This document shows positions 1 through 44,384 of a stretch of DNA of 44,384 bases, piece by piece. The DNA is from a virus. The notes under the pieces were generated by a model, which ran no database searches, had not been told where the DNA came from, and saw only the letters and a list, made by a program, of their open reading frames with translations. The DNA lies in IMG/VR virus record IMGVR_UViG_3300045988_049142, positions 1 through 44,384 of that record. One strand, given 5' to 3'. A program made the position numbers and the translations under genes. How positions within the stretch are numbered: the first letter of the stretch is position 1; the number at the start of each line of letters is the position of its first letter.

Positions 1-77
1 GTGGCTTTGCCAGACAGACGGGGCGGGATACAAGACGGCGACGCCTTACGACATTGCACCCCATGTAGACGCGCCTC
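1..77. repeat. Terminal overlap copy 1 (identical to 44308-44384)
   Basis: Base-by-base comparison: gtggctttgccagacagacggggcgggatacaagacggcgacgccttacgacattgcaccccatgtagacgcgcctc occurs at both ends. The length fits an assembler k-mer overlap on a circular molecule. Confidence 0.95.
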
Positions 78-169
78 CGGTTGACTTGGCGGCGCTGGCT
101 GGACGGATTTCAAGATTGGAGGCGGCGCTGAATGAATCCCATCCTGCAGCAGCTGAACGGGCAGAATAG
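1..169 (+). CDS. 3' part of a junction-spanning 99-aa hypothetical protein (5' part at 44177-44384; nt 1-77 are the duplicated overlap)
   Basis: Reading frame 2 continues the ORF that starts at 44177 (..WLCQTDGAGYKTATPYDIAPHVDAPPVDLAALAGRISRLEAALNESHPAAAERAE) and ends at TAG 167-169. Confidence 0.5.
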   Translation, partial: WLCQTDGAGYKTATPYDIAPHVDAPPVDLAALAGRISRLEAALNESHPAAAERAE

Positions 170-368
170 CGGCGTATCCCGTGCCGTGCAGATGTATCAC
201 GCATATCAGGCGGCACAAAATCCCGCGCTGGCCATGCAGCAAATCTTGAATCAGAACCCAATGCTGAATCAGATTCGCCAGTTAAACGGCGGGAATCTCC
301 AGCAGACATTTTATGCAATGTGCCAGTCTCGGGGCGTGGATCCGCAGACAATCCTGTCTCAGTTTTAG
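132..368 (+). CDS. Hypothetical Gln/Asn-rich 78-aa protein
   Basis: ORF with GGAGG 9 nt upstream of the ATG. Same strand and tight spacing within the cargo block. No family recognised. Confidence 0.55.
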   Translation: MNPILQQLNGQNSGVSRAVQMYHAYQAAQNPALAMQQILNQNPMLNQIRQLNGGNLQQTFYAMCQSRGVDPQTILSQF

Positions 369-371
369 TGA

Positions 372-394
372 ATTTTCACAGCGCGCGTGAAAAT
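372..394 (+). promoter_or_regulatory. 8-bp inverted repeat ATTTTCAC-N7-GTGAAAAT upstream of ORF 420
   Basis: Read directly. Lies between ORF 132-368 and the RBS of ORF 420. No U-tract, so it is an operator or an RNA hairpin rather than a terminator. Confidence 0.35.
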
Positions 395-419
395 AATATG
401 AAAAACGGAGGGAACAAAC

Positions 420-1019
420 ATGAACGACTCTATGTCTCCCGCTGATTTCGCGGCGGTGAGCGGCGGCGGTTTCGGCGGCTTCGGAGGCGAAGGGCTTTGG
501 CTCTTTGCAATCCTTGCCTTGATGGGCGGTGGCTTTGGCAACTTTGGCGGCAACCGAGAGCGCAACGCTACGGTCGGCGATGTTCAGCGTGCGACCGATT
601 TCGCTGCGCTGGAGCGCCAGAACAACGAAACGGTGGCAGCAGTACGTCAAGCGGCGTATGACAACGCAGGCGCGATCAAGGACGGCAACTACAACATCCT
701 CGGTGAGCTGCGCGATCTGCAGATGGCGACGGCTTCTGGCTTCGCCCGCCAGCAGGAGTGCTGCTGTGAGACGCTTCGTGCCATCGACGGCGTGAACTAC
801 AACGGCGCGATCAACACGGCAAGCATCAACGCCAACACGACCGCGCAGACGCAGAAGATCCTTGATGCGCTGGCCCAGAACAAAATCGAGAGCCTGCAGA
901 ATCAGATCAACCAGCTGACGCTCCAGAACGCCATGTGCGGCGTTCCGCGTGTGAACCCTTATGGGTTCGGCATCGTGCCTCAGTTTGCGATGAGCGGCTG
1001 TGGCTGCGGCAACATCTGA
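420..1019 (+). CDS. Hypothetical protein: Gly-rich hydrophobic N-terminus, coiled-coil middle, Cys clusters (ECCCE, SGCGCGNI)
   Basis: 199-aa ORF with RBS GGAGGG 7 nt upstream. N-terminus GGGFGGFGGEGLWLFAILALMGGGFGNFGG resembles small Gly-rich membrane sporulation peptides. Followed by a strong terminator. Confidence 0.75.
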   Translation: MNDSMSPADFAAVSGGGFGGFGGEGLWLFAILALMGGGFGNFGGNRERNATVGDVQRATDFAALERQNNETVAAVRQAAYDNAGAIKDGNYNILGELRDLQMATASGFARQQECCCETLRAIDGVNYNGAINTASINANTTAQTQKILDALAQNKIESLQNQINQLTLQNAMCGVPRVNPYGFGIVPQFAMSGCGCGNI

Positions 1020-1045
1020 GCATCGCCCCTGCTGGGCATGAGTAA

Positions 1046-1072
1046 GGCGGGGCAAAAGCCCCGCCTGTTTTT
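1046..1072 (+). terminator. Rho-independent terminator
   Basis: GGCGGGGC-aaaa-GCCCCGCC followed by TGTTTTT. Confidence 0.8.
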
Positions 1073-1089
1073 ATGAAAGGAGTATTTTT

Positions 1090-1491
1090 ATGAGCTGCAA
1101 TTCGATCCTTTTTACCGCGATGACCTCCCCCACCACTGTGGCCGCGGGCGGAGATATCCCTCTCGGCAACGTCGTGCGCCGCTATGGATGCGGTGCGACG
1201 CTGAGCGGGAATGCCATCTCCCTGAACGGGGATGGATACTATGACGCGGACGTGTCCGTTACCGTGATTCCTGCGGCTGCTGGCACGATCACTGCGACGC
1301 TCCTGCAGGACGGCGTAGCAATCCCTGGCGCGACTGCGTCGGCGACCGTGGCGGCTACGGATACGTCGGTGACGCTTTCCTTTCCCGCTGCGGTACGGCT
1401 CCTTCGGTACTCTCCGAGGGCTACGCTGCGTCTGACGCTTAGCGCAGCTGGCAGCGTGACCAATGCCGCCGTCACCGTGCGGAAACTGTGA
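1090..1491 (+). CDS. BclA-C-terminal-domain-like (TNF/C1q-type jelly-roll) small protein
   Basis: 133-aa ORF, RBS GAAAGGAG. The pattern ..GDIPLGNVV...GNAISLNGDGYYDADVSVTV.PAAAGTITATLLQDGVAIPGA...SLSFPAAV...LRLTLS..G.V.NAAVTVRKL matches the exosporium BclA C-terminal fold signature, recognised by eye. Confidence 0.6.
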   Translation: MSCNSILFTAMTSPTTVAAGGDIPLGNVVRRYGCGATLSGNAISLNGDGYYDADVSVTVIPAAAGTITATLLQDGVAIPGATASATVAATDTSVTLSFPAAVRLLRYSPRATLRLTLSAAGSVTNAAVTVRKL

Positions 1492-1499
1492 GGTGCGGC

Positions 1500-1973
1500 A
1501 TGAAGGACAAGGTTAAAGCGTACTGTGAGCGCCTTGAGAAGGGGCTGGCCGAGTATATGTCCATGCCGGTATCCGAGCGGAGCGCGACCGCCGTCACGGC
1601 GATGGTGGAGTGCTATGAGCATATTAAGGCGTATGCCGAATCGCTGGAGTGCGTGAGCGATTTCTCCCGCGCAGACGCAGAGGCGTGGTGCGAGAAGATG
1701 GAGAACGCCGACGGCACGACCGGCGCACACTGGAAAAAGGAACAGACCACCAGCGTTGCGGAAAGCCTCGGCGTGACGTGGGATCACATCACCCCGTGGT
1801 GCTGGTGGGTCGCGATGAACATGATGTACTCGGACTACTGTCTTGTCGCGGAGCGGCACGGCGTTTTTACGGCTGAGTTTTACGGGGACTTGGCAAAGGC
1901 GTTTTTGTGGGATAAGGATGCGCCGGAACCGAAAGCGAAACTGGCGGCGTACTATTGCGCTATCGCGAAGTGA
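1500..1973 (+). CDS. Conserved phage hypothetical protein (157 aa)
   Basis: ORF coupled to the previous gene (its stop TGA at 1489-1491 lies just upstream), GAGGTG before the ATG. Trp/Cys-rich, with the motif NADGTTGAHW...MNMMYSDY. No function known. Confidence 0.7.
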   Translation: MKDKVKAYCERLEKGLAEYMSMPVSERSATAVTAMVECYEHIKAYAESLECVSDFSRADAEAWCEKMENADGTTGAHWKKEQTTSVAESLGVTWDHITPWCWWVAMNMMYSDYCLVAERHGVFTAEFYGDLAKAFLWDKDAPEPKAKLAAYYCAIAK

Positions 1974-1979
1974 AGAAAA

Positions 1980-2006
1980 CTCCCCCAGCCAAAGCGGCTG
2001 GGGGAG
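1980..2006. terminator. Bidirectional terminator (11-bp perfect stem)
   Basis: CTCCCCCAGCC-aaagc-GGCTGGGGGAG. An A-run upstream gives a U-tract for the minus-strand int transcript. The TT downstream is weak for the plus strand. Confidence 0.65.
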
Positions 2007-2048
2007 TTGGGTATAGTTGACGCTATATAGCGGCAGTGTAAACTGTGC
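2007..2048. other. Candidate attP core (imperfect dyad around CGCTATATAGCG, 2021-2032)
   Basis: 42-bp non-coding spacer directly 3' of the serine integrase gene with a perfect 12-bp palindrome. The position would put int at one prophage end and the lysis/cargo genes at the other. Confidence 0.3.
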
Positions 2049-3365
2049 CTAACGCGTGGTTACAAAAAATGCGCCATTGTTGTCGGCGTCAATGCGCTTG
2101 ATGGTGCGAGTCCAAAATTCTTTTTTTTCGATCCGCGAGAGCACTGGATACTGTGCGATGGCCTCATGCAAGCTGGCTATGTCTGGTGGATCTGGAGTCT
2201 CAACTTGCGCGGCGTGGAGTTGCTCCTGCAATTTGTCATAGTCGGCGCGATAGGTTGGCATATCAATCATCTCTGCGAGGTACAGCTCTTTCAGCCGATC
2301 AAGCTTGCGCAAGATCTTGGCCGGGGCAATCCGAGACTTTCTCTCGCGCCCTTTTTTGGTTGCAGAGTAGGCCGTTTTGACGATATGCTCCAGCTCCTCG
2401 AGCAGGTATATTTCGAGTTCCGATTCGCGGACCCGTTTGGTATGTGGGCAAGCCGTAATATCAAGCATGTGGGAGCGGCAACGATAATAAGTGTAAACTT
2501 TCTTGACTGTCTCGGACTGCATCGATCGGCCACATTCGCGGCAATAAATCAGCCCAGAGAACAAATATATGTGAGGGGTTTCGACTCCGCTGCATCGCTG
2601 TGCTTGCTTCGCGATGATCTCCTGCGCCAAGTCGAAGTCCTCTTTGGATACAAGCGCATGGATCCGATTAGGTATACCGTGTACCTCTCCGATGTAGAGA
2701 CGGTTCCGGAGTGCGCGATTAAACGTGTTGTACACGGCATCAATGCCCCACTGATCCATCATATATCTACGCGTAGCGTTGACGCTGCGCGTTTGGATAT
2801 AATGCGTAAACATTGCTTGCACGGCGGGGGCGTCTTTCGTCTGGACGTAATCCCCATCCTTGACCATCAGCCCGATAGGAGCCTTGGAGCTGATGGGTAC
2901 ACCCTTGGCTCTTCGGCCATCGTTTACAAAGCGAATCCGCTCACTGGTTCTGTCGGCCTCATCCTGCGCGACGGAGAGCATGATGTTGACCTTTAGCCGT
3001 CCTGCGGCGGTCTGGGTCTCATAGTTCTCCTCGGTGGCGCACCACGTCACACCGGCTTTTTCGAGGACGGGCTGGACGGCGTAATAGTCCGCGACATTTC
3101 TAAACCAGCGGTCGAGTTTGATAAAATAAATGGTGTCGATTTTACCGGCCTCGCAGTCCTCCAACAAGCGTAGGAGCGCCGGTCGCTTTTTGTAAGGCTT
3201 GCGGGCGGAGATCCCCGCGTCCTCGTAGATGCCCACGACCTCAAGGCCGTGGGCTTTGGCGTAGGCAAGGAGTCGCGCTTTTTGCTCCGCGAGGGAGTAT
3301 CCATGGCGGGCTTGCTCCTCGCTGGAGACGCGTACATAGAGCGCGGCGCGTATTTGCTTTGGCAT
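2049..3365 (-). CDS. int: Large serine recombinase (phage integrase)
   Basis: 438 aa. N-terminal resolvase-type catalytic domain (AALYVRVSSEEQ..., DRWFRN), recombinase domain, Cys-rich zinc ribbon (CRECG...CRSH..C) and a C-terminal coiled coil. Confidence 0.9.
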   Translation of the reverse strand: MPKQIRAALYVRVSSEEQARHGYSLAEQKARLLAYAKAHGLEVVGIYEDAGISARKPYKKRPALLRLLEDCEAGKIDTIYFIKLDRWFRNVADYYAVQPVLEKAGVTWCATEENYETQTAAGRLKVNIMLSVAQDEADRTSERIRFVNDGRRAKGVPISSKAPIGLMVKDGDYVQTKDAPAVQAMFTHYIQTRSVNATRRYMMDQWGIDAVYNTFNRALRNRLYIGEVHGIPNRIHALVSKEDFDLAQEIIAKQAQRCSGVETPHIYLFSGLIYCRECGRSMQSETVKKVYTYYRCRSHMLDITACPHTKRVRESELEIYLLEELEHIVKTAYSATKKGRERKSRIAPAKILRKLDRLKELYLAEMIDMPTYRADYDKLQEQLHAAQVETPDPPDIASLHEAIAQYPVLSRIEKKEFWTRTIKRIDADNNGAFFVTTR

Positions 3366-3368
3366 GGG

Positions 3369-3776
3369 TTACCTCCTTATAAATCCGATGCCCCCGCAGA
3401 GTACGTCGAGCGTTATTCCATAAACCAGCACGACCAAGGCCAGCAAAAACATGGCGAGGATGATCTTTTTCTTGCTGGAGATGGATCGCTCCAGCATCGC
3501 GCATTTCTCCTCGCCGAATTGGATTTGCTGGAGCAGTGCGTTGCGCTCTGACTCCGGGATAGGCTCATCTGCGGGGTTGATCATAAAGTATCGATTAAGC
3601 GATACGCCGAGCACGGCACAAATGGGGCCAGCCGTATATACAGATGGGGATTTGGATCCCGATGCAAAAAAGTTTGCAACGGTTGACATGGGGATACCTG
3701 ACTGCTCGGCGATGTCTGCGTTGGTCATGCCCTTCTCGTGGCGCGCACGGCGGCATAGCTCCTGCAGGCTATCCAT
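3369..3776 (-). CDS. XRE-family HTH regulator with C-terminal transmembrane anchor
   Basis: Start moved to the ATG at 3776 (RBS AAGGAGATGG). HTH is MTNADIAEQSGIPMSTVANFF; C-terminal hydrophobic stretch is IILAMFLLALVVLVYGITLDVL. Its stop is 1 nt from the int start, so the two are co-transcribed. Confidence 0.8.
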   Translation of the reverse strand: MDSLQELCRRARHEKGMTNADIAEQSGIPMSTVANFFASGSKSPSVYTAGPICAVLGVSLNRYFMINPADEPIPESERNALLQQIQFGEEKCAMLERSISSKKKIILAMFLLALVVLVYGITLDVLCGGIGFIRR

Positions 3777-3799
3777 TTTTCCATCTCCTTCGTTCGTTT

Positions 3800-3813
3800 G
3801 CCCGGATCCGGGC
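3800..3813. promoter_or_regulatory. Perfect 14-bp palindrome GCCCGGATCCGGGC upstream of the HTH-int operon
   Basis: Read directly, 24-37 nt upstream of the ATG at 3776. Possible operator. Confidence 0.3.
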
Positions 3814-3935
3814 TGGCGTGCCCGGACACGGATACCCTGTAGCAGGGCAGACATGCCCTGAACCGCGATTGCGCGGCCAAGGGCGCACGGGGTATGCTGG
3901 GATTACGGGAGAGGCTTAGCCCACCTCTCCTCAAG

Positions 3936-3971
3936 GGGTTCCCGCCGTTGCTGCGGAGGCGGCGGGAACCC
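3936..3971 (-). terminator. Terminator-like stem-loop after the moron genes
   Basis: GGGTTCCCGCCG-N12-CGGCGGGAACCC (12-bp stem) just after the 33-aa ORF stop. No clear U-tract on either strand. Confidence 0.4.
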
Positions 3972-3973
3972 GC

Positions 3974-4075
3974 TTATTCCTCATCATCGTCTTCTTCGCC
4001 GTCCTCCGCGCCGCAGATTTCACACGTCCCGTGCTCTACGGGATTAAAATCCGGTCTTTCGAGATACTCAATCAT
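3974..4075 (-). CDS. 33-aa acidic CxxC peptide
   Basis: MIEYLERPDFNPVEHGTCEICGAEDGEEDDDEE. The ATG overlaps the stop region of the upstream 98-aa ORF (translational coupling), and the stem-loop follows. Below the ORF-track size cut-off. Confidence 0.4.
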   Translation of the reverse strand: MIEYLERPDFNPVEHGTCEICGAEDGEEDDDEE

Positions 4076-4364
4076 CTGTCAGCTCCCCCTTTACATAACC
4101 CTCGAGCTTCCCACGACGCTTGAGGATGTGCAATCCGATATAATACGTCGAGAAACAAAGACATACACATTCCATTGCCGCAAATGCTCTAATAAAACTA
4201 TAGTCAGATGCCATAGCAGCGCTTGTAAGGGACAGAGAGAAAACAACGGACACCCACTTGTATCGTCTTTTTGTCATCGGTTTTTTACATAACCCAGCGG
4301 CAATCCACGGGATAAGCCCCACGGCAAGAACATCTTGAAGCAGGGCAAGAATATAACGAAGCAT
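4068..4364 (-). CDS. Small multi-pass membrane protein (98 aa), moron
   Basis: RBS GGAGGG. About three hydrophobic segments. The local GC of ~45% is well below the rest of the genome. Confidence 0.7.
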   Translation of the reverse strand: MLRYILALLQDVLAVGLIPWIAAGLCKKPMTKRRYKWVSVVFSLSLTSAAMASDYSFIRAFAAMECVCLCFSTYYIGLHILKRRGKLEGYVKGELTDD

Positions 4365-4515
4365 AAAATCCCTCCAAATAATGCTTTATTAATCACAGTT
4401 TACGGCAAATCGTACGCGCCCGCAAGGGGAAATTTTCGCGCCGCGCAGTTTTGTAGGAACGCACAATAGGTGACGCTTTAATACGGCGAAACGCCGAACC
4501 GGAAGGAGACCAAAA

Positions 4516-4617
4516 ATGGAAAAGAGAGAATTGATTTGCAAGATCCACATGGCGCTGAACGGCCTGCCGCCGCCGATCCTGCGCATAGCCCTCGCATTTG
4601 TGCGCGGGCTGGCCTAA
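4516..4617 (+). CDS. 33-aa micro-ORF
   Basis: MEKRELICKIHMALNGLPPPILRIALAFVRGLA. Strong RBS GGAAGGAG 7 nt upstream, and a terminator follows directly. Confidence 0.5.
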   Translation: MEKRELICKIHMALNGLPPPILRIALAFVRGLA

Positions 4618-4620
4618 AGA

Positions 4621-4644
4621 AAAAGCCCCCGCAAGGGGGCTTTT
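4621..4644. terminator. Bidirectional rho-independent terminator (GNRA-loop hairpin)
   Basis: AAAA-GCCCCC-GCAA-GGGGGC-TTTT. It can end both the plus micro-ORF transcript and the long leftward early operon. Confidence 0.8.
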
Positions 4645-4693
4645 CAGCGATCGCTTCAGCCATTGCGCCCATAAACGTGCGGTCGTCAGTCAG
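4638..4693. repeat. 56-bp perfect direct repeat, copy A (partner 9247-9302)
   Basis: ggcttttcagcgatcgcttcagccattgcgcccataaacgtgcggtcgtcagtcag, compared by eye in both places. Confidence 0.9.
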
Positions 4694-4699
4694 CATCAT
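4638..4699 (-). pseudogene. 5' remnant (first ~20 codons) of the 63-aa gene found intact at 9117-9308
   Basis: MMLTDDRTFMGAMAEAIAEK.. is encoded by a 56-bp stretch identical to 9247-9302. After that the frame runs into the terminator hairpin. Confidence 0.7.
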
Positions 4700-5588
4700 T
4701 CCGCCCTCCTAAAAGATCCATCTGCCCGCTGATAATGCCATCCTCCATCCACCAGTGCCACCATGACATGATATCTCCCTTTGCGGCCTGCTTTGGGTGC
4801 TTATCAAGATAGTGCTGCAGCGCCCGCATATACGCATCCTGATATTTCGGCCAACGCGCGAACTCGCGGGATCTGGACGCGCCGCCCATCGGGCAGCCTA
4901 CGCACCCCACGCGGTTAAATCCCATGTCGTAGCAGGGGTTATAAGCAAGGTTCTCGCCCCGGATAAACTCCCACACGTCGGTATTTGTCCAGTGGATGAT
5001 CGGGTTTACGATCGTGCTGCCCCGCACTTTGCACGCAGAAATAAATTTGTCATCATGCTCGATAGGGCTGCGACGCACGTCATCCTCAAACAGTTCAGCC
5101 GCATTTTCTGCATTGATTCTGTAACTGTCCGCCTTGGTCTTTCCGCGCGTCTCAAGCTCCCCTCGAGACGCGCGCTGCGAACTCTCATCGGCGCGAACGC
5201 CAGTAGCGATAGCTCGGTTTGCCCCGCCCGTCTCCTTGAGCACCGCGCAGCAAAATCGCCGCAACCTTGTCGGCAAGCCTTTATCGCCGATCAGCTTCCA
5301 CATGCTCGTCCGCTCGCCCTTGTACGTCGGCATGTTTACATAGCACTTCACGCCAGTCAGCTCCAACTCGTGCATCTGCTGGCGCACATACCGCACGGTT
5401 TCCGGCGCATCCGCCGTCGTGTGCGAGTGCTGTACCTCGTAAGGGATTCCCGCGCGCCTTGCAAGCTCCAGCAGCACAAGGCTGTCTTTGCCGCCGGAAT
5501 TGCAGATAAGCAGAGTCTGCTTGTAGTAGTGCAGGCTCATTCGGCTGCCGAGCTGCAAAAGGTTGATTGCCTGCTGTTCTTTATCCAT
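4686..5588 (-). CDS. Phosphoadenosine-phosphosulfate (PAPS) reductase-family PP-loop protein
   Basis: 300 aa, PP-loop motif NSGGKDS, C-terminal Cys cluster CVGCP, RBS GAAGGGAG. Confidence 0.8.
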   Translation of the reverse strand: MDKEQQAINLLQLGSRMSLHYYKQTLLICNSGGKDSLVLLELARRAGIPYEVQHSHTTADAPETVRYVRQQMHELELTGVKCYVNMPTYKGERTSMWKLIGDKGLPTRLRRFCCAVLKETGGANRAIATGVRADESSQRASRGELETRGKTKADSYRINAENAAELFEDDVRRSPIEHDDKFISACKVRGSTIVNPIIHWTNTDVWEFIRGENLAYNPCYDMGFNRVGCVGCPMGGASRSREFARWPKYQDAYMRALQHYLDKHPKQAAKGDIMSWWHWWMEDGIISGQMDLLGGRNDAD

Positions 5589-5657
5589 ATTTTTACTCCC
5601 TTCACACCGCCACGCAGTCCATCAACTGCGCCATCGTACGGATATTTTTGCACATTG

Positions 5658-7514
5658 TCATTTCTCCCCAAACCACTTTTTCGTCACCGCAATGGGAAAC
5701 GGCTCGATTTCGCTTGCCCACCGCGCCGTGCCTTTGCCGTGTATGCGCTCCCAGATCAGCGGGAAACCTGCGATGCCGTCAAACAAGCTCCCCAGCGTCG
5801 CGCCCTCCGGCAGATACCGCGCCATGCGCCGCAGCATCCAGTCCCAGAAGGGCAGGGCGATGGAGTTGCCCAGTGCCTTGTACCGTGGGCTGTCCGCGTC
5901 CTTGTGCTTCTTTCCCTTTTCGTCCGTCCACTCGCCGATATCCGTCCAGTGATCGGGGAATCCTTGCAGCCGCTCGCACTCCATCGGCGTCAGGCGGCGC
6001 ACGACCATGTTCTGCCGGACTGTATTATTCAAGTTCAGGCTTTGCCCGCCGCTTTCTTTCGCTTGAAGCGTGCCGTTTACCTCTCCGCCCTCTCGGAAAT
6101 TGCGGCAGTCTACGCTTGCGACATACGCTGCCATATCTGCGCGGTATGGGTCGTTTCCTTTTTCCCTTAGAGATGGGGATATTTCGCTCGACACTACCAG
6201 CATATCGTTGTATGCGTCCTGCCCGTTGTAGCTCCCAGCATGAGCGCCGGGGGAAAGCGTACCCGTCACATCTTGGTATGTAAGCGGCACTTGATTGCCG
6301 CCTGTTCCCATTCGTGCCTGCAGGCTTGGTACCTGCTCCCCGTACTCGCGGATGACGTCGCAGGCGTGTGTCATGTCCAGTGCCACCACTGGGGCAACCA
6401 CAGCTGGCTTATTCCCGCCGCACTCGGCGTTCAGTGTAGGGGACAGCTCCTCCTGATAGCCGATGCTCCGTGCCTGTTCACTGTTGCCCAGTTTAAACCC
6501 AGCACACAATACGCTGTCCCGCGCCATGCCGCCGTTCTCGTTGGCATTCAGACTGTGCCATACGCCATCCTGATCGTACACCCTTGCGCTCTGCGCATCC
6601 CAAGGATTCATGCACATTACTCCGTGGCGGTCACCAGCGGTCAGCGTGGGGGACGGGTCACCCTCTTTGCCGATTCCAAGACCATTGCCGCTGCCATCGT
6701 GGTTGCGACTTTCGCCACCGCCCTGCCATCTGGTGGCTTTGTCGTTGATGGGGATAGCCACAAATATGGCAGGATTGTTCACACCACCGCCAACACCGCC
6801 TTGCAGTGTGGGGGATTTTCCGTTTATGTTAAAAATACGCTTGCTTTGGCAATCCCAAGCCGTCATGCAGTCCCCGACTGCCGGATTAAAACCGCTTTCA
6901 GTAGCTTCGGCAAATCCTTCCCCCGCCGTTCCGCTCTCCGCAAGATGCCCAGACACGCTTTCGCGCTCAAATTGTATTTGGGCAGCGGATTCACCTCCAA
7001 AATCTGCGACAACCGAGATTCTTCGGCGACGCTGTGGGGTCCCCAGACGGATAACATCTCCTGTACGGCTGTCTCGGATGGTTTTTCCCCAGTCCTTAGC
7101 GTCGTGAGTTCGCCAAGCGATAGACCACCCATCACCGTCAATGGCTCCTGCTTTTGTCCATTTCCACTTTTCCGGCAGTCCAGATAAAGAAAATCCTGGT
7201 TCTGCGATACGCGCAATTTCTTCCAGCACGGCTGCGAAGTCTTTTCCTCTATTGCTGCTGAATGCTCCGACAACGTTCTCCCAAACGAGAAACCGAGGTC
7301 GAACCATGTCACCTGTCCGTCCATTCCGTTTGTCCTCCGCTCTCATTTCTTTTACGATGCGCACCTGCTCCATAAACAGGCCGCTTCGCGCTCCCGCCAA
7401 ACCGGCGCGTTTCCCGGCGATGGATAGATCCTGACACGGGCTGCCGCCCGTCACCACCCACACCGGCTCGATCTCCGCACCGTTTATCTTGCAGACGTCT
7501 CCCAAATGAACCAT
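5658..7514 (-). CDS. DNA (cytosine-5)-methyltransferase, circularly permuted, with an expanded target-recognition region
   Basis: 618 aa. Motif III HLGDV, IV GGSPCQDLS, VI LVWENV, VIII QRRRR, IX RRLTPMECERLQGFPD, X GNSIALP. Motifs I (LGSLFDGIAGF) and II (WASEIE) follow at the extreme C-terminus. Confidence 0.85.
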   Translation of the reverse strand: MVHLGDVCKINGAEIEPVWVVTGGSPCQDLSIAGKRAGLAGARSGLFMEQVRIVKEMRAEDKRNGRTGDMVRPRFLVWENVVGAFSSNRGKDFAAVLEEIARIAEPGFSLSGLPEKWKWTKAGAIDGDGWSIAWRTHDAKDWGKTIRDSRTGDVIRLGTPQRRRRISVVADFGGESAAQIQFERESVSGHLAESGTAGEGFAEATESGFNPAVGDCMTAWDCQSKRIFNINGKSPTLQGGVGGGVNNPAIFVAIPINDKATRWQGGGESRNHDGSGNGLGIGKEGDPSPTLTAGDRHGVMCMNPWDAQSARVYDQDGVWHSLNANENGGMARDSVLCAGFKLGNSEQARSIGYQEELSPTLNAECGGNKPAVVAPVVALDMTHACDVIREYGEQVPSLQARMGTGGNQVPLTYQDVTGTLSPGAHAGSYNGQDAYNDMLVVSSEISPSLREKGNDPYRADMAAYVASVDCRNFREGGEVNGTLQAKESGGQSLNLNNTVRQNMVVRRLTPMECERLQGFPDHWTDIGEWTDEKGKKHKDADSPRYKALGNSIALPFWDWMLRRMARYLPEGATLGSLFDGIAGFPLIWERIHGKGTARWASEIEPFPIAVTKKWFGEK

Positions 7515-7517
7515 GTC

Positions 7518-7655
7518 TCAACCTCCAAACACCACGCCGCACTCGTCCTTCGGCACCATCGCCACGTTGCCCATAGTATCTTGCGTGCCGTGCAACTTGC
7601 CCAGCATGTAAGCCTGTTTCGGGTTATTGGACAGCGGTCTCCCGTTAACTTTCAT
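7518..7655 (-). CDS. Possible 45-aa protein
   Basis: An internal ATG of the 7518-8003 ORF with GGAAGGG upstream. Its stop is 1 nt before the MTase start. The start choice is uncertain. Confidence 0.3.
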   Translation of the reverse strand: MKVNGRPLSNNPKQAYMLGKLHGTQDTMGNVAMVPKDECGVVFGG

Positions 7656-8007
7656 CGCTGTCACCGCCCTTCCGTTCGCCGCTGCTACAAAAACCATCAG
7701 GCAGCATTCTATATTCCTCGTCGTATAGGATTCTCCGGGTACACCATCCGGCTTTAACGTGTTTGCCATCAACAAAAAGCGACGTCCTTCCGTAATGCTG
7801 AAAGTATTTGCAATCCCGGCACCGCACCACTTCGACAAGCTGACCGCTTTCGACCTTCTTCTGCAACAAAATGAATTCATTCGTGGCGTACATTCTGCCT
7901 TTTGCGGCTTCATGCGCCATGTCAGCCATCGGGCATGGCTCTGTACAACAGTTGCACCGCTTGCGGATTGCCTCCATCGCATCCGCTCTCTTGATGTACG
8001 CATCCAT
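7645..8007 (-). CDS. Cys-rich phage hypothetical protein (120 aa)
   Basis: Start at ATG 8007 with RBS GGAGGG. CxxC pairs (CNCC, CRDC) and a C-terminal ..DGFCSSGERK motif typical of small phage zinc-binding proteins. Confidence 0.65.
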   Translation of the reverse strand: MDAYIKRADAMEAIRKRCNCCTEPCPMADMAHEAAKGRMYATNEFILLQKKVESGQLVEVVRCRDCKYFQHYGRTSLFVDGKHVKAGWCTRRILYDEEYRMLPDGFCSSGERKGGDSDES

Positions 8008-8009
8008 TG

Positions 8010-8507
8010 TCAGCCCTCCAATTTCATGTAGCAGCCCCAAAAGGTCTGCGATCTCTTCCCACTGTGATGACCAAATAAAGTCCGCTGTCCTATCGCTTTC
8101 CAAACTTCGGCGGCAGAGATCTGTGTTTCCGCCCACTTGAAAATCAATACGCCATCGGGTTTAAGCACACGCATACACTCTTCGAAACCGTCGTGGAGCA
8201 TTTTGGGCCAGTTGTTGTCGAGTCGGCCATACTTTTTGGCCAACCATGCGTTTTTTCCAACCTGACGTAGGTGGGGCGGATCCCAGACAACAAGAGCAAA
8301 CGAATTGTCATCAAACGGAAGATCCGTAAAATCGCATTGGATATCGGGGGCAATAATGCAAGATCTCTCGGGCTGACCACTTTCCGATTTCCAAACACCA
8401 TACAGTTCTTCAGCCCGTTTGTCTGCATAAATTGCAGCGGGGTGATTTTTGTTAAACCATATCGTCCGCGATCCGCAGGTTACGTCAAGGATTTTCTTTT
8501 TGCACAT
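8010..8507 (-). CDS. Small SAM-dependent DNA methyltransferase (DPPH motif; N6-adenine or N4-cytosine type)
   Basis: Start at ATG 8507 (TAATG overlap with the upstream gene). Motif I ILDVTCGS, motif IV VVWDPPH. Confidence 0.65.
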   Translation of the reverse strand: MCKKKILDVTCGSRTIWFNKNHPAAIYADKRAEELYGVWKSESGQPERSCIIAPDIQCDFTDLPFDDNSFALVVWDPPHLRQVGKNAWLAKKYGRLDNNWPKMLHDGFEECMRVLKPDGVLIFKWAETQISAAEVWKAIGQRTLFGHHSGKRSQTFWGCYMKLEG

Positions 8508-8755
8508 TATTCCGCCTCCCTCAACATATCTTTGATCTCGTCGATATTTGCCCGGATAATATCCATCGTCACGTCGCTCTGGATGTGGTGTGCAAACACG
8601 GCCTTGTCCGTTGCGTCTGCCCCATAGTACCCCGTAAAGACGTCGCCGTCGGGCGATGTTGCGGCGATGCACAGGCACACGGGGTCAATCCCCGCGATGA
8701 CCTGCAGCGATTCTTCCAGCCATGCCGCATACGGCTGTTTCGTGATGTCGTTCAT
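8507..8755 (-). CDS. Hypothetical protein (82 aa)
   Basis: ATG at 8755 overlaps the stop of the upstream gene. Coupled within the operon. Confidence 0.6.
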   Translation of the reverse strand: MNDITKQPYAAWLEESLQVIAGIDPVCLCIAATSPDGDVFTGYYGADATDKAVFAHHIQSDVTMDIIRANIDEIKDMLREAE

Positions 8756-9114
8756 CACTCCACCTCCTGCAGCCAATACTTGCGTCGGCAGTCGTGACAG
8801 CCGCTCGCATTCTCACGACATTCATCCAAAAGGCTTTTATCAAGATAGCAAGGCGGGACGTCAACAGTTCCGGTGAACGGGTTCATTTTGGCGTTAGGCC
8901 ACTGCTTCAAGAACTCACTCTGCCGCGTCTTGCGCGGATGCTCCTCCGCCCACTTCTCCACAAGTTTTACCATCTTCTGCATTTGATCGACTGTCCCAAA
9001 ATCTATCGGAAACTCCTGCGTAAAGACGCAAAATTCGTTCACATCGCATGTGCTGCAAGGCCCTGCATTGCTGCACATCCGCTTCGCTTCGCTCAAAAAC
9101 TTCACCGCATCCAT
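8755..9114 (-). CDS. Cys-rich phage hypothetical protein (119 aa)
   Basis: ORF in the operon with several CxxC-like pairs. Confidence 0.65.
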   Translation of the reverse strand: MDAVKFLSEAKRMCSNAGPCSTCDVNEFCVFTQEFPIDFGTVDQMQKMVKLVEKWAEEHPRKTRQSEFLKQWPNAKMNPFTGTVDVPPCYLDKSLLDECRENASGCHDCRRKYWLQEVE

Positions 9115-9116
9115 GT

Positions 9117-9308
9117 TTATTCCCCCTTCTCCAGCATGTCCGCCGCCGTTCTCAAGTCATCCGGCAGCATAATCGGAACTTCATAGATATTCGCCTCGGC
9201 CCACTCCGCGTATTCGCGCAGCATCGCAATAAGCCCCTCCCGCGTCGGCTTTTCAGCGATCGCTTCAGCCATTGCGCCCATAAACGTGCGGTCGTCAGTC
9301 AGTCCCAT
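9117..9308 (-). CDS. Hypothetical protein (63 aa), the intact copy of the gene truncated at 4638-4699
   Basis: The ORF overlaps the MTase stop. Its N-terminal 20 codons are repeated at 4638-4699. Confidence 0.6.
   Translation of the reverse strand: MGLTDDRTFMGAMAEAIAEKPTREGLIAMLREYAEWAEANIYEVPIMLPDDLRTAADMLEKGE
9247..9302. repeat. 56-bp perfect direct repeat, copy B (partner 4638-4693)
   Basis: See copy A. Confidence 0.9.
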
Positions 9309-10260
9309 CGCCGACTCCCATCATGTCAAACAAGGAGATTCCATCTGTCGCCTGACTGCCAAGTTCTGCGATTCTCTCCGCCTGTGCGCAGTTTTCAGCG
9401 GCAAGCCGGAAATAACTGGCTTTCAGTTCCACGCCAATATGTCTGCGTCCCATCAAAATGGACTGGTATCCGGTGGAGCCAATGCCGTCAAACGGGTCCA
9501 GCACAATGTCGCCGGGGTTGCTCCACAGTTCCACGCACCGCTCGATTACTGGAAGCTGCAACGGGCAGATGTGCCGTTCGTCCTTTTCTTCCTTCGCCGC
9601 TTTGCGGTTGAGTGTGTCACTCTGATTGATGTCCCACCATGTGGGGGATGCGTATTCCTCCCAGATCGGGGACGCTACCTGTTGCCACTTGGATACAGGA
9701 TAAGTGCTATCCGTGTGAGAAACTCTCTCCGGATTGTCCCCAGGCTTGCGGAATGTCACGACATAGTCCGGGATGCCCATCCGGCTCATACAGGAGTCTT
9801 TCTTTATCTGCTTATGCAGCAGCCCCAACGCCTTGGTGCGCTGCATGGCCGTCACGGGATTCTTCCAGATGCATACTTCGCTATGGTAAATAAATCCCAG
9901 CGACTGCATCCAGCGGATCACATCGCCCCGGAAATCCCGGATGCCGATATATCCGTCCCGCTCCTTGCTGGTAGGGAGGTTCATGCAGTGGATGCTTACA
10001 TTCCGCCCCGGCATCATTACGCGATACCATTCGCGCCCTAAGTACATGTACTGTTCGGCGAACTCTTCGTAGCTCCGGCAGTTGCCCATATCCCGATCGC
10101 TGTTGGAGTATGTATACAAACTGGCAAACGGAATAGAGGTCACAGAATAGTGGATGCTGTTGTCGGGGATTCCTTTCAGCACCTCGCAACTGTCTCCGTT
10201 ATAAACCGCATATCTGCGGCCAATGGCCTGGTCTAACACATTCATGCGCTTATCACCCAT
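9295..10260 (-). CDS. DNA methyltransferase, N6/N4 beta-class (motif IV before motif I)
   Basis: 321 aa, motif IV-like TSIPFASLY, motif I VLDPFDGIGSTG. An alternative ATG at 10245 forms an ATGA overlap with the helicase stop. Confidence 0.8.
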   Translation of the reverse strand: MGDKRMNVLDQAIGRRYAVYNGDSCEVLKGIPDNSIHYSVTSIPFASLYTYSNSDRDMGNCRSYEEFAEQYMYLGREWYRVMMPGRNVSIHCMNLPTSKERDGYIGIRDFRGDVIRWMQSLGFIYHSEVCIWKNPVTAMQRTKALGLLHKQIKKDSCMSRMGIPDYVVTFRKPGDNPERVSHTDSTYPVSKWQQVASPIWEEYASPTWWDINQSDTLNRKAAKEEKDERHICPLQLPVIERCVELWSNPGDIVLDPFDGIGSTGYQSILMGRRHIGVELKASYFRLAAENCAQAERIAELGSQATDGISLFDMMGVGDGTD

Positions 10261-11687
10261 TCCGGGACAATCATCGCGATTTGCGGGTTGTACGGAATCA
10301 CGATTCTTTCTTGCTCCCGAAGGTCCTTTCTCAAAATTTCCTTGGTGTACTTCACCATGTTCTGCTTCATGTCTGTGGCCTGTTGCTCTTTGCGCTCAAC
10401 ATTGGCCTTTACCGCACCTTCTGCCGCCGATGTGACAATGTGGACGTTTACGGGCCGTTCCTGCCCAAATCGGTAACACCTGCGAATTGCCTGATACATT
10501 TGCTCGTAGCTGTCGGACAGCCCCACAAAAATCATGTTGTGGCACTGCTGCCAGTTCATTCCAAACCCGGCAATTGATGGCTTCGTGACCAATACGCGCA
10601 GGGATCCATTTGCAAAGCGGATCAGCGCATCTTCCTTCGCCTCCGGTTTATCGCTGCCGCGTACCTCCTCGCTGTTGGGGATAATTTCGGCCAGCAGCTC
10701 GCTTTCTGCGTTCAGGTCGCACCAGCACACCCACTGCTCATCTGGATCTTGCGCGATGATCTCCGCCGCCTTTTCACATCGCTCCCGCAGACTGGCCCGC
10801 CGCGCATCCCTCCGCTCCGTGAGCGTTTTCGCAATCTCTCTGCCAAACAAGCTATACTCGCCATCGGCTTTTACTTCCACGATATGCTCCGCCATGTTCA
10901 GGGGCGGGAGTATATACCCATCGTTTGGGTATCCCAAATCACCCGGGCAAGTCAGCACCACAGCCCAGGTTGACACCCACTCCCAAAAACGCACTTCTGC
11001 ATGGCCCTTGAGCCGCCATTTGCTGGTGTCGCTGCCGTCGTGGATAAAGTAAGTCGCCAGCATCTCTGTGCGGCTCATAATGCCGAGGAACTCCACTTGG
11101 TTTCCAAGCTCCATATAATCATTGGGTGAAGGGGTAGCCGTGCAGGAAAGCCGGTAAGGCGTGTCCCTGAACATCTCAATGATCTGGTTCCGCATCTTGC
11201 CGGTGTAATTCTTCAGAATGCTGGATTCGTCCAACACCACGCCCGCAAAGGTACTCCCATCAAAGTGCTGCAGCATCTCGTAGTTCGTGATGTTGATCCC
11301 CGGCATCACATCAGCCTGCGTCCGGCAAATTGCGGCAGAATACCCGAACTTCTGCGCCTCTCGCAGCGTCTGCGCACCCACCGTCAGCGGGGCCACAATC
11401 AGCACAGGCTTCCCCTCGCGTCTTGCCACCTGATCGGCAAATTCCAGCTGCTGGATAGTTTTCCCGTTGCCGCACTCCTCGAACAAAGCTGCGCGGCCCT
11501 TCCGCAGTGCCCACCGGGTAATGTCCTTCTGCCACTCGAACATGTGTTGATTCATGGACGACCTGTCCACCTCGAACCCGCAGGGCGGCGGGATGTGCTG
11601 CTTGCTGGCAAGAAAGTCCTCGTATTTTACCATATACTGATAACCGCGGCAGCTGAGATTTTTGTCAAACCCTTCATATGCTTTCAT
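10242..11687 (-). CDS. SNF2-family DEAD/DEAH-box helicase
   Basis: 481 aa, Walker A GNGKT, motif II VLDESS, C-terminal helicase domain (LVTKPSIAGFGMNWQ, QAIRRCYRFGQ). Confidence 0.85.
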   Translation of the reverse strand: MKAYEGFDKNLSCRGYQYMVKYEDFLASKQHIPPPCGFEVDRSSMNQHMFEWQKDITRWALRKGRAALFEECGNGKTIQQLEFADQVARREGKPVLIVAPLTVGAQTLREAQKFGYSAAICRTQADVMPGINITNYEMLQHFDGSTFAGVVLDESSILKNYTGKMRNQIIEMFRDTPYRLSCTATPSPNDYMELGNQVEFLGIMSRTEMLATYFIHDGSDTSKWRLKGHAEVRFWEWVSTWAVVLTCPGDLGYPNDGYILPPLNMAEHIVEVKADGEYSLFGREIAKTLTERRDARRASLRERCEKAAEIIAQDPDEQWVCWCDLNAESELLAEIIPNSEEVRGSDKPEAKEDALIRFANGSLRVLVTKPSIAGFGMNWQQCHNMIFVGLSDSYEQMYQAIRRCYRFGQERPVNVHIVTSAAEGAVKANVERKEQQATDMKQNMVKYTKEILRKDLREQERIVIPYNPQIAMIVPEWVISA

Positions 11688-11851
11688 TTTTTACTCTCCT
11701 TTATCATTTTCACGACGGTGGGCCACGCCGCTTTAAACCATTTTCCCCAGCGGCGGCATACGCGCCCGTTATCATGGCAAACCGGCTCACGCGGGCAAAC
11801 CGCGCACGGGGACTGGGGGACGGGGGACTGCGCGTCTGCGTGGATCACCAT
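11684..11851 (-). CDS. Small Cys-rich hypothetical protein (55 aa)
   Basis: ATG 11851 with RBS GGAGGTG 5 nt upstream. Overlaps its neighbours. Confidence 0.5.
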   Translation of the reverse strand: MVIHADAQSPVPQSPCAVCPREPVCHDNGRVCRRWGKWFKAAWPTVVKMIKESKK

Positions 11852-12219
11852 TGCGTCACCTCCACCTTGATAGATCCACCATGCCACACCTCATGCGTGA
11901 CGCGGCGCACCCACCGCCGGTTATCGTCCGGCAGGATCCAGCCTTTTAGGGCGTCGACGATTGCCTTGCCGATGACGGCATGGTTGTCGATATCGAGGCG
12001 ATCGTCCCACAAAAACCGGATTGATACCGGAGCAGACGTCAGGCGACGCGGGATACCGGCTTTGCGCAGCGCTGCATGGGTGATTGCGTGCAGCTCCTCC
12101 GCATCGCGCTTGCGCTGTTGCCAGCACTTGCCGGCGTAGTAGGCATTTAACCCGTAGCGCTTGTTCCACGCGGCCTTCCCGCGCTGCGTCGGCGGGTATT
12201 GGATTGTAAACTCGGTCAT
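11845..12219 (-). CDS. rusA: RusA-like Holliday-junction resolvase
   Basis: 124 aa, with DIDNHAVIGKAIVDALKGWILPDDN matching the RusA acidic catalytic signature. Confidence 0.6.
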   Translation of the reverse strand: MTEFTIQYPPTQRGKAAWNKRYGLNAYYAGKCWQQRKRDAEELHAITHAALRKAGIPRRLTSAPVSIRFLWDDRLDIDNHAVIGKAIVDALKGWILPDDNRRWVRRVTHEVWHGGSIKVEVTQW

Positions 12220-12860
12220 ATGTCACCCCATGTCATGTATTTTTCCAGACTCGCGCCCGCGTAATTGCAGTCCGGCAGGCCCCGGATTTTAGGCGGCGGA
12301 GATTTGGCGAGGCGGTCAAAAATGATCCCCTGCCAATTGCTGGACATGCACTTGTTGATCAAGTCGACCACGGCCTGATCCCCGTACTTCTCGGCATTGT
12401 GCCGGATCTCGGAGACGAGGGCGCGTAACCCCTCCGGTTTGTAGGATTGATTTTTTTCCGCCTTGTACCGGAGCCACGCTTCCGTAGCGCTCCGGAGCGC
12501 CGGAGAGAGGCGGGCAAGATCTGGGGGCGGCGGTCGACTCACGGGCTTTTTCTGCGGTGGCGGATCTGCCTTTACCGGCTCTTGCTTAATAGGCTCCGGC
12601 TTTACAGGCTCAGGAGGCTTTTTCGCGGCCTTTCGCCCCCCTGCGCGGCCAGCACTGGCCTTTTTCTGCGCCGCGACAAGCTGCGGCATGATCAGCTCCA
12701 CGGCGACCGCGACGATGGCAGGAAGGGCATCGAGATCCGGCTCCTCCCCAAACAGCGCGAACCGCTGGATCGCGTCGTAAAACGCGCAACGCGCGACCGG
12801 ATCGGTGATCCGGTCGGCGGCGCGGGCGAAAGATATGTGAAATGTAAACTGTTCGCGCAT
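12216..12860 (-). CDS. Phage early protein with Pro/Lys-rich linker (possible replication organiser)
   Basis: 214-aa ORF with two globular parts joined by KKPPEPVKPEPIKQEPVKADPPPQKKP. The function is not established. Confidence 0.6.
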   Translation of the reverse strand: MREQFTFHISFARAADRITDPVARCAFYDAIQRFALFGEEPDLDALPAIVAVAVELIMPQLVAAQKKASAGRAGGRKAAKKPPEPVKPEPIKQEPVKADPPPQKKPVSRPPPPDLARLSPALRSATEAWLRYKAEKNQSYKPEGLRALVSEIRHNAEKYGDQAVVDLINKCMSSNWQGIIFDRLAKSPPPKIRGLPDCNYAGASLEKYMTWGDI

Positions 12861-12869
12861 GTTAACTCC

Positions 12870-13286
12870 TTAAAACGGAATGCCGCTGTCCTCCTCGATC
12901 TCATCAAATCCAGCTGCGGACACGTCTACGGGGCGACCGGCGGGTCGCGGCTTTGAAGCATCTTTTGAGACGGATCCGGCAAAGTATACGCTGTCGGCGG
13001 ACACCTCAACGGCTGTGCGCTTGGATCCGTCCTTTGTCTGATAGGTGCGGGACTGGATCCGCCCCGTTACGATGATCGCATCGCCCTTATGGAAGTACTT
13101 TTCCACAAATTCGGCAGTTGTTCGCCACGCAACGACGTCAATCCAGTCGGTCTCACGCGTACCATCCTGCGACTTGATGTCGCGATCACAGGCGATGCGG
13201 AACGTGCAGACGGCCACGCCGGAGTTAAACCGGCGGATCTCCGGATCGGCGGCAAGCCGACCCATGAGAGACACATGATTAAGCAT
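12870..13286 (-). CDS. ssb: Single-stranded DNA-binding protein
   Basis: Start ATG 13286 (RBS GGGAGGT). OB-fold N-terminus MLNHVSLMGRLAADPE.. and the acidic tail ..EEDSGIPF. Confidence 0.9.
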   Translation of the reverse strand: MLNHVSLMGRLAADPEIRRFNSGVAVCTFRIACDRDIKSQDGTRETDWIDVVAWRTTAEFVEKYFHKGDAIIVTGRIQSRTYQTKDGSKRTAVEVSADSVYFAGSVSKDASKPRPAGRPVDVSAAGFDEIEEDSGIPF

Positions 13287-13747
13287 TTTTACCTCCCTTG
13301 CTGAGCTTATCCTGCTCGGCGAACTTATAGAGCATATGCGCGGCATATGAGATGCCTTGCATCAGCGCGAAATCGTCATCGCCTTTCCGAATGCTGTAGG
13401 CGTGGCGGACTTCCTTCCCGTCGCGGCAGAAGCCGAGACGGACGCGATCATCCGATACGGCCAAATTGAGAGAATACTTATCGGCGGGCTTTTCAGGCGC
13501 GGGAGTCTCCACTTCCCGTGCGAGGAACTCCTCATGCGGGACTCCGGTGACACTGACGAGGAGCGGGTATACCGTCCGCGACCGGGTATACCGTCCGCGA
13601 CAGAGACCCGCGCACAAAGGCATTCTGGAGATAGGACTGCGTGCGCCCCATGCGGCGGGCAAGCTCCGCGAGTGTGATGCCCTCGCGGGCGCAGTAGGCG
13701 CGGATCGCGTCGGGGTTGATGGGGATCATGGATGATGTTTTACTCAT
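13279..13747 (-). pseudogene. HTH-domain early gene split by a 19-bp tandem duplication
   Basis: ORFs 13532-13747 (HTH part) and 13279-13662 join into one ~150-aa frame if one copy of cgggtataccgtccgcgac is removed. Confidence 0.65.
13564..13601. repeat. Perfect tandem duplication, 2 x 19 bp
   Basis: cgggtataccgtccgcgac at 13564-13582 and again at 13583-13601. Confidence 0.95.
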
Positions 13748-13762
13748 GGGCTATTCTCCTTT

Positions 13763-14051
13763 TTAGATATAATTTTTGCCGAACTGGCGGATAAACTCAT
13801 CAACGCTCCAGCCATGCTCCTGCATACACTTGAGCTGGCCGTAGCGGCGGAGGCGGCGCATCTGATTGCCGTCTCGGTGGACTGCAGTGGGGCCGAAAAT
13901 GTGGCATCGGTGGTGGCAGAGATACACGGTCAGGCCGTAGATCTCGCTCTTGCGGCGGTAAGCCCCTCCGAAGATGTGCCTAATGGTGGAGATCCAAAGG
14001 ATCGTCTCCTCCGGTTCTCCCGCACAAAAAACACTTGCACTCACTCTCCAC
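13763..14051 (-). pseudogene. HNH/zinc-finger-like phage protein with a +1 frame break near 13980
   Basis: GTG at 14051 has an ideal RBS (GGAGGTG, 7-nt spacer) and encodes MESECKCFLCGRTGGDDPLDLHH, then TAG. The rest of the domain (RHIFGGAYRRKSEIYGLTVYLCHHRCH...FGKNYI) is in the next frame (track ORF 13763-14044). Confidence 0.55.
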
Positions 14052-14057
14052 TTTTGA

Positions 14058-14591
14058 TCACCTCCCCTCCCATTGATCGAGGATGAGCGACCGCTCCCGC
14101 TCGGACAGCGTCTCGATGCCGGCGGCCTTGCAATCGGCGACCACCTGATCGATGAGCTGGGACATCTGCCGCGTATCGTAGGTGGACGAACCGTACCAGA
14201 GACGGACGTTGGTCATCCCATCCAGTTTCGACGGGAACTGATCGGCCATCCAGCCGATGCCGTTGTGCGCCCACTCGCGGCAGAGCTTGTCTGCGGCAGA
14301 TGCCTTAACGCACACCACATCGTACGCGCCGCCGATCATACGGATCTGCTCGCGGTAGATCTCGTCAGGCGGCAGGGAATAGTGATCTGCCAGACGGTTT
14401 ACCAGCGCCCAATAGTAGGCGTTTGCATCGAGACTGCGCCCCTTGCGGGTAATCTTGGCCGTATATTCCCGCTCCGGCCGGAGCGCGTCGCAGACGGCCA
14501 TCGCGCTTTGCGGGGACGGCACGCGCAAGCAGAGCCACGCGCCGTCAGAGTCCTGCTGCCAGCGCGCGCCGGACACTGTCACCTGCTGCAC
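14058..14591 (-). CDS. Phage recombination-associated hypothetical protein (possibly NinB/Orf-like)
   Basis: GTG 14591 preceded by GAGGAGGAG. The motif RSLDANAYYWALVNRLA is reminiscent of NinB-type proteins. Weak call. Confidence 0.5.
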   Translation of the reverse strand: MQQVTVSGARWQQDSDGAWLCLRVPSPQSAMAVCDALRPEREYTAKITRKGRSLDANAYYWALVNRLADHYSLPPDEIYREQIRMIGGAYDVVCVKASAADKLCREWAHNGIGWMADQFPSKLDGMTNVRLWYGSSTYDTRQMSQLIDQVVADCKAAGIETLSERERSLILDQWEGR

Positions 14592-15166
14592 GGGATCTCC
14601 TCCTCTCTCGGCCAGTGGCCTGACTTGAGGCACGCCGCCAGATATTTCAGGCGCGGGAGGTACTCCCGCTCGATCCACTCCGCATCATACGGGATCGGAT
14701 GCTTTGAGATCCGATCCATCTGGATCGGGAGAAAATAGTTGTTGTACTCGGCATCGGTGAGCCGGTAGGCGATGATCTGACACTCCTTCCGGCGACGGAG
14801 GCCGTGGCCGGAAGCGAACATCTCCACTTGGCACTGCTGGCGGTAGGCCTTGGACACGGCAAAGGGCTTGTCGCCCCTGTGCGTTTTAATCTCGCAGATG
14901 GTGGTGGGAGTCTCGCCGTCGAGGTTTACGCGGACCCGGAGCGACGTGATGCGGATCTGGCGATCACGCTCCACGATGCCGAGGGCGTCAAGGATGCGAT
15001 GCTCATACGCCGTCCCCGCCCGCATAGCGGGCGAGGAGAAGGTCTCCGCGCGGATGCCGAGCTTAACCGCCCACCAGCGGCGGAAGGACTCGGTATCCCA
15101 TGATCGCATGATCTGTGCGGTATCGCTGGCGCCGAACCAGCCGGAACGATCATGATCCTTGATCAC
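14579..15166 (-). CDS. YqaJ-type (lambda Exo-like) recombination exonuclease
   Basis: 195 aa, N-terminal GASDTAQIM, PD-(D/E)xK-like D...EIK. Confidence 0.75.
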   Translation of the reverse strand: MIKDHDRSGWFGASDTAQIMRSWDTESFRRWWAVKLGIRAETFSSPAMRAGTAYEHRILDALGIVERDRQIRITSLRVRVNLDGETPTTICEIKTHRGDKPFAVSKAYRQQCQVEMFASGHGLRRRKECQIIAYRLTDAEYNNYFLPIQMDRISKHPIPYDAEWIEREYLPRLKYLAACLKSGHWPREEEIPCSR

Positions 15167-15807
15167 AGCTGGCTCACCGTCCGCTCCAGATGATCGAGCC
15201 GATCGAACCAGCCCATCATGGTGGCCAGCTGCTTATCGTTGAGGCCGAGGGCGGCGAGGACATCGCGATGACTCATGCCGCGCTGCTCCTTGGCGGTGAT
15301 GAGCCGCTCAAGCCGCTCCTTGATAGCGTAGATGTTGTGGCGTGATAGATCATCTTCTCCGTCATCGCCGTCACCGTCCGCCCAGAGGGAGAAGCCGAGG
15401 CCGGTGCGGATCGCCACGCCCTTGACAAATGCGCGGGCGAGCGCATTGTTGATCCGCAGCTGGTTGAGGGTATCCTCGTACACCACGAGCGTACCGTTGA
15501 GGAGCGGCATGTCGTAGGTAAATACCAAGTCATCGATGTGGATCTCCACGCGGACAAACCAGCACTCCGTTACACGCCCCTTGCTCGTCTCCACGCGCGT
15601 CTGCGGCCAGAGGTAGGTGTGGGTACTGGGGCAAGTTACGGGCGTGTAAAACACGCTCTCTGCGCCGTTCTCATGCAGGAGCTGGGCGCATTTTGCCCAG
15701 CTCAGGTAGGGAACCTTGATGATGTTCCCGCGCTCGTCCTTCGCGTCGCGAACGGAGCAGTACGGGCGTACATCGAGCTGCACCAGCTCGGAAAAGGGCT
15801 TCAGCAT
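15163..15807 (-). CDS. Sak/Rad52-like single-strand annealing protein (DUF1071-type)
   Basis: Start ATG 15807 (RBS GGAAGGAGGGG). Motifs VPYLSWAKCAQLL, ARAFVKGVAIRTGLGFSLW. Confidence 0.7.
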   Translation of the reverse strand: MLKPFSELVQLDVRPYCSVRDAKDERGNIIKVPYLSWAKCAQLLHENGAESVFYTPVTCPSTHTYLWPQTRVETSKGRVTECWFVRVEIHIDDLVFTYDMPLLNGTLVVYEDTLNQLRINNALARAFVKGVAIRTGLGFSLWADGDGDDGEDDLSRHNIYAIKERLERLITAKEQRGMSHRDVLAALGLNDKQLATMMGWFDRLDHLERTVSQL

Positions 15808-16145
15808 GCTCTCCCCTCCTTCCATTCGCCCGCCGCCATCTCGGCGGCGGTGTGATCCTCCCACAGGGTATCGATGTACTCCAGCTGCTCGGCGGTAAAG
15901 CAGCCAAGCTGGAGCCGGAGCAAGCTGCGCGTCGCGAGGCGGCAGTGCGGGCAAAGCAGATCGGATTTGTTTTTGTCCCCGCCGCAAACGGGGCACTCGT
16001 CGGCCTCATACTCGTCGAGGTTGCCCAGCTCCTCGCCGCAGTGCGGGCAGTAGATGTCGGTGACGGGGCCGTATTCCGGCGAGTCGTAGTGCTTTTCCAG
16101 CGGCGCGGCAAACGAGCCGCCGCAGTTATCGCAGATGTATGTCAT
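15801..16145 (-). CDS. Zinc-ribbon protein (four CxxC pairs)
   Basis: ATG 16145 with RBS GAGGAGGAG. CDNCGG, CPHCG, CPVCGG, CPHC. Confidence 0.7.
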   Translation of the reverse strand: MTYICDNCGGSFAAPLEKHYDSPEYGPVTDIYCPHCGEELGNLDEYEADECPVCGGDKNKSDLLCPHCRLATRSLLRLQLGCFTAEQLEYIDTLWEDHTAAEMAAGEWKEGRAC

Positions 16146-16338
16146 GGGTTGTCTCCTCCTCGGTATCGATATCAACGTACTGATATTGGTTCGCCCGACC
16201 GCCCATAAAGAGGCGGGTAAACGCCTTGCGGACGGTGGCGTATGGCTTGCCGGTCATCTCGGCCAGCTCGGCGATGGAGTCGGCCTGTGCGATCGGGAGC
16301 CGGTATTTGTCGCGGGTAACAAGCTGGTACACCCGCAT
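16126..16338 (-). CDS. Small HTH-like protein (70 aa)
   Basis: ATG 16338, RBS GGGGGTGAGG. SIAELAEMTGKPYATVRKAF looks like an HTH. Confidence 0.55.
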   Translation of the reverse strand: MRVYQLVTRDKYRLPIAQADSIAELAEMTGKPYATVRKAFTRLFMGGRANQYQYVDIDTEEETTHDIHLR

Positions 16339-16343
16339 GATCC

Positions 16344-16739
16344 TCACCCCCCGGCAAGCGGCTTGCAGCGTTTGCCGCCGACTTGGTTGGGCGGCAGGCA
16401 CTCACCCCGCCGCCAGCGGGCGGCATAGGACTTGCTTGTGCCGACCTCGCGGCTGATCTCGACGTCGTTTTTGCCGGCAGCGTACAGCTGGCGCATCTGG
16501 TCATAGATCGGGGCTGATGACCTCCCGCTCGGCGGGGGCAGCCGCAGTTTCACTTTTCTGCGACGGCCTCCGCGCGGCTCAAAAGCCACGCAGTCGCGGC
16601 CGGTGAGGGGCTTGCCCTCGGCGTACTCCGCGGCAAAGGCATACAGTTTGGTGTGCCCTTTGATCTCCGCATAGTTGCAAAGATAGCCGATCACGCCGGC
16701 GCCGACGCCGTAGCGGCACTGCTTACACTTACTCCTCAT
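16344..16739 (-). CDS. DNA-binding protein with N-terminal Cys motif and C-terminal HTH
   Basis: ATG 16739. CKQC..C at the N-terminus. MRQLYAAGKNDVEISREVGTSKSYAARW resembles a sigma-region-4/terminase-small-type HTH. Confidence 0.6.
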   Translation of the reverse strand: MRSKCKQCRYGVGAGVIGYLCNYAEIKGHTKLYAFAAEYAEGKPLTGRDCVAFEPRGGRRRKVKLRLPPPSGRSSAPIYDQMRQLYAAGKNDVEISREVGTSKSYAARWRRGECLPPNQVGGKRCKPLAGG

Positions 16740-16944
16740 CGTCGTAGCCCTCCGGCAGGACGATGGGCATCCAGTAGTCCACGGCAATTGCGTGGATCGG
16801 CTCGCGGTAGTCATTCGCATTCCACGCGTCTTGACGGGCGGAGTATTCAAGCGAAAGAACCGCGCCGGAGTGCGCAATAGCGAGGTACTCGCCGCTCTCC
16901 GCAGGATTGGCATCCTTGCAGGAGATCCAGTCGCTTGCTCTCAT
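16729..16944 (-). CDS. DUF551-like small phage protein
   Basis: 71 aa. W.S..D..P...GEYL......G.V....Y......W.........YWMPI pattern. Confidence 0.55.
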   Translation of the reverse strand: MRASDWISCKDANPAESGEYLAIAHSGAVLSLEYSARQDAWNANDYREPIHAIAVDYWMPIVLPEGYDDEE

Positions 16945-17036
16945 CAGCGGTCACCCCCGATCCGGCAGATGATCCGCACCGCCGAAGCGGCGATTGCTGC
17001 GGCGCCGATGTAGGCGCAAATCCATGTGATGGTCAT
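16944..17036 (-). CDS. 30-aa hydrophobic peptide
   Basis: MTITWICAYIGAAAIAASAVRIICRIGGDR. ATGA overlap upstream and TGATG overlap downstream. Confidence 0.35.
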   Translation of the reverse strand: MTITWICAYIGAAAIAASAVRIICRIGGDR

Positions 17037-17221
17037 TGGGCAAGTCTCCTTTCCACTTCCTGCGGCGTAAACCGCTGTCTTGTGTTGGCTTCCGGGTCGA
17101 CGATGTCGATGTACTCATAGTCCCCGTGCGAGGCAACGATCGCGAGGTTGAGCAGGATCTTTACACGATCCGGCGGGCGATCAAAAATCACCTTGTACTG
17201 GGGCTTCTCTCGCTTTGCCAT
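17033..17221 (-). CDS. Hypothetical protein (62 aa)
   Basis: RBS GAAGGAGGAG. Operon member. Confidence 0.6.
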   Translation of the reverse strand: MAKREKPQYKVIFDRPPDRVKILLNLAIVASHGDYEYIDIVDPEANTRQRFTPQEVERRLAQ

Positions 17222-17224
17222 GGG

Positions 17225-17377
17225 TTACTCCTCCTTCTGCTGCTTCCGATCTTCGGCGGCGTTCGCGCCGTCGGCAAACCCGCTTGCGTACGCCAGAAAT
17301 AGCTTCCGCTGCTCCGGCGACAGGCAGCTTACCTCAGCTGCCACGCGGGCAAATGCTCTCTTATCCTGCTGGGTCAT
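17225..17377 (-). CDS. Hypothetical protein (50 aa)
   Basis: ATG 17377 with RBS AGGAGGTG. Confidence 0.5.
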   Translation of the reverse strand: MTQQDKRAFARVAAEVSCLSPEQRKLFLAYASGFADGANAAEDRKQQKEE

Positions 17378-17403
17378 AAACGTCACCTCCTGTAATTGAC
17401 CTA

Positions 17404-17649
17404 TCAGCTCATTGTGCGGCAAAACTTGATCATGTTGTCGCAGATTGCCACAAAGAGCGACCCGATGATCGTACCGAGCAACACCGCACGCTTGATGTAA
17501 GCGTGATAGCATAAGATATCGCCGCCCTCGTCGCCATACTTGCGTACCTCGTCATACACTGCCCGGATGTGCCGGACAAACGCGATGAGCGATGTATGCA
17601 GGGCGTATGTCTCAAGGATCACTGCGATTATGCGTACTGCTTGCCTCAC
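17404..17649 (-). CDS. First early gene: small membrane protein (81 aa, GTG start)
   Basis: RBS GGAGGTG 5 nt before the GTG. Two hydrophobic helices. Directly downstream of the leftward promoter. Confidence 0.6.
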   Translation of the reverse strand: MRQAVRIIAVILETYALHTSLIAFVRHIRAVYDEVRKYGDEGGDILCYHAYIKRAVLLGTIIGSLFVAICDNMIKFCRTMS

Positions 17650-17689
17650 TTGCTCACCTCCTGTGATACAGTCACCAATGCTTGTTCTA

Positions 17690-17751
17690 TGGTCACAGTA
17701 TAACAGGACTTAATCACAATGTCAAGCGTAAATTTGTTCCGTGGTCACAGT
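17690..17751. promoter_or_regulatory. Operator candidates: exact 10-bp repeat TGGTCACAGT at 17690-17699 and 17742-17751, plus related TGTGA half-sites
   Basis: Two identical copies 52 bp apart flank the leftward -35/-10. Related CTGTGATACAGTCAC lies at about 17660-17675. Confidence 0.55.
17697..17725 (-). promoter_or_regulatory. Leftward early promoter (TTGACA-17 nt-TATACT)
   Basis: On the minus strand, -35 is at 17720-17725 and -10 at 17697-17702 with an exact 17-nt spacer. The -10 overlaps one copy of the 10-bp operator repeat. Confidence 0.75.
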
Positions 17752-17756
17752 TCTGC

Positions 17757-17785
17757 TTGACTTTTCTGCTGCTACATGGTTTAAT
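17757..17785 (+). promoter_or_regulatory. Rightward repressor promoter (TTGACT-17 nt-TTTAAT, with TG at the extended -10 position)
   Basis: -35 at 17757-17762, -10 at 17780-17785, then RBS GAGGAGGTG and GTG at 17808. Confidence 0.6.
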
Positions 17786-17807
17786 ATAAGCGAGGAGGTG
17801 ATACCCC

Positions 17808-18182
17808 GTGACGACCGTAAACGAGCGCATTAAGGCCATAATGCAAGCGCTTGGGATGACAAACACGGCATTTGCAGATAGGCTTAATGTCTCTCAGTCG
17901 TTTGTTTCAAAAATTGCGGCTGGGCGGTCGATCCCCAGCGACCGCACGATCTCGGATATCTGCCGCGAGTTCCATGTCGATGAGCACTGGCTCCGCACCG
18001 GAGATGGAGAGATGTTTGTACGTCTGTCTCTCGAGGAGGAGCTGGCGAAGTACGCGGCGCAGGTGCTGACGGATCCGGATCGTGAGTTCCAGCGCCAGCT
18101 CCTGCGGATCATGGCGCGGCTGGACCCGCAGGACTGGAGCGCGCTGGAGGAGATCGCAAAAAAGCTCAGGCAGGAGCCTTGA
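17808..18182 (+). CDS. CI-like XRE-family repressor (no peptidase domain)
   Basis: 124 aa, GTG start. HTH is MTNTAFADRLNVSQSFVSKIAAG. Divergent from the early operon and followed by a terminator. Confidence 0.8.
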   Translation: MTTVNERIKAIMQALGMTNTAFADRLNVSQSFVSKIAAGRSIPSDRTISDICREFHVDEHWLRTGDGEMFVRLSLEEELAKYAAQVLTDPDREFQRQLLRIMARLDPQDWSALEEIAKKLRQEP

Positions 18183-18190
18183 GCAAAAAA

Positions 18191-18217
18191 ACCCGTCCCT
18201 GAGTGGGGCGGGTTTTT
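18191..18217 (+). terminator. Rho-independent terminator of the repressor gene
   Basis: ACCCGTCCC-tgagt-GGGGCGGGT followed by TTTTT. Confidence 0.8.
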
Positions 18218-18230
18218 CTCATCCCTGAGA

Positions 18231-18262
18231 GGGGGAAGGGGGGACTATAGGGGGGTAAGGGG
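18231..18262 (+). repeat. G-quadruplex-type motif (G5-aa-G6-actata-G6-taa-G4)
   Basis: Four G-runs of at least 4 with loops of 2, 6 and 3 nt, read directly. Confidence 0.6.
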
Positions 18263-18313
18263 AGAGCCTTATCTCCTACAAGATAGATTCTTTTTATCTA
18301 CTAGGGGGAGTAT

Positions 18314-18342
18314 TCTCTTTTCTTTGCTTCTTTCTTTTCTCT
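18314..18342 (+). repeat. Homopyrimidine mirror repeat TCTCTTTTCTTT-gcttc-TTTCTTTTCTCT (H-DNA-type)
   Basis: 12-nt arms are exact mirror images within a ~50-nt tract that is almost entirely T/C. Confidence 0.6.
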
Positions 18343-18360
18343 TGTTTTTTCGCTCTGCGC

Positions 18361-18514
18361 AAGCAAAGCAGAAGCAAGACGTAAGCAAACAGTAAGCAAA
18401 CGACAAGCAAAACGAAAGCAAACAGCAAGCAAAACGAAAGTAAACGGAAAGCAAAAAGAAAGCAACGAGCAAGCAAAAAGCAAGCAAACGGAAAGCAAAA
18501 AGAAAGCACCCAGC
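18361..18514 (+). repeat. 14 contiguous 11-bp direct repeats, consensus AAGCAAA(A/C)NGN
   Basis: Units start every 11 nt from 18361. The stretch is almost T-free on the plus strand. About 1.5 inverted copies of the unit (complement of 18527-18545, reading CTAAAGCAAACAGCAAACA) lie beyond the terminator hairpin. Confidence 0.9.
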
Positions 18515-18530
18515 AATCACGCTGGGTGCT
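18492..18530 (-). terminator. Rho-independent terminator of the 19229->18545 operon
   Basis: AGCACCCAGC-N6-GCTGGGTGCT. On the minus strand it is followed by TTCTTTTTGCTTTC. Confidence 0.7.
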
Positions 18531-18544
18531 GTTTGCTGTTTGCT

Positions 18545-18853
18545 TTAGCCCTCGATAACATCGAGAATCCACTGGTCGCCGCGCTCGATCTCCTCGTCGG
18601 TCAGTCCGTCGAGGCCGTCGTTGTCCTGGCCCCGATTTGATGCATAGACGGCTGTGTGCCAAAAATCGAGCATATCGTCGAGATCCTCGTCGGTGGAGAC
18701 GATGATGTCGGAGCCGGGCAGACGATCGGGGTGGGTGCGAGGGAAATCGGGTTCCAGATCCTGCAGGCAGTCGGGACCGTAGCCCCTGTCCCAGCCGCCG
18801 GTATAACGGCGGAGGGAGACGGTGACGGTGCGGGTGGGGGTAGTGATCATCAT
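18545..18853 (-). CDS. Strongly acidic 102-aa protein
   Basis: ORF. Hand count gives 23 Asp/Glu against 8 Arg and no Lys. Last gene of the small leftward operon. Confidence 0.65.
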   Translation of the reverse strand: MMITTPTRTVTVSLRRYTGGWDRGYGPDCLQDLEPDFPRTHPDRLPGSDIIVSTDEDLDDMLDFWHTAVYASNRGQDNDGLDGLTDEEIERGDQWILDVIEG

Positions 18854-18854
18854 T

Positions 18855-19004
18855 TTAAGCTCCTTTCTGGCCGTCAGCGACGGCCTTGAGCAGAATCTGC
18901 TCGATGTAGTTTGAGAGAGATCTGCCGTCGGCGGCGGCCAGTTGCTCGAGGCGGGCTTTCACGTCCTCGTCGAGCCGAAGCCCGACAAACGCGGTCTTAG
19001 CCAT
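18855..19004 (-). CDS. Ribbon-helix-helix (CopG/Arc/ParR-like) DNA-binding protein, 49 aa
   Basis: MAKTAFVGLRLDEDVKARLEQLAAADGRSLSNYIEQILLKAVADGQKGA has a beta-strand plus two helices in the classic RHH pattern. Below the ORF-track cut-off. Its stop is 1 nt before the next ATG. Confidence 0.65.
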   Translation of the reverse strand: MAKTAFVGLRLDEDVKARLEQLAAADGRSLSNYIEQILLKAVADGQKGA

Positions 19005-19019
19005 GTCTGCATCCCCCTC

Positions 19020-19229
19020 TCAGTACACTGGGTTCTCGGTGTTGAGTTCCCACTCCGCACCGTACTTCTCGGCGTGGGCGACGGCGTAGGCCGCAAAAAA
19101 GGCCTGCTCCGTGCAGGGGGCGAGTTCCGCGTGGATCGCCTCGCGGATCTCGTCATCCATCAGCGCGACGGCGGCATCAAAGTCGATCTCGCGTCCGGCA
19201 GCGTTTACAACTTTTCCCATTTTTTTCAA
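19020..19229 (-). CDS. Small conserved hypothetical protein (69 aa)
   Basis: RBS AAAGGA. First gene after the leftward promoter at 19288-19316. Confidence 0.6.
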   Translation of the reverse strand: MKKMGKVVNAAGREIDFDAAVALMDDEIREAIHAELAPCTEQAFFAAYAVAHAEKYGAEWELNTENPVY

Positions 19230-19287
19230 TCCTTTCCGGCCAAAGGCCTGTCCGATGGGTGGGTGTCTATCGTTTGATCTTGTCTAT

Positions 19288-19316
19288 ATTGTACAACAAC
19301 GTTTAACATCTTACAA
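19288..19316 (-). promoter_or_regulatory. Leftward promoter (TTGTAA-17 nt-TACAAT)
   Basis: On the minus strand, -35 is at 19311-19316 and -10 at 19288-19293 with a 17-nt spacer. Confidence 0.6.
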
Positions 19317-19374
19317 TAGGCATACTGCACAAAGTTTTGCATTAGGAATTGCGCGTTTTGACGGGGCTTGGCGT

Positions 19375-19403
19375 GGGACATTGGCAAAAATCAGGGATAT
19401 AAT
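19375..19403 (+). promoter_or_regulatory. Possible rightward (late/packaging) promoter, GGGACA-17 nt-TATAAT
   Basis: Perfect -10 at 19398-19403, weak -35. Confidence 0.35.
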
Positions 19404-19680
19404 AGATGCGTGGGTTATGGCTTGGGGCTACACACTCTCCTTTTTGTCGCCCCCCGCAAGGGGGGCTATGCGGCCAAGAGTATCCCCGGTGCAACTCCGG
19501 GAGGCCGCGCCAGATGGGCTGGACATCCCATTATCGGGGATATCAGACAGGGGATAGATAGCGCCTGTCAAAGCGGGGTGCCGCCCCCGTAAGCGCGGCA
19601 GGATGTAGCCGGTGACGGCTGGGGACTATCTGCTGATTAAGCTAGGGTGGGGGCTGGCAGATCAATACAACAGACACACG

Positions 19681-20097
19681 ATGGGGGGATACGTTGTGGC
19701 CGATGTGATTAATCCGCGTAAGCGCAAAAAAATCGTGGCCGACTATGTGACGCTGGGATCATACGCGGCAGCGGCACGGATCAACGGCGTGGCACCCAAC
19801 AGCGTTAAGCGGATCGTGGCGGCAGAGCCGGAGATCGCGAGGCTTTGCGCACAAAAAAAAGAACAGGATACGCAGGACGTGCTGGCGTACATGGGTAAGC
19901 AGTCCGATCTTGTATGCGATATCATCGGCAAGGGGCTGACGGCGTTGGCCGATGATGATAAGCTGGCAGCGGCCAACCCGGCGCAGATCACCACGGCGAT
20001 CGGCACGCTGATCGACAAGTGGACGATGGTCCGCGACCGGCAGACGCAAAGCGGGGTACAGGTAAATCTCGGCGACGCGGAGGAGTACAGCGGATGA
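19681..20097 (+). CDS. terS: Terminase small subunit (HTH type); start uncertain
   Basis: Immediately precedes TerL with an ATGA overlap. HTH is GSYAAAARINGVAPNSVKRIV. Alternative starts are GTG 19612 and GTG ~19696. Confidence 0.55.
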   Translation: MGGYVVADVINPRKRKKIVADYVTLGSYAAAARINGVAPNSVKRIVAAEPEIARLCAQKKEQDTQDVLAYMGKQSDLVCDIIGKGLTALADDDKLAAANPAQITTAIGTLIDKWTMVRDRQTQSGVQVNLGDAEEYSG

Positions 20098-21521
20098 TCA
20101 CGATCCACATTGACAAGCCCAACGCGCGGCAGGAGCTGTTTTTGCGCGATCGGCACAAGTACATCGCCTTCGGCGGGGCGCGCGGCGGCGGGAAGAGCTG
20201 GGCGGTGCGCACCAAGGCCAAGCTGCTGTGCCTGCGGTATCCCGGCATACGATGTCTAATCGTCCGCCGGACGTACCCGGAACTGATCAACAACCACATC
20301 CGGCAGCTGCGGCAGGAGCTGGCCGGTGTTGCGCGATATAACGACAAGGACAAGATCCTGATGATGCCGGGCGGCAGCTCCATCTCTTTCGCGTACTGCG
20401 CCAAGGACGGGGACCTGGACCGGCTGCAGGGCGTGGAGTATGACGTGATTTTCCTCGACGAGGCGACGCAGCTAAGCGAGTACCAGATGACCACCATCAC
20501 GGCGTGTCTTCGCGGCGTGAACGCCTTTCCGAAGCGGGTATACTACACCTGCAACCCCGGCGGGCAAGGCCATCAGTATATTAAGCGATTATTCGTCGAT
20601 CGGCACTTCCTCCCGGGCGAGGATCCAGACGATTACTCGTTTATTAAGTCTCTCGTTACGGACAACGCCGCGCTGATGCGGCAGGATCCTGAGTACATCC
20701 ACCAGCTGGAGGCACTGCCAGAGCGTCTCCGGCGGGCGTGGCTCAACGGGGACTGGGACGTATTTTGGGGGCAGTTTTTCGAGGAGTTCGCGGACGCGCC
20801 GGCACATTATGATGATCGGAGCTTTACGCACGTCATCGCGCCGTTTGAGATCCCGCCGGACTGGCGGATCTATCGGTCGTTTGACTGGGGCTATGCCAAG
20901 CCCTTCTCATGCGGGTGGTGGGCGGTCGACTACGACGGATGCCTCTACCGGATTCTAGAGCTGTACGGGTGTACGCGGGAGGCGAACACCGGGATTAAGT
21001 GGCCGCCGGACAAGGTGTTCGCGGAGATCCACCGGATCGAGACGGAGCATCGCTGGCTGAAGGGCAAGATGATCACCGGCGTGGCCGATCCGGCCATCTG
21101 GGACGCCGAGCGCGGGGAGAGTATTCAGGAGGTCGCGGCGCGGCATGGGGTGTACTTCAGCCGGGGCGACAACAAGCGCATTCCCGGCTGGATGCAGATG
21201 CACTACCGGATGGCCTTTGACGAGGCCGGGCGGGCACAGATGTATATCTTTAACAACTGCCGGGCGGCGATCCGTACGATCCCGCTGCTGCAGTACGATG
21301 ACCATCATGTCGAGGATCTGGATACAACCGGTGAGGATCATATCGCCGATGAGATGCGGTATATGTGCATGGCGAGGCCGATCAAGCCCCGCGCGAAGCA
21401 TGGTCGGGATCCGTATCTGGATAGCCCGCTGTACACGGCGCTCGACATCCCGCGCGAGGACATCCTCCCCGCGCCTGAGCTGGTGCCGATGACGATCAAG
21501 GAGGTAACCGATGGCGATTGA
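20094..21521 (+). CDS. terL: Terminase large subunit
   Basis: 475 aa from ATG 20094 (RBS GGAGGAG). Walker A GGARGGGKS, Walker B-like VIFLDEAT, C-terminal nuclease-type acidic motifs. Confidence 0.9.
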   Translation: MITIHIDKPNARQELFLRDRHKYIAFGGARGGGKSWAVRTKAKLLCLRYPGIRCLIVRRTYPELINNHIRQLRQELAGVARYNDKDKILMMPGGSSISFAYCAKDGDLDRLQGVEYDVIFLDEATQLSEYQMTTITACLRGVNAFPKRVYYTCNPGGQGHQYIKRLFVDRHFLPGEDPDDYSFIKSLVTDNAALMRQDPEYIHQLEALPERLRRAWLNGDWDVFWGQFFEEFADAPAHYDDRSFTHVIAPFEIPPDWRIYRSFDWGYAKPFSCGWWAVDYDGCLYRILELYGCTREANTGIKWPPDKVFAEIHRIETEHRWLKGKMITGVADPAIWDAERGESIQEVAARHGVYFSRGDNKRIPGWMQMHYRMAFDEAGRAQMYIFNNCRAAIRTIPLLQYDDHHVEDLDTTGEDHIADEMRYMCMARPIKPRAKHGRDPYLDSPLYTALDIPREDILPAPELVPMTIKEVTDGD

Positions 21522-23409
21522 CAACGGCGGCGTGGAGCAGATCGGCTCCGAGACCGCAATCAAGGCGGCTGATGTGGTGGAGACGGTGGTGGGCGCGGAA
21601 CAGATCCGCGAGGCCGTGGACACGCTAAATCGATACAAGCAGGGCAAAGCCAACCTCGAGCGGCGCGTGATCGACGACGAGGAGTGGTATCGTCTGCGGC
21701 ACTGGGAGTGTATGCGCGGGCGGAAGCAGGATGTGGAGCCGGTGTCTGCGTGGCTGCTAAATGCGATTGCCAACAAGCATGCAGACGCGATGGACAACTA
21801 CCCCGCACCAAACATCCTTCCACGGGAGCAGGGGGACGTGGAGGAGGCCGAGCGGCTGAGTGACATCGTCCCCGTGGTGCTGGCGCAGGAGGGCTTTGAG
21901 CAGACATACTCCGACGAGGCGTGGGACAAGCTGATCGGCGGCACGGGCATCTATGGTATTTTCTGGGATGCGCACAAGCTCGGCGGGCTGGGCGACATTG
22001 CCATCGAGACGGTGGATGTGCTCAACCTTTTCTGGGAGCCGGGCGTGACGGATATCCAGGACTCGCCCAACCTGTTTTACCTCAGCCTCATGGACAACGA
22101 GGCGCTTGTGCGGGCATACCCACAGTTAGATGGCCAGCTCGGCGGGAGCAATATCGACGTGAGCCGGTACTGCTACGATGATGCCGTGGACACCAGCGAC
22201 AAGAGCGTGGTGGTGGACTGGTATTACAAGCGCATGGTGGACGGGCAGATGATCCTCCACTACTGCAAGTTCGTGGGAGATACAGTGCTCTACGCGACGG
22301 AGAATGAACGCGAGCCGGACGCGACAGGCCGGAGCATGGCCGAGCGCGGCTGGTACGATCACGGGAAGTATCCGTTTGTGTTCGATCCGCTGTACCGATG
22401 CAAGGGTACGCCGTGCGGCTTTGGCTACATCGATATCGGCAAGGGGGCGCAGGAGTACATCGACCGCGGTGAGCAGGCCGTGATGCGCAATATGCTATCA
22501 AATGCCGCGCCTCGCTTTTTTATCCGCGCGGACGGCGCGGTGAACGAGGAGGAATACGCCGACTGGACGAAGCCGTTTGTCCACACGGACGGTAATCTGG
22601 GATCGGACTCTATTGTGCCGGTCTCCGGCTACGGTCTCGGCTCGATCTACCTCTCCGTGCTGGAGCACAAGGTCGACGAGCTGAAGGAGACCACCGGCAA
22701 CCGCGACGTATCTACGGGCGGCACGGCCTCCGGCGTTACGGCGGCATCGGCCATCGCGGCCATGCAGGAAGCGGGGAGCAAGCTCTCACGGGATAGCAAC
22801 AAGGCGGCGTACCGCGCATTCCGCGAGGTGGTTCTACTTGTCGTCGAGCTGATTCGGCAGTTTTACGATCTCCCCCGCCAGTTTCGGATCATCGGGGAAA
22901 ACGGTGTGCAGCGATTTATCAGCTACACCAATGCGGGACTGCAGCCGCAGGCGCAGGGGACGGATTTTGGCATCGACATGGGTACGCGCGTGCCGCTGTT
23001 TGACATCGACATCTCGGCGGAAAAGGCCAGCCCTTACAGCAAAATGAGTCAAAACGAGCTGGCGCTGCAGTTTTTCGGAGCGGGATTTTTTAACCCGCAG
23101 ATGTCAGATCAGGCTTTGGCGTGCCTCGAGATGATGGATTTTGACCGCAAGGACGAGATCATGCAGCGGATCGCGGCAAACGGAACACTGTACCAGCAGC
23201 TTATGGCGGCGCAGCAGCAGGCCGTGGCCATGGCGCAGCTGGCCGACACGCTGGGCGGGACAAATTACTCGCAGCAGATGCTGGCGGGGATGCAGGGCGG
23301 CGCACAGGCGGCACCGGGCAAGGTGGATCAGTCCGCCGAAGACGGCAGCGAGAGCAGCACGACGCGAAATGCGCGGCAGGAGGCGGCTGACAGAGCCGCA
23401 CCGCGATGA
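21511..23409 (+). CDS. Portal protein
   Basis: 632 aa. Lies directly after TerL (overlapping) and before the protease/scaffold/capsid genes. Size and coiled N-terminal region fit a portal. Confidence 0.8.
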   Translation: MAIDNGGVEQIGSETAIKAADVVETVVGAEQIREAVDTLNRYKQGKANLERRVIDDEEWYRLRHWECMRGRKQDVEPVSAWLLNAIANKHADAMDNYPAPNILPREQGDVEEAERLSDIVPVVLAQEGFEQTYSDEAWDKLIGGTGIYGIFWDAHKLGGLGDIAIETVDVLNLFWEPGVTDIQDSPNLFYLSLMDNEALVRAYPQLDGQLGGSNIDVSRYCYDDAVDTSDKSVVVDWYYKRMVDGQMILHYCKFVGDTVLYATENEREPDATGRSMAERGWYDHGKYPFVFDPLYRCKGTPCGFGYIDIGKGAQEYIDRGEQAVMRNMLSNAAPRFFIRADGAVNEEEYADWTKPFVHTDGNLGSDSIVPVSGYGLGSIYLSVLEHKVDELKETTGNRDVSTGGTASGVTAASAIAAMQEAGSKLSRDSNKAAYRAFREVVLLVVELIRQFYDLPRQFRIIGENGVQRFISYTNAGLQPQAQGTDFGIDMGTRVPLFDIDISAEKASPYSKMSQNELALQFFGAGFFNPQMSDQALACLEMMDFDRKDEIMQRIAANGTLYQQLMAAQQQAVAMAQLADTLGGTNYSQQMLAGMQGGAQAAPGKVDQSAEDGSESSTTRNARQEAADRAAPR

Positions 23410-23747
23410 TTACGGCGCGGCTGGGCGAGCGCGCGGGACTGCTGACGCTGGAGATGGACGGCCATGCCGGCAGCGCTCCGGCGGGGCAGGATCTGGTCTG
23501 CGCTGCGGCAAGCATCCTGTGCTATACGCTGGCGGCACAGGCGGGCAAGCTAAGCGCAGACGGCAAGCTGCGGGCAAAGCCATGCGTGGACTTGGCCGAT
23601 GGGCACGCGGCGATTGCGATCAAGCCGCGCGGGGCAGCGGAACGAGAGGCGCGGGCAATCTGGGGCACGGTCGAGTCCGGGCTATTGCTGCTGCAAAGAG
23701 CGCACCCAGACTGCATCAGAGTTGATAGCGGGGAGTATCCCCGATAA
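23406..23747 (+). CDS. prp: Prp-family cysteine protease (ribosomal-processing protease homologue)
   Basis: 113 aa. Catalytic His/Cys signature GHAGSAPAGQDLVCAAASIL. ATGA overlap with the portal gene. Confidence 0.8.
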   Translation: MITARLGERAGLLTLEMDGHAGSAPAGQDLVCAAASILCYTLAAQAGKLSADGKLRAKPCVDLADGHAAIAIKPRGAAEREARAIWGTVESGLLLLQRAHPDCIRVDSGEYPR

Positions 23748-23750
23748 CAA

Positions 23751-23801
23751 GGGATCGCCCACCTCACGGGCAGATTACGGGATCGCCCACCATACGGGCA
23801 G
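23751..23801 (+). repeat. Two 23-bp direct repeats GGGATCGCCCACC(TC/AT)ACGGGCAG, 28-bp period
   Basis: Read directly in the Prp-scaffold gap. The second copy runs into the scaffold RBS (GGCAGGAG). Confidence 0.85.
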
Positions 23802-23810
23802 GAGTACGCT

Positions 23811-24701
23811 ATGGACATTATGGCAAGGCCGCTTACCCTCCAGCTCTTTGCGGAGGGCGGCACAGCGGCAGCCCCCGCAAGCGGGGACACGGGCGCGGCG
23901 GCAGAAACGGGCGACCTGAGCAAGGTGGCCTACGGACTGCAGGCCGATCAGCAGACAGATCCTGTCGCCGAGGATCATGCCGAGGACAAACCGAGGGATC
24001 TTGGCAAGGAGTTTGACGCGCTCATCAAGGGCGAGTACAAGGACGTGTACAACAAGCGGATGCAGGACACGATTCAGCGGCGGACGAAGGGTACGCGGGA
24101 GACGGCAGATAAGTACAGGGCGGCTCAGCCGCTGCTGCAGATGCTATCTGAGCGGTATCACGTCGATGTTGCGGATGTGGAGGGGCTGACAAAGGCGGTA
24201 GCCGAGGATGACGCCTTTTACGAGCAGGAGGCAGAGCGGCTTGGCATCGGCGTTGAGCAGGTCAAGACGATGCGTAAGGCCGAGCGGGAGAACGCCCAGC
24301 TGCGCGAACAGCTTGCGGAGCAGGAGAACCGCCGGAAGATGGACGAAAACATCTCCAAGTGGATGCGCGAGGCGGACGAGATCGCGGCGAAGTACCCGCA
24401 GCTCGACCTCCAGCAGGAGCTGCAGAATCCGCAGTTTTTCAATGCGCTGATGAACGGGGCAAGCGTCGAGGGCGCTTACTGGGGGCTGTACCATGATCAG
24501 CTTATCCCACAGGCCATGCAGTTTACCGCGCAGGAGACGGAGCGCAAAATCGCCAACAAGATCCAGGCACAGGGGAAGAGGCCGACAGAGAGCGGCGCGA
24601 AGCCCCCGATCACCGTCAAGAGCGACGTGTCGCAGCTGTCTGACGCTGATATGGACGAGATTATCAGACGAGCAAGGAGGGGCGAAAAGATCAGGTTTTA
24701 A
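23811..24701 (+). CDS. Scaffolding protein with Prp-type leader (..LTLQLFA|E)
   Basis: 296 aa, highly charged coiled coil. Lies before the capsid gene. The N-terminus MDIMARPLTLQLFAEGG resembles the L27 pro-sequence. Confidence 0.8.
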   Translation: MDIMARPLTLQLFAEGGTAAAPASGDTGAAAETGDLSKVAYGLQADQQTDPVAEDHAEDKPRDLGKEFDALIKGEYKDVYNKRMQDTIQRRTKGTRETADKYRAAQPLLQMLSERYHVDVADVEGLTKAVAEDDAFYEQEAERLGIGVEQVKTMRKAERENAQLREQLAEQENRRKMDENISKWMREADEIAAKYPQLDLQQELQNPQFFNALMNGASVEGAYWGLYHDQLIPQAMQFTAQETERKIANKIQAQGKRPTESGAKPPITVKSDVSQLSDADMDEIIRRARRGEKIRF

Positions 24702-24721
24702 CCCCTCCGGAAGGGAGAAAT

Positions 24722-25768
24722 ATGACTGACCTGAGATACATCGATCTGCAGCTGTTTGCAGATGTGACCAATGCGACGACCTCGGCGGCAACCGGCAACA
24801 ACCTGTCCGCCGAGATGAAGACCTTTTACGACAAGGTGCTGCTGCGCGAGGCCGGGCCGCACCTTGTCCACGATCAGTTTGGACAGAAGCGCGATATCCC
24901 GCGCGGCAATGGCAAAACGATCGAGTTCCGCAAGTTTAACCAGCTTCCCAAGGCGCTGACCGCGCTGACCGAGGGCGTGACCCCAAACGGCGGCGCGCTG
25001 GACGTGACGAGCCTGACGGCGACCGTCAACCAGTACGGCTACTTTGTCCGCATCACTGATGTGCTTGACCTTACCGCCATCGACAACGTGGCCGTCGAGG
25101 CCGCGCAGCTGCTTGGCGATCAGGCGGGCATTACGATGGATACCATCGTGCGCAACGTCCTGCAGGGCGGCACCAACGTGCTGTTTTGCCCCAAGGTCGC
25201 CGCCGGCGTGGAGACGGCTGTTACCACCCGCGCCGGGCTGGACAACACGTCCCAGCTGACCGTCAAGGCCATTCAGCGCGCGGTCGCGACGCTCAAGAGC
25301 AAAAACGTGCCGACCATCAACGGCAAGTATGTCGGCATCATCCATCCGTACGTCGCGTACGATCTGATGCGCGACCCGGAGTGGGTCGACGCGCACAAGT
25401 ATGCCAATCCTACCAACCTGTACACGGGAGAGCTGGGCGAGATTGCGGGCGTGCGGTTTGTGGAGTCGACCGAGGCGAAGGTCTGGAAGGACACTACCTG
25501 CCCCAAGATCGGCAGTACCTCCAACTACTACGGCGTGTTTGGCACGCTGATCCTCGGCAAAAACGCTTACGGCGTAACCGAGGTCACCGGCGGCGGCCTG
25601 CAGACCATCGTCAAGGGCAAGGGCAGCGCCGGCACGGCTGACCCGCTGGATCAGCGCTCTACCGTCGGCTGGAAGGGCATCCGCACGGCCAAGATCCTGC
25701 TCGAGCAGAATATGGTGCGCGTGGAGAGCGTGTCCGATGCGTGGAGCGCGTCGGTCGAGGCGAACTGA
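24722..25768 (+). CDS. Major capsid protein (HK97-fold type) with Prp-type leader (..DLQLFA|D)
   Basis: 348 aa, position and size fit. N-terminus is MTDLRYIDLQLFADV. A strong hairpin follows the gene. Confidence 0.85.
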   Translation: MTDLRYIDLQLFADVTNATTSAATGNNLSAEMKTFYDKVLLREAGPHLVHDQFGQKRDIPRGNGKTIEFRKFNQLPKALTALTEGVTPNGGALDVTSLTATVNQYGYFVRITDVLDLTAIDNVAVEAAQLLGDQAGITMDTIVRNVLQGGTNVLFCPKVAAGVETAVTTRAGLDNTSQLTVKAIQRAVATLKSKNVPTINGKYVGIIHPYVAYDLMRDPEWVDAHKYANPTNLYTGELGEIAGVRFVESTEAKVWKDTTCPKIGSTSNYYGVFGTLILGKNAYGVTEVTGGGLQTIVKGKGSAGTADPLDQRSTVGWKGIRTAKILLEQNMVRVESVSDAWSASVEAN

Positions 25769-25774
25769 GTAACG

Positions 25775-25799
25775 GCGGGGGAGGCAACCCCTCCCCCGC
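25775..25799 (+). promoter_or_regulatory. GC-rich 10-bp stem-loop after the capsid gene (no U-tract)
   Basis: GCGGGGGAGG-caacc-CCTCCCCCGC. Likely an RNA-stabilising or attenuating hairpin. Confidence 0.5.
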
Positions 25800-25816
25800 A
25801 GAACAGGAGACGAAAA

Positions 25817-26068
25817 ATGGCTGAAACTACCAAAAAGCCCGAAACGGGCGAGAAGATGGTGCGCGTGACGCTCCCGATCATCAACGAGCATGATATGGAG
25901 CAGTACGTCGGCATCAATGGCCGGTCGTGGCTGATCCGCCGCGGCGAAGAAGTTGAAGTGCCTGAGTGCGTGGCAGAAGTGCTGAAGCTCAGCGAGAACC
26001 AGAAGCGTGAAGCATTCCGCTATCAGCAGCAGGCCGCGAAAGCCGCCGAGACGGGCGGCGAGATGTAA
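25817..26068 (+). CDS. Small head-associated hypothetical protein (83 aa)
   Basis: RBS AGGAGA. Lies between the capsid and connector genes and is followed by a terminator. Confidence 0.65.
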   Translation: MAETTKKPETGEKMVRVTLPIINEHDMEQYVGINGRSWLIRRGEEVEVPECVAEVLKLSENQKREAFRYQQQAAKAAETGGEM

Positions 26069-26096
26069 TGGGGGTCTGCGCGACCCCCATTTTTTG
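26068..26096 (+). terminator. Rho-independent terminator
   Basis: ATGGGGGTC-tgcgc-GACCCCCAT followed by TTTTTT. Confidence 0.75.
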
Positions 26097-26113
26097 TGAA
26101 GGAGGGACGCGCG

Positions 26114-26485
26114 ATGACAATTGAGCGAGTGCTGAGTACGGTCGATGCGTGCAAGCCCAACATCATCGACGATGCGCAGAAGCTGGCATGGCTGCAGGAG
26201 CTGGAGGGTATCATCACGCATGAGATCATCCGTACGCACGTCGGCGGCGAGAATGCGGAGATCCCGACGGTCAACGGCGGCACGGATCCGAGCGCGGAAC
26301 TTCTGGCGGCGGCGCCGCATGACCGGCTCTATCCGCTGTACGTCGAGGCGCAGATCGACCTCGTCAATGGCGAGATCGGCAAGTATAACAATTCCATCGC
26401 GCTTTTCACGGCGGCGTACAACGAGTACAGCCGCTGGTACAACCGGACGCATACGCCGGTCAGCGCGACGGTGCGTTTTTGGTGA
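26114..26485 (+). CDS. Putative head-tail connector/adaptor protein
   Basis: ATG 26114 with RBS GAAGGAGGG. Called from position only. Confidence 0.5.
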   Translation: MTIERVLSTVDACKPNIIDDAQKLAWLQELEGIITHEIIRTHVGGENAEIPTVNGGTDPSAELLAAAPHDRLYPLYVEAQIDLVNGEIGKYNNSIALFTAAYNEYSRWYNRTHTPVSATVRFW

Positions 26486-26494
26486 GGAGGGCGT

Positions 26495-28252
26495 ATGTAC
26501 AATCCGACGCTCACTGAGACGAGCCAGAGCCGCGAGATGCTGTCTGTGTTTGGTGGGTACAACCACAACCGGCGGATCAGCGACGGCGAGTTTTACGACA
26601 TGACCAATCTCACGTCGAGCGGGTATCCGCTCCTGATGAGCAGACCAGCACGCGGCAAGGTACAGCATCTGACCGCTCCGGGCGGGATGCTGGCCAAGGA
26701 CGCGATGGCCGTGGTCGACGGGGGCAAGCTGTACTACAACGGCAAGGAGATCACCGGGCTGACGTTGAGCGACGGCGACAAGCAGATGGTCAGCATGGGG
26801 GCATACCTTGTGATCTGGCCGGACAAGGTGTACCTCAACACCAAGGACGTGACGGACTACGGGAGTCTTGAGTCATCGTGGGAGAGCACCGGCAACGTGG
26901 TGTACTCCCTAAGCACGATGGACGGCAAGACGATGGACAACGTCCCACTTACACAGCCGGAAAATCCGACCGGCGGCGAGTATTGGATCGACACGACGCA
27001 GACCCCACACAAGCTGATGACGTACTCCGCGCCGCAGAGCATGTGGATGGGTGTCGCGACGGTCTACACCAAGATCTCGGCAGACGGGATCGGCAAGGCC
27101 TTTGCAGAGGGCGACGGGCTGGAGATCAGCGGCATCGCCTACGGGGGAGACAGCGAGGCCGTCAAGGCGCAGTACAAGGATCTCAACGGCACAAAGGTCG
27201 TGCAGAGCAAGGGCGACGATTGGATCGTGATCATTGGGCTGATCGACCTGACCTATACGCAGGAGAGCGGTACGGTCAAAGCGGCGCGGAGTGTTCCGGA
27301 CATGGACTACGTCTGCGAGGCACAAAACCGCATCTGGGGATGCAAGTATGGCATCGTGGACGGTAAGACCGTCAACGAGCTGTACTGCTGCAAGCTCGGC
27401 GATTTCAAAAACTGGCGAGTCTATGCCGGCGTGTCGACGGACGCTTGGGCGGCATCTGTTGGATCGGACGGCGCGTGGACGGGCGCGATCAACTACCAAG
27501 GATATCCCACGTTTTTTAAAGAGGACGTGATTCACCGGATTTCCGTCGCGTCCTCCGGTGGGCATCAGGTCGTTGAGACGGCGGCGCGAGGTGTCCAAAA
27601 CGGGAGCTGGCGAAGTCTGTGCGTGGTCAACGAGATGCTCCTGTACAAGTCCCGCACGGACGTGTGCGCGTACGATGGGAGCTTCCCGTCTTCGATCGGC
27701 TCAGTGTTTGGCGACGTGCTATACAGCAAAGCGGTCGCTGGGAGCGTAGGCGGCAAGTACTACATCAGTATGTACGATGGCGCGGCGTGGCATCTCTTTG
27801 TGTACGACGCAAATCGCTCGATGTGGCATCGGGAGGACAACACCCACGCGCTTGTGTTCGCGCGGCAGGACGATGATCTGTTTTACGTCGACGCGGATAC
27901 CAAGTGGATGATGTGCGTCAACGGTACGCAGGGCACGCCGGAGGATGCTCCCGAGTGGTCTGCGGAAACGGGCGTGATCGGGTACGACTACCCCGACAAA
28001 AAATACCTGAGCCGCTATAACATCCGACTCCAAATTGAGCAGGGCGGGGAGTTGCGGCTATACTGCATGTACGACTCCGACGGCATTTGGCGCGAGGCGG
28101 GGACGGTTCGCCGCAAGGGTCATGGCACGTTCACGGTTCCCGTGATCCCCCGGCGGTGCGACCATATGCGGCTTAAACTCGCGGGCAAGGGCGTTGTGAG
28201 GGTATTTTCCATCGCAAAAATCCTTGAGTTGGGGAGTGATCTCGGATGGTAG
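26495..28252 (+). CDS. Virion structural protein (585 aa), putative tail/nozzle component
   Basis: Long ORF in the late operon with beta-rich repeats. No family recognised by eye. Confidence 0.6.
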   Translation: MYNPTLTETSQSREMLSVFGGYNHNRRISDGEFYDMTNLTSSGYPLLMSRPARGKVQHLTAPGGMLAKDAMAVVDGGKLYYNGKEITGLTLSDGDKQMVSMGAYLVIWPDKVYLNTKDVTDYGSLESSWESTGNVVYSLSTMDGKTMDNVPLTQPENPTGGEYWIDTTQTPHKLMTYSAPQSMWMGVATVYTKISADGIGKAFAEGDGLEISGIAYGGDSEAVKAQYKDLNGTKVVQSKGDDWIVIIGLIDLTYTQESGTVKAARSVPDMDYVCEAQNRIWGCKYGIVDGKTVNELYCCKLGDFKNWRVYAGVSTDAWAASVGSDGAWTGAINYQGYPTFFKEDVIHRISVASSGGHQVVETAARGVQNGSWRSLCVVNEMLLYKSRTDVCAYDGSFPSSIGSVFGDVLYSKAVAGSVGGKYYISMYDGAAWHLFVYDANRSMWHREDNTHALVFARQDDDLFYVDADTKWMMCVNGTQGTPEDAPEWSAETGVIGYDYPDKKYLSRYNIRLQIEQGGELRLYCMYDSDGIWREAGTVRRKGHGTFTVPVIPRRCDHMRLKLAGKGVVRVFSIAKILELGSDLGW

Positions 28253-29028
28253 TTATCCCTACTCCCCCGACCCTTCAGGGCGGGCAGACGGAGCAGCTGT
28301 CGAGCGTGCGGAGATATCTCTACTCACTGGCGAGACAGCTCAATGAGTCGCTCAACGCCATCGAGGCGGACAGTCTGACTGAGGCGGCAAAGTCTTCGCT
28401 CGGCGTGGGTGCGCAAAAGGCGGCGCAGGATCAGACGCGGCAGGAGATCGGAGCGAGCGCAAACGCGCTCAAGAGCCTGATCATCAAGACGGCGGATACC
28501 GTCAGGAGCGAGATCCAGCGCGTCGAGGCCGAGCTGCAGAGCAGCTACCTAGCCAAGAGTGAGTTTGGCCAGTACAAGGAGCAAGTCGACGCAAAGTTTA
28601 CGGCAACGGCAGAGAATGTGACGCAGAGCATCCAGTACGTCAGTGAGCTGGAGGGGCGGATCGACGGACAGGCCGGAGACATCGAGGGGCTGCTGGCATA
28701 CCGTACGGAGACCACCGGATACATCCGGCAGGGCATCGTCGGCTATGAGAATACCGTCCCGATCATCGGCATCGCAATCGGGCAGGACATCCAGACAACC
28801 GGCACGCAGAGCGTTGGCGGCAAGGTGTATGACGTGATCGACACCAGCCACAATATGTCAGTCTGGACAAGCAAAAAGCTGTCGTTTTACGTCGAGGGTA
28901 CGGAGATCGCGTACTTTTCAAACGGCGCACTGCACGTTACGCACGTTGAGCTGGAGCGGATCACCGGCGCTGGCAAGTGGGACGTAAATTTTACGAGCGG
29001 GATTACGTTCCGCTGGATCGGAGGATGA
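28246..29028 (+). CDS. Tail-associated structural protein (260 aa) with coiled-coil N-terminus
   Basis: ATG overlaps the upstream stop. N-terminus IPTPPTLQGGQTEQLSSVRRYLYSLARQLNESLNAI is typical of minor tail/fibre proteins. Confidence 0.6.
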   Translation: MVVIPTPPTLQGGQTEQLSSVRRYLYSLARQLNESLNAIEADSLTEAAKSSLGVGAQKAAQDQTRQEIGASANALKSLIIKTADTVRSEIQRVEAELQSSYLAKSEFGQYKEQVDAKFTATAENVTQSIQYVSELEGRIDGQAGDIEGLLAYRTETTGYIRQGIVGYENTVPIIGIAIGQDIQTTGTQSVGGKVYDVIDTSHNMSVWTSKKLSFYVEGTEIAYFSNGALHVTHVELERITGAGKWDVNFTSGITFRWIGG

Positions 29029-29029
29029 G

Positions 29030-30862
29030 ATGGCGCTTTCAGGCAATTTTCCCGGGTCGACCGGAAACCAGTATATCCGGCCAGACATCTACTGGTCGGC
29101 GGCGCAGTCGCAGGACGGCAACTACAGCGACGTAACTGCGACGCTCTACTACAGCCGTACAAACAGCGGCTACACGACGAGCGGTACATGGTCGGGTGGT
29201 ATTACGATCGACGGCCAGCGCACGGCGGCAAGCCGCCATGTAGAGATCTCGCTCAACTCCTACACGATGGCGGTATCCGCGACGGTGCGGGTGTACCACA
29301 ATGCGGACGGCAGTCGGGACGTGACGATTTCGGCAGATGGACGGATCAGCGGCACGACGCTCTCATCGACCTCGATCTCGGCGACGGTGACGCTCGATAC
29401 GATACCGCGCGCCAGCGTGCCGACGCTCAACAAGAGTTCCATCGCCATGGGCGAGGAGATCATCATCTACACCAACAGCAAAAAGACCGGATTTGTCCAC
29501 ACGGTGCGCTATGCGTTCGCGGGAGACGGCTATGCGGGAGACTTCGACGGGGAGACGGCGTACAACTGGTTCGCGCTGACCCCGCGCAAGGCGCTTGCAA
29601 GCAGGATCCCAAACGCCGCAAGCGGGACGTGTACGGTTTACCTCAAGACATGGAGCGACGGCAGTCTGACGGAGCAGATCGGCGACGAGCAGAGCGTAAG
29701 CTTCACGCTGCGCGTTCCGGCGGATGCGGCGCCCACGGTGGCCTCCGGCTGGGCATCGGCGGCGGCAGACAACAGCGGCGGCAAGGCTGCAAGCCTTAAG
29801 GGGTTTATCAGCGGATTTTCCAAGGCGCAGATCACGTTTGCGGCGGGTAAGATCTCAACCAAATACGGTGCAAGCATCGCGGGGTACACGATTACTTGCG
29901 GCGGCGTGAGCGCGGAGAGTGCGCCGTATAAGACGGGGGTGCTGTTTGGGAAAAGCGCACAGATCATCTGCCGCGTGACGGATTCGCGCGGGATGTGTGC
30001 CGAGCAAACGCTGACGGTCAACCTCTACTCCTACGCCGCTCCGACGCTGACGGGCGTACAGATCTACCGATCGGATGACGCGATGCTCCCGGCGGACACG
30101 GGGCTGCACATTGCGGGCGTGGCCACGGTCAAGCACTCCGACTGCGGCGGGGAGAACACCTACACGCTCAAAGGCTATTGGAGAGCCGTGGGCGGTTCGT
30201 GGAGCGCTGGCCTTGCGATGACAAGCGGCAAGGCGGCGCTCGTCACCGGTAGTGTGGACATCCTTACGACGGCCAGCTATGAAGGCAAAATCGAGGTAGT
30301 CGACAAACTCGGCAACGTCGCCAGCGTAACGGCGGTTATCCCGACGCAGGCTGTTACGATGCATTTGCGCGAGGGCGGCGACGGAGTGGCCTTTGGCAAG
30401 TACAGCGAGAAGGCCGGGCTTGAGTGCGCGTGGGACGCGGAATTTCATGGAGAGGTGCAGGCGGCGTCGCTGCGTGTGGGCGGACGGACGCTGCTCGACT
30501 GGACCTATCCGGTAGGAAGCATCTATCAGTCCACAAAATCGACCGATCCGGCTGATTTGTTCGGTGGAACATGGGAAGCCATTAATAACGTGTTTCTGCT
30601 GGCGGCTGGCACAATCTATCGCCCCGGTACGATCGGCGGTGAATCCGAGGTAACGCTGACAGCTGACGAAATCCCTGAGATCAAAATGAGCTATCAGTAC
30701 ACAGGCCAGAGCACTGTAATTGGCACGGACGCAATCCGGCTATATGACGGCGATGGAAAAATCAACCAATATACGGGGCCGCAGAGCAGCAACTGCGGGG
30801 GCAAGGCACACAACAACATGCCGCCGTATTTGGCTGTGTACACGTGGAAGCGCACAGCATGA
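29030..30862 (+). CDS. Tail fibre / receptor-binding protein with tail-collar-type C-terminal domain
   Basis: 610 aa. The C-terminus YPVGSIYQS...LFGGTWE...GGESEVTLT..EIP...NNMPPYLAVYTWKRTA matches the phage tail-collar/fibre-tip signature. Confidence 0.75.
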   Translation: MALSGNFPGSTGNQYIRPDIYWSAAQSQDGNYSDVTATLYYSRTNSGYTTSGTWSGGITIDGQRTAASRHVEISLNSYTMAVSATVRVYHNADGSRDVTISADGRISGTTLSSTSISATVTLDTIPRASVPTLNKSSIAMGEEIIIYTNSKKTGFVHTVRYAFAGDGYAGDFDGETAYNWFALTPRKALASRIPNAASGTCTVYLKTWSDGSLTEQIGDEQSVSFTLRVPADAAPTVASGWASAAADNSGGKAASLKGFISGFSKAQITFAAGKISTKYGASIAGYTITCGGVSAESAPYKTGVLFGKSAQIICRVTDSRGMCAEQTLTVNLYSYAAPTLTGVQIYRSDDAMLPADTGLHIAGVATVKHSDCGGENTYTLKGYWRAVGGSWSAGLAMTSGKAALVTGSVDILTTASYEGKIEVVDKLGNVASVTAVIPTQAVTMHLREGGDGVAFGKYSEKAGLECAWDAEFHGEVQAASLRVGGRTLLDWTYPVGSIYQSTKSTDPADLFGGTWEAINNVFLLAAGTIYRPGTIGGESEVTLTADEIPEIKMSYQYTGQSTVIGTDAIRLYDGDGKINQYTGPQSSNCGGKAHNNMPPYLAVYTWKRTA

Positions 30863-30874
30863 GGAGGGAACAAT

Positions 30875-32107
30875 ATGCCTGATATCAACATTACAGTGGC
30901 GCACAAGGTCGCGGTAAGTGATACGACAACCATCGTATGCGACAACAGCGATTACACGGTGCATTGGACGCTGGACGATGAATGGAGCGCCTACGACACC
31001 AAAACCATGCGCACGATCTACATAAACGGTACGTTCACGGATAGGGTGTTTAGCGGCAACACGATCACGCTGCCCGTTTGCACCGTGCCGGGCGCGGTGC
31101 AGATCGGCCTGTTTGCGGGCGACATCCGCACGTCGCGCGTGGCAATCCTGCGCGCCCTGCCGTCCGTGCGGTCTGCGGCTGGCGCTCCTGCCGACCCCAC
31201 GCCCGATGTGTACGACCAGCTGATGGAGATTATCAAGGGACTGGGTGGCGTAGACCCGGATGACATCGCCAAGGCGGTTGCCGATTATCTGGCAGCGCAC
31301 CCCATCGAAGAAACCGACCCGACCGTCCCGGAGTGGGCAAAGGCTGAGACCAAACCCACATACTCCGCCGCAGAGGTCGGAGCCATCGCACAGTCAGATC
31401 TGCAAGTCGCAACGAACGCAGCGCTTGCGCTGGCCAAATCTTCCGGCGAGTTTGATGGCCCGGCTGGCCCGCAAGGCCCTGCCGGTGCGCCGGGCAAGGA
31501 CGGCGCAGGGATGGACGTCACCGGCGCGACGGTCGGCCAGATTGCCAAGATTGCCGCCGTGGACGCATCCGGCGTGCCCACCGCGTGGAGTCCGGTGGAT
31601 ATGCCGGGGGGCGGAGGCGATGAGTGGGTAAAAGTTGTAGAAGCAACTCTAACAGAGGTCGCCAACGAAATAAGACTTAACTTTGCCCCTTGCAAGGCGA
31701 TCTATATTGAATTCCAGTATGGAGCAGTAGAAAACGATCTGGGCCTTATTGGGATTTATCCCAATCCGAAAACGCCAATCTACACGGGAGAGGATAGAGC
31801 TGCCGCTATTACGCAGAAAACATCAGATACAAATAAGCGGGGCTATATTTTTTGCGCGATCGACCGCCAAAAAGGAACGCCGTGGATGGCAACATCACAG
31901 ATTTTCCACCGCGGCGACGGCACATTTGGAAGCATTGAACCCGGCGACCTGATGAATTGCGAGATCAGATGTTTCAACGATAACACGTGGGCCAGCCTTA
32001 TAAATCCAATGTACTTGACGAGTACTGACTATATCAATGCTGTAAGTGCTTTTGGGGCCGGCATGAATATTGGAACAACACTGACAGTTTGGGGGGTCAA
32101 GGCATGA
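30875..32107 (+). CDS. Tail fibre protein with short collagen-like repeat
   Basis: 410 aa, GPAGPQGPAGAPGKDGAG Gly-X-Y triplets, RBS GAGGAGGG. Confidence 0.7.
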   Translation: MPDINITVAHKVAVSDTTTIVCDNSDYTVHWTLDDEWSAYDTKTMRTIYINGTFTDRVFSGNTITLPVCTVPGAVQIGLFAGDIRTSRVAILRALPSVRSAAGAPADPTPDVYDQLMEIIKGLGGVDPDDIAKAVADYLAAHPIEETDPTVPEWAKAETKPTYSAAEVGAIAQSDLQVATNAALALAKSSGEFDGPAGPQGPAGAPGKDGAGMDVTGATVGQIAKIAAVDASGVPTAWSPVDMPGGGGDEWVKVVEATLTEVANEIRLNFAPCKAIYIEFQYGAVENDLGLIGIYPNPKTPIYTGEDRAAAITQKTSDTNKRGYIFCAIDRQKGTPWMATSQIFHRGDGTFGSIEPGDLMNCEIRCFNDNTWASLINPMYLTSTDYINAVSAFGAGMNIGTTLTVWGVKA

Positions 32108-32628
32108 AAAAATACGTGAACGGTGAATACATTGACATGACTGCCGAAGAAATCGCGGCCATGCAGGAAGCATCTGCGAAAGCCGAAGCCGAAGAAAAGC
32201 GCCGCCCGCTGTCTCTGGGCGAGGTGCAGGAGATGATGGTGCGGGCGCAAATCAACACGCTGGCCGTGGACGACGCGACCGCGCTGCGCATGGTGGCGTA
32301 CTACCCCGAGTGGACGGCTGGCACGGCCTACGCAGTCGGCGACAGGCTGGTGTACAACGGCGGCCTGTACAAGGTGCTGCAAGCGCACACATCGCAAGAG
32401 ACGTGGTTGCCCGGAACCGGCACGGAGAGCCTGTACACCCGCATCGACGAGCAGCACGACGGGACAAAGTACGACCCCATCCCGTACAGCGGCAACATGG
32501 CGCTGGAGGCGGGCAAATACTACAGCCAGGGCGGCAAGACGTACCTGTGCAACCGCGACACGGGCAACCCCGTGTATAACGCGTTGGCTGATCTGGTGGG
32601 ACTGTACGTCATCGAGACGGAGGTATAG
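32104..32628 (+). CDS. Tail-fibre-associated protein with carbohydrate-binding (CBM5/12-like) motif
   Basis: ATGA overlap at 32104. AYAVGDRLVYNGGLYKVLQAHTSQETWLPG resembles chitin-binding-type modules. Confidence 0.55.
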   Translation: MKKYVNGEYIDMTAEEIAAMQEASAKAEAEEKRRPLSLGEVQEMMVRAQINTLAVDDATALRMVAYYPEWTAGTAYAVGDRLVYNGGLYKVLQAHTSQETWLPGTGTESLYTRIDEQHDGTKYDPIPYSGNMALEAGKYYSQGGKTYLCNRDTGNPVYNALADLVGLYVIETEV

Positions 32629-32689
32629 TCACACATCCAACGCCCTGACGGACTTAATTTATACGCGCAATGCGCAGAGAGGAGAAATT

Positions 32690-32908
32690 ATGACAGAGTC
32701 CATCATCGCAGCACTGATAACCGGCGCGTTAAGCCTGTTTGGCGTGCTGGCCAGCAACCGCAAGACACAGGCGGTAACGGAAACCAAGATCGACGAGCTG
32801 ACGCGCGAGGTGCGCGAGCACAACAATTTTGCGCGTCGCATGCCGGTCGTGGAGGAGCAGATCAAGGTGATTAACCACCGTATCGCAGATCTTGAGGAGA
32901 AACAGTAA
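32690..32908 (+). CDS. XhlA/holin-like lysis protein (N-terminal TM plus coiled coil)
   Basis: 72 aa, TM segment IIAALITGALSLFGVLA, RBS GAGAGGAG. First gene of the lysis cassette. Confidence 0.6.
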   Translation: MTESIIAALITGALSLFGVLASNRKTQAVTETKIDELTREVREHNNFARRMPVVEEQIKVINHRIADLEEKQ

Positions 32909-32949
32909 TTTTATGGTGCCCGATTAGGGCACAGGAAGGAGAAAAAAAT

Positions 32950-33225
32950 ATGGAAAACATCGGTATCGCAAGCGTGGCGGCCATTACGGTCATCGCCTAC
33001 ATCATCGGCGCGCTGGTCAAGATTTGGCCCGCCATCCCGGACAAGGCTATCCCCGTCATCTGCGGGCTGGTCGGCGCGGGGCTGGGTCTGCTCAGCCTGT
33101 ACTGTGCGCCCATCCCGGATTTCCCCGCGACGGATCCGATCACGGCCGCTGCTGTGGGCGTTGTGTCTGGTCTGGCGGCTACGGGTATTAATCAGGCGGT
33201 TAAGCAGCTGGCCAAGGAGGAATAA
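32950..33225 (+). CDS. Holin (phi LC3-type)
   Basis: 91 aa with three hydrophobic segments. ..DKAIPVICGLVG...VVSGLAATGINQAVKQL signature. Directly precedes the endolysin. Confidence 0.75.
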   Translation: MENIGIASVAAITVIAYIIGALVKIWPAIPDKAIPVICGLVGAGLGLLSLYCAPIPDFPATDPITAAAVGVVSGLAATGINQAVKQLAKEE

Positions 33226-33226
33226 G

Positions 33227-33934
33227 ATGAACATCGTCGAAAAAACCTACAAATGGGCAAAGCCGCTCAGCAAGCGGGGCACGACGGATCTGCTGATCCT
33301 GCACCACTCCGGCACGACCACCTGCACGCCGGACGGCGTACACAATTCGCACGTCGGCAACGGCTGGGCGGGCATTGGCTACCATTATCTGGTGCGCAAG
33401 GACGGCACGATCTATCGCGGACGCCCCGAAGATACCGTAGGCGCGCATGCATATGGTGCGAACAGCCACAGTATCGGCGTGTGCTTCGAGGGCAACTATC
33501 AGGTAGAGCCGACCATGCCCGCTGCCCAGCTTGCCGCAGGACAGGCTTTGGTGGCCGACATCAAGCGGCGCTGGGGCATCACCAAGGTGATCGGCCATAA
33601 GGACGTCGCAGGATCTACCACGGACTGCCCGGGCAAGTATTTCCCGCTCGCGGCCATTGTCTCCGGAACACCGGAGGTTCAGAACAAAAACACGACCGAG
33701 GAGGACATTATCATGGTAGCAACTCAGATGATCGGCAACGGCGACCGTGGCAACGCGGTGCGCAGCATGCAGGGTGCGCTCATCGCGCAGGGCTATAAGT
33801 GCGGCAGCTACGGCGCGGACGGTATCTGCGGCGCGGCGACCGTCGCGGCAATCAAGGCTTGCCAGCACGCAAACGGCCTGACGGCGGACGGCATCTGCGG
33901 TAAGGATACTTGGGGAGCGCTGCTCAAGAAGTAA
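33227..33934 (+). CDS. Endolysin: N-acetylmuramoyl-L-alanine amidase (Amidase_2/PGRP) plus peptidoglycan-binding domain
   Basis: ATG 33227 (RBS AAGGAGG). LILHHSG, GIGYHYLV, GHKDV..TDCPG. C-terminal PG_binding_1-like repeat (GNAVRSMQGAL...GLTADGICGKDTW). Confidence 0.9.
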   Translation: MNIVEKTYKWAKPLSKRGTTDLLILHHSGTTTCTPDGVHNSHVGNGWAGIGYHYLVRKDGTIYRGRPEDTVGAHAYGANSHSIGVCFEGNYQVEPTMPAAQLAAGQALVADIKRRWGITKVIGHKDVAGSTTDCPGKYFPLAAIVSGTPEVQNKNTTEEDIIMVATQMIGNGDRGNAVRSMQGALIAQGYKCGSYGADGICGAATVAAIKACQHANGLTADGICGKDTWGALLKK

Positions 33935-33964
33935 TCCGGAGAACCGGAAAGGAGGGAGACACGG

Positions 33965-34993
33965 GTGGCGTTTAGCTACAAAGACTATGAGGAAAGCGAG
34001 CGCGTCAGGGATCTGTACAATCAGCTCCAGCAGACGGACGCACGGAAGCCGGGAGACTGGAGCGGCGGCACATATGGACAGCAAATGCAGGACGCTCTCA
34101 GCAAGCTGCAGAACCGTGAAAAATTTAAGTACGATCTGAACGGAGACGCGCTTTACCAGCAGTACAAAGATCGGTATGTCCAGCAGGGCAAACAGGCCAT
34201 GCAGGATACGATGGGTCAAGCGGCGGCTCTTACGGGCGGCTATGGATCAACATACAGCCAGAGCGCAGGACAGCAGCAGTATAACGCATATCTGCAGAGC
34301 CTGAACGACGTAGTGCCTGAGCTGTACCAAATGGCGCTGGAACGTTATAACGCAGAAGGCGACGATCTCAAGACGCAGTACTCCCTCCTCGCGGATCGTT
34401 ACTCGCAGGAGTACGGCGAGTACCGCGACAAGGCCAGCGACTGGCAGAACCAGCGCGATTACGCCGCAAACCGGTACGACGCAGAGCGCCAGCTCGACTA
34501 TAGCCGATATGGCGACGCGAAGAGCTACGCCTATCAGGACTACAGAGATCGGATCTCGGACGAACAGTGGCAGAAGCAGTACGACGAGAACGTCCGCCAG
34601 TTCAACCAGCAGATGGCAATGGAGCAGGCTCAGCTTGCGGCTCAGAAGGCGGCGGCAAGCAGTTCGAGCCGCAGTGGTTCGTCCAGCTCTCGCAGATCCA
34701 GCAAGAGCTACGACACCCACGGGTACTCGTCCGATCAGATCAAGCAGATCCAGATGGCGGCTGGTCTCACGCAGGACGGCATTTGGGGCGCTCAGACTCA
34801 GGCGGCATATGAGAGCGGCTATAGGCCGATCAACGAGTATACCATCACAAATCGATCCGGTAACGGATGGATCAAGCTTGAAGGCGGAAGCCGATACGGT
34901 GAAACTGAGCTGATTAAGATGCTCCAGAACGGAACTGCGACCGCAACGTGGGACAACAGCAAGAAGACGATCACGTTCCACAAGAAGAAGTAA
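33965..34993 (+). CDS. Tyr/Gln/Asp-rich protein with Ser-rich linker and PG-binding-like C-terminal part
   Basis: 342 aa, GTG start with RBS AAAGGAGGGAG. Linker SSSSRSGSSSSRRSS, then IKQIQMAAGLTQDGIWGAQTQAAY. Confidence 0.65.
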   Translation: MAFSYKDYEESERVRDLYNQLQQTDARKPGDWSGGTYGQQMQDALSKLQNREKFKYDLNGDALYQQYKDRYVQQGKQAMQDTMGQAAALTGGYGSTYSQSAGQQQYNAYLQSLNDVVPELYQMALERYNAEGDDLKTQYSLLADRYSQEYGEYRDKASDWQNQRDYAANRYDAERQLDYSRYGDAKSYAYQDYRDRISDEQWQKQYDENVRQFNQQMAMEQAQLAAQKAAASSSSRSGSSSSRRSSKSYDTHGYSSDQIKQIQMAAGLTQDGIWGAQTQAAYESGYRPINEYTITNRSGNGWIKLEGGSRYGETELIKMLQNGTATATWDNSKKTITFHKKK

Positions 34994-35013
34994 CGCAAGC
35001 GAGGGAGGCAACT

Positions 35014-38000
35014 ATGACCAATAACGATCTGGCGGTGGAGCTGCTGCAGCAGCGCAAGAAGAAGCGCGAAGATCCGCAGTCTGCAACGACGCAGACCAGC
35101 ACGCAGAATATGAGCGGACAGGCCGCTCTTGCGCAGGAGCTTTTGTCTCAGCGGATTCAGGCGCGGAAAGAGCGCGAAGCGACGCAGCCCACCGTCAGCC
35201 TTCCTTCGCAGAGGATTGACCCGGCGAAGGAACGGCAGGAAAGCAATGGCAAGTTCAACGGGTGGAAGTATTTCGGCAACCTCGGAAAGACGCTCCTGAC
35301 CGGCGTTGCAAGCCTTGCACAGACGGGAGCCATGGCCGAGGATGTTGTGACTTCTGCCGTGGATACGATCTTCAAGGGTGCGAACACAAAGGGAAGTGGC
35401 CTCTTCAATGCACTGTATCACGGCCGACCGGATTGGAAGTTCCTCGGCGAGAATGGCCTCGTCGGCATCGAGCAGGAGAAAGCCTATCTCGATCAGGAAC
35501 GAGAGGCTGAAGTCGCCAAAATCAAGGATGACACTTTTGGCGGCAAGGTCGCCAAAAAGGCTGCGTCGTATGGCGGCGATATTGCATACGGAGTCGGATA
35601 CGCGATCCCCATGGCGGCGACTGCGGGAGTTGCGGCGGCACCTATCGTCAACGGCGTAGCGACATCAACGGAGGCGCTTGCAAATCTTGGCGCGTCCGTC
35701 GTGGAAAGTTCCGGTGTGCTGAATGCTCTTGGGAAAGGGTTTCGCGACACGCTAAGATCCAAGGACTACTGGATGGCTTTTACATCCGAAGTCGGCGCAG
35801 ACTATCAGGAGGCGCTTTCCGACGGCGCGAGTACGGGCGAAGCCATGAACTATGCCATCGCCACCAGCCTCCTTAACTCTGTGATCGAGGTCGGCGGCGG
35901 TATCCAGAAGGTACCGGAGAACTTCAGCGTAAAAAATCTCCTGCGCAGCGCCGCAGAGGAAGGCATGGAGGAGATCTGGCAAGGCCCCGTCGGGCGCACG
36001 ATGCAGAACGTCGTTTACGGCGCAAACAACCCAATTGTGTCCACAACGGATGACCGCGCGATCTTTAACCCTGTGACGTCTGCACAGGAGTTTGCGGGCG
36101 GCTTTACGGTCGGCGGTATTCTGTCCGGCGCGCAGATGGCCGCTGGCAAGGCGGCGAACAGCATCTACAGCAAGCAGGTCGAGAAGCAGAGCCAGCGCTA
36201 TGAACAGGCACAGGCGCGCGTGAAAGAGCTGTCGGGGGTCAAGGGGACGTACCAGACCGGGGAGAACGGGAAGACCACTGTCGGCGGGAATGAATCGGCG
36301 ATCAAGTCCGTTGTGAAGGGCGGGCAAATCGAGATGGCAAACGGCGAGGTCGTGTCCCCCGACAAGGTAAAGTTCGCGGATCGGAACACCGCCGATCTCT
36401 ACGAGGGCGCAATTAGCCGCGCGGCGAACGCAGGAGCGGCAAATGTCTTTATCGACTCCTACACCGGAGGCGACGTGAGCCGCTATCTGCTGGGGATGCA
36501 GGAGGCCTACGAGGACGGGCGCGCCGGAGTCGTGACCGAGAAGCGCGGTACGTTTGCCGATGATCTGACGGACGCACAGCGCACGGCGGCGTGGAATCAG
36601 GGCGCGGCTGATGGGCTGCAGTCCTTCCGGTCGGACACCGGCCTCGGTGAGAACGGGAGCGACGCGTGGACGCAGGTACAGCAGAATCAGGCTGTAAAGA
36701 GCAATCCCCGTCTGCGCACGGGCTTTACAGCGATGTACCAGGCTGGCCTAAGCGGCAAGTCGCTGACTGACGTAAAGAGCGATGCGGCGCGTTACATCCC
36801 CCCTTCCGTACAGACGGCGGCGTATCAGGCCGGTCTTGCCGATGCGGCAAGTAACTTGGCGCGGGAAAAGGCTGGCGTGAAGTTGGTTACGAAGTCCAAC
36901 GAGGCCGGCCTTGTCGACAACGATTACAGCAAAAAGCTCGCAAACAACGATACAGGAACTGCACGTGTGCTGGGATCTCTCGCAAGCGACATGGGCGTTC
37001 GAATCGAGATCGTGCCGCAGGTGCAGGGCGGCGCGGCGAACGGCAAGTACGTCAAGGGTACGAATACCGTCCTGCTTGCGGCTGATGCGGAAAACCCGCT
37101 TTCCTTTGTCGCGGCGCATGAGGTAACGCACAGGATGCAGGATGCCGCGCCGACAGAGTACCGCGCATATCGCGATGCCGTGATGGAGTACCAGTCGAGC
37201 GAACTGGGCGATGACACTACCGCAAGCATGGTGGAGCGCTATCGCGAGGCAAGCCGAGAGGCTGGTGTTACGCTGACGCAGGAAGAGGCCATGGACGAGA
37301 TCGCGGCAGACTTTACCGCGAAGATGATTAACGACACGGATCTGTTCGGGCGGTTTGCCGACAAAAACCGCTCTGTGGCCGGCAAGTTGCTCGATGGGCT
37401 GAAGTCGTTTATTTCCCGCGTGAAGACCCTCTTCACCGGCAAGGCACGGGACAAGGCTGCGCAGAAAGCCTATGGCAAGAACTTCGCGGATCTGCAGAAG
37501 GTCGCAGACCTTTGGCAGACGGCGTATGACAAGGCGGCGGAGACGATCCGCGAATCGACGAATGCAGTAACTGCAAATGCTGATGAATCTGCGAAGCTGC
37601 AGATTCGCCGTAAGTATTGGAAGCCGCAACTTCGCAGTGACGAATGGGCATTGCTGAACCGAAAACTCGACGAGGAAATCGGGAGCAGTGAACAGTATCT
37701 TGACGAATCAACGAAATGGCTGTATGCTGATGAAAAAGGCGTACAGGTGTTCGCTCTGTACGGGATCGGCGACGGCACGGAAGCTACGCCGCTGTATGCG
37801 GTCGGTGGGAAGCAGGCTGATGCATGCAGTGTGGCCGTGGCTGAATATATTGAGAGGAGAGAAAAATATGACAGAAATGGAGGATCTGCTGATTCGTGGG
37901 TTGAGCTGCTTTGGAGTAAGAAAGGGAGCCGGAGCGGAAATCTTCCTCAGGCTCAAGGGCCAGCCGGAGACGCAGGAGCAGTTTATGGACTACATGGCGG

Positions 38001-41000
38001 ATCACAGAACGGCAACGTCAGAGGAACTTCTGGCCGAAGCGCGCCGGATCAGCGGGAAGTAAAGGAAAAGTTCTCCCTGCGAGCACCGGTAGAACGGACA
38101 AAAGATCTCGTGGCCGTCCACAACCTGACGGAACAGAACCTGCGGGATGCGTTCTATTTGGGTGGGCTGCCGATGCCAAGTATCGCAGTCGTCAAGGCGG
38201 CACAGGGACACAGCATGTACGGGCCGATCTCCATCGTGTTCGGACGCGAGAGCATCGACCCGCAGACGGACAGCCGGAACAAGATTTACGGCGGCGACGC
38301 GTATACGCCGACGGCCCCGGCGGTGGAATATCCAGTGAACTACGACCGGATGCGCGCCGTGGAAAAGCGGCTCGCGGGGCTGAGCGAGAAGGTCGCGGGC
38401 GGCGTATTCCGCAACGACAGCGCATTGCAGCGCGCAGGCGTTGGCGAAGAGAGCGGCATGAGCGCGCCGGAGCTGGCGGACAAGCTCGCGCGGGACGACA
38501 GTATTCGCGCGGCGTATCTGGCCGATCAGGGGAAAACGCTGGAGCCGGTCATGCAGGCAAAGGAGTTCAACCGATACGGCAATGACTCACTATCGAAGCT
38601 TGTGCAGAAAATCGGCGTGCAAAAGCTGGCGGACATCGAGGCGAGCATGGAAGCGGGCGACTATCAGCCGGTGCAGGAGATCGAGGACACGGTGCGCCAG
38701 ATTATCCGCGACAGCTACGAAGAGCAGCACCGCAGATTCCTCGACCGGAAACCGGAGCTGAAGGAGAAGCGGATCAACTACTTTATGGAGAACAATGTCC
38801 ACACATACACGGTGGAGAATTTCGTCCGAAACGCATGGGAATACTATCAGGACCAGGGCGCGACGACGAGCGAGATCGACCGGTGGGCGACCAGCGACAA
38901 GCTCCATGAAGCGGCGAGCACCGAGGATGTGAAAGCGTGGCTGCTGCCGCAGCTGGAAGGCGTACTGGGCGAGCCGGGGATCTACAACGGATCGGAACGG
39001 TTCGACAAGTCCGGCAGCAAGCGGAGCTTTTCGCAGTTGCACTGGGAGTATACGCTGGAGAACATCGTGCGCGCCATGACCGAGACGCAGGCAGAGCGCG
39101 GCGGGCAGACGTTTGGCGCGTCGGCGAAGTCCATGCAGGCGGTCAGCACGGAGGACTTCCAGAGCATCGACGCGGTGAAGGCTGCGAGCGACAGGCTCGG
39201 CAAGGTGGACACAGAGCAGTACAAGGCCGACGTGGACGCAGTAGAAAAGCGCATCGAGCAGGCCACGCGGGCGGTCATGCGCGAGAACAAGGCGCACTCG
39301 GACAACCAGTTCGATGAGATGCAGATCATCGGCGACGTGATGATGCAGGCCGCGCAGGGTAAGCAGACAGAAGCAGCCATCCGGCGGGCGTTCTCGAAGG
39401 AAGGGTACTCCATCAGCAAGAGCACGGCTGCGAGAATCCGGGAGATGTTCCGCGCGGCGGCGGAGCTTCCGACGGGTTACTTCGAAGCGAAACCGCAAAG
39501 AGCCGTAGGGTTTAATGAAGTGCTTGCGGCAGTAATTCCGGATAATTCCAGTGCGGAAATTCGCCAATCTTTATCGGATGCTGGCGTTCGCGTTATCGAG
39601 TATCCTGCGGGAGACGAAACAGGTAGGTTGAATGCGGTAAACAGTGTGGACAACGCGAGATTTCAGCTCAAGTCGCAGACGCAGATCGAGACGGAAATGC
39701 GCGACATCAAGAAGGAACGCGACCGGCTCAAGACGCGCGTGAAATCGCTTGAGCGTCAGGTGGCACGCTGGAAAGCGGAAACCAAGCCCTCTATGCCGAG
39801 TTTCCGCGAGGGAGATCTGAAGAAACTCGGGAATCGGCTTATCAACGACTTCGACAGCTCGACGAAGTACAGCGAGATCAAGACGGATATGGAGAACCTC
39901 GGCAAGGCTCTTCTATCGCAGGATGTCCCTGACACAGATCTCCACGCTTATGCAGAGTATGTGGCAGAAAAGATCATCCAGAATTCTCGTGTGCTTGAGG
40001 AGGGCGGCGAGGACTTGCTGGAAATCCAAAAACACCTCAAGTCCGTCAAGCTGGCGTATACGGATGACGGATCCATCCCGGATTTTCCCGAATGGAAGAA
40101 GGCACACCGTTACATTAAGTTCGCGAAGGACGGCGGGCTTCCGGTCGACGTGGCATATCATGAGCTGACAGAGATGTTTGGCGGCGGCTATTTTCCTGAA
40201 AGCATCACGAATCCAGCAGATCAGCTTACGCGCATGGGCGAGATCTTGGAGGATATCGACAACATTTGGTCGAATCCGTATGACGAGTATCATGACATCG
40301 CAGTAACTGCCCTTGGGAACTCCTTGATTGAGAGCATGATCAGCGATGATGTCCGGCAGACCAGACCGACCTATGCAGATCGGAAGGAAAAGGAGATCGC
40401 ACACCTGAAGGATCTACTCAGCAAGACGCGGGCTGGTCGCGACGAGAAGATCAAGCAGATGCGGACGGCGTACGCCGAACGAACCAAATCCGGGGCAGAA
40501 AAGCGCAAGGCCAGGGAGATGCGCGCACGGATCGCAAGGCACACCGACGCGCTGTCTCAGAAGTTGCTCCATCCAACCGACAAACAGCATATCCCCGAAC
40601 AGCTGCGTACTCCGGTTGCCGCACTCCTCCGCGTCATTAACACGGAAAGCTCCATGAGCTACGATGAAAGCGGAAAACTCCGCAAGGGAACCACGGGATC
40701 TCCGACAAAGAGAACACAAGAGGCAATCCGCCTCCGCGAGGCGTATGACGAAATTCTCTCCAGCGATCCCAATTTTGTGGTTGATCCGGCTTTGTTCGGC
40801 GAGGGCGGACAAAGTGGTTTCATCGATCAGCTTGTCGAGCTGGGGAGCCAGCGGATCGGCGACATGAACAGCGAGCAGCTTAACGTTGTCTGGAAAGCAA
40901 TCAAGGGCATAGAAACGACCGTATCCAGCTACGACAAGGCACTTTCGAGTGGGAAGTATATATTTATCTCCCAGTGGGCAAATGATCTCAGGAGCGGCGT

Positions 41001-43734
41001 AAGTAGCCGCAAACGGTCGAACAAGAAAGCCGTACTCAGCCTGTACGATCCGCGCACATTTTTCAACGCATATGGAGACGCTGGTCTGGACGTGTTCCGC
41101 GCTCTGCGGAATGCGGAGGACACGCAGAACCGCAGGGTCGCAGAAATTGCGAAGCTGGCGGAGAAGTTTATGAGCCGCGATGTTTATAAACAGCGAAACG
41201 AGCGGCATACGTTTACGACCGAGTCCGGACAGACGATCACGCTGACGAATGACCAGATCATGAACCTTTACAACCTCGCGAATCGCGGGAAGCACTCGAT
41301 GCAGCACCTCTCTGTCGGCGGCGTTATACAGCCCTACATCAAGCGCGACGGCAAGTTGCCGGCCATCGAGCGCGGCACGAAGAGCATTCCTCTCACTGCA
41401 AACGATGTGGCTCAGATCACTGATGTCCTGACGGATGAGCAGATCAAGGTCGCAAAGGGACTGCAGAAAATCGCGTCTACCATGCTTGCCAAGTGGGGCA
41501 ACGAGGCCAGCATGGCCGTGTATGGGTACAACAAGTTTACCGAGGAGCATTATTGGCCGATCAAGTCGGCGCGAGAGTCAATTGTGCAGAACGCTGAACG
41601 CGGCGAAAATATGCCGCGCGAGATCCGCAACATGGGCAGTGCGAAAGCCCTGAACGAGAACGCCAGCAACACGCTGGATCTTGGCGGAGTGTTTGACGTT
41701 TTCACGAAAAACGCAAGCGACATGATTACTTACAGCACAATGCTCGAACCGATGGAGGACATCAACCGGCTTTTTAACTATCGCTACCGCGACTCTTCCG
41801 GGAACCTTACCGGCAAGAACGTCAAGAATGTGCTGACGGATGTTTACGGCGAACAGGCGCTGAAATACTGGCGAAACCTCATGAGTGACGTGCAGAACGG
41901 CATCGCCCACGATGATGAACCGATCACGCGCATGATCGAGAAGTTCGTCGGCAGGACAAAGGCCGCAAGCGTCGGCATGAACGCCCGCGTGGTGCTCCAG
42001 CAGCCCACGGCATTCTTCCGCGCGGCGGCGATCCTCGATCCCAGCGACATGGCAAAGGGGCTTGTCAAGGCTCCTACCAAGGGCAATGGCTGGAAGAAGG
42101 CCAAACAGTATGCGGGCATTGCCGCCATCAAGGACTCGTCCGGATTCGATCAGGCCGGTCAGTACACGATCATGAAGGGCATTCTCAACGGCGCGGATCA
42201 GACCTTTATGGACAAGCTCAGCGATGCATCCAGCGCGGCGGCGGCAAAGGCAGACGCTGTGACGTGGGGCAAGATCTGGAACGCGTGTGAGTATACCGTG
42301 CAGAAGGAAGGGCGCTATGAAGTCGGGAGCGAGGATTTTTACACTCGCACGGCAGAGGTGTTTTCCGACGTAATCGACCAGTCACAGGTCGTTGACGGGA
42401 TTCTCCAGCGCACGCAGATCATGCGCAGCGGGAACGGTTTGACGAAACAGGCCACCGCATTTATGGGTGAGCCGATGAAGTCCTTGAATATGCTCCTTAG
42501 ATCCTATGACGCGTGGCGTTATGAAACCAATCCCAGCAAGAAGAGCGCGGCTCTGAAACAGTTTGCTCGGACGAGCATCGCACTGTTGGTTACCGACGGC
42601 GTAAACGCGCTTGTCCAGTCCCTCGTCGACGCGGCGCGGAAGGATGACAAGGACAAGGATTACTGGGGCAGATACTTCGAGGTTCTGACCGGCGTAACCG
42701 GAGAGGACGATGCGGTCGCCAGCGTCCTGCTGGGCAGTAACCTGTGGGACAACATCGACCCCGTAGGACGGATTCCGTTCGCCAAGGACATCAAGTCCAT
42801 GCTTCAGGGCTACACGGTGTCCCGCATGGATGCAGACGCGGTTTCGGACTTTATTGCTGCGGCGCAGCTGTTTACAAAGGCCACACAGGGCGACGGGCAG
42901 AAGTCCACGCTCTATGCATTCAAACAGCTTCTGGTAACCGGCAGTAAGATCTTCGGCATTTCCGTCGGCAACATCGGGCGCGACACTTGGGCGGTGGCAC
43001 GAAGCATCGCGCAGGAAACCGGCAGTTACTGGGCGATGTATCAGATGGAGCAGATGATTTACCGCGTCGCTCCAGACGCGAAAAACTCATCGCGGTACTA
43101 CTCAATCCTCTATCACGCATTGCAGGATGACAAGTCCGCGTACGACCGGATTTATGCCGACCTTATCAGTAAGGGCTATACTGATAAGCAGATCAAGACC
43201 GGCATGAAAAACGCCATCAAGAACGCTGGTGGAAGCGATATGCTCTCACAGCTTGAAGACGTCGGGTTCAGCCGCGAGGATGCAGAAACCGTTATCAAAC
43301 AGCAGGAATTCAAGCAGTCCTACGGTTTCTCGTACGACGATCTTGCCGATGAATATGCTGACGGGAATATTTCTCGCCGAGAGGTAATTCGGGCGTTGCA
43401 GAACGTCGGCGGGCTATCTGCGGAAGATGCGGAGCTGAAGGCTACGGCGTACGACTGGAAAAACGATGGAGTGTCTGATGCGACGAATGCCATCGTCGAG
43501 GCGTATCAGAGTTACGGTTCCGATGCAGGATTCGACAAGAAATCCTTTGCGGAGGCGTACAAGGATCTTAACGCGGTTAAAGGCGAGGATACCGACGGCG
43601 ACGGGAAGATCGAGAAGAAGCAGTTTGTGCTGGAGGCGATCAACAAGATGAACATCTCCACAGCACAGAAGGACGCGCTCTATCGAATGAAGGGCTACGG
43701 AGAAAAACAGTTGGCAGACGCTCCGTGGCATTAA
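35014..43734 (+). CDS. Giant polyvalent-type virion/ejected protein (2,906 aa) with a zincin HExxH module
   Basis: ATG 35014 with RBS GAGGGAGG. HEVTH at 37117-37131. Many helical linker domains. A ..FSLRAP..LVAVHNL..GGLPMPSIAV.. domain as seen in phage/ICE polyvalent proteins. C-terminal DTDGDGKIE Ca-binding-like loop. Confidence 0.8.
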   Translation: MTNNDLAVELLQQRKKKREDPQSATTQTSTQNMSGQAALAQELLSQRIQARKEREATQPTVSLPSQRIDPAKERQESNGKFNGWKYFGNLGKTLLTGVASLAQTGAMAEDVVTSAVDTIFKGANTKGSGLFNALYHGRPDWKFLGENGLVGIEQEKAYLDQEREAEVAKIKDDTFGGKVAKKAASYGGDIAYGVGYAIPMAATAGVAAAPIVNGVATSTEALANLGASVVESSGVLNALGKGFRDTLRSKDYWMAFTSEVGADYQEALSDGASTGEAMNYAIATSLLNSVIEVGGGIQKVPENFSVKNLLRSAAEEGMEEIWQGPVGRTMQNVVYGANNPIVSTTDDRAIFNPVTSAQEFAGGFTVGGILSGAQMAAGKAANSIYSKQVEKQSQRYEQAQARVKELSGVKGTYQTGENGKTTVGGNESAIKSVVKGGQIEMANGEVVSPDKVKFADRNTADLYEGAISRAANAGAANVFIDSYTGGDVSRYLLGMQEAYEDGRAGVVTEKRGTFADDLTDAQRTAAWNQGAADGLQSFRSDTGLGENGSDAWTQVQQNQAVKSNPRLRTGFTAMYQAGLSGKSLTDVKSDAARYIPPSVQTAAYQAGLADAASNLAREKAGVKLVTKSNEAGLVDNDYSKKLANNDTGTARVLGSLASDMGVRIEIVPQVQGGAANGKYVKGTNTVLLAADAENPLSFVAAHEVTHRMQDAAPTEYRAYRDAVMEYQSSELGDDTTASMVERYREASREAGVTLTQEEAMDEIAADFTAKMINDTDLFGRFADKNRSVAGKLLDGLKSFISRVKTLFTGKARDKAAQKAYGKNFADLQKVADLWQTAYDKAAETIRESTNAVTANADESAKLQIRRKYWKPQLRSDEWALLNRKLDEEIGSSEQYLDESTKWLYADEKGVQVFALYGIGDGTEATPLYAVGGKQADACSVAVAEYIERREKYDRNGGSADSWVELLWSKKGSRSGNLPQAQGPAGDAGAVYGLHGGSQNGNVRGTSGRSAPDQREVKEKFSLRAPVERTKDLVAVHNLTEQNLRDAFYLGGLPMPSIAVVKAAQGHSMYGPISIVFGRESIDPQTDSRNKIYGGDAYTPTAPAVEYPVNYDRMRAVEKRLAGLSEKVAGGVFRNDSALQRAGVGEESGMSAPELADKLARDDSIRAAYLADQGKTLEPVMQAKEFNRYGNDSLSKLVQKIGVQKLADIEASMEAGDYQPVQEIEDTVRQIIRDSYEEQHRRFLDRKPELKEKRINYFMENNVHTYTVENFVRNAWEYYQDQGATTSEIDRWATSDKLHEAASTEDVKAWLLPQLEGVLGEPGIYNGSERFDKSGSKRSFSQLHWEYTLENIVRAMTETQAERGGQTFGASAKSMQAVSTEDFQSIDAVKAASDRLGKVDTEQYKADVDAVEKRIEQATRAVMRENKAHSDNQFDEMQIIGDVMMQAAQGKQTEAAIRRAFSKEGYSISKSTAARIREMFRAAAELPTGYFEAKPQRAVGFNEVLAAVIPDNSSAEIRQSLSDAGVRVIEYPAGDETGRLNAVNSVDNARFQLKSQTQIETEMRDIKKERDRLKTRVKSLERQVARWKAETKPSMPSFREGDLKKLGNRLINDFDSSTKYSEIKTDMENLGKALLSQDVPDTDLHAYAEYVAEKIIQNSRVLEEGGEDLLEIQKHLKSVKLAYTDDGSIPDFPEWKKAHRYIKFAKDGGLPVDVAYHELTEMFGGGYFPESITNPADQLTRMGEILEDIDNIWSNPYDEYHDIAVTALGNSLIESMISDDVRQTRPTYADRKEKEIAHLKDLLSKTRAGRDEKIKQMRTAYAERTKSGAEKRKAREMRARIARHTDALSQKLLHPTDKQHIPEQLRTPVAALLRVINTESSMSYDESGKLRKGTTGSPTKRTQEAIRLREAYDEILSSDPNFVVDPALFGEGGQSGFIDQLVELGSQRIGDMNSEQLNVVWKAIKGIETTVSSYDKALSSGKYIFISQWANDLRSGVSSRKRSNKKAVLSLYDPRTFFNAYGDAGLDVFRALRNAEDTQNRRVAEIAKLAEKFMSRDVYKQRNERHTFTTESGQTITLTNDQIMNLYNLANRGKHSMQHLSVGGVIQPYIKRDGKLPAIERGTKSIPLTANDVAQITDVLTDEQIKVAKGLQKIASTMLAKWGNEASMAVYGYNKFTEEHYWPIKSARESIVQNAERGENMPREIRNMGSAKALNENASNTLDLGGVFDVFTKNASDMITYSTMLEPMEDINRLFNYRYRDSSGNLTGKNVKNVLTDVYGEQALKYWRNLMSDVQNGIAHDDEPITRMIEKFVGRTKAASVGMNARVVLQQPTAFFRAAAILDPSDMAKGLVKAPTKGNGWKKAKQYAGIAAIKDSSGFDQAGQYTIMKGILNGADQTFMDKLSDASSAAAAKADAVTWGKIWNACEYTVQKEGRYEVGSEDFYTRTAEVFSDVIDQSQVVDGILQRTQIMRSGNGLTKQATAFMGEPMKSLNMLLRSYDAWRYETNPSKKSAALKQFARTSIALLVTDGVNALVQSLVDAARKDDKDKDYWGRYFEVLTGVTGEDDAVASVLLGSNLWDNIDPVGRIPFAKDIKSMLQGYTVSRMDADAVSDFIAAAQLFTKATQGDGQKSTLYAFKQLLVTGSKIFGISVGNIGRDTWAVARSIAQETGSYWAMYQMEQMIYRVAPDAKNSSRYYSILYHALQDDKSAYDRIYADLISKGYTDKQIKTGMKNAIKNAGGSDMLSQLEDVGFSREDAETVIKQQEFKQSYGFSYDDLADEYADGNISRREVIRALQNVGGLSAEDAELKATAYDWKNDGVSDATNAIVEAYQSYGSDAGFDKKSFAEAYKDLNAVKGEDTDGDGKIEKKQFVLEAINKMNISTAQKDALYRMKGYGEKQLADAPWH
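37868..38062 (+). CDS. Embedded 64-aa ORF in the +1 frame of the giant gene
   Basis: AGGAG at 37855-37859, 8 nt before the ATG. MTEMEDLLIRGLSCFGVRKGAGAEIFLRLKGQPETQEQFMDYMADHRTATSEELLAEARRISGK looks like a folded helical protein. GC3 favours this frame locally (see finding). Confidence 0.5.
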   Translation: MTEMEDLLIRGLSCFGVRKGAGAEIFLRLKGQPETQEQFMDYMADHRTATSEELLAEARRISGK

Positions 43735-43818
43735 CCCTCTGGGCGGGGAGCGGGCAACGATACGCCGACCCCGCTCCCACGCGAAAGCTCCGCAGGCTCA
43801 CGGCGCGGAGGGGAATGG

Positions 43819-44073
43819 ATGAACGCACAGCATAGGGAGATCAGAGCAAGGCTATCACGAATGGCTCCTCAGCGGGCGGTGGACTACGTCAAGGCGTTTG
43901 ATCTGCCGCCCATGGAGGAGGCGTGCATCATCGAGTGCGATGTGCGCAGGCGAAGTTGTGTAGACGTGGCGATGGATCTGTTTGTTTCTCCTGACACGAT
44001 CAAAAATTGCAGACGAAGAGCATACGGAAAGATCGCTGACGGGATCTCATACGGGATCATCGGCACAAATTGA
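43819..44073 (+). CDS. Small sigma-70 region-4-like HTH regulator (84 aa)
   Basis: RBS GGAGGGG. EEACIIECDVRRRSCVDVAMDLFVSPDTIKNCRRRAYGKI resembles a region-4/LuxR-type HTH. Followed by a terminator. Confidence 0.6.
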   Translation: MNAQHREIRARLSRMAPQRAVDYVKAFDLPPMEEACIIECDVRRRSCVDVAMDLFVSPDTIKNCRRRAYGKIADGISYGIIGTN

Positions 44074-44099
44074 AGGAGGGCTTTATGCCCTCCTTTTTT
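44073..44099 (+). terminator. Rho-independent terminator
   Basis: AAGGAGGGC-tttat-GCCCTCCTT running into TTTTTT. Confidence 0.8.
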
Positions 44100-44176
44100 G
44101 CGCCTTTTGATGCCGATACTCTACGCTTTCCAGCCGCTGATTTGGGGTACGATAGATCCAGAAAGGACGTGATCCA

Positions 44177-44384
44177 ATGATGTATGGGTATCCGCCCGCA
44201 TACCAGCGACGCGAGATCGTACGCGTCAACGGGCGCGGCGGCGTGAACGCCTATCAGATGGCGCCAAACTGCAGCGAGCTGTTGCTGGACGAGACTGCAC
44301 CGATCGTGTGGCTTTGCCAGACAGACGGGGCGGGATACAAGACGGCGACGCCTTACGACATTGCACCCCATGTAGACGCGCCTC
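44177..44384 (+). CDS. 5' part of the junction-spanning 99-aa hypothetical protein (continues at nt 78-169)
   Basis: ATG 44177 with GAAAGGA upstream. MMYGYPPAYQRREIVRVNGRGGVNAYQMAPNCSELLLDETAPIVW.. stays open to the window end and continues in frame across the circular junction. Confidence 0.5.
   Translation, partial: MMYGYPPAYQRREIVRVNGRGGVNAYQMAPNCSELLLDETAPIVWLCQTDGAGYKTATPYDIAPHVDAP
44308..44384. repeat. Terminal overlap copy 2 (identical to 1-77)
   Basis: See copy 1. Confidence 0.95.

Follow-up and report, generated by a model that had tools for sequence, protein, structure and literature searches.

A natural phage C5-cytosine DNA methyltransferase with a circular permutation between motifs II and III, a modular variable region and a nested +1-frame open reading frame

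Known permuted and multispecific C5-cytosine methyltransferases

The Type B topology of C5-cytosine DNA methyltransferases (C5-MTases) was defined on the engineered proteins cp62M.MpeI and cp58M.SssI, and the II/III permutants of M.MpeI and M.SssI showed the highest activity among all permutants tested (PMC5944983). A 2018 survey of REBASE found this topology to be absent from nature (PMC5944983), and a 2025 classification of m5C topologies includes only the canonical and zeta forms. The engineered Type B permutants were made in the laboratory from short enzymes with a single CG or GGCC specificity, and their native termini are joined directly or via a few residues. For Type B enzymes, the authors of the 2018 study expected AdoMet to bind less tightly. 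Natural permutants are represented by the zeta class, also denoted class F or 'Type H' (M.BssHII, M.Alw26I, M2.Eco31I, M.Esp3I, and M2.BsaI), in which the N-terminus is located in the variable region (PMC5944983; bioRxiv 10.1101/2023.12.13.571470), so that motifs IX-X precede I-VIII and both structural domains are contiguous. Plant DRM2, which was recovered in both sequence and fold searches, is another natural C5-MTase with rearranged motifs, VI-X followed by I-V, but is a eukaryotic, RNA-directed enzyme that lacks an array of target-recognition domains (TRDs). Split C5-MTases, such as M.AquI (alpha and beta), consist of two polypeptides divided in the variable region. Finally, the multispecific orphan C5-MTases M.SPRI and M.Rho11sI of Bacillus phages (K02124, X05242), whose type also includes phi3T and H2, have the canonical motif order and variable regions of 215 and 279 aa, with 3-4 TRDs of experimentally assigned specificities and TRD cores of the form VYxSxGxSPTLTT.

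The gene described here is encoded in a 44,384-nucleotide stretch of viral DNA (positions 1-44,384 of IMG/VR record IMGVR_UViG_3300045988_049142; hereafter, the window), which has a GC content of 58% and contains many long spurious ORFs. The motif order of this MTase was previously known only from engineered enzymes, with which it shares the N-terminus between motifs II and III, motifs I-II at the C-terminal end, and the short connection of the native termini. Unlike these constructs, it belongs to a natural, widespread phage family and possesses a 340-aa modular variable region. It also differs from the zeta class: as the earlier note on this sequence had pointed out, the known natural permutants (M.BssHII type) are broken at a different position. 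Their break is in the variable region; that of the MTase described here splits the large domain between strands beta2 and beta3. In contrast to the M.AquI-type enzymes, the protein is encoded by a single 618-aa ORF. The cores in its variable region are very similar to those of M.SPRI and M.Rho11sI, but the core of the enzyme is only 20-29% identical to these proteins. Neither a natural II/III permutant nor a gene nested in an MTase gene was found in the literature covered, from which subscription journals are mostly absent.

The methyltransferase gene and its motif map

The MTase ORF is located exactly where the earlier note had placed it, but on the minus strand, which that note did not specify; it is a single frame of 618 codons plus a stop, with the ATG at 7514. 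All the peptides quoted previously are found in the translation: MVHLGDV at residue 1, GGSPCQDLS at 23-31, ENV at 79-81, QRRRR at 161-165, RRLTPMECERLQGFPD at 506-521, GNSIALP at 549-555, and, in the C-terminal tail, TLGSLFDGIAGF at 573-584 and WASEIEPFPIAVTKKWFGEK, immediately followed by the stop codon, at 599-618. The features of the gene, all on the minus strand, are as follows.

5658-7514, minus strand: circularly permuted C5-cytosine DNA methyltransferase ORF, order III-IV-VI-VIII-variable-IX-X-I-II
7522-7526, minus strand: Shine-Dalgarno sequence GGAGG, 7 nt 5' of the MTase ATG
7491-7514, minus strand: start of the permuted protein at motif III (MVHLGDVC), with its first Met at the place of an internal Met in canonical relatives
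7422-7448, minus strand: motif IV GGSPCQDLS, with the catalytic Cys27 invariant in 93 diverse homologues
7266-7286, minus strand: motif VI VWENVVG
7002-7037, minus strand: motif VIII PQRRRRISVVAD
6009-7001, minus strand: variable region, residues 172-502, a linker followed by the modular, putative target-recognition region; AF2 pLDDT <50
5952-6005, minus strand: motif IX VVRRLTPMECERLQGFPD
5847-5882, minus strand: motif X YKALGNSIALPF; the canonical enzyme's C-terminal helix comes next
5661-5819, minus strand: permuted tail, residues 566-618, a joint of ~7 residues (YLPEGAT) plus motifs I and II
5760-5798, minus strand: motif I TLGSLFDGIAGFP in the permuted tail
5682-5726, minus strand: motif II ARWASEIEPFPIAVT in the permuted tail

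The features of DNA (cytosine-5) methyltransferases (PF00145/TIGR00675 dcm) are identifiable, namely the Pro-Cys of motif IV, ENV of VI and QxRxR of VIII, with motifs IX (RxxTxxE) and X (GNS) 3' of the variable region. GGSPCQ (23-28), ENV and QRRRR show no variation among the 93 homologues. The canonical linear order from I to X is not observed; AdoMet motif I, LFDGIAGF (577-584), and motif II, SEIE (601-604), are found at the C-terminus. Motif I has the form GIAGF here instead of the usual GIGGF, and both variants are common within the family. The match to PF00145 (E 2e-25) begins at position 46 of the 324 profile positions, which corresponds to MTase residue 3, and in the alignment with M.HhaI, residue 59 of the latter pairs with residue 5. 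Residue 1 coincides with the canonical 'M-x-H-L-GD' site, 5-6 residues past motif II. The tail by itself yields a weak PF00145 match to profile positions 4-37 (E 0.14), and when it is relocated to the front of the protein, the Pfam score rises from 90.3 to 104.7 bits and the match becomes contiguous over positions 4-131. The decisive evidence comes from alignments spanning the junction: dozens of relatives with the canonical order cover the artificial tail-head junction with 64-73% identity and 99% coverage, in agreement with the previous claim that joining the C-terminus to the N-terminus restores the usual sequence. Together with the Pfam match, these relatives confirm, at the sequence level, the proposed circular permutation between motifs II and III. 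The two hallmarks of Type B topology, the N-terminus between II and III and the joined native termini, are both present.

Relatives and evolutionary constraint

The permuted order is found in about 130 of the 149 best cluster representatives (50% identity). Of the 337 pattern-matched stretches in IMG/VR, 336 encode relatives; in the 80 loci that were examined, the order is IX-X-I-II. Across 93 sequences with 44-97% identity, the catalytic and cofactor residues are all invariant, including L577, F578, G580, F584, S601 and E602 in the tail. In the tail, nucleotide diversity is 0.16 at first, 0.15 at second and 0.46 at third codon positions; the motif I block, with an amino acid diversity of 0.07 and a position-3 diversity of 0.51, is conserved to the same extent as motifs IV and X. 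Judging from these patterns, the core and the tail of the permuted MTase are under purifying selection.

The same clade includes canonical relatives, namely the protein from the isolate Ruminiclostridium papyrosolvens C7 (L092, 519 aa), P0283, P0364, and P0366, that share with the window MTase the core sequence, the post-VIII linker and putative TRD modules but differ in that motifs I-II are N-terminal and the protein ends after the post-motif-X helix. In P0139 and P0164, a head with the canonical order is joined to the peptide encoded in the +1 frame (see below), and P0245 represents a rarer sister form with the order IX-X-I...VIII. Deletion derivatives lacking TRD/IX/X (P0127, P0179, and P0187), frame-swapped forms (L077, L080, and Toutatis) and a decayed copy (L081) are present as well. 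The closest relative from a cultured phage, and the only one, is that of Faecalibacterium phage FP_Toutatis (MG711466, AUV56727/AUV56728), which has the same permuted tail and +1 peptide. In this phage, however, the MTase is distributed between two frames, one ORF combining the III-IV-VI head with the +1 peptide and another, which overlaps it, encoding VIII...II, so the intact enzyme is perhaps not made. The record annotates two MTases, and the permutation is absent from the annotation.

The two-ORF relatives P0243, L077 and L080 were considered as a designed alpha/beta split. This reading was rejected because a single indel, within a G-rich run where both frames are open, separates L077 from the relatives with one ORF; the L077 and L080 forms are 1-nt indel derivatives. 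In about one-third of the related loci, the catalytic Cys codon is directly followed by a conserved TAGA insertion, a candidate site of programmed recoding. The candidate recoding stretch in the TAGA-carrying relatives is GGTGGTTCACCTTGTTAGACAGGA.

Predicted structure

An AF2 model built on the alignment of 93 diverse sequences shows mostly high confidence (pLDDT 85-98, with lower values in loops) for the core (residues 1-185) and residues 500-618; the alignment of 73 close homologues gave a mean pLDDT of 33. The tail is modeled with pLDDT 90-97 as strand 574-577, helix 583-592, strand 597-601 and helix 605-615, and is predicted to form the beta1-alphaA-beta2 cofactor unit. The C-terminal beta-alpha-beta whose docking the earlier note proposed to examine with AlphaFold is confidently modeled as beta-alpha-beta-alpha at the level of secondary structure and pLDDT, which is the scope of this comparison. 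The best Foldseek matches, both with probability 1.0, are M.HhaI and M.HaeIII; the sequential Foldseek alignment covers the head portion only, with 167-180 columns and an rmsd of 1.6-3.1 A. For the head, the model and these matches indicate that the large domain has a class I MTase fold.

The variable region

The insert between motifs VIII and IX, previously estimated at ~330 aa, is real and measures 340 aa. The five S/T-P-S/T-L elements noticed earlier are located at residues 233, 286, 356, 394 and 445, and three further similar cores are found at residues 318, 417 and 480. The following elements are all on the minus strand.

6795-6818, 6633-6659, 6540-6563 and 6423-6449, minus strand: TRD-like cores 1-4
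6312-6335, 6246-6266, 6162-6182 and 6057-6077, minus strand: TRD-like cores 5-8

Altogether, as many as eight cores fit the pattern Y-x3-G-x-S-P-T-L-T/Q/N and are similar to those in the TRDs of SPR and rho11s; for example, the core 'GDPSPTLTAGDRHGV' resembles 'GEPAFTVNTIDRHGV'. Residues 171-299 match residues 317-431 of rho11s, in the TRD region (BLAST, E 9e-5). Homologues differ in which blocks of 15-70 aa they contain and in the order of these blocks, with one core in each. In the window MTase, single putative modules can be delimited at about residues 214-251, 252-299, 300-337, 338-376, 377-414, 415-466 and 467-501. Self-BLAST detected no internal repeats in the variable region, and no solved TRD in PDB matched it, with phmmer yielding only a spurious xylosidase. 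An HMM of five Bacillus-phage TRD cores scored above all 200 shuffles, by a few bits only, which is too weak for counting modules. The earlier multi-TRD reading is supported at the motif level only, by the likeness of the cores, the BLAST match and the block-wise differences among homologues. Because of the low pLDDT and the lack of repeats and of likeness to solved TRDs, it is from the short motifs that we infer multispecificity; at the motif level, the variable region appears to be modular, with TRD-like cores, and putatively multispecific.

The nested +1-frame open reading frame

The MTase gene contains a second ORF, in the +1 frame on the same strand. Neither this ORF nor the TAGA insertion was mentioned in the earlier note.

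6863-7324, minus strand: nested +1-frame ORF, 153 aa plus stop, over MTase residues 64-217
6866-7018, minus strand: best-conserved part of the nested ORF (SRLSQILE...KYNLSAKACLGILRRAERRGKDLP)
7333-7338, minus strand: Shine-Dalgarno sequence GGAGGA, 8 nt 5' of the nested ORF ATG

The nested ORF is open in every related locus where it could be located (~78), with a fixed start, and its Shine-Dalgarno sequence and start codon are retained in 29 of 32 contexts. Codon-position variability inverts in the overlap; after motif VIII, variability tracks the three-base periodicity of the +1 frame, whose conservation exceeds that of the MTase frame in 97% of the sequence pairs. Amino acid identity in the overlap is 0.815 for the +1 frame vs 0.669 for the main frame, and the synonymous/non-synonymous counts are 403/440 vs 204/639. 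These codon-position and two-frame identity tests supersede a synonymous-codon shuffle of +1 openness, which gave moderate significance per locus (median p 0.1) and often kept the +1 frame open for 70-130 codons. There are 973 homologues, and the ORF persists at ~50% identity, in the canonical-order MTase of R. papyrosolvens C7, where it was checked, and, intact, beside the decayed MTase of L081. The nested protein is, by these comparative criteria, older than the permutation and under purifying selection. Searches of Pfam, PHROGs, NCBIfam and PADLOC, as well as a profile search against PDB, gave no match.

The best guess is that the nested protein cooperates with the MTase as a partner or regulates it. 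Its conserved end, 'LSQILE...KYxLS...GILRRAxRRGKxLP', resembles what we take to be the post-motif-VIII element of ordinary (Dcm-type) C5-MTases, and because of this resemblance the protein could complete the target-recognition domain as a subunit; alternatively, it could regulate the enzyme. The PDB profile search, with Dcm, HhaI and HaeIII included, did not support homology to this element. In the third of relatives with the TAGA insertion, expression of the MTase would also depend on a programmed +1 frameshift at UGU-UAG-A, precisely where the catalytic Cys codon is. The conjunction of all these propositions, that the nested protein is translated and works with the MTase, that the latter has at least five exchangeable specificities, and that a third of the relatives depend on frameshifting, appears doubtful.

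Origin, function and alternative explanations

The termini of the canonical relative P0364 and the internal Met of relatives support the tandem duplication with trimming proposed in the earlier note. P0364 starts with 'MATLGSLFDG' and ends with '...AEALREGTA', where the window protein has '...RYLPEGATLGSLFDG'; the joint '...EGA|TLGSLF' matches the canonical C-terminus '...EGTA' followed by the N-terminus 'MATLGSLF'. Furthermore, canonical relatives have a Met precisely at the start site of the permuted genes ('FPxM-x-H-L-GD'). Sequence comparison suggests that two canonical copies were fused head-to-tail in frame, after which motifs I-II of the first copy and everything past motif II of the second would have been lost, with the already present internal Met becoming the new start codon. 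The zeta class presumably also arose via duplication and truncation. No relics of the lost half-copies were seen in the flanking ORF translations, which were read by eye. The chain would begin at strand beta3 and proceed through that half of the large domain which holds the catalytic motifs (IV, VI, VIII), the long, modular, putative target-recognition region, IX, X and the C-terminal helix to the beta1-alphaA-beta2 AdoMet unit (I, II). The native termini of C5-MTases are close together and, therefore, the folded enzyme should equal the canonical one. The best PADLOC model is 'orphan MTase'; the adjoining genes encode two further MTases and a PAPS-reductase-like protein, and no nuclease was recognised among the five neighbouring ORFs scanned. 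The enzyme would methylate phage DNA at several different sequences via exchangeable TRD modules and, together with the two adjoining amino-MTases, would shield the phage from host restriction. Taken as a whole, the observations are most probably explained by a functional orphan phage C5-MTase, permuted between motifs II and III, with a nested gene.

Given that the family is prone to recombination, as indicated by the deletion derivatives, the frame-swapped forms and the decayed L081, the gene might be conceived of as an inactive remnant of recombination between tandem MTase copies. This is highly improbable considering that about 130 clusters at 50% identity retain the permuted layout intact, that the catalytic and cofactor residues are all invariant, with apparent purifying selection in core and tail, and that the ORF has a strong Shine-Dalgarno sequence and start; by analogy, engineered enzymes of the same topology show wild-type-like activity. 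Equally remote is the view that C-terminal motifs I-II are a functionless leftover of the second copy outside the fold, in a protein that does not bind AdoMet or has a non-methylating role. The weak Pfam match of the tail alone fits this view, but the protein has no other motif I or II, the conservation of the motif I block equals that of motifs IV and X, the tail is modeled with high confidence in the expected beta-alpha-beta-alpha form, and the joint mirrors a direct C-to-N fusion of canonical relatives.

The two other readings concern the variable region and the nested ORF. That the variable region is one large domain with a single or very relaxed specificity, or a partly non-TRD insert, is less likely than not to hold but deserves serious consideration in view of the missing internal repeats, the unmatched solved TRDs, the few-bit HMM scores and the low AF2 confidence; the up to eight SPR/rho11s-like cores, the BLAST match to the rho11s TRD region and the block-wise presence, absence and reordering among homologues, one core per block, argue for modules. 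For the nested ORF, openness and conservation could stem from GC content, constraint on the MTase frame or a nucleic-acid element. The abundance of long spurious ORFs in this GC-rich window, the 70-130 codons often left open by shuffling and the lack of matches to known families are compatible with such an origin, which is nevertheless rather unlikely: past motif VIII, it is the +1 frame that is better conserved and sets the periodicity, the Shine-Dalgarno sequence and start are conserved, and the ORF persists in divergent loci, including the canonical-order relative from a cultured isolate and the locus with the decayed MTase.

Implications

The permuted phage MTase family provides the natural example that the dedicated 2018 study of C5-MTase permutation called missing. 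Nature uses the II/III break, at a large scale, in human-gut phages and, therefore, the view that only domain-preserving permutations are tolerated by evolution would need revising. Canonical, II/III-permuted and variable-region-permuted members occur in one clade, along with the fusion-joint and internal-Met signatures; a living series of this kind, bearing on the duplication-and-truncation model of circular permutation, is rare. Two features of this locus family are unusual: for a dsDNA phage, a same-strand nested gene of 150 codons that appears to be under purifying selection, and the candidate site of recoding at the catalytic codon. The modular array of TRD-like cores exceeds those of SPR and rho11s in length; it could supply new m5C specificities as epigenetic tools and bears on the evasion of many restriction systems simultaneously by gut phages.

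Motif order of the methyltransferase

The C5-cytosine DNA methyltransferase (MTase) gene of the window is a single ORF of 618 codons on the minus strand (5658-7514, ATG at 7514) that is preceded by GGAGG 7 nt 5' of the start codon and contains all the peptides quoted in the earlier note. The Pfam profile PF00145 matches from position 46 of 324, at MTase residue 3, and M.HhaI residue 59 pairs with residue 5, so that the N-terminus is motif III, without motifs I-II. The latter are found in the C-terminal tail (residues 566-618).

Order of elements in the MTase (residues)
1-8, motif III
23-31, motif IV, GGSPCQDLS
79-81, motif VI, ENV
161-165, motif VIII, QRRRR
between motifs VIII and IX, variable region of 340 aa
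506-521, motif IX, RRLTPMECERLQGFPD
549-555, motif X, GNSIALP
between motifs X and I, a helix and a 7-residue joint
573-584, motif I, TLGSLFDGIAGF
599-604, motif II, WASEIE; the stop codon follows residue 618

The motif order described in the earlier note is confirmed, and the permutation is supported by two lines of evidence. The tail by itself matches Pfam weakly (profile positions 4-37, E 0.14), and with the tail placed ahead of motif III the whole-protein score increases from 90.3 to 104.7 bits, in a single contiguous match (positions 4-131). Comparison with relatives of canonical order (motifs I to X) is the stronger evidence: an artificial 152-aa query consisting of the tail followed by the head is spanned end to end (99%) by many proteins, with 64-73% identity, which are thus canonical-order relatives. 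At full length, these include the homologs P0283, P0364 and P0366 and a 519-aa gene of the isolate Ruminiclostridium papyrosolvens C7. P0364 ends with '...AEALREGTA' and begins with 'MATLGSLFDG', and the joint region of the window reads '...RYLPEGATLGSLFDG'; the sequence '...VTKxxFPxM-x-H-L-GDITKI' of the canonical relatives contains a Met at the exact start position of the permuted genes. The joint and the internal Met fit an in-frame duplication, head to tail, with subsequent trimming of both ends, in agreement with the tandem duplication already suggested as the origin.

AlphaFold yields a mean pLDDT of 33 with a shallow alignment and of 62 (pTM 0.59) with a diverse one; in the latter model, most of residues 1-185 and 500-618 have values of 85-98, with lower loops, compared with <50 in the variable region. 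The predicted tail elements (strand 574-577, helix 583-592, strand 597-601, helix 605-615) correspond to the expected beta1-alphaA-beta2-alphaB unit. The high model confidence and conservation of the tail suggest that it docks as strand 1. In a Foldseek search of the PDB, where the alignment is sequential and confined to the MTase head, M.HhaI and M.HaeIII come first (probability 1.0, rmsd 1.6-3.1 A, 167-180 columns); the naturally rearranged plant DRM enzymes are also recovered.

Distribution, conservation and novelty of the permuted family

The motif order of the window is shared by all intact members among the 120 closest database homologs (62-97% identity). Of the best 149 cluster representatives (50% identity), about 130 terminate in IX-X-I(-II), about 9 follow the canonical order and 3 the order IX-X-I-II-III-IV-VI-VIII, so that the clade includes three topologies. 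P0245, one of these three, is a stand-alone 540-aa gene from three independent samples (related loci L083 1637-3259, L084 and L085) with the order TRD-IX-X-I-II-III-IV-VI-VIII, in which the I-II tail is joined in frame to III-IV; the same tandem fusion, trimmed differently, may have given rise to it. P0290 and P0335 also have this topology. In IMG/VR, relatives are encoded by 336 of the 337 candidate stretches, for the most part on 20-45-kb contigs. Bacterial matches are chiefly to Clostridia MAGs, and the cultured Faecalibacterium phage FP_Toutatis has the same permuted tail.

In an alignment of 93 sequences (44-97% identity), invariant residues include C27, Q28, E79, Q161, R162, R163, R165, R506, E512, G549 and N550 and, in the tail, L577, F578, G580, F584, S601 and E602. 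Across 66 distinct related loci, tail nucleotide diversity at codon positions 1/2/3 is 0.16/0.15/0.46 and amino-acid diversity of the motif I block is 0.07, a pattern indicative of ordinary strong purifying selection. As judged from these sequences, the permuted MTase is neither an artefact nor a remnant, and it is probably a functional enzyme.

Three short permuted derivatives (P0127, P0179 and P0187; 198-261 aa) keep IV-VIII and the I-II tail without the TRD region and motif IX; motif X is kept in P0179 and absent from the other two, and P0127 is found on 4 contigs, the longest of 28 kb. These may be remnants or catalytic domains paired with a separate partner. In some members (P0053, 927 aa; P0100, 971 aa; L015 3001-5781), the MTase contains an inserted intein, with Pfam matches to Hint_2, LAGLIDADG_3 and Intein_splicing.

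In 26 or 27 of the 80 related loci, motif IV reads GGT GGT TCA CCT TGT-TAGA-CAG GAT, with a 4-nt insertion that creates an in-frame TAG immediately 3' of the catalytic Cys codon (locus positions ~3060-3090 in L005, L009, L014, L019, L027, L029, L031, L034, L042, L045-L047, L049-L053, L059-L062, L065, L066, L069, L078 and L080). The insertion is absent from the window. The 24 nt around it are identical in two subclades with differing upstream codons, the 27-codon ORF 5' of it has a strong SD, a GTG start and a normal motif III-IV, and omitting the 4 nt restores 530-628 intact codons. The insertion looks like programmed recoding rather than decay; one candidate mechanism would be a +1 shift at UGU-UAG-A, yielding ...SPC-R-QDLS....

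'Type B' permutants are defined by an N-terminus newly placed between motifs II and III; the engineered cp62M.MpeI and cp58M.SssI were by far the most active of all permutants, and all 27 natural permuted C5-MTases in a REBASE search are broken in the variable region (Slaska-Kiss et al. 2018, PMC5944983), as the earlier note had held in placing the known break elsewhere. A classification of prokaryotic MTases includes only class C (canonical) and class F (zeta, M2.Eco31I type) m5C topologies (bioRxiv 10.1101/2023.12.13.571470, December 2025 version). No natural II|III permutant was found in literature searches, and public records label the family 'cytosine specific methyltransferase', nothing more. 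Circular permutation of C5-MTases is itself known, but a natural Type B enzyme is apparently new, with a rather small chance of a description beyond the reach of the searches.

Variable region

Elements of the variable region closely resemble TRD cores of the multispecific enzymes M.SPRI (K02124, variable region of 215 aa) and M.Rho11sI (X05242, 279 aa).

TRD cores of SPR / rho11s and the corresponding window elements
VYNSSGLSPTITTNKGEG, window IFNINGKSPTLQGGVGGG
VYDSNGIATTLTSQSVGG, window VYDQDGVWHSLNANENGG
VYSPDGVSPTLTTMGEGH, window GYQEELSPTLNAECGGN
GEPAFTVNTIDRHGV, window GDPSPTLTAGDRHGV

Further elements are QVPSLQAR, TGTLSPG, ISPSLRE and NGTLQAK. MTase residues 171-299 match rho11s 317-431 with a BLAST E of 9e-5, and a tiny HMM of Bacillus-phage TRD cores scores the window above 200 of 200 shuffles, by a margin of a few bits only. 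Among 73 close homologs, the region consists of 15-70-aa blocks, each of which is either wholly present or missing (occupancy 0.01 to 1.0), and some blocks are ordered differently in other family members. Self-BLAST detected no internal repeats, which counts against the multi-TRD reading of the earlier note, and no sequence similarity to solved TRDs was found. Given the short motifs and the modularity, a multi-TRD array is a reasonable and somewhat favored interpretation, plausible if unproven, and ahead of the view that the region is not such an array.

A probable nested gene in the +1 frame

The MTase gene contains a second ORF, absent from the earlier note, of 153 codons in the +1 frame (6863-7324, minus strand), with the SD GGAGGA (7333-7338) 8 nt 5' of its ATG. 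In each of the ~78 related loci in which it could be identified, with MTase identities as low as 50%, this ORF is open and its start is fixed just past two stop codons; the SD-like site and ATG/GTG are kept in 29 of 32 distinct contexts. Codon position 3 of the MTase is the most variable (0.35-0.5) both upstream and downstream of the nested ORF, whereas at residues ~180-205 the pattern is inverted (position 3, 0.00-0.16; position 1, 0.24-0.33), which indicates +1-frame periodicity. In the 36 codons that follow motif VIII, sequence pairs have a mean identity of 0.815 in the +1 frame vs 0.669 in the MTase frame, the former being higher in 97% of pairs, and synonymous/non-synonymous differences from the consensus number 403/440 vs 204/639. 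The product has 973 homologs, almost all of which are stand-alone 'hypothetical proteins' (150-190 aa) with the conserved end 'LSQILE..P.KY.L(S/T).KAC.GILRRAERRGK.LP..LK', and no match in Pfam, PHROGs, NCBIfam, PADLOC or PDB sequences. The canonical-order MTase gene of R. papyrosolvens C7 contains the ORF as well (L092 400-837), and a MAG whose MTase has decayed retains an intact copy (L081 4001-4552); the ORF is older than the permutation. The nested ORF is probably a translated gene, and its product could, as a guess, regulate the MTase or act as its partner.

With both frames open over ~150 codons, a single indel leads to a chimeric ORF, not a truncated one, which accounts for proteins of the types 'head + +1 peptide' and '+1 peptide + TRD...II' in databases, L077, L080 and FP_Toutatis. 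In L077 and L080, compared with L006, 1-nt indels in a G-rich run (…GGCGGC…/RGGCDGGG; locus ~3640-3660) swap the two frames, giving a 215-220-aa head ORF and a 557-601-aa ORF with the nested protein first, followed by TRD-IX-X-I-II. In FP_Toutatis (MG711466, 6463-7874; L082 3001-4412), the only cultured phage relative, the MTase gene lies in two frames: ORF1 joins III-IV-VI to the +1 peptide, and ORF2 comprises VIII-TRD-IX-X-I-II; the record annotates these as two MTases.

Genomic context

The window appears to be a complete phage genome (~44 kb), with the MTase gene in a DNA-modification cluster of the minus-strand early module.

Neighbors of the MTase gene
4686-5588, minus strand, PAPS-reductase-like gene, directly downstream
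8010-8510, minus strand, small MTase-like gene, upstream
9295-10260, minus strand, N6/N4 MTase, upstream

The PAPS-reductase neighbor also adjoins the homologous locus in L081. By ORF layout, the plus-strand half looks like a late/structural module; it includes a single 2928-aa ORF (34948-43734). No nuclease was recognized among the five neighboring ORFs scanned, and the top PADLOC model for the MTase is 'orphan methyltransferase', aligned from profile position 48.

Altogether, the gene encodes an orphan phage C5-MTase with a natural Type B circular permutation; the enzyme belongs to a very large gut-phage family, and its role is likely to be self-protection against host restriction.

What the first reader, a model, noticed from the sequence alone, without database searches (positions are those of the whole stretch)
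18361..18545. Fourteen contiguous 11-bp iteron-like repeats next to a ribbon-helix-helix gene
From 18361 to 18514 the sequence is an uninterrupted array of 14 units with an 11-bp period, AAGCAAA(A/C)NGN. It is almost T-free on the plus strand.
- Each unit carries an A3-A5 tract. The tracts are therefore phased close to the helical repeat, which predicts strong intrinsic curvature.
- The last unit forms the left arm of the operon terminator hairpin. Beyond it, about 1.5 units recur inverted (complement of 18527-18545) and overlap the stop codon of the acidic-protein gene.
- The same operon encodes a 49-aa ribbon-helix-helix protein (18855-19004), 340 bp upstream of the array.
- Arrays of about 10 direct 11-bp repeats bound cooperatively by an RHH protein are the architecture of type II plasmid centromeres (parC/ParR of R1). 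I found no ParM/ParA-type NTPase here, and no recognisable replication initiator anywhere in the genome.

The array may therefore be an origin or iteron set, a centromere-like or transcription-silencing platform for the RHH protein, or a packaging-related bend. It does not match any standard feature class I can name.
Basis: partly seen in the sequence, partly recalled or inferred. Interest (0 to 1): 0.7.

Follow-up and report, generated by a model that had tools for sequence, protein, structure and literature searches.

The report
Free-standing phage replication-origin repeat array
The 14 tandem 11-bp repeats are real, and they most likely form a detached replication-origin binding site of a kind that many phages hide inside a replication gene, not a plasmid-style centromere for the neighbouring small DNA-binding protein.

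Summary
There are 14 in-phase 11-bp units, AAGCAAA(A/C)(A/C)GN, at 18361-18514. The stretch has 3 T in 154 nt and ends in a bidirectional terminator hairpin.

The array is not unique. The same 11-bp-phased AAGCAAA repeat occurs in at least 120 viral contigs and at least 120 cellular genomes. It usually lies inside the linker-coding part of phage replication-organizer genes. Arrays of 6 or more units are almost always behind a DUF6291 N-terminal domain. They are followed by a hexamer-repeat tract and C-runs.

Phage SPP1 has the same layout. Its proven origin oriL lies inside gene 38, and a second intergenic copy, oriR, sits among moron genes.

The window encodes a DUF6291-type protein (12216-12860) between SSB and RusA. 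In this clade alone the gene has lost its internal array. These phages instead carry a free array of 14-30 units. A relative whose organizer was swapped for another type keeps only 6 units.

The ribbon-helix-helix (RHH) gene follows an AcrIC5 anti-CRISPR homolog and is probably that operon's regulator. The phage integrates and has no ParM or ParA.

Best reading: an SPP1 oriR-like iteron array, confidence about 0.5. No binding or replication has been tested. Rival readings are a packaging site, an RHH platform, an RNA role and a relic.

The parts
18361..18514 (+). Array of 14 tandem 11-bp units, consensus AAGCAAA(A/C)(A/C)GN; candidate iterons
   Evidence: Register and composition. A logo of 123 units from 7 related phages shows positions 1-6 nearly invariant and positions 8, 9 and 11 free.
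18505..18530 (.). Hairpin AGCACCCAGC-N6-GCTGGGTGCT, a bidirectional terminator. It closes the minus-strand anti-CRISPR operon and insulates the array.
   Evidence: The stem is kept through compensatory changes in relative L156 (GCACCCGG/CCGGGTGC).
18527..18545 (-). About 1.5 inverted repeat units (AAGCAAACAGCAAACAGCA on the minus strand), forming the T-rich tail of the plus-strand terminator and abutting the stop codon of the acidic gene
18305..18355 (.). Pyrimidine (TC) tract, GA-rich on the minus strand, containing one inverted AAGCAAA. It is the counterpart of the GA-hexamer tract that follows arrays in high-GC organizer genes and is a candidate easily melted region.
   Evidence: Together with the array it is the most AT-rich 200-bp and 300-bp stretch of the window (62% and 59% against 42%).
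18222..18265 (.). G-runs (GGGGG AA GGGGGG ACTATA GGGGGG TAA GGGG), which are C-runs on the minus strand. They are the counterpart of the CCCCCCTATAATCCCCC motifs in relatives and of the TATCCCCCTACCCCC that follows in-gene arrays.
18186..18217 (+). Terminator of the CI-like repressor gene. Together with 18505-18530 it brackets the element.
12216..12860 (-). 214-aa DUF6291-type replication-organizer homolog. It lies between SSB and RusA, has a Pro/Lys-rich linker and no internal array. It is the candidate protein that binds the array.
17808..18182 (+). CI/Cro-type HTH repressor-like gene flanking the element on the left
   Evidence: Pfam HTH_3 and Phage_CI_repr.
18545..18853 (-). 102-aa acidic protein with no family match. 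It is the last gene of the operon and is absent in relatives L156-158, so it is not tied to the array.
18855..19004 (-). 49-aa ribbon-helix-helix protein, a neighbour of the array and probably the regulator of the anti-CRISPR operon
19020..19229 (-). 69-aa AcrIC5 (anti-CRISPR) homolog, first gene of the operon
   Evidence: Pfam PF22147, E=1.2e-23, 83 bits against a cut-off of 27.
19612..20097 (+). Putative small terminase with an HTH, overlapping terL (20019-21521). It is relevant to the packaging rival.

Best explanation
The array is a cis-acting DNA element of the phage's replication origin: a set of iterons. It is the free-standing counterpart of a composite element that most related phages carry inside the linker-coding part of their replication-organizer gene. 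That composite has three parts: 11-bp phased AAGCAAA repeats, then a hexamer-repeat easily melted tract, then C-runs.

Proposed mechanism (inferred, by analogy with SPP1 gp38 at oriL and oriR):
1. The DUF6291-type organizer encoded at 12216-12860 binds successive units, one per helical turn, and forms a nucleoprotein array.
2. The adjacent AT-rich purine/pyrimidine tract (18305-18355) melts.
3. The organizer's C-terminal domain recruits host or phage replisome-loading factors.

In this phage clade the in-gene copy has been deleted. The intergenic copy is therefore the only one, and it is expanded to 14-30 units.

What is shown: the anatomy, the distribution, the synteny and the loss/expansion pattern.
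What is inferred: protein binding, melting and initiation.
For: **1. The repeat type is widespread and sits in replication genes**
- The pattern AAGCAAA-N4 x3 hits at least 120 viral contigs with GC from 23% to 67%.
- 100 of the 120 arrays lie in open frames longer than 150 aa.
- Of 66 non-redundant N-terminal segments, Pfam assigns 43 to DUF6291 and 3 to DUF1376. The others match winged-helix HTH families or nothing.
- 57 of 58 in-ORF arrays with 6 or more units carry the (F/I/V)YRSF signature typical of DUF6291 N-termini.
- The neighbours are SSB, recombination genes, and DnaC-like or DnaB-like genes. One member has a DnaD-like C-terminus.

**2. The selection acts on nucleic acid, not protein**
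- An 11-bp period inside coding DNA is read in three frames (KQ / SK / AN). Protein selection cannot produce that periodicity, so the constraint is on the DNA or RNA sequence.
- Homologs found by protein similarity alone also carry period-11 arrays. These are L134, L143, Riemerella phage GRNRAP2 and Nitratiruptor phage NrS-3.

**3. An experimentally characterised parallel exists**
- SPP1 gene 38 holds oriL at the same place in the gene: 4.6 T-free repeats of 11-12 bp followed by (AACAATGAT)n.
- SPP1 oriR is an intergenic copy (AAAAGACAC x3.2 plus AACAATGATAAAC). It lies after a terminator and beside moron genes.
- gp38 binds both origins (PMC6316719).

**4. Loss and expansion are complementary**
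- The window's DUF6291-type gene and its 75-90% identical homologs lack the array-encoded linker. In that alignment, every more distant homolog has a linker of the array type.
- These same phages carry a free array of 14-30 units.
- Sister lineages L134 and L148 keep the in-gene composite and have only 3-5 external units.
- L122, whose organizer was replaced by another type with its own 10-bp repeats, keeps only 6 units.

**5. The core is under purifying selection**
- Across 123 units (46 distinct sequences), positions 1-6 are 93-100% conserved while spacer positions vary.
- The spacer bias (A/C at position 8, G at position 10) matches high-GC DUF6291 in-gene arrays.

**6. The local context fits an origin**
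- The element is the most AT-rich 200-300 bp of the genome.
- It is bracketed by terminators.
- It lies at the cumulative GC-skew minimum.
Against: - No binding or replication data exist for any DUF6291 protein. The literature library has no paper that mentions DUF6291.
- The AlphaFold model of the N-domain (three helices, pLDDT about 87) has no significant match in the PDB.
- The window protein scores 24.3 bits against Pfam DUF6291, below the 27.2-bit cut-off.
- L122 keeps 6 units although no DUF6291 gene is seen in its locus.
- Short AAGCAAA arrays of 3-4 units also follow other N-terminal domains, so the heptamer alone is not specific to DUF6291.
- In L148 the in-gene repeat core (GCGAACG) differs from the external one (AGCAAA).
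- In the window the array is inverted relative to the GA-tract and C-run modules, compared with the canonical order.
- In L134 and L148 the external element lies 60-100 bp upstream of terS, which also fits a packaging site.
- The GC-skew minimum is confounded by the switch in transcription direction.
- Only 2 of 99 in-gene-array loci show a second array within the fetched flanks, and both are weak.
Confidence: 0.5

Rival explanations
1. Packaging recognition site (pac, similar to pacL of SPP1). The small terminase oligomer would bind the phased repeats and bent DNA upstream of the terminase genes to start headful packaging.
For: - In L148 and L134 the external composite (AGCAAA repeats, GA tract, C-runs) lies 60-100 bp upstream of terS.
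- In the window family the element lies on the terS side of the genome, about 1.1 kb upstream of terS.
- TerL matches Terminase_6N and Terminase_3, families that to my knowledge are typical of headful packagers.
- Contig L141 ends 15 bp after the C-run motif.
Against: - The same motifs occur with two unrelated terS types: Terminase_2-like in L134 and the window type in L148.
- Most arrays of this type lie inside replication-organizer genes far from terS.
- In the window a variable convergent moron operon and about 380 bp separate the array from terS.
- Array length tracks the state of the organizer gene, not that of terS, which is 92-98% identical in all relatives.
Confidence: 0.12
2. Platform for the neighbouring 49-aa ribbon-helix-helix protein. 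This is the first reader's model: a centromere-like (ParR/parC) or silencing array bound cooperatively by RHH dimers.
For: - The RHH gene is adjacent to the array in all nine close relatives examined.
- The 11-bp direct-repeat geometry equals that of R1 parC (my own knowledge).
- Relatives with two arrays flanking a unique segment of about 150 bp recall the split parC layout.
Against: - No ParM-type or ParA-type NTPase is present. Every early-region ORF of 190 aa or more has another assignment.
- The phage has a serine integrase, and a relative is integrated beside spo0A and spoIIP.
- The array is downstream of the operon, beyond its terminator, not at its promoter.
- The RHH protein is minimal, has no ParR, ParG or Omega family match, and follows an AcrIC5 homolog.
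- The operon promoter carries a TTGTACAA palindrome and no AAGCAAA.
- None of the other 239 array-bearing loci encodes a homolog of this RHH protein.
- L134 and L148 have the external element without any RHH gene.
Confidence: 0.08
3. Function at the RNA level. The array would be transcribed as an A-rich, T-free, unstructured RNA, for example a protein sponge or a leader.
For: - In L092 and L207 a strong sigma-70-like promoter (TTGACA-17-TATATT or TATACT) lies directly upstream of a non-coding array.
- In-gene arrays are always on the sense strand.
- In the window the plus-strand copy ends at a hairpin followed by a T-rich tail.
Against: - No promoter-like site lies between the CI terminator (18192-18207) and the array.
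- There is no Rfam match at gathering threshold or at E<=1.
- The sense orientation of in-gene arrays is forced by coding, because TTTGCTT would encode hydrophobic residues.
- An 11-nt phase is natural for double-stranded DNA and has no obvious meaning for RNA.
Confidence: 0.08
4. Non-functional, slippage-prone relic. It would be a leftover of an organizer-gene linker or a hypervariable satellite with no role.
For: - Unit number varies from 6 to 30 among phages whose flanking genes are 83-97% identical.
- Some genome hits to the pattern are plain perfect tandem repeats in unrelated contexts, such as L169, L262 and L257.
- L207 is an orphan copy in a bacterial chromosome.
Against: - Core positions are 93-100% conserved over 123 units while the spacers differ (46 distinct units). 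That is the opposite of neutral decay and of simple homogenisation.
- The element is present at the same site in every relative.
- Array size correlates with loss or replacement of the in-gene copy.
Confidence: 0.12

Closest known systems
Bacillus phage SPP1 origins oriL (inside gene 38) and oriR (intergenic), bound by the replisome organizer gp38
   Same: - Tandem T-free direct repeats of about 11 bp are followed by a short-period AT-rich repeat tract.
- One copy lies in the linker-coding part of the organizer gene.
- A second, intergenic copy is bracketed by transcription signals and sits next to moron genes.
- Sister phages L134 and L148 show the same two-site layout.
   Different: - The repeat sequence differs: AAGCAAA here against (A/G)AAA(C/A)GACAC in SPP1.
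- The organizer N-domain is DUF6291-type. It is not the gp38 type.
- The array has 14-30 units against 3-5 in SPP1.
- In this clade the in-gene copy is absent.
- The melted-tract module is a GA/TC tract with G/C-runs, and here it is inverted relative to the repeats.
- There is no DnaB-type helicase or loader gene next to the organizer. The neighbour is an SNF2-type helicase.
- Binding has not been tested.
Phage lambda ori inside gene O (iterons with phased A-tracts in the initiator gene)
   Same: The origin repeats are embedded in the coding sequence of the initiator, between its DNA-binding and recruitment domains, next to an AT-rich region. This comparison rests on my own knowledge, not on a tool result.
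   Different: - Lambda has four iterons of about 19 bp, which are inverted-repeat sites.
- Here the units are 11-bp direct repeats, there are many more of them, and in the window they lie outside any gene.
Type II plasmid centromere parC with ParR (plasmid R1)
   Same: About ten direct 11-bp repeats lie close to a gene for a ribbon-helix-helix protein. The parC geometry is from my own knowledge.
   Different: - There is no ParM.
- The array is not at the operon promoter.
- The RHH protein is 49 aa and lacks a partner-binding tail.
- The element belongs to an integrating temperate phage.
- The array type is found overwhelmingly inside replication genes without any RHH gene.
acr-aca anti-CRISPR operons, including AcrIC5 loci with RNA anti-CRISPRs (Racr)
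   Same: The neighbouring operon starts with an AcrIC5 homolog followed by a small DNA-binding protein. A Racr was described 11 nt downstream of an AcrIC5 homolog (PMC10651486).
   Different: The array has an 11-bp period and no resemblance to a CRISPR repeat. Rfam gives no CRISPR-DR match. The downstream hairpin looks like an ordinary terminator.

Membership tests
Phage origin of the replisome-organizer type (SPP1 oriL/oriR-like) | Tandem direct repeats spaced about one helical turn apart | tested here: met
   There are 14 units at exactly 11 bp. SPP1 oriL and oriR have periods of 11-12 bp.
Phage origin of the replisome-organizer type (SPP1 oriL/oriR-like) | Adjacent AT-rich, easily melted region (DNA unwinding element) | tested here: inconclusive
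   The array plus the TC tract is the most AT-rich 200-300 bp of the genome. The tract is a GA/TC run, not the AATGTA/AACAATGAT type, and it is inverted relative to the repeats. Melting was not modelled.
Phage origin of the replisome-organizer type (SPP1 oriL/oriR-like) | The genome encodes an organizer whose gene family carries the same repeats internally | tested here: met
   The gene at 12216-12860 is homologous to DUF6291 proteins that carry in-gene AAGCAAA arrays. Its own internal copy is deleted.
Phage origin of the replisome-organizer type (SPP1 oriL/oriR-like) | The organizer protein binds the repeats specifically | not testable with these tools
   This needs EMSA or footprinting. The structure model gave no informative fold match.
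Phage origin of the replisome-organizer type (SPP1 oriL/oriR-like) | The element supports initiation of replication | not testable with these tools
   This needs an ori-cloning assay, marker-frequency analysis or 2D gels.
Type II partition centromere (parC/ParR/ParM) | About 10 direct repeats of about 11 bp | tested here: met
Type II partition centromere (parC/ParR/ParM) | The repeats overlap or flank the promoter of the par operon | tested here: not met
   The array is downstream of the operon, past its terminator. The promoter-like site is at 19316-19288 and carries no AAGCAAA.
Type II partition centromere (parC/ParR/ParM) | Actin-like ParM (or another partition NTPase) encoded alongside | tested here: not met
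   No such family appears among the operon or early-region proteins.
Type II partition centromere (parC/ParR/ParM) | The host replicon is maintained extrachromosomally | tested here: not met
   A serine integrase lies at 2049-3365. Relative L157 is integrated beside spo0A and spoIIP.
pac site / small-terminase recognition site | Lies within or immediately upstream of terS | tested here: inconclusive
   This holds in L134 and L148, at 60-100 bp. In the window the array is about 1.07 kb away, behind a convergent operon.
pac site / small-terminase recognition site | The sequence co-varies with the TerS type | tested here: not met
   The same motifs occur with a Terminase_2-like terS (L134) and with the window-type terS (L148).
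pac site / small-terminase recognition site | Packaging-series termini map to the site | not testable with these tools
   This needs virion DNA reads. The window is a circular assembly with a 77-bp overlap.
Pfam DUF6291 (PF19808), for the protein at 12216-12860 | Score at or above the curated gathering cut-off | tested here: inconclusive
   The protein scores 24.3 bits against a cut-off of 27.2, E=3.5e-5. Homologs at 44-47% identity carry PF19808. The alignment is collinear over the N-domain.
RNA anti-CRISPR (Racr, solitary CRISPR repeat unit) | Sequence and structure mimic a CRISPR repeat of 28-37 nt | tested here: not met
   There is no Rfam CRISPR-DR or other match. The period is 11 nt.
acr-aca operon (neighbouring genes) | A validated Acr family member followed by a small DNA-binding regulator | tested here: met
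   AcrIC5 (PF22147) scores 83 bits against a cut-off of 27, and an RHH gene follows it. The regulator role was not tested.

The most novel reading that the evidence does not exclude
The expanded, hypervariable array of 6-30 units may not be merely an origin. It could act as a titration or roadblock device. A long run of organizer-bound iterons, placed between the lysogeny repressor and the anti-defence/late region, would arrest forks or sequester initiator. That would time the switch from theta to concatemeric replication, as has been proposed but not proven for gp38 bound at SPP1 oriR. More broadly, the three-part composite (AAGCAAA repeats, hexamer repeats, C-runs) may be a portable origin cassette. 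It would be shared by organizers with unrelated N-terminal domains and would even occur as promoter-driven orphan copies in bacterial chromosomes.
Probability: 0.15. Interest if true: 0.7.

Novelty: new variant of a known kind. Interest (0 to 1): 0.5.

Why it matters
- **A function for an uncharacterised family.** If correct, DUF6291 gets a testable role as the origin-binding domain of a phage replication organizer. DUF6291 is widespread in phages and prophages, and no paper in the searched library mentions it.
- **A simple sequence signature.** AAGCAAA phased at 11 bp, followed by a hexamer-repeat tract, could locate origins in thousands of uncultivated phage genomes from many bacterial phyla.
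- **A natural experiment.** In the window's clade the in-gene copy is deleted and an intergenic copy is expanded. This separates the DNA element from its coding context, so the DNA-level function can be tested directly.
- **A cleaner annotation of the neighbourhood.** The RHH gene belongs to an anti-CRISPR operon. It does not belong to a partition system.

Tried and rejected
- **RNA families.** Rfam at gathering threshold on the whole window and at E<=1 on 18100-19400 found nothing relevant. No tRNA genes were found.
- **GenBank phages by DNA similarity.** Only terminase-region matches turned up, and nothing covered the array.
- **Structure route.** AlphaFold2 on a 36-sequence alignment gave a confident 3-helix N-domain and a helical C-domain joined by a disordered linker. 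Foldseek against the PDB gave no match with E<=0.001, so the fold does not yet support DNA binding.
- **My first locus count was circular.** The figure '99 of 120 inside DUF6291 ORFs' used an HMM trained on a mixture of N-termini. I replaced it with Pfam counts and a signature count.
- **Host identification.** A scan of genome contigs for the terminator hairpin gave 0 hits.
- **Generality of the two-site layout.** Only 2 of 99 in-gene-array loci had a second external array, and both were weak. The two-site layout is therefore specific to this lineage.
- **RHH homologs near other arrays.** None were found outside the window family.
- **Curvature modelling.** The result depends on the model and is not exceptional.
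- **Racr reading of the hairpin.** I considered this because of the AcrIC5 precedent. I rejected it because the hairpin does not resemble a type I-C repeat (my knowledge of the consensus) and Rfam gives no hit.
- **attP.** Rejected, because the prophage boundary in L157 lies next to the integrase gene.
- **Late-promoter activator site.** Unlikely in the window, because a convergent operon lies between the array and the late promoter region.
Full report
**1. The observation**

Positions 18361-18514 hold fourteen 11-bp units in perfect register. Ten carry the exact core AAGCAAA. The consensus is AAGCAAA(A/C)(A/C)GN. Tandem Repeats Finder reports periods of 11 and 22. AAGCAAA occurs 14 times in the window against 4.9 expected, and no shuffle reaches 14. 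The stretch has 3 T in 154 nt and is the most purine-skewed 150 bp of the window.

The last unit is the left arm of a hairpin at 18505-18530 that scores as a terminator on both strands. About 1.5 units recur inverted at 18527-18545, next to the stop codon of the acidic gene. The ORF at 18855-19004 is a ribbon-helix-helix (RHH) protein. The description is therefore correct.

Strong intrinsic curvature is not established. One wedge model places the array near the 1st to 2nd percentile of 150-bp windows, and another finds it unremarkable (parameters recalled from memory).

**2. The genome and the neighbourhood**

The window is a complete circular assembly with a 77-bp terminal overlap. It is a temperate phage.
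- It encodes a serine integrase at 2049-3365.
- A relative is integrated beside spo0A and spoIIP in a Clostridia-type host.
- Early genes run on the minus strand from about 17.5 kb down to 4.7 kb. In order they are a Sak-like annealing protein, a RecE-like exonuclease, NinB, SSB, a 214-aa protein, RusA, an SNF2-type helicase and methyltransferases.
- Late genes run on the plus strand from the putative terS (19612) and terL (20019).

The array lies between two converging transcription units. On the left is a CI-type repressor gene (17808-18182) with its terminator. On the right is a minus-strand operon (19229 down to 18545). The first gene of that operon is an AcrIC5 anti-CRISPR homolog (E=1.2e-23, 83 bits). 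It is followed by the RHH gene and an acidic 102-aa gene. The RHH protein therefore sits in an acr-aca-type operon.

The operon's promoter-like site (19316-19288) carries a TTGTACAA palindrome and no AAGCAAA. The segment left of the array (18222-18355) holds G-runs and a TC-rich tract.

**3. The array belongs to a widespread class**

- 100 of the 120 arrays lie inside open frames longer than 150 aa, typically 75-90 aa after the start.
- Pfam assigns 43 of 66 non-redundant N-terminal segments to DUF6291 and 3 to DUF1376. The others match winged-helix HTH families or nothing.
- Among in-ORF arrays with 6 or more units, 57 of 58 have the (F/I/V)YRSF signature typical of DUF6291 N-termini. The remaining one resembles SPP1 gp38.
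- One member has a DnaD-like C-terminus. C-terminal halves match proteins annotated as replisome organizer or DnaD-like loader in GenBank phages.
- Neighbouring genes are SSB, RecT, and DnaC-like or DnaB-like genes.

These genes are replication-organizer genes, and the array sits in the part that encodes the interdomain linker. After the array comes a second repeat with a period of 6. In low-GC phages it is AATGTA/AATGAT. In high-GC phages it is GAGAAA, followed by TATCCCCCTACCCCC.

Because 11 is not a multiple of 3, the core is read in all three frames (K-Q, S-K, A-N). Protein selection cannot create this periodicity, so the constraint acts on DNA or RNA.

The association is not an artefact of the search pattern. 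Homologs found by protein similarity alone also have period-11 arrays. L134 and L143 carry AAGCAAA. Riemerella phage GRNRAP2 and Nitratiruptor phage NrS-3 carry AAACCNAA.

A second scan found at least 120 bacterial and archaeal genomes from many phyla with four or more in-phase cores. I counted 49 of these next to DUF6291-like frames, using the mixed N-terminus HMM that section 9 flags as circular for the viral count. Some of the others are unrelated perfect tandem repeats.

**4. The experimentally characterised parallel**

In phage SPP1 the origin-binding organizer gp38 binds direct repeats in oriL, which lies within gene 38. It also binds oriR, an intergenic copy. Both origins have direct repeats plus an AT-rich unwinding element. 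oriR lies in a segment bracketed by transcription signals, together with moron genes (PMC6316719).

I read these sequences directly.
- Gene 38 carries, right after its N-terminal domain, 4.6 T-free repeats of 11-12 bp (AGAAACGACAC) followed by (AACAATGAT)n.
- oriR carries AAAAGACAC x3.2 with period 11, followed by AACAATGATAAAC x2.2, just after a terminator.

This is the same architecture, at the same place in the gene, as the DUF6291 arrays.

**5. What is special in the window**

The 214-aa protein at 12216-12860 is a DUF6291-type organizer homolog. It scores 24.3 bits against Pfam, below the 27.2-bit cut-off. Homologs at 44-47% identity carry PF19808.

In the alignment of 36 homologs, only the window protein and its 75-90% identical relatives lack the array-encoded linker. 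They have a Pro/Lys-rich linker instead. Their gene contains no AAGCAAA.

Exactly these phages carry the free array at the conserved site. The order is CI-like gene, terminator, G-runs, TC tract, array, hairpin, then the acidic gene (where present) and the RHH gene. Unit counts differ between relatives.

| Phage | Units in the free array | Layout |
|---|---|---|
| window | 14 | single array |
| L124 | 14 | single array |
| L123 | 17 | two arrays around a unique segment of about 150 bp |
| L156 | 19 | two arrays around a unique segment of about 150 bp |
| L121 | 24 | two arrays around a unique segment of about 150 bp |
| L125 | 30 | two arrays around a unique segment of about 150 bp |

Sister lineages L134 and L148 keep the in-gene composite. 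They also have a short external composite: 3-5 AAAGCA/AGCAAA units, a GA tract, and CCCCCCTATAATCCCCC-type runs. This is an oriL-plus-oriR-like layout.

L122 is otherwise 94-98% identical in the flanking genes. Its organizer has been replaced by an unrelated type with its own 10-bp GCAACTTGCG repeats and AATCCG hexamers. It keeps only 6 AAGCAAA units.

Over 123 units from seven phages, core positions 1-6 are 93-100% conserved while spacer positions vary, giving 46 distinct units. The spacer bias matches high-GC DUF6291 in-gene arrays. The array plus the TC tract is the most AT-rich 200-bp and 300-bp stretch of the genome.

**6. Interpretation**

The best-supported reading is that the array is a cis-acting origin element, a set of iterons of the SPP1 oriR kind. 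Its probable binder is the DUF6291-type organizer, and the adjacent purine/pyrimidine tract is the probable melting region.

The anatomy, distribution, synteny and loss/expansion pattern are shown. Binding, melting and initiation are inferred. I put the confidence at about 0.5.

The weak points are these.
- No experimental data exist for any DUF6291 protein, and no paper in the library mentions the family.
- The fold model is uninformative.
- L122 retains 6 units without a DUF6291 gene in its locus.
- Short AAGCAAA runs also occur behind other N-terminal domains.
- In L148 the internal and external cores are not identical.
- In the window the array is inverted relative to the GA-tract and C-run modules.

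**7. Rival explanations**

- **Packaging site (0.12).** In L134 and L148 the external element lies 60-100 bp upstream of terS, and TerL belongs to families typical of headful packagers. However, the same motifs go with two unrelated terS types. Most arrays lie in replication genes. In the window a variable moron operon separates the array from terS.
- **RHH platform or centromere (0.08).** Adjacency holds only within this family. There is no partition NTPase, the phage integrates, the array is not at the promoter, and none of the other 239 array loci has a homolog of this RHH protein.
- **RNA-level role (0.08).** Two non-coding arrays elsewhere follow strong promoters (L092, L207). The window has no promoter-like site upstream of the array and no Rfam match.
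- **Relic or satellite (0.12).** Copy number is very variable, but the conservation of the core against variable spacers argues for selection.

**8. Comparison with known systems, and novelty**

The element works like SPP1 oriR. It also resembles, more loosely, lambda ori inside gene O. It differs from SPP1 in several ways.
- The repeat sequence differs.
- The protein family differs.
- The array is much larger.
- The in-gene copy is absent.
- The GA/TC tract and G/C-run modules replace the AT-rich repeat.

It fails three of the four testable defining features of a parC/ParR/ParM centromere. I rate it a new variant of a known kind.

It matters mainly for two reasons. It proposes a function for DUF6291, together with a sequence signature for origins in many uncultivated phages. 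This clade also separates the DNA element from its coding context.

**9. Dead ends and cautions**

My first count, '99 of 120 in DUF6291 ORFs', was circular. replace it. A genome scan for the hairpin found nothing. The two-site layout is not general. A Racr reading of the hairpin, prompted by the AcrIC5-Racr precedent, has no support.

Noticed in passing
window 18545-19229 (minus strand): The operon next to the array is an anti-CRISPR-type locus. It holds an AcrIC5 homolog (69 aa, 83 bits), a 49-aa RHH protein (probable Aca-like regulator) and an acidic 102-aa protein with no family match, which could be a second Acr. The locus is variable: L121-125 lack the AcrIC5 homolog and L156-158 lack the acidic gene.
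   Followed up: partly
window 18222-18265: Four G-runs (G5, G6, G6, G4) with short loops form a canonical G-quadruplex-forming motif on the plus strand. The complementary C-run motif CCCCCCTATA(A/G)TCCCCCC is conserved in L134, L148 and the close relatives, and resembles the TATCCCCCTACCCCC that follows in-gene arrays.
   Followed up: partly
L121, L123, L125, L156 (between the two arrays; for example L156 reverse complement of 4151-4900): A unique segment of about 150 bp splits the array into two blocks. It contains hairpins (gccgcaagggattgcggc; gcggcgaatcggatcttgccgc). It is absent from the window, and its function is unknown.
   Followed up: no
L122 17150-17900: In this close relative the organizer slot between SSB and RusA holds an unrelated protein with no Pfam match. 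It carries its own in-gene 10-bp repeats (GCAACTTGCG x7) followed by AATCCG/AATCCA hexamers. This is the same two-module architecture with different sequences.
   Followed up: partly
L207 3640-4060 (Oscillospiraceae MAG chromosome); L092 3540-3690: Non-coding AAGCAAA arrays lie directly after strong TTGACA-17-TATACT or TATATT promoters. L207 has at least 18 units, GA hexamers and C-runs. It sits between a J-domain gene and a TetR-like gene, with no phage genes nearby. This may be an orphan origin cassette or a transcribed element.
   Followed up: partly
Proteins encoded just upstream of in-gene arrays: A short conserved motif precedes the arrays in organizers with unrelated N-domains: (R/K)xxAG(K/R)xGG, often GGRPK. 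It resembles an AT-hook core. It might contact the A-tract repeats.
   Followed up: no
window 18505-18530 against L156: The terminator stem differs by compensatory changes (CCCAGC/GCTGGG against CCCGG/CCGGG), while the loop keeps GTGATT. The hairpin is therefore under selection.
   Followed up: partly
L190 3275-3538: A DUF6291 gene in a Clostridia MAG has 24 in-gene units, so very long arrays are not restricted to free-standing copies.
   Followed up: partly
window 34948-43734: A single 2928-aa ORF lies in the tail region. This is unusually long for a 44-kb siphovirus-like genome.
   Followed up: no
window 4686-10260: The early region carries three DNA methyltransferase genes and a PAPS-reductase-like gene. 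Together with the anti-CRISPR operon, this suggests a heavy anti-restriction and anti-defence load.
   Followed up: no
window 19288-19316: A TTGTACAA palindrome overlaps the -10 element of the acr-operon promoter. Promoter-like sites overlap here on both strands. This is the likely operator of the RHH protein.
   Followed up: no
window 1-77 and 44308-44384: An exact 77-bp terminal repeat is present. It is an assembly overlap that indicates a circular or circularly permuted complete genome of 44,307 bp.
   Followed up: yes

Follow-up and report, generated by a model that had tools for sequence, protein, structure and literature searches.

A small four-helix-bundle gene probably nested out of frame in an inter-domain linker of a giant phage polyvalent-protein gene

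We find that nucleotides 37868-38062 of a phage genome very probably code for two proteins, with a small gene nested on the same strand and overprinted on an inter-domain linker of a polyvalent protein. The window, by which we mean the whole 44,384-nt stretch that was analyzed, is a complete circular phage genome of 44.3 kb and includes TerL, portal, endolysin and serine recombinase genes. Relatives hold both frames open across the overlap, and thus one stretch of DNA would encode two proteins.

Ribosomes that had started at the 5' end of the giant gene would read straight across the small gene, making a disordered G/R/S-rich tether of ~65 residues between domain U and PBECR5. Ribosomes in the +1 frame would start independently at the conserved AGGAG-N8-ATG and end at the TAA, giving a free, soluble 64-aa four-helix bundle under ordinary purifying selection. 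Over the overlap the giant frame would be selected only for freedom from stops, together with the junction motif at its 3' end. The features are collected in Table 1.

Table 1. Features of the giant gene and of the overlap (positions in the window)
Feature	Position	Strand	Remarks
Giant polyvalent-protein gene	35014..43734	+	~8.7 kb, ~2900 aa; ORF open from 34948 (listed as 34948..43734)
Domain U of giant protein	37615..37866	+	aa ~890-973; contains YLDESTKWLYADEKGVQVFALYGIGDGTEATPLYAVGGK; conserved in alignment
Promoter-like TTGACG-17 nt-TATGCT	37700..37728	+	Inside domain U; a lead only; -10 end 139 nt 5' of small-gene ATG
Shine-Dalgarno AGGAG	37855..37859	+	8 nt 5' of small-gene ATG (37868-37870)
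Giant-frame linker	37867..38049	+	aa 974-1034; G/R/S-rich, predicted disordered, stop-free, no amino-acid constraint
Nested small gene	37868..38062	+	64 aa, +1 frame relative to giant gene, TAA stop; predicted four-helix-bundle protein, uncharacterized family
Junction motif, giant frame	38050..38082	+	QREVKEKFSLR; spans last codons and TAA of small gene
PBECR5 nuclease-like domain	38065..38754	+	Pfam PF18814, E = 1.8e-67; giant aa 1040-1269

The giant gene and its embedded reading frame

The giant gene fits the polyvalent-protein class, being very large, multi-domain and phage-borne, with conflict-related enzymatic domains. Its true start is likely the ATG at 35014, which has GAGGGAGG just before it. 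The PHROGs family phrog_22978 matches both halves of the protein. It carries a zincin-like HEVTH sequence at aa 724 (nt 37117-37131) but has no Pfam MPTase match. Domain U is modeled by AF2 as a helix, three strands and a helix, with block-mean pLDDT of 64-87. It has no match in Pfam and no significant fold match in the PDB; the best fold hint is RelE (2kc8, probability 0.69, TM 0.46), which is below significance.

An earlier note, made from the letters of this DNA, had described the AGGAG, its 8-nt distance from the ATG, and a 64-codon +1 ORF ending at the TAA at 38060-38062. All of this was reproduced exactly, including the 64-aa translation that it quoted. The giant frame, which is -1 relative to the small ORF, is stop-free across the small gene and reads as the note had given it. 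As it had also stated, recognizable sequence resumes right after the TAA: PBECR5 begins 3 nt past the stop with no start codon of its own, and the first in-frame start-type codon, GTG 38110, is already within the domain. The length of ~210 nt that the note gave from ribosome binding site to stop is inexact (208-211 nt), and its divisibility by three counts for nothing. In the predicted local RNA fold the AGGAG is unpaired in a loop, and there is no unusual structure around the start of the small gene (z = 0.06).

Codon statistics favor the embedded frame. On recount, the third-position GC (GC3) values that had been counted by hand are exact: 44/64 for the small frame against 27/65 for the giant frame, which has 31/60 just upstream and 43/60 just downstream. 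In a scan along the giant gene with 2863 overlapping windows of 64 codons, an excess of +1 over frame-0 GC3 of at least 0.272 is found only at 37804-37933, and frame-0 GC3 of 0.45 or below occurs only in the region of the small gene and in two windows at 39472-39475. The GC3 inversion at the small gene is thus unique within the giant gene.

The small frame is conserved as a protein

Homologues of the 64-aa protein, which are 61-65 aa in length, were found at 9 viral and 58 metagenome loci. The comparative set, drawn from gut metagenome and viral contigs, holds 90 full-length copies comprising 52 unique DNA sequences and 45 proteins, down to ~25% identity. Host ORFs are truncated at 40 of the 67 loci, so part of the sample is decayed or fragmentary and the host frame there may be unexpressed. 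The ATG of the small gene is kept in all copies, and the Shine-Dalgarno sequence and TAA in nearly all. In a set of 40 unique homologous sequences, from which locus L059, whose small ORF lacks its stop, had been filtered out, ATG and TAA are present in 40/40 and a Shine-Dalgarno sequence (core of at least 4 nt, spacing 7-10 nt) in 38/40.

In the alignment of relatives dN/dS is 0.08-0.3 for the small frame, while the apparent value for the giant frame over the same nucleotides is 1.1-2.8. Over the linker the amino acids of the giant frame change freely. Entropy at small-frame codon positions 1, 2 and 3 is 0.54, 0.45 and 0.94. Judged from these substitutions, purifying selection acts on the small frame at the protein level, and initiation signals of its own are conserved. 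The proposal of an embedded gene with its own Shine-Dalgarno sequence and with codon statistics in its favor is therefore strongly supported by the conserved ATG, Shine-Dalgarno sequence and TAA and by dN/dS.

From 16 sequences AF2 confidently predicts a four-helix bundle for the small protein (pLDDT 92.9, pTM 0.81). A database search, which the earlier note had called for, finds an uncharacterized family of 39 clusters among 1.84 billion representatives (50% identity), nearly all 63-83 aa, with no match for the small protein in Pfam, NCBIfam, PHROGs or the PDB. Identity with Pfam DUF5659 was considered and rejected: one of 27 remote members gave E = 0.0035 with 17.6 bits, below the cut-off of 23.6, and the protein of the window was unmatched.

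The giant frame is kept free of stops

The sequence read by the giant frame over the overlap is 20% G, 14% R and 13% S. In the AF2 model its block-mean pLDDT is 37-57, and residues 992-1051 lie below 50 save for two single residues. Of the explanations in the earlier note, that of a small gene overprinted on (or captured into) a linker between domains matches the data, with a predicted disordered linker and both frames kept.

For the window by itself, an open giant frame could be due to chance (P = 0.18 under a codon-usage model and 0.32 by permutation of synonymous codons); ordinary coding sequence of this phage, read in that frame, has ~2 stops per 64 codons. It is the comparison of relatives that makes the openness significant. 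The giant frame is stop-free in 90/90 full-length copies (the 52 unique sequences), while the third frame averages 5.5 stops. A synonymous third-position T that would create a giant-frame stop, before codons that start with AA, AG or GA, is found at 0/567 sites against 365/1097 (33%) elsewhere; where this context occurs in the phage's ordinary genes, the baseline is 13-14% T. Because the loci are metagenomic and phylogenetically related these per-sequence counts overstate independence, and the conservative test is that by column, where T occurs in 0/31 danger columns against 29/55 others (p = 5.6e-8). Fifteen of the 31 danger columns do vary among A, C and G. The same avoidance of stops is found in six remote members and in five second copies, and one remote member lies in an ORF of 2567 codons with different flanking sequence. 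On this comparative evidence the host frame across the overlap is evidently maintained by selection. Dual constraint is found only at the junction, where the small ORF's final Ile and Ser codons are invariant at their third positions.

A conserved module followed by interchangeable domains

In every close relative and in several remote ones the nested gene comes after domain U, although in at least one remote copy (L085) the preceding domain is not recognizably U. The junction reads V-K-[ED]-[KQ]-F-[SL]-[LI]-R in most relatives, and what lies 3' of it differs among them, with at least five downstream domain families, including PBECR5, ART-PolyVal and LPD3-like. On comparison of the relatives the small gene goes with U rather than with the downstream domain, which varies. 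In temperate phages of gut Firmicutes, the run from U through the small gene and linker to the VKEKFSLR junction would form a conserved module within genes for polyvalent effectors, with different effector domains attached after the junction. Its wide distribution, with interchangeable downstream domains, is shown by the comparison.

There is a resemblance to polymorphic toxin/immunity cassettes. In CDI and Rhs systems variable effectors are exchanged behind a short motif that closes a conserved region, a small gene directly follows a domain of the large protein, and 'orphan-like' truncated copies consist of the conserved handle with a different effector. Here too a conserved junction is followed by variable domains, a small gene comes directly after a domain of the large protein, and truncated copies keep the handle with another effector. 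In CDI and Rhs, however, the immunity gene lies past the toxin's stop codon and changes along with the toxin, whereas here the small gene is constant, the downstream domain varies and the large protein reads through in the other frame.

The linkage of U and the small gene is compatible with a toxin-immunity pair in which U is the putative toxin, and the immunity-like or chaperone partner suggested in the earlier note is plausible. We consider it possible, though with low confidence, that the giant protein has in the small protein a partner encoded in cis, whether chaperone, inhibitor or immunity factor, which would serve U or, before packaging, the polyprotein. Since U has no recognizable fold, the idea of a partner of U derives from the linkage. 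If the small protein is such a partner, nesting would keep it inseparable from U during swaps of effector domains.

Alternative readings

The small gene might be transcribed autonomously, as a 'moron' or immunity gene with a promoter within U, and be expressed also in lysogens and prophage remnants, where it could for example neutralize U-type effectors from superinfecting relatives; the overlap would then be a by-product of the landing site. We regard this as rather unlikely, and it would refine nested dual coding without excluding it. The sequence TTGACG-17-TA[TC]GCT, 139 nt 5' of the small ATG, is present without exception in the 36-48 unique upstream sequences and does not vary even at three synonymous sites (CTT, GAC, GCT). 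Synonymous sites in the hexamers are invariant at 3/4 against 6/68 other codons examined, for which a hypergeometric calculation by hand, made post hoc, gives p ~0.005. The hexamers, however, double as codons for conserved U residues (L-D-E and Y-A), the promoter match is 9/12, with 0.5 hits expected by chance in the scan, and the motif is absent from remote copy L072. Many chromosomal remnants have an intact small ORF with the giant gene truncated around it (for example L001-3, between birA and greA, and L060-69, L075, L083 and L088), several remnants starting just 5' of TTGACG, and one version of the small protein (P0005) is found on 84 contigs. In the L060-69 group, however, pN/pS is only 0.3-0.5, with few substitutions.

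A wider reading makes the four-helix family an obligate dual-coding 'connector cassette'. Its members would occur only as out-of-frame inserts in inter-domain tethers, would travel with U and mark VKEKFSLR as a recombination point for effector swaps, and would receive extra transcription from a promoter hidden in the codons of U. That all these parts hold jointly seems doubtful. If they did, lysogens and remnants would make the small protein alone, as an immunity factor or chaperone against injected effectors of the U type.

Programmed +1 frameshifting near 37860, instead of or besides independent initiation, would yield a truncated N-terminal product ending in the four-helix domain at TAA 38060, and was raised in the earlier note as a shorter product. 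Internal Shine-Dalgarno-like sequences can stimulate frameshifting, as in prfB and dnaX. Two database proteins (P0019 and P0029) carry U in frame with the small protein, and three (P0018, P0034 and P0041) pass from giant to small frame midway. When the DNA is read, however, the P0019 and P0029 fusions come down to 1-nt length differences at runs of A (GGGAAAAAGC; GACAAAAAAATGG), the contigs being 0.5-1.4 kb long. A slippery motif is conserved neither before the ATG nor before the TAA, the sequence just 5' of the ATG being variable (GAAAAATATG, AGAGAATATG, AAGGGATATG, CAAAACTATG, TCGAACAATG and others), and the ordinary local RNA fold offers no stimulator. The conserved ATG and Shine-Dalgarno spacing are what initiation would predict, and we consider frameshifting improbable.

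More improbable still, and contradicted by the comparison, is the reading that the giant ORF is three units (an upstream gene, the 64-aa gene and a PBECR5 gene) whose openness is due to chance or assembly. Gene callers do split a 92%-identical relative into 64 aa and 1874 aa, the latter from the GTG equivalent to 38110, and the window-only probabilities above would permit it. The upstream part has no stop, however, PBECR5 has no start codon before it, and the copies that are open come from independent assemblies in which stop-creating synonymous T is wholly avoided. The earlier note had further suggested that three ancestral genes were fused by stop-codon loss; we found no relative in which the small gene is flanked as a separate gene by a stop and a start, and every intact copy is fused. 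An untranslated small ORF, a fortuitous open frame in a low-complexity linker kept by constraints on the giant protein or DNA, is just as improbable and is likewise contradicted by the comparison: it could appeal to the absence of the family from curated libraries, yet substitutions follow small-frame periodicity while the giant frame evolves as if unconstrained, the fold is confidently predicted, and the gene's signals persist to ~25% identity.

Relation to known nested genes

Nested dual coding, the reading that we prefer, has parallels. The ~2900-aa phage protein with PBECR5 and an HExxH motif resembles the polyvalent proteins of Iyer et al. 2017 (PMC5512222), as do relatives with ART-PolyVal or LPD3-like domains at the PBECR5 position. 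The text of that paper gives 0 hits for 'overlap' and 'frameshift' and mentions no overlapping, embedded or frameshifted genes (PMC5512222). Judged by Pfam, the polyvalent domains described there include neither the nested gene nor domain U nor the VKEKFSLR junction.

Rz1 within Rz of lambda, like other embedded o-spanins, lies in the +1 frame of its host gene; both are translated and the products cooperate (PMC5295617, PMC6139136). The likeness is that of a phage gene wholly embedded in another. Spanins serve in the lysis of Gram-negative hosts, Rz1 is a lipoprotein that carries a signal sequence, and the Rz host frame is functional and constrained, whereas here the phage is one of Firmicutes, the host frame appears to be an unconstrained disordered tether, and the embedded protein is predicted to be a cytoplasmic-looking helical bundle.

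The competence regulator comS is lineage-specific and lies inside an NRPS module, and is not known as a mobile module of wide conservation. It is a small out-of-frame gene wholly inside srfAB of Bacillus subtilis, on the same strand and co-expressed (PMC12915044). As in comS/srfAB, single-base changes can affect one frame and be silent in the other. In contrast to comS, the present gene occupies the linker between two domains of an effector polyprotein of a phage and belongs to a diverse family, the 39 clusters noted above, of which every member examined is nested.

The phage genome and its giant gene

The window has identical ends, which makes it a circular assembly of 44,307 bp and the complete genome of a temperate phage. 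It encodes a large terminase (TerL) and a P22-like portal, DUF859/Gp10_C tail proteins and an amidase endolysin, together with a large serine recombinase, three DNA methylases and an SNF2 helicase. After the lysis gene lies the giant gene, which fills a fifth of the genome. With its PBECR5 nuclease-like domain and an HEVTH motif in a peptidase-like region, the giant gene fits the 'polyvalent proteins' of Iyer et al. 2017 (PMC5512222). That class comprises large effectors of several domains, proposed to be packaged and injected (PMC5512222); the text of that paper makes no mention of overlapping or frameshifted genes. Motifs of the KFSLR/RFQLK type occur twice in the giant protein (see table), and might mark boundaries between domains, or sites of processing by the HEVTH peptidase-like region. 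A search of the window against Rfam gave no match.

The embedded gene

An earlier note had described a 64-codon ORF with its own Shine-Dalgarno sequence in the +1 frame of the giant gene. Its AGGAG, ATG and TAA lie where they were claimed to be, and the translation, which contains the peptides GLSCFGVR and LKGQPETQEQFMDYMADHR, is identical to that given. The giant frame is indeed open across the small ORF, one base behind it, reading RNGGSADSWVELLWSKKGSRSG... and containing the peptide NGGSADSWVELLWSK. The hand counts of third-position GC (GC3), taken to favour the embedded frame, were reproduced exactly at 44/64 in that frame and 27/65 in the giant frame over it, with 43/60 and 31/60 in the giant frame just downstream and just upstream. 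The note had allowed that such inversions could be common by chance. In 2863 sliding 64-codon windows covering the entire giant gene, an inversion this large is confined to a single region, and it is thus not a common chance feature of the gene. Domains were also said to resume immediately after the TAA with no start codon of their own; PBECR5 begins three bases past the TAA, and the first ATG, GTG or TTG in the giant frame is a GTG already within that domain.

Judged on the window by itself, it is unremarkable that the giant frame stays open over 65 codons. The probability is P = 0.18 under a codon-usage model and P = 0.32 by permutation of synonymous codons, and ordinary coding sequence of this phage has about two stops per 64 codons in the corresponding frame.

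Positions of features in the window and in related loci
Feature	Sequence	Position	Remarks
Terminal repeats	window	1-77; 44308-44384	identical, 77 nt each
Giant gene	window	34948..43734 (+)	ORF as listed; likely real start ATG 35014, behind GAGGGAGG
HEVTH motif	window	giant aa 724	peptidase-like region
TTGACG-17 nt-TATGCT	window	37700-37728	sigma-70-like; in U coding sequence, 139 nt upstream of small gene's ATG
GC3 inversion	window	37804-37933	
AGGAG	window	37855-37859	Shine-Dalgarno of small gene
Small gene	window	37868..38062 (+)	ATG 37868; TAA 38060-38062
PBECR5 domain	window	giant residues 1040-1269, from nt 38065	nuclease-like; Pfam
KFSLR	window	38068-38082 (giant aa 1041-1045)	at junction
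First giant-frame start codon after TAA	window	38110	GTG
RFQLK	window	39658-39672 (giant aa 1571-1575)	similar to KFSLR
Direct repeats	L001	5451-5523; 6829-6901	73 nt, 99% identical
Relative of window	L004	5686-12189	= window 37553-44057; 92% identical
Two small-gene copies	L015	784-975; 1846-2040	
Two small-gene copies	L034	4998-5192; 5458-5652	
Two small-gene copies	L076	707-901; 929-1117	
Two small-gene copies	L086	4672-4863; 4983-5171	
U in frame with small protein	L079	819-1343	174 aa called
U in frame with small protein	L082	57-455	132 aa called
End of U and first half of small ORF	L088	4001-4459	MVLTEAQKLLIGCLKHFEISKGKAMVV..., fused to unrelated sequence

The small protein family

The earlier note had proposed a protein-database search with the 64-aa sequence. 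Homologues are present in a collection of 5.8 billion proteins, all of 61-65 aa, and a profile search of 1.84 billion representatives gave a family of 39 clusters, nearly all of 63-83 aa; among the 39 there is no giant protein carrying the small protein as an in-frame segment. Scans of contigs recovered nine viral and 58 metagenome loci, with small-protein identity running from 95% down to 44%. Searches of phage and plasmid collections by blastn and tblastn gave no match, nor did a scan of genome contigs.

The start ATG and the stop TAA are present in 40/40 unique DNA sequences, and a Shine-Dalgarno core lies 7-10 nt before the ATG in 38 of the 40; a further copy, in locus L059, has lost its stop. 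Entropy at small-frame codon positions 1, 2 and 3 is 0.54, 0.45 and 0.94, and dN/dS by the method of Nei and Gojobori is 0.08-0.3. AlphaFold2, on 16 sequences only, predicts a four-helix bundle (mean pLDDT 92.9, pTM 0.81). The protein has no match by sequence profile or fold in Pfam, NCBIfam, PHROGs or the PDB, and its sole Foldseek neighbor is A0A8S5NB41, an uncharacterized 64-aa protein of a gut myovirus. A small ORF that is left untranslated conflicts with the selection pattern, the predicted fold and the signals, all of which argue firmly for a genuine protein-coding gene in the small frame.

The giant frame over the overlap

Copies of the small gene were gathered with a family HMM from six-frame translations of all fetched loci, giving 90 at full length (52 unique DNA sequences, 45 proteins). 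These include five second copies in the same locus as a first, and six remote members looked up separately, of which one is in a low-GC genome and one sits within a 2567-codon ORF with different flanks. The host (-1) frame is stop-free in 90/90, and the third frame averages 5.5 stops. The loci were retrieved via the small protein alone, which leaves the host frame free of ascertainment bias.

A host-frame stop arises when a codon of the small frame ends in T and the following codon starts with AA, AG or GA. We tallied T only at positions where it is synonymous in the small frame. Counted per sequence, T is found in 0/567 stop-creating contexts and in 365/1097 (33%) of all others; in ordinary genes of this phage the same context has T in 13-14% of cases (87/641; 77/587). 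The sequences are metagenomic, many copies are fragments, and because they are related to one another the test by alignment column is the conservative one. There T occurs in none of 31 stop-creating columns, 15 of which vary among A, C and G, and in 29 of 55 others (Fisher p = 5.6e-8). Three separate genes in place of one giant gene would conflict with this avoidance of stops in the host frame, as well as with the missing stop and start.

The amino acids that the host frame encodes over the overlap change freely. They are 25-59% identical where the small protein retains 45-83%, and when dN/dS was measured per frame, as had been suggested, the host frame gave an apparent 1.1-2.8 against the low value of the small frame. 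Glycine, arginine and serine make up 47% of the host-frame peptide, and AlphaFold block-mean pLDDT is 37-57 over the overlapped stretch; the fold predicted for the preceding domain is moderately confident. Only in the final four or five codons of the small ORF is there dual constraint; the host frame runs into a conserved motif there, and the invariant third positions are those of Ile and Ser codons at the end of the small ORF. This pattern points to a giant frame that is maintained too, but only as an open frame.

Organization of the module

Just upstream of the small gene the giant protein has a conserved domain of about 85 residues (...YLDESTKWLYADEKGVQVFALYGIGDGTEATPLYAVGGK...), termed U, predicted to form a helix, three strands and a helix, for which we found no family match and no fold match. 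The Shine-Dalgarno sequence of the small gene is encoded within the last helix of U. At the other end, in most relatives, the TAA is read in the host frame within the motif V-K-[ED]-[KQ]-F-[SL]-[LI]-R, which marks the junction. Beyond it lie at least five unrelated domain families among the relatives, including PBECR5, ART-PolyVal and LPD3-like domains; in locus L014 the small protein is 95% identical to that of the window, yet an ART-PolyVal type follows instead of PBECR5. As the relatives share U, the small gene with its linker and the junction but differ after it, the effector behind the module is exchangeable.

At least 800 open codons flank the small gene on both sides in 17 of 67 loci; another 40 are shorter or truncated, many of them in bacterial chromosomes. 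A search with the upstream domain returned short fragments only, and no giant proteins. Protein P0036, considered as a copy of U lacking the nested gene, was rejected, as it holds a truncated copy of the nested ORF. Some loci have two copies of the small gene, either in tandem or separated by as much as ~1 kb, every one stop-free in the -1 frame, so that one gene can contain the connector module more than once.

Proposed expression of the two frames

The patterns of conservation demonstrate, at the level of sequence, two overlapping frames that are each kept by selection, the inner one with independent initiation signals. Ribosomes on the giant gene would pass through the overlap, producing a flexible tether, and other ribosomes would start at AGGAG-N8-ATG, producing a free four-helix protein. 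We reject frameshifting from the giant frame into the small frame. The relatives have no conserved slippery motif, the local RNA is without unusual structure, and two in-frame fusions of U and the small protein for which the DNA was read (L079 and L082) are 1-nt indels on short contigs. A single base at homopolymer A-runs (GGGAAAAAGC; GACAAAAAAATGG) sets them apart from the canonical arrangement. Three samples contain the L079 type, and real frameshift mutations, phase variation or errors of assembly could account for these fusions.

The uncharacterized 64-aa protein is a candidate accessory factor of polyvalent proteins. Its gene remains linked to U across changes of the downstream domain, so that a partner role is the most economical idea; tentatively, it might be a partner of U or of the unprocessed polyprotein, as a chaperone, an inhibitor before packaging or an immunity factor, a role we consider possible rather than probable.

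Same-strand nested genes are already known in kind; comS inside srfAB (PMC12915044) and Rz1 inside Rz (PMC5295617, PMC6139136) have the arrangement proposed here for the small gene. Three features appear to be new: the small proteins form a diverse family whose examined members all overprint a linker between domains of phage polyvalent effector genes, the host frame is selected for openness alone, and the nested gene sits exactly at the junction where effector domains swap. We found no published description of such a family nested in polyvalent genes in the searchable literature. To the small number of well-supported nested genes on the same strand in bacteria and phages, it contributes dual coding that is conserved across a family, with an unusually clean division of labor, a folded protein in one frame and a tether that need only be stop-free in the other. 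It also provides a handle on how giant injected effectors are built and diversified, through a constant module and, past its junction, nuclease or ADP-ribosyltransferase domains that can be interchanged. Such a locus is beyond what standard gene callers can represent: either the small gene is missed, or the giant gene is cut at an internal GTG with the loss of about 1000 residues. Both polyvalent proteins and the small-protein family are thus probably mis-annotated in catalogues of gut phages.

A promoter-like motif in U

The sigma-70-like sequence within U is the same in every unique homologous upstream sequence, three synonymous sites included; neighboring synonymous sites vary. Three of four synonymous sites in the hexamers are invariant versus 6/68 in the other codons examined (p ~0.005, computed by hand in a post hoc test). 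Truncated remnants in chromosomes retain the motif, and several of them start just upstream of the TTGACG and have an intact small ORF. The motif could allow independent transcription of the small gene, for example in lysogens. In one remnant group (L060-69) the pN/pS of the small ORF is 0.3-0.5, poorly determined on few changes.

Related loci in chromosomes

The 64-aa gene appears alone between birA and greA in one MAG chromosome, and the L004 copy lies beside chromosomal genes. We considered whether the segment in the phage was an attP or host-gene copy, with the giant gene reconstituted on excision, and rejected it: the chromosomal loci keep U, linker and junction with the host frame open. 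They are prophage remnants.

In L001, an Oscillospiraceae MAG chromosome, a 1378-bp insert lies between direct repeats that correspond to the 3' end of birA and its terminator hairpin. The insert is a fragment of a polyvalent gene only, running from the end of U through the nested gene and the junction to an LPD3-like domain. The repeats look like attL and attR of a nearly completely deleted prophage, or the insert like an orphan effector cassette. P0005, the small protein encoded here, has records on 84 contigs.

L004 is a close relative of the window without the first ~870 codons of the giant gene, which abuts unrelated chromosomal genes (EamA, LytR). Its gene calls are the 64-aa gene and an 1874-aa gene from an internal GTG, and the read-through part is unannotated. 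The L088 remnant is a chromosomal locus beside AhpC/redoxin and SbcC genes.
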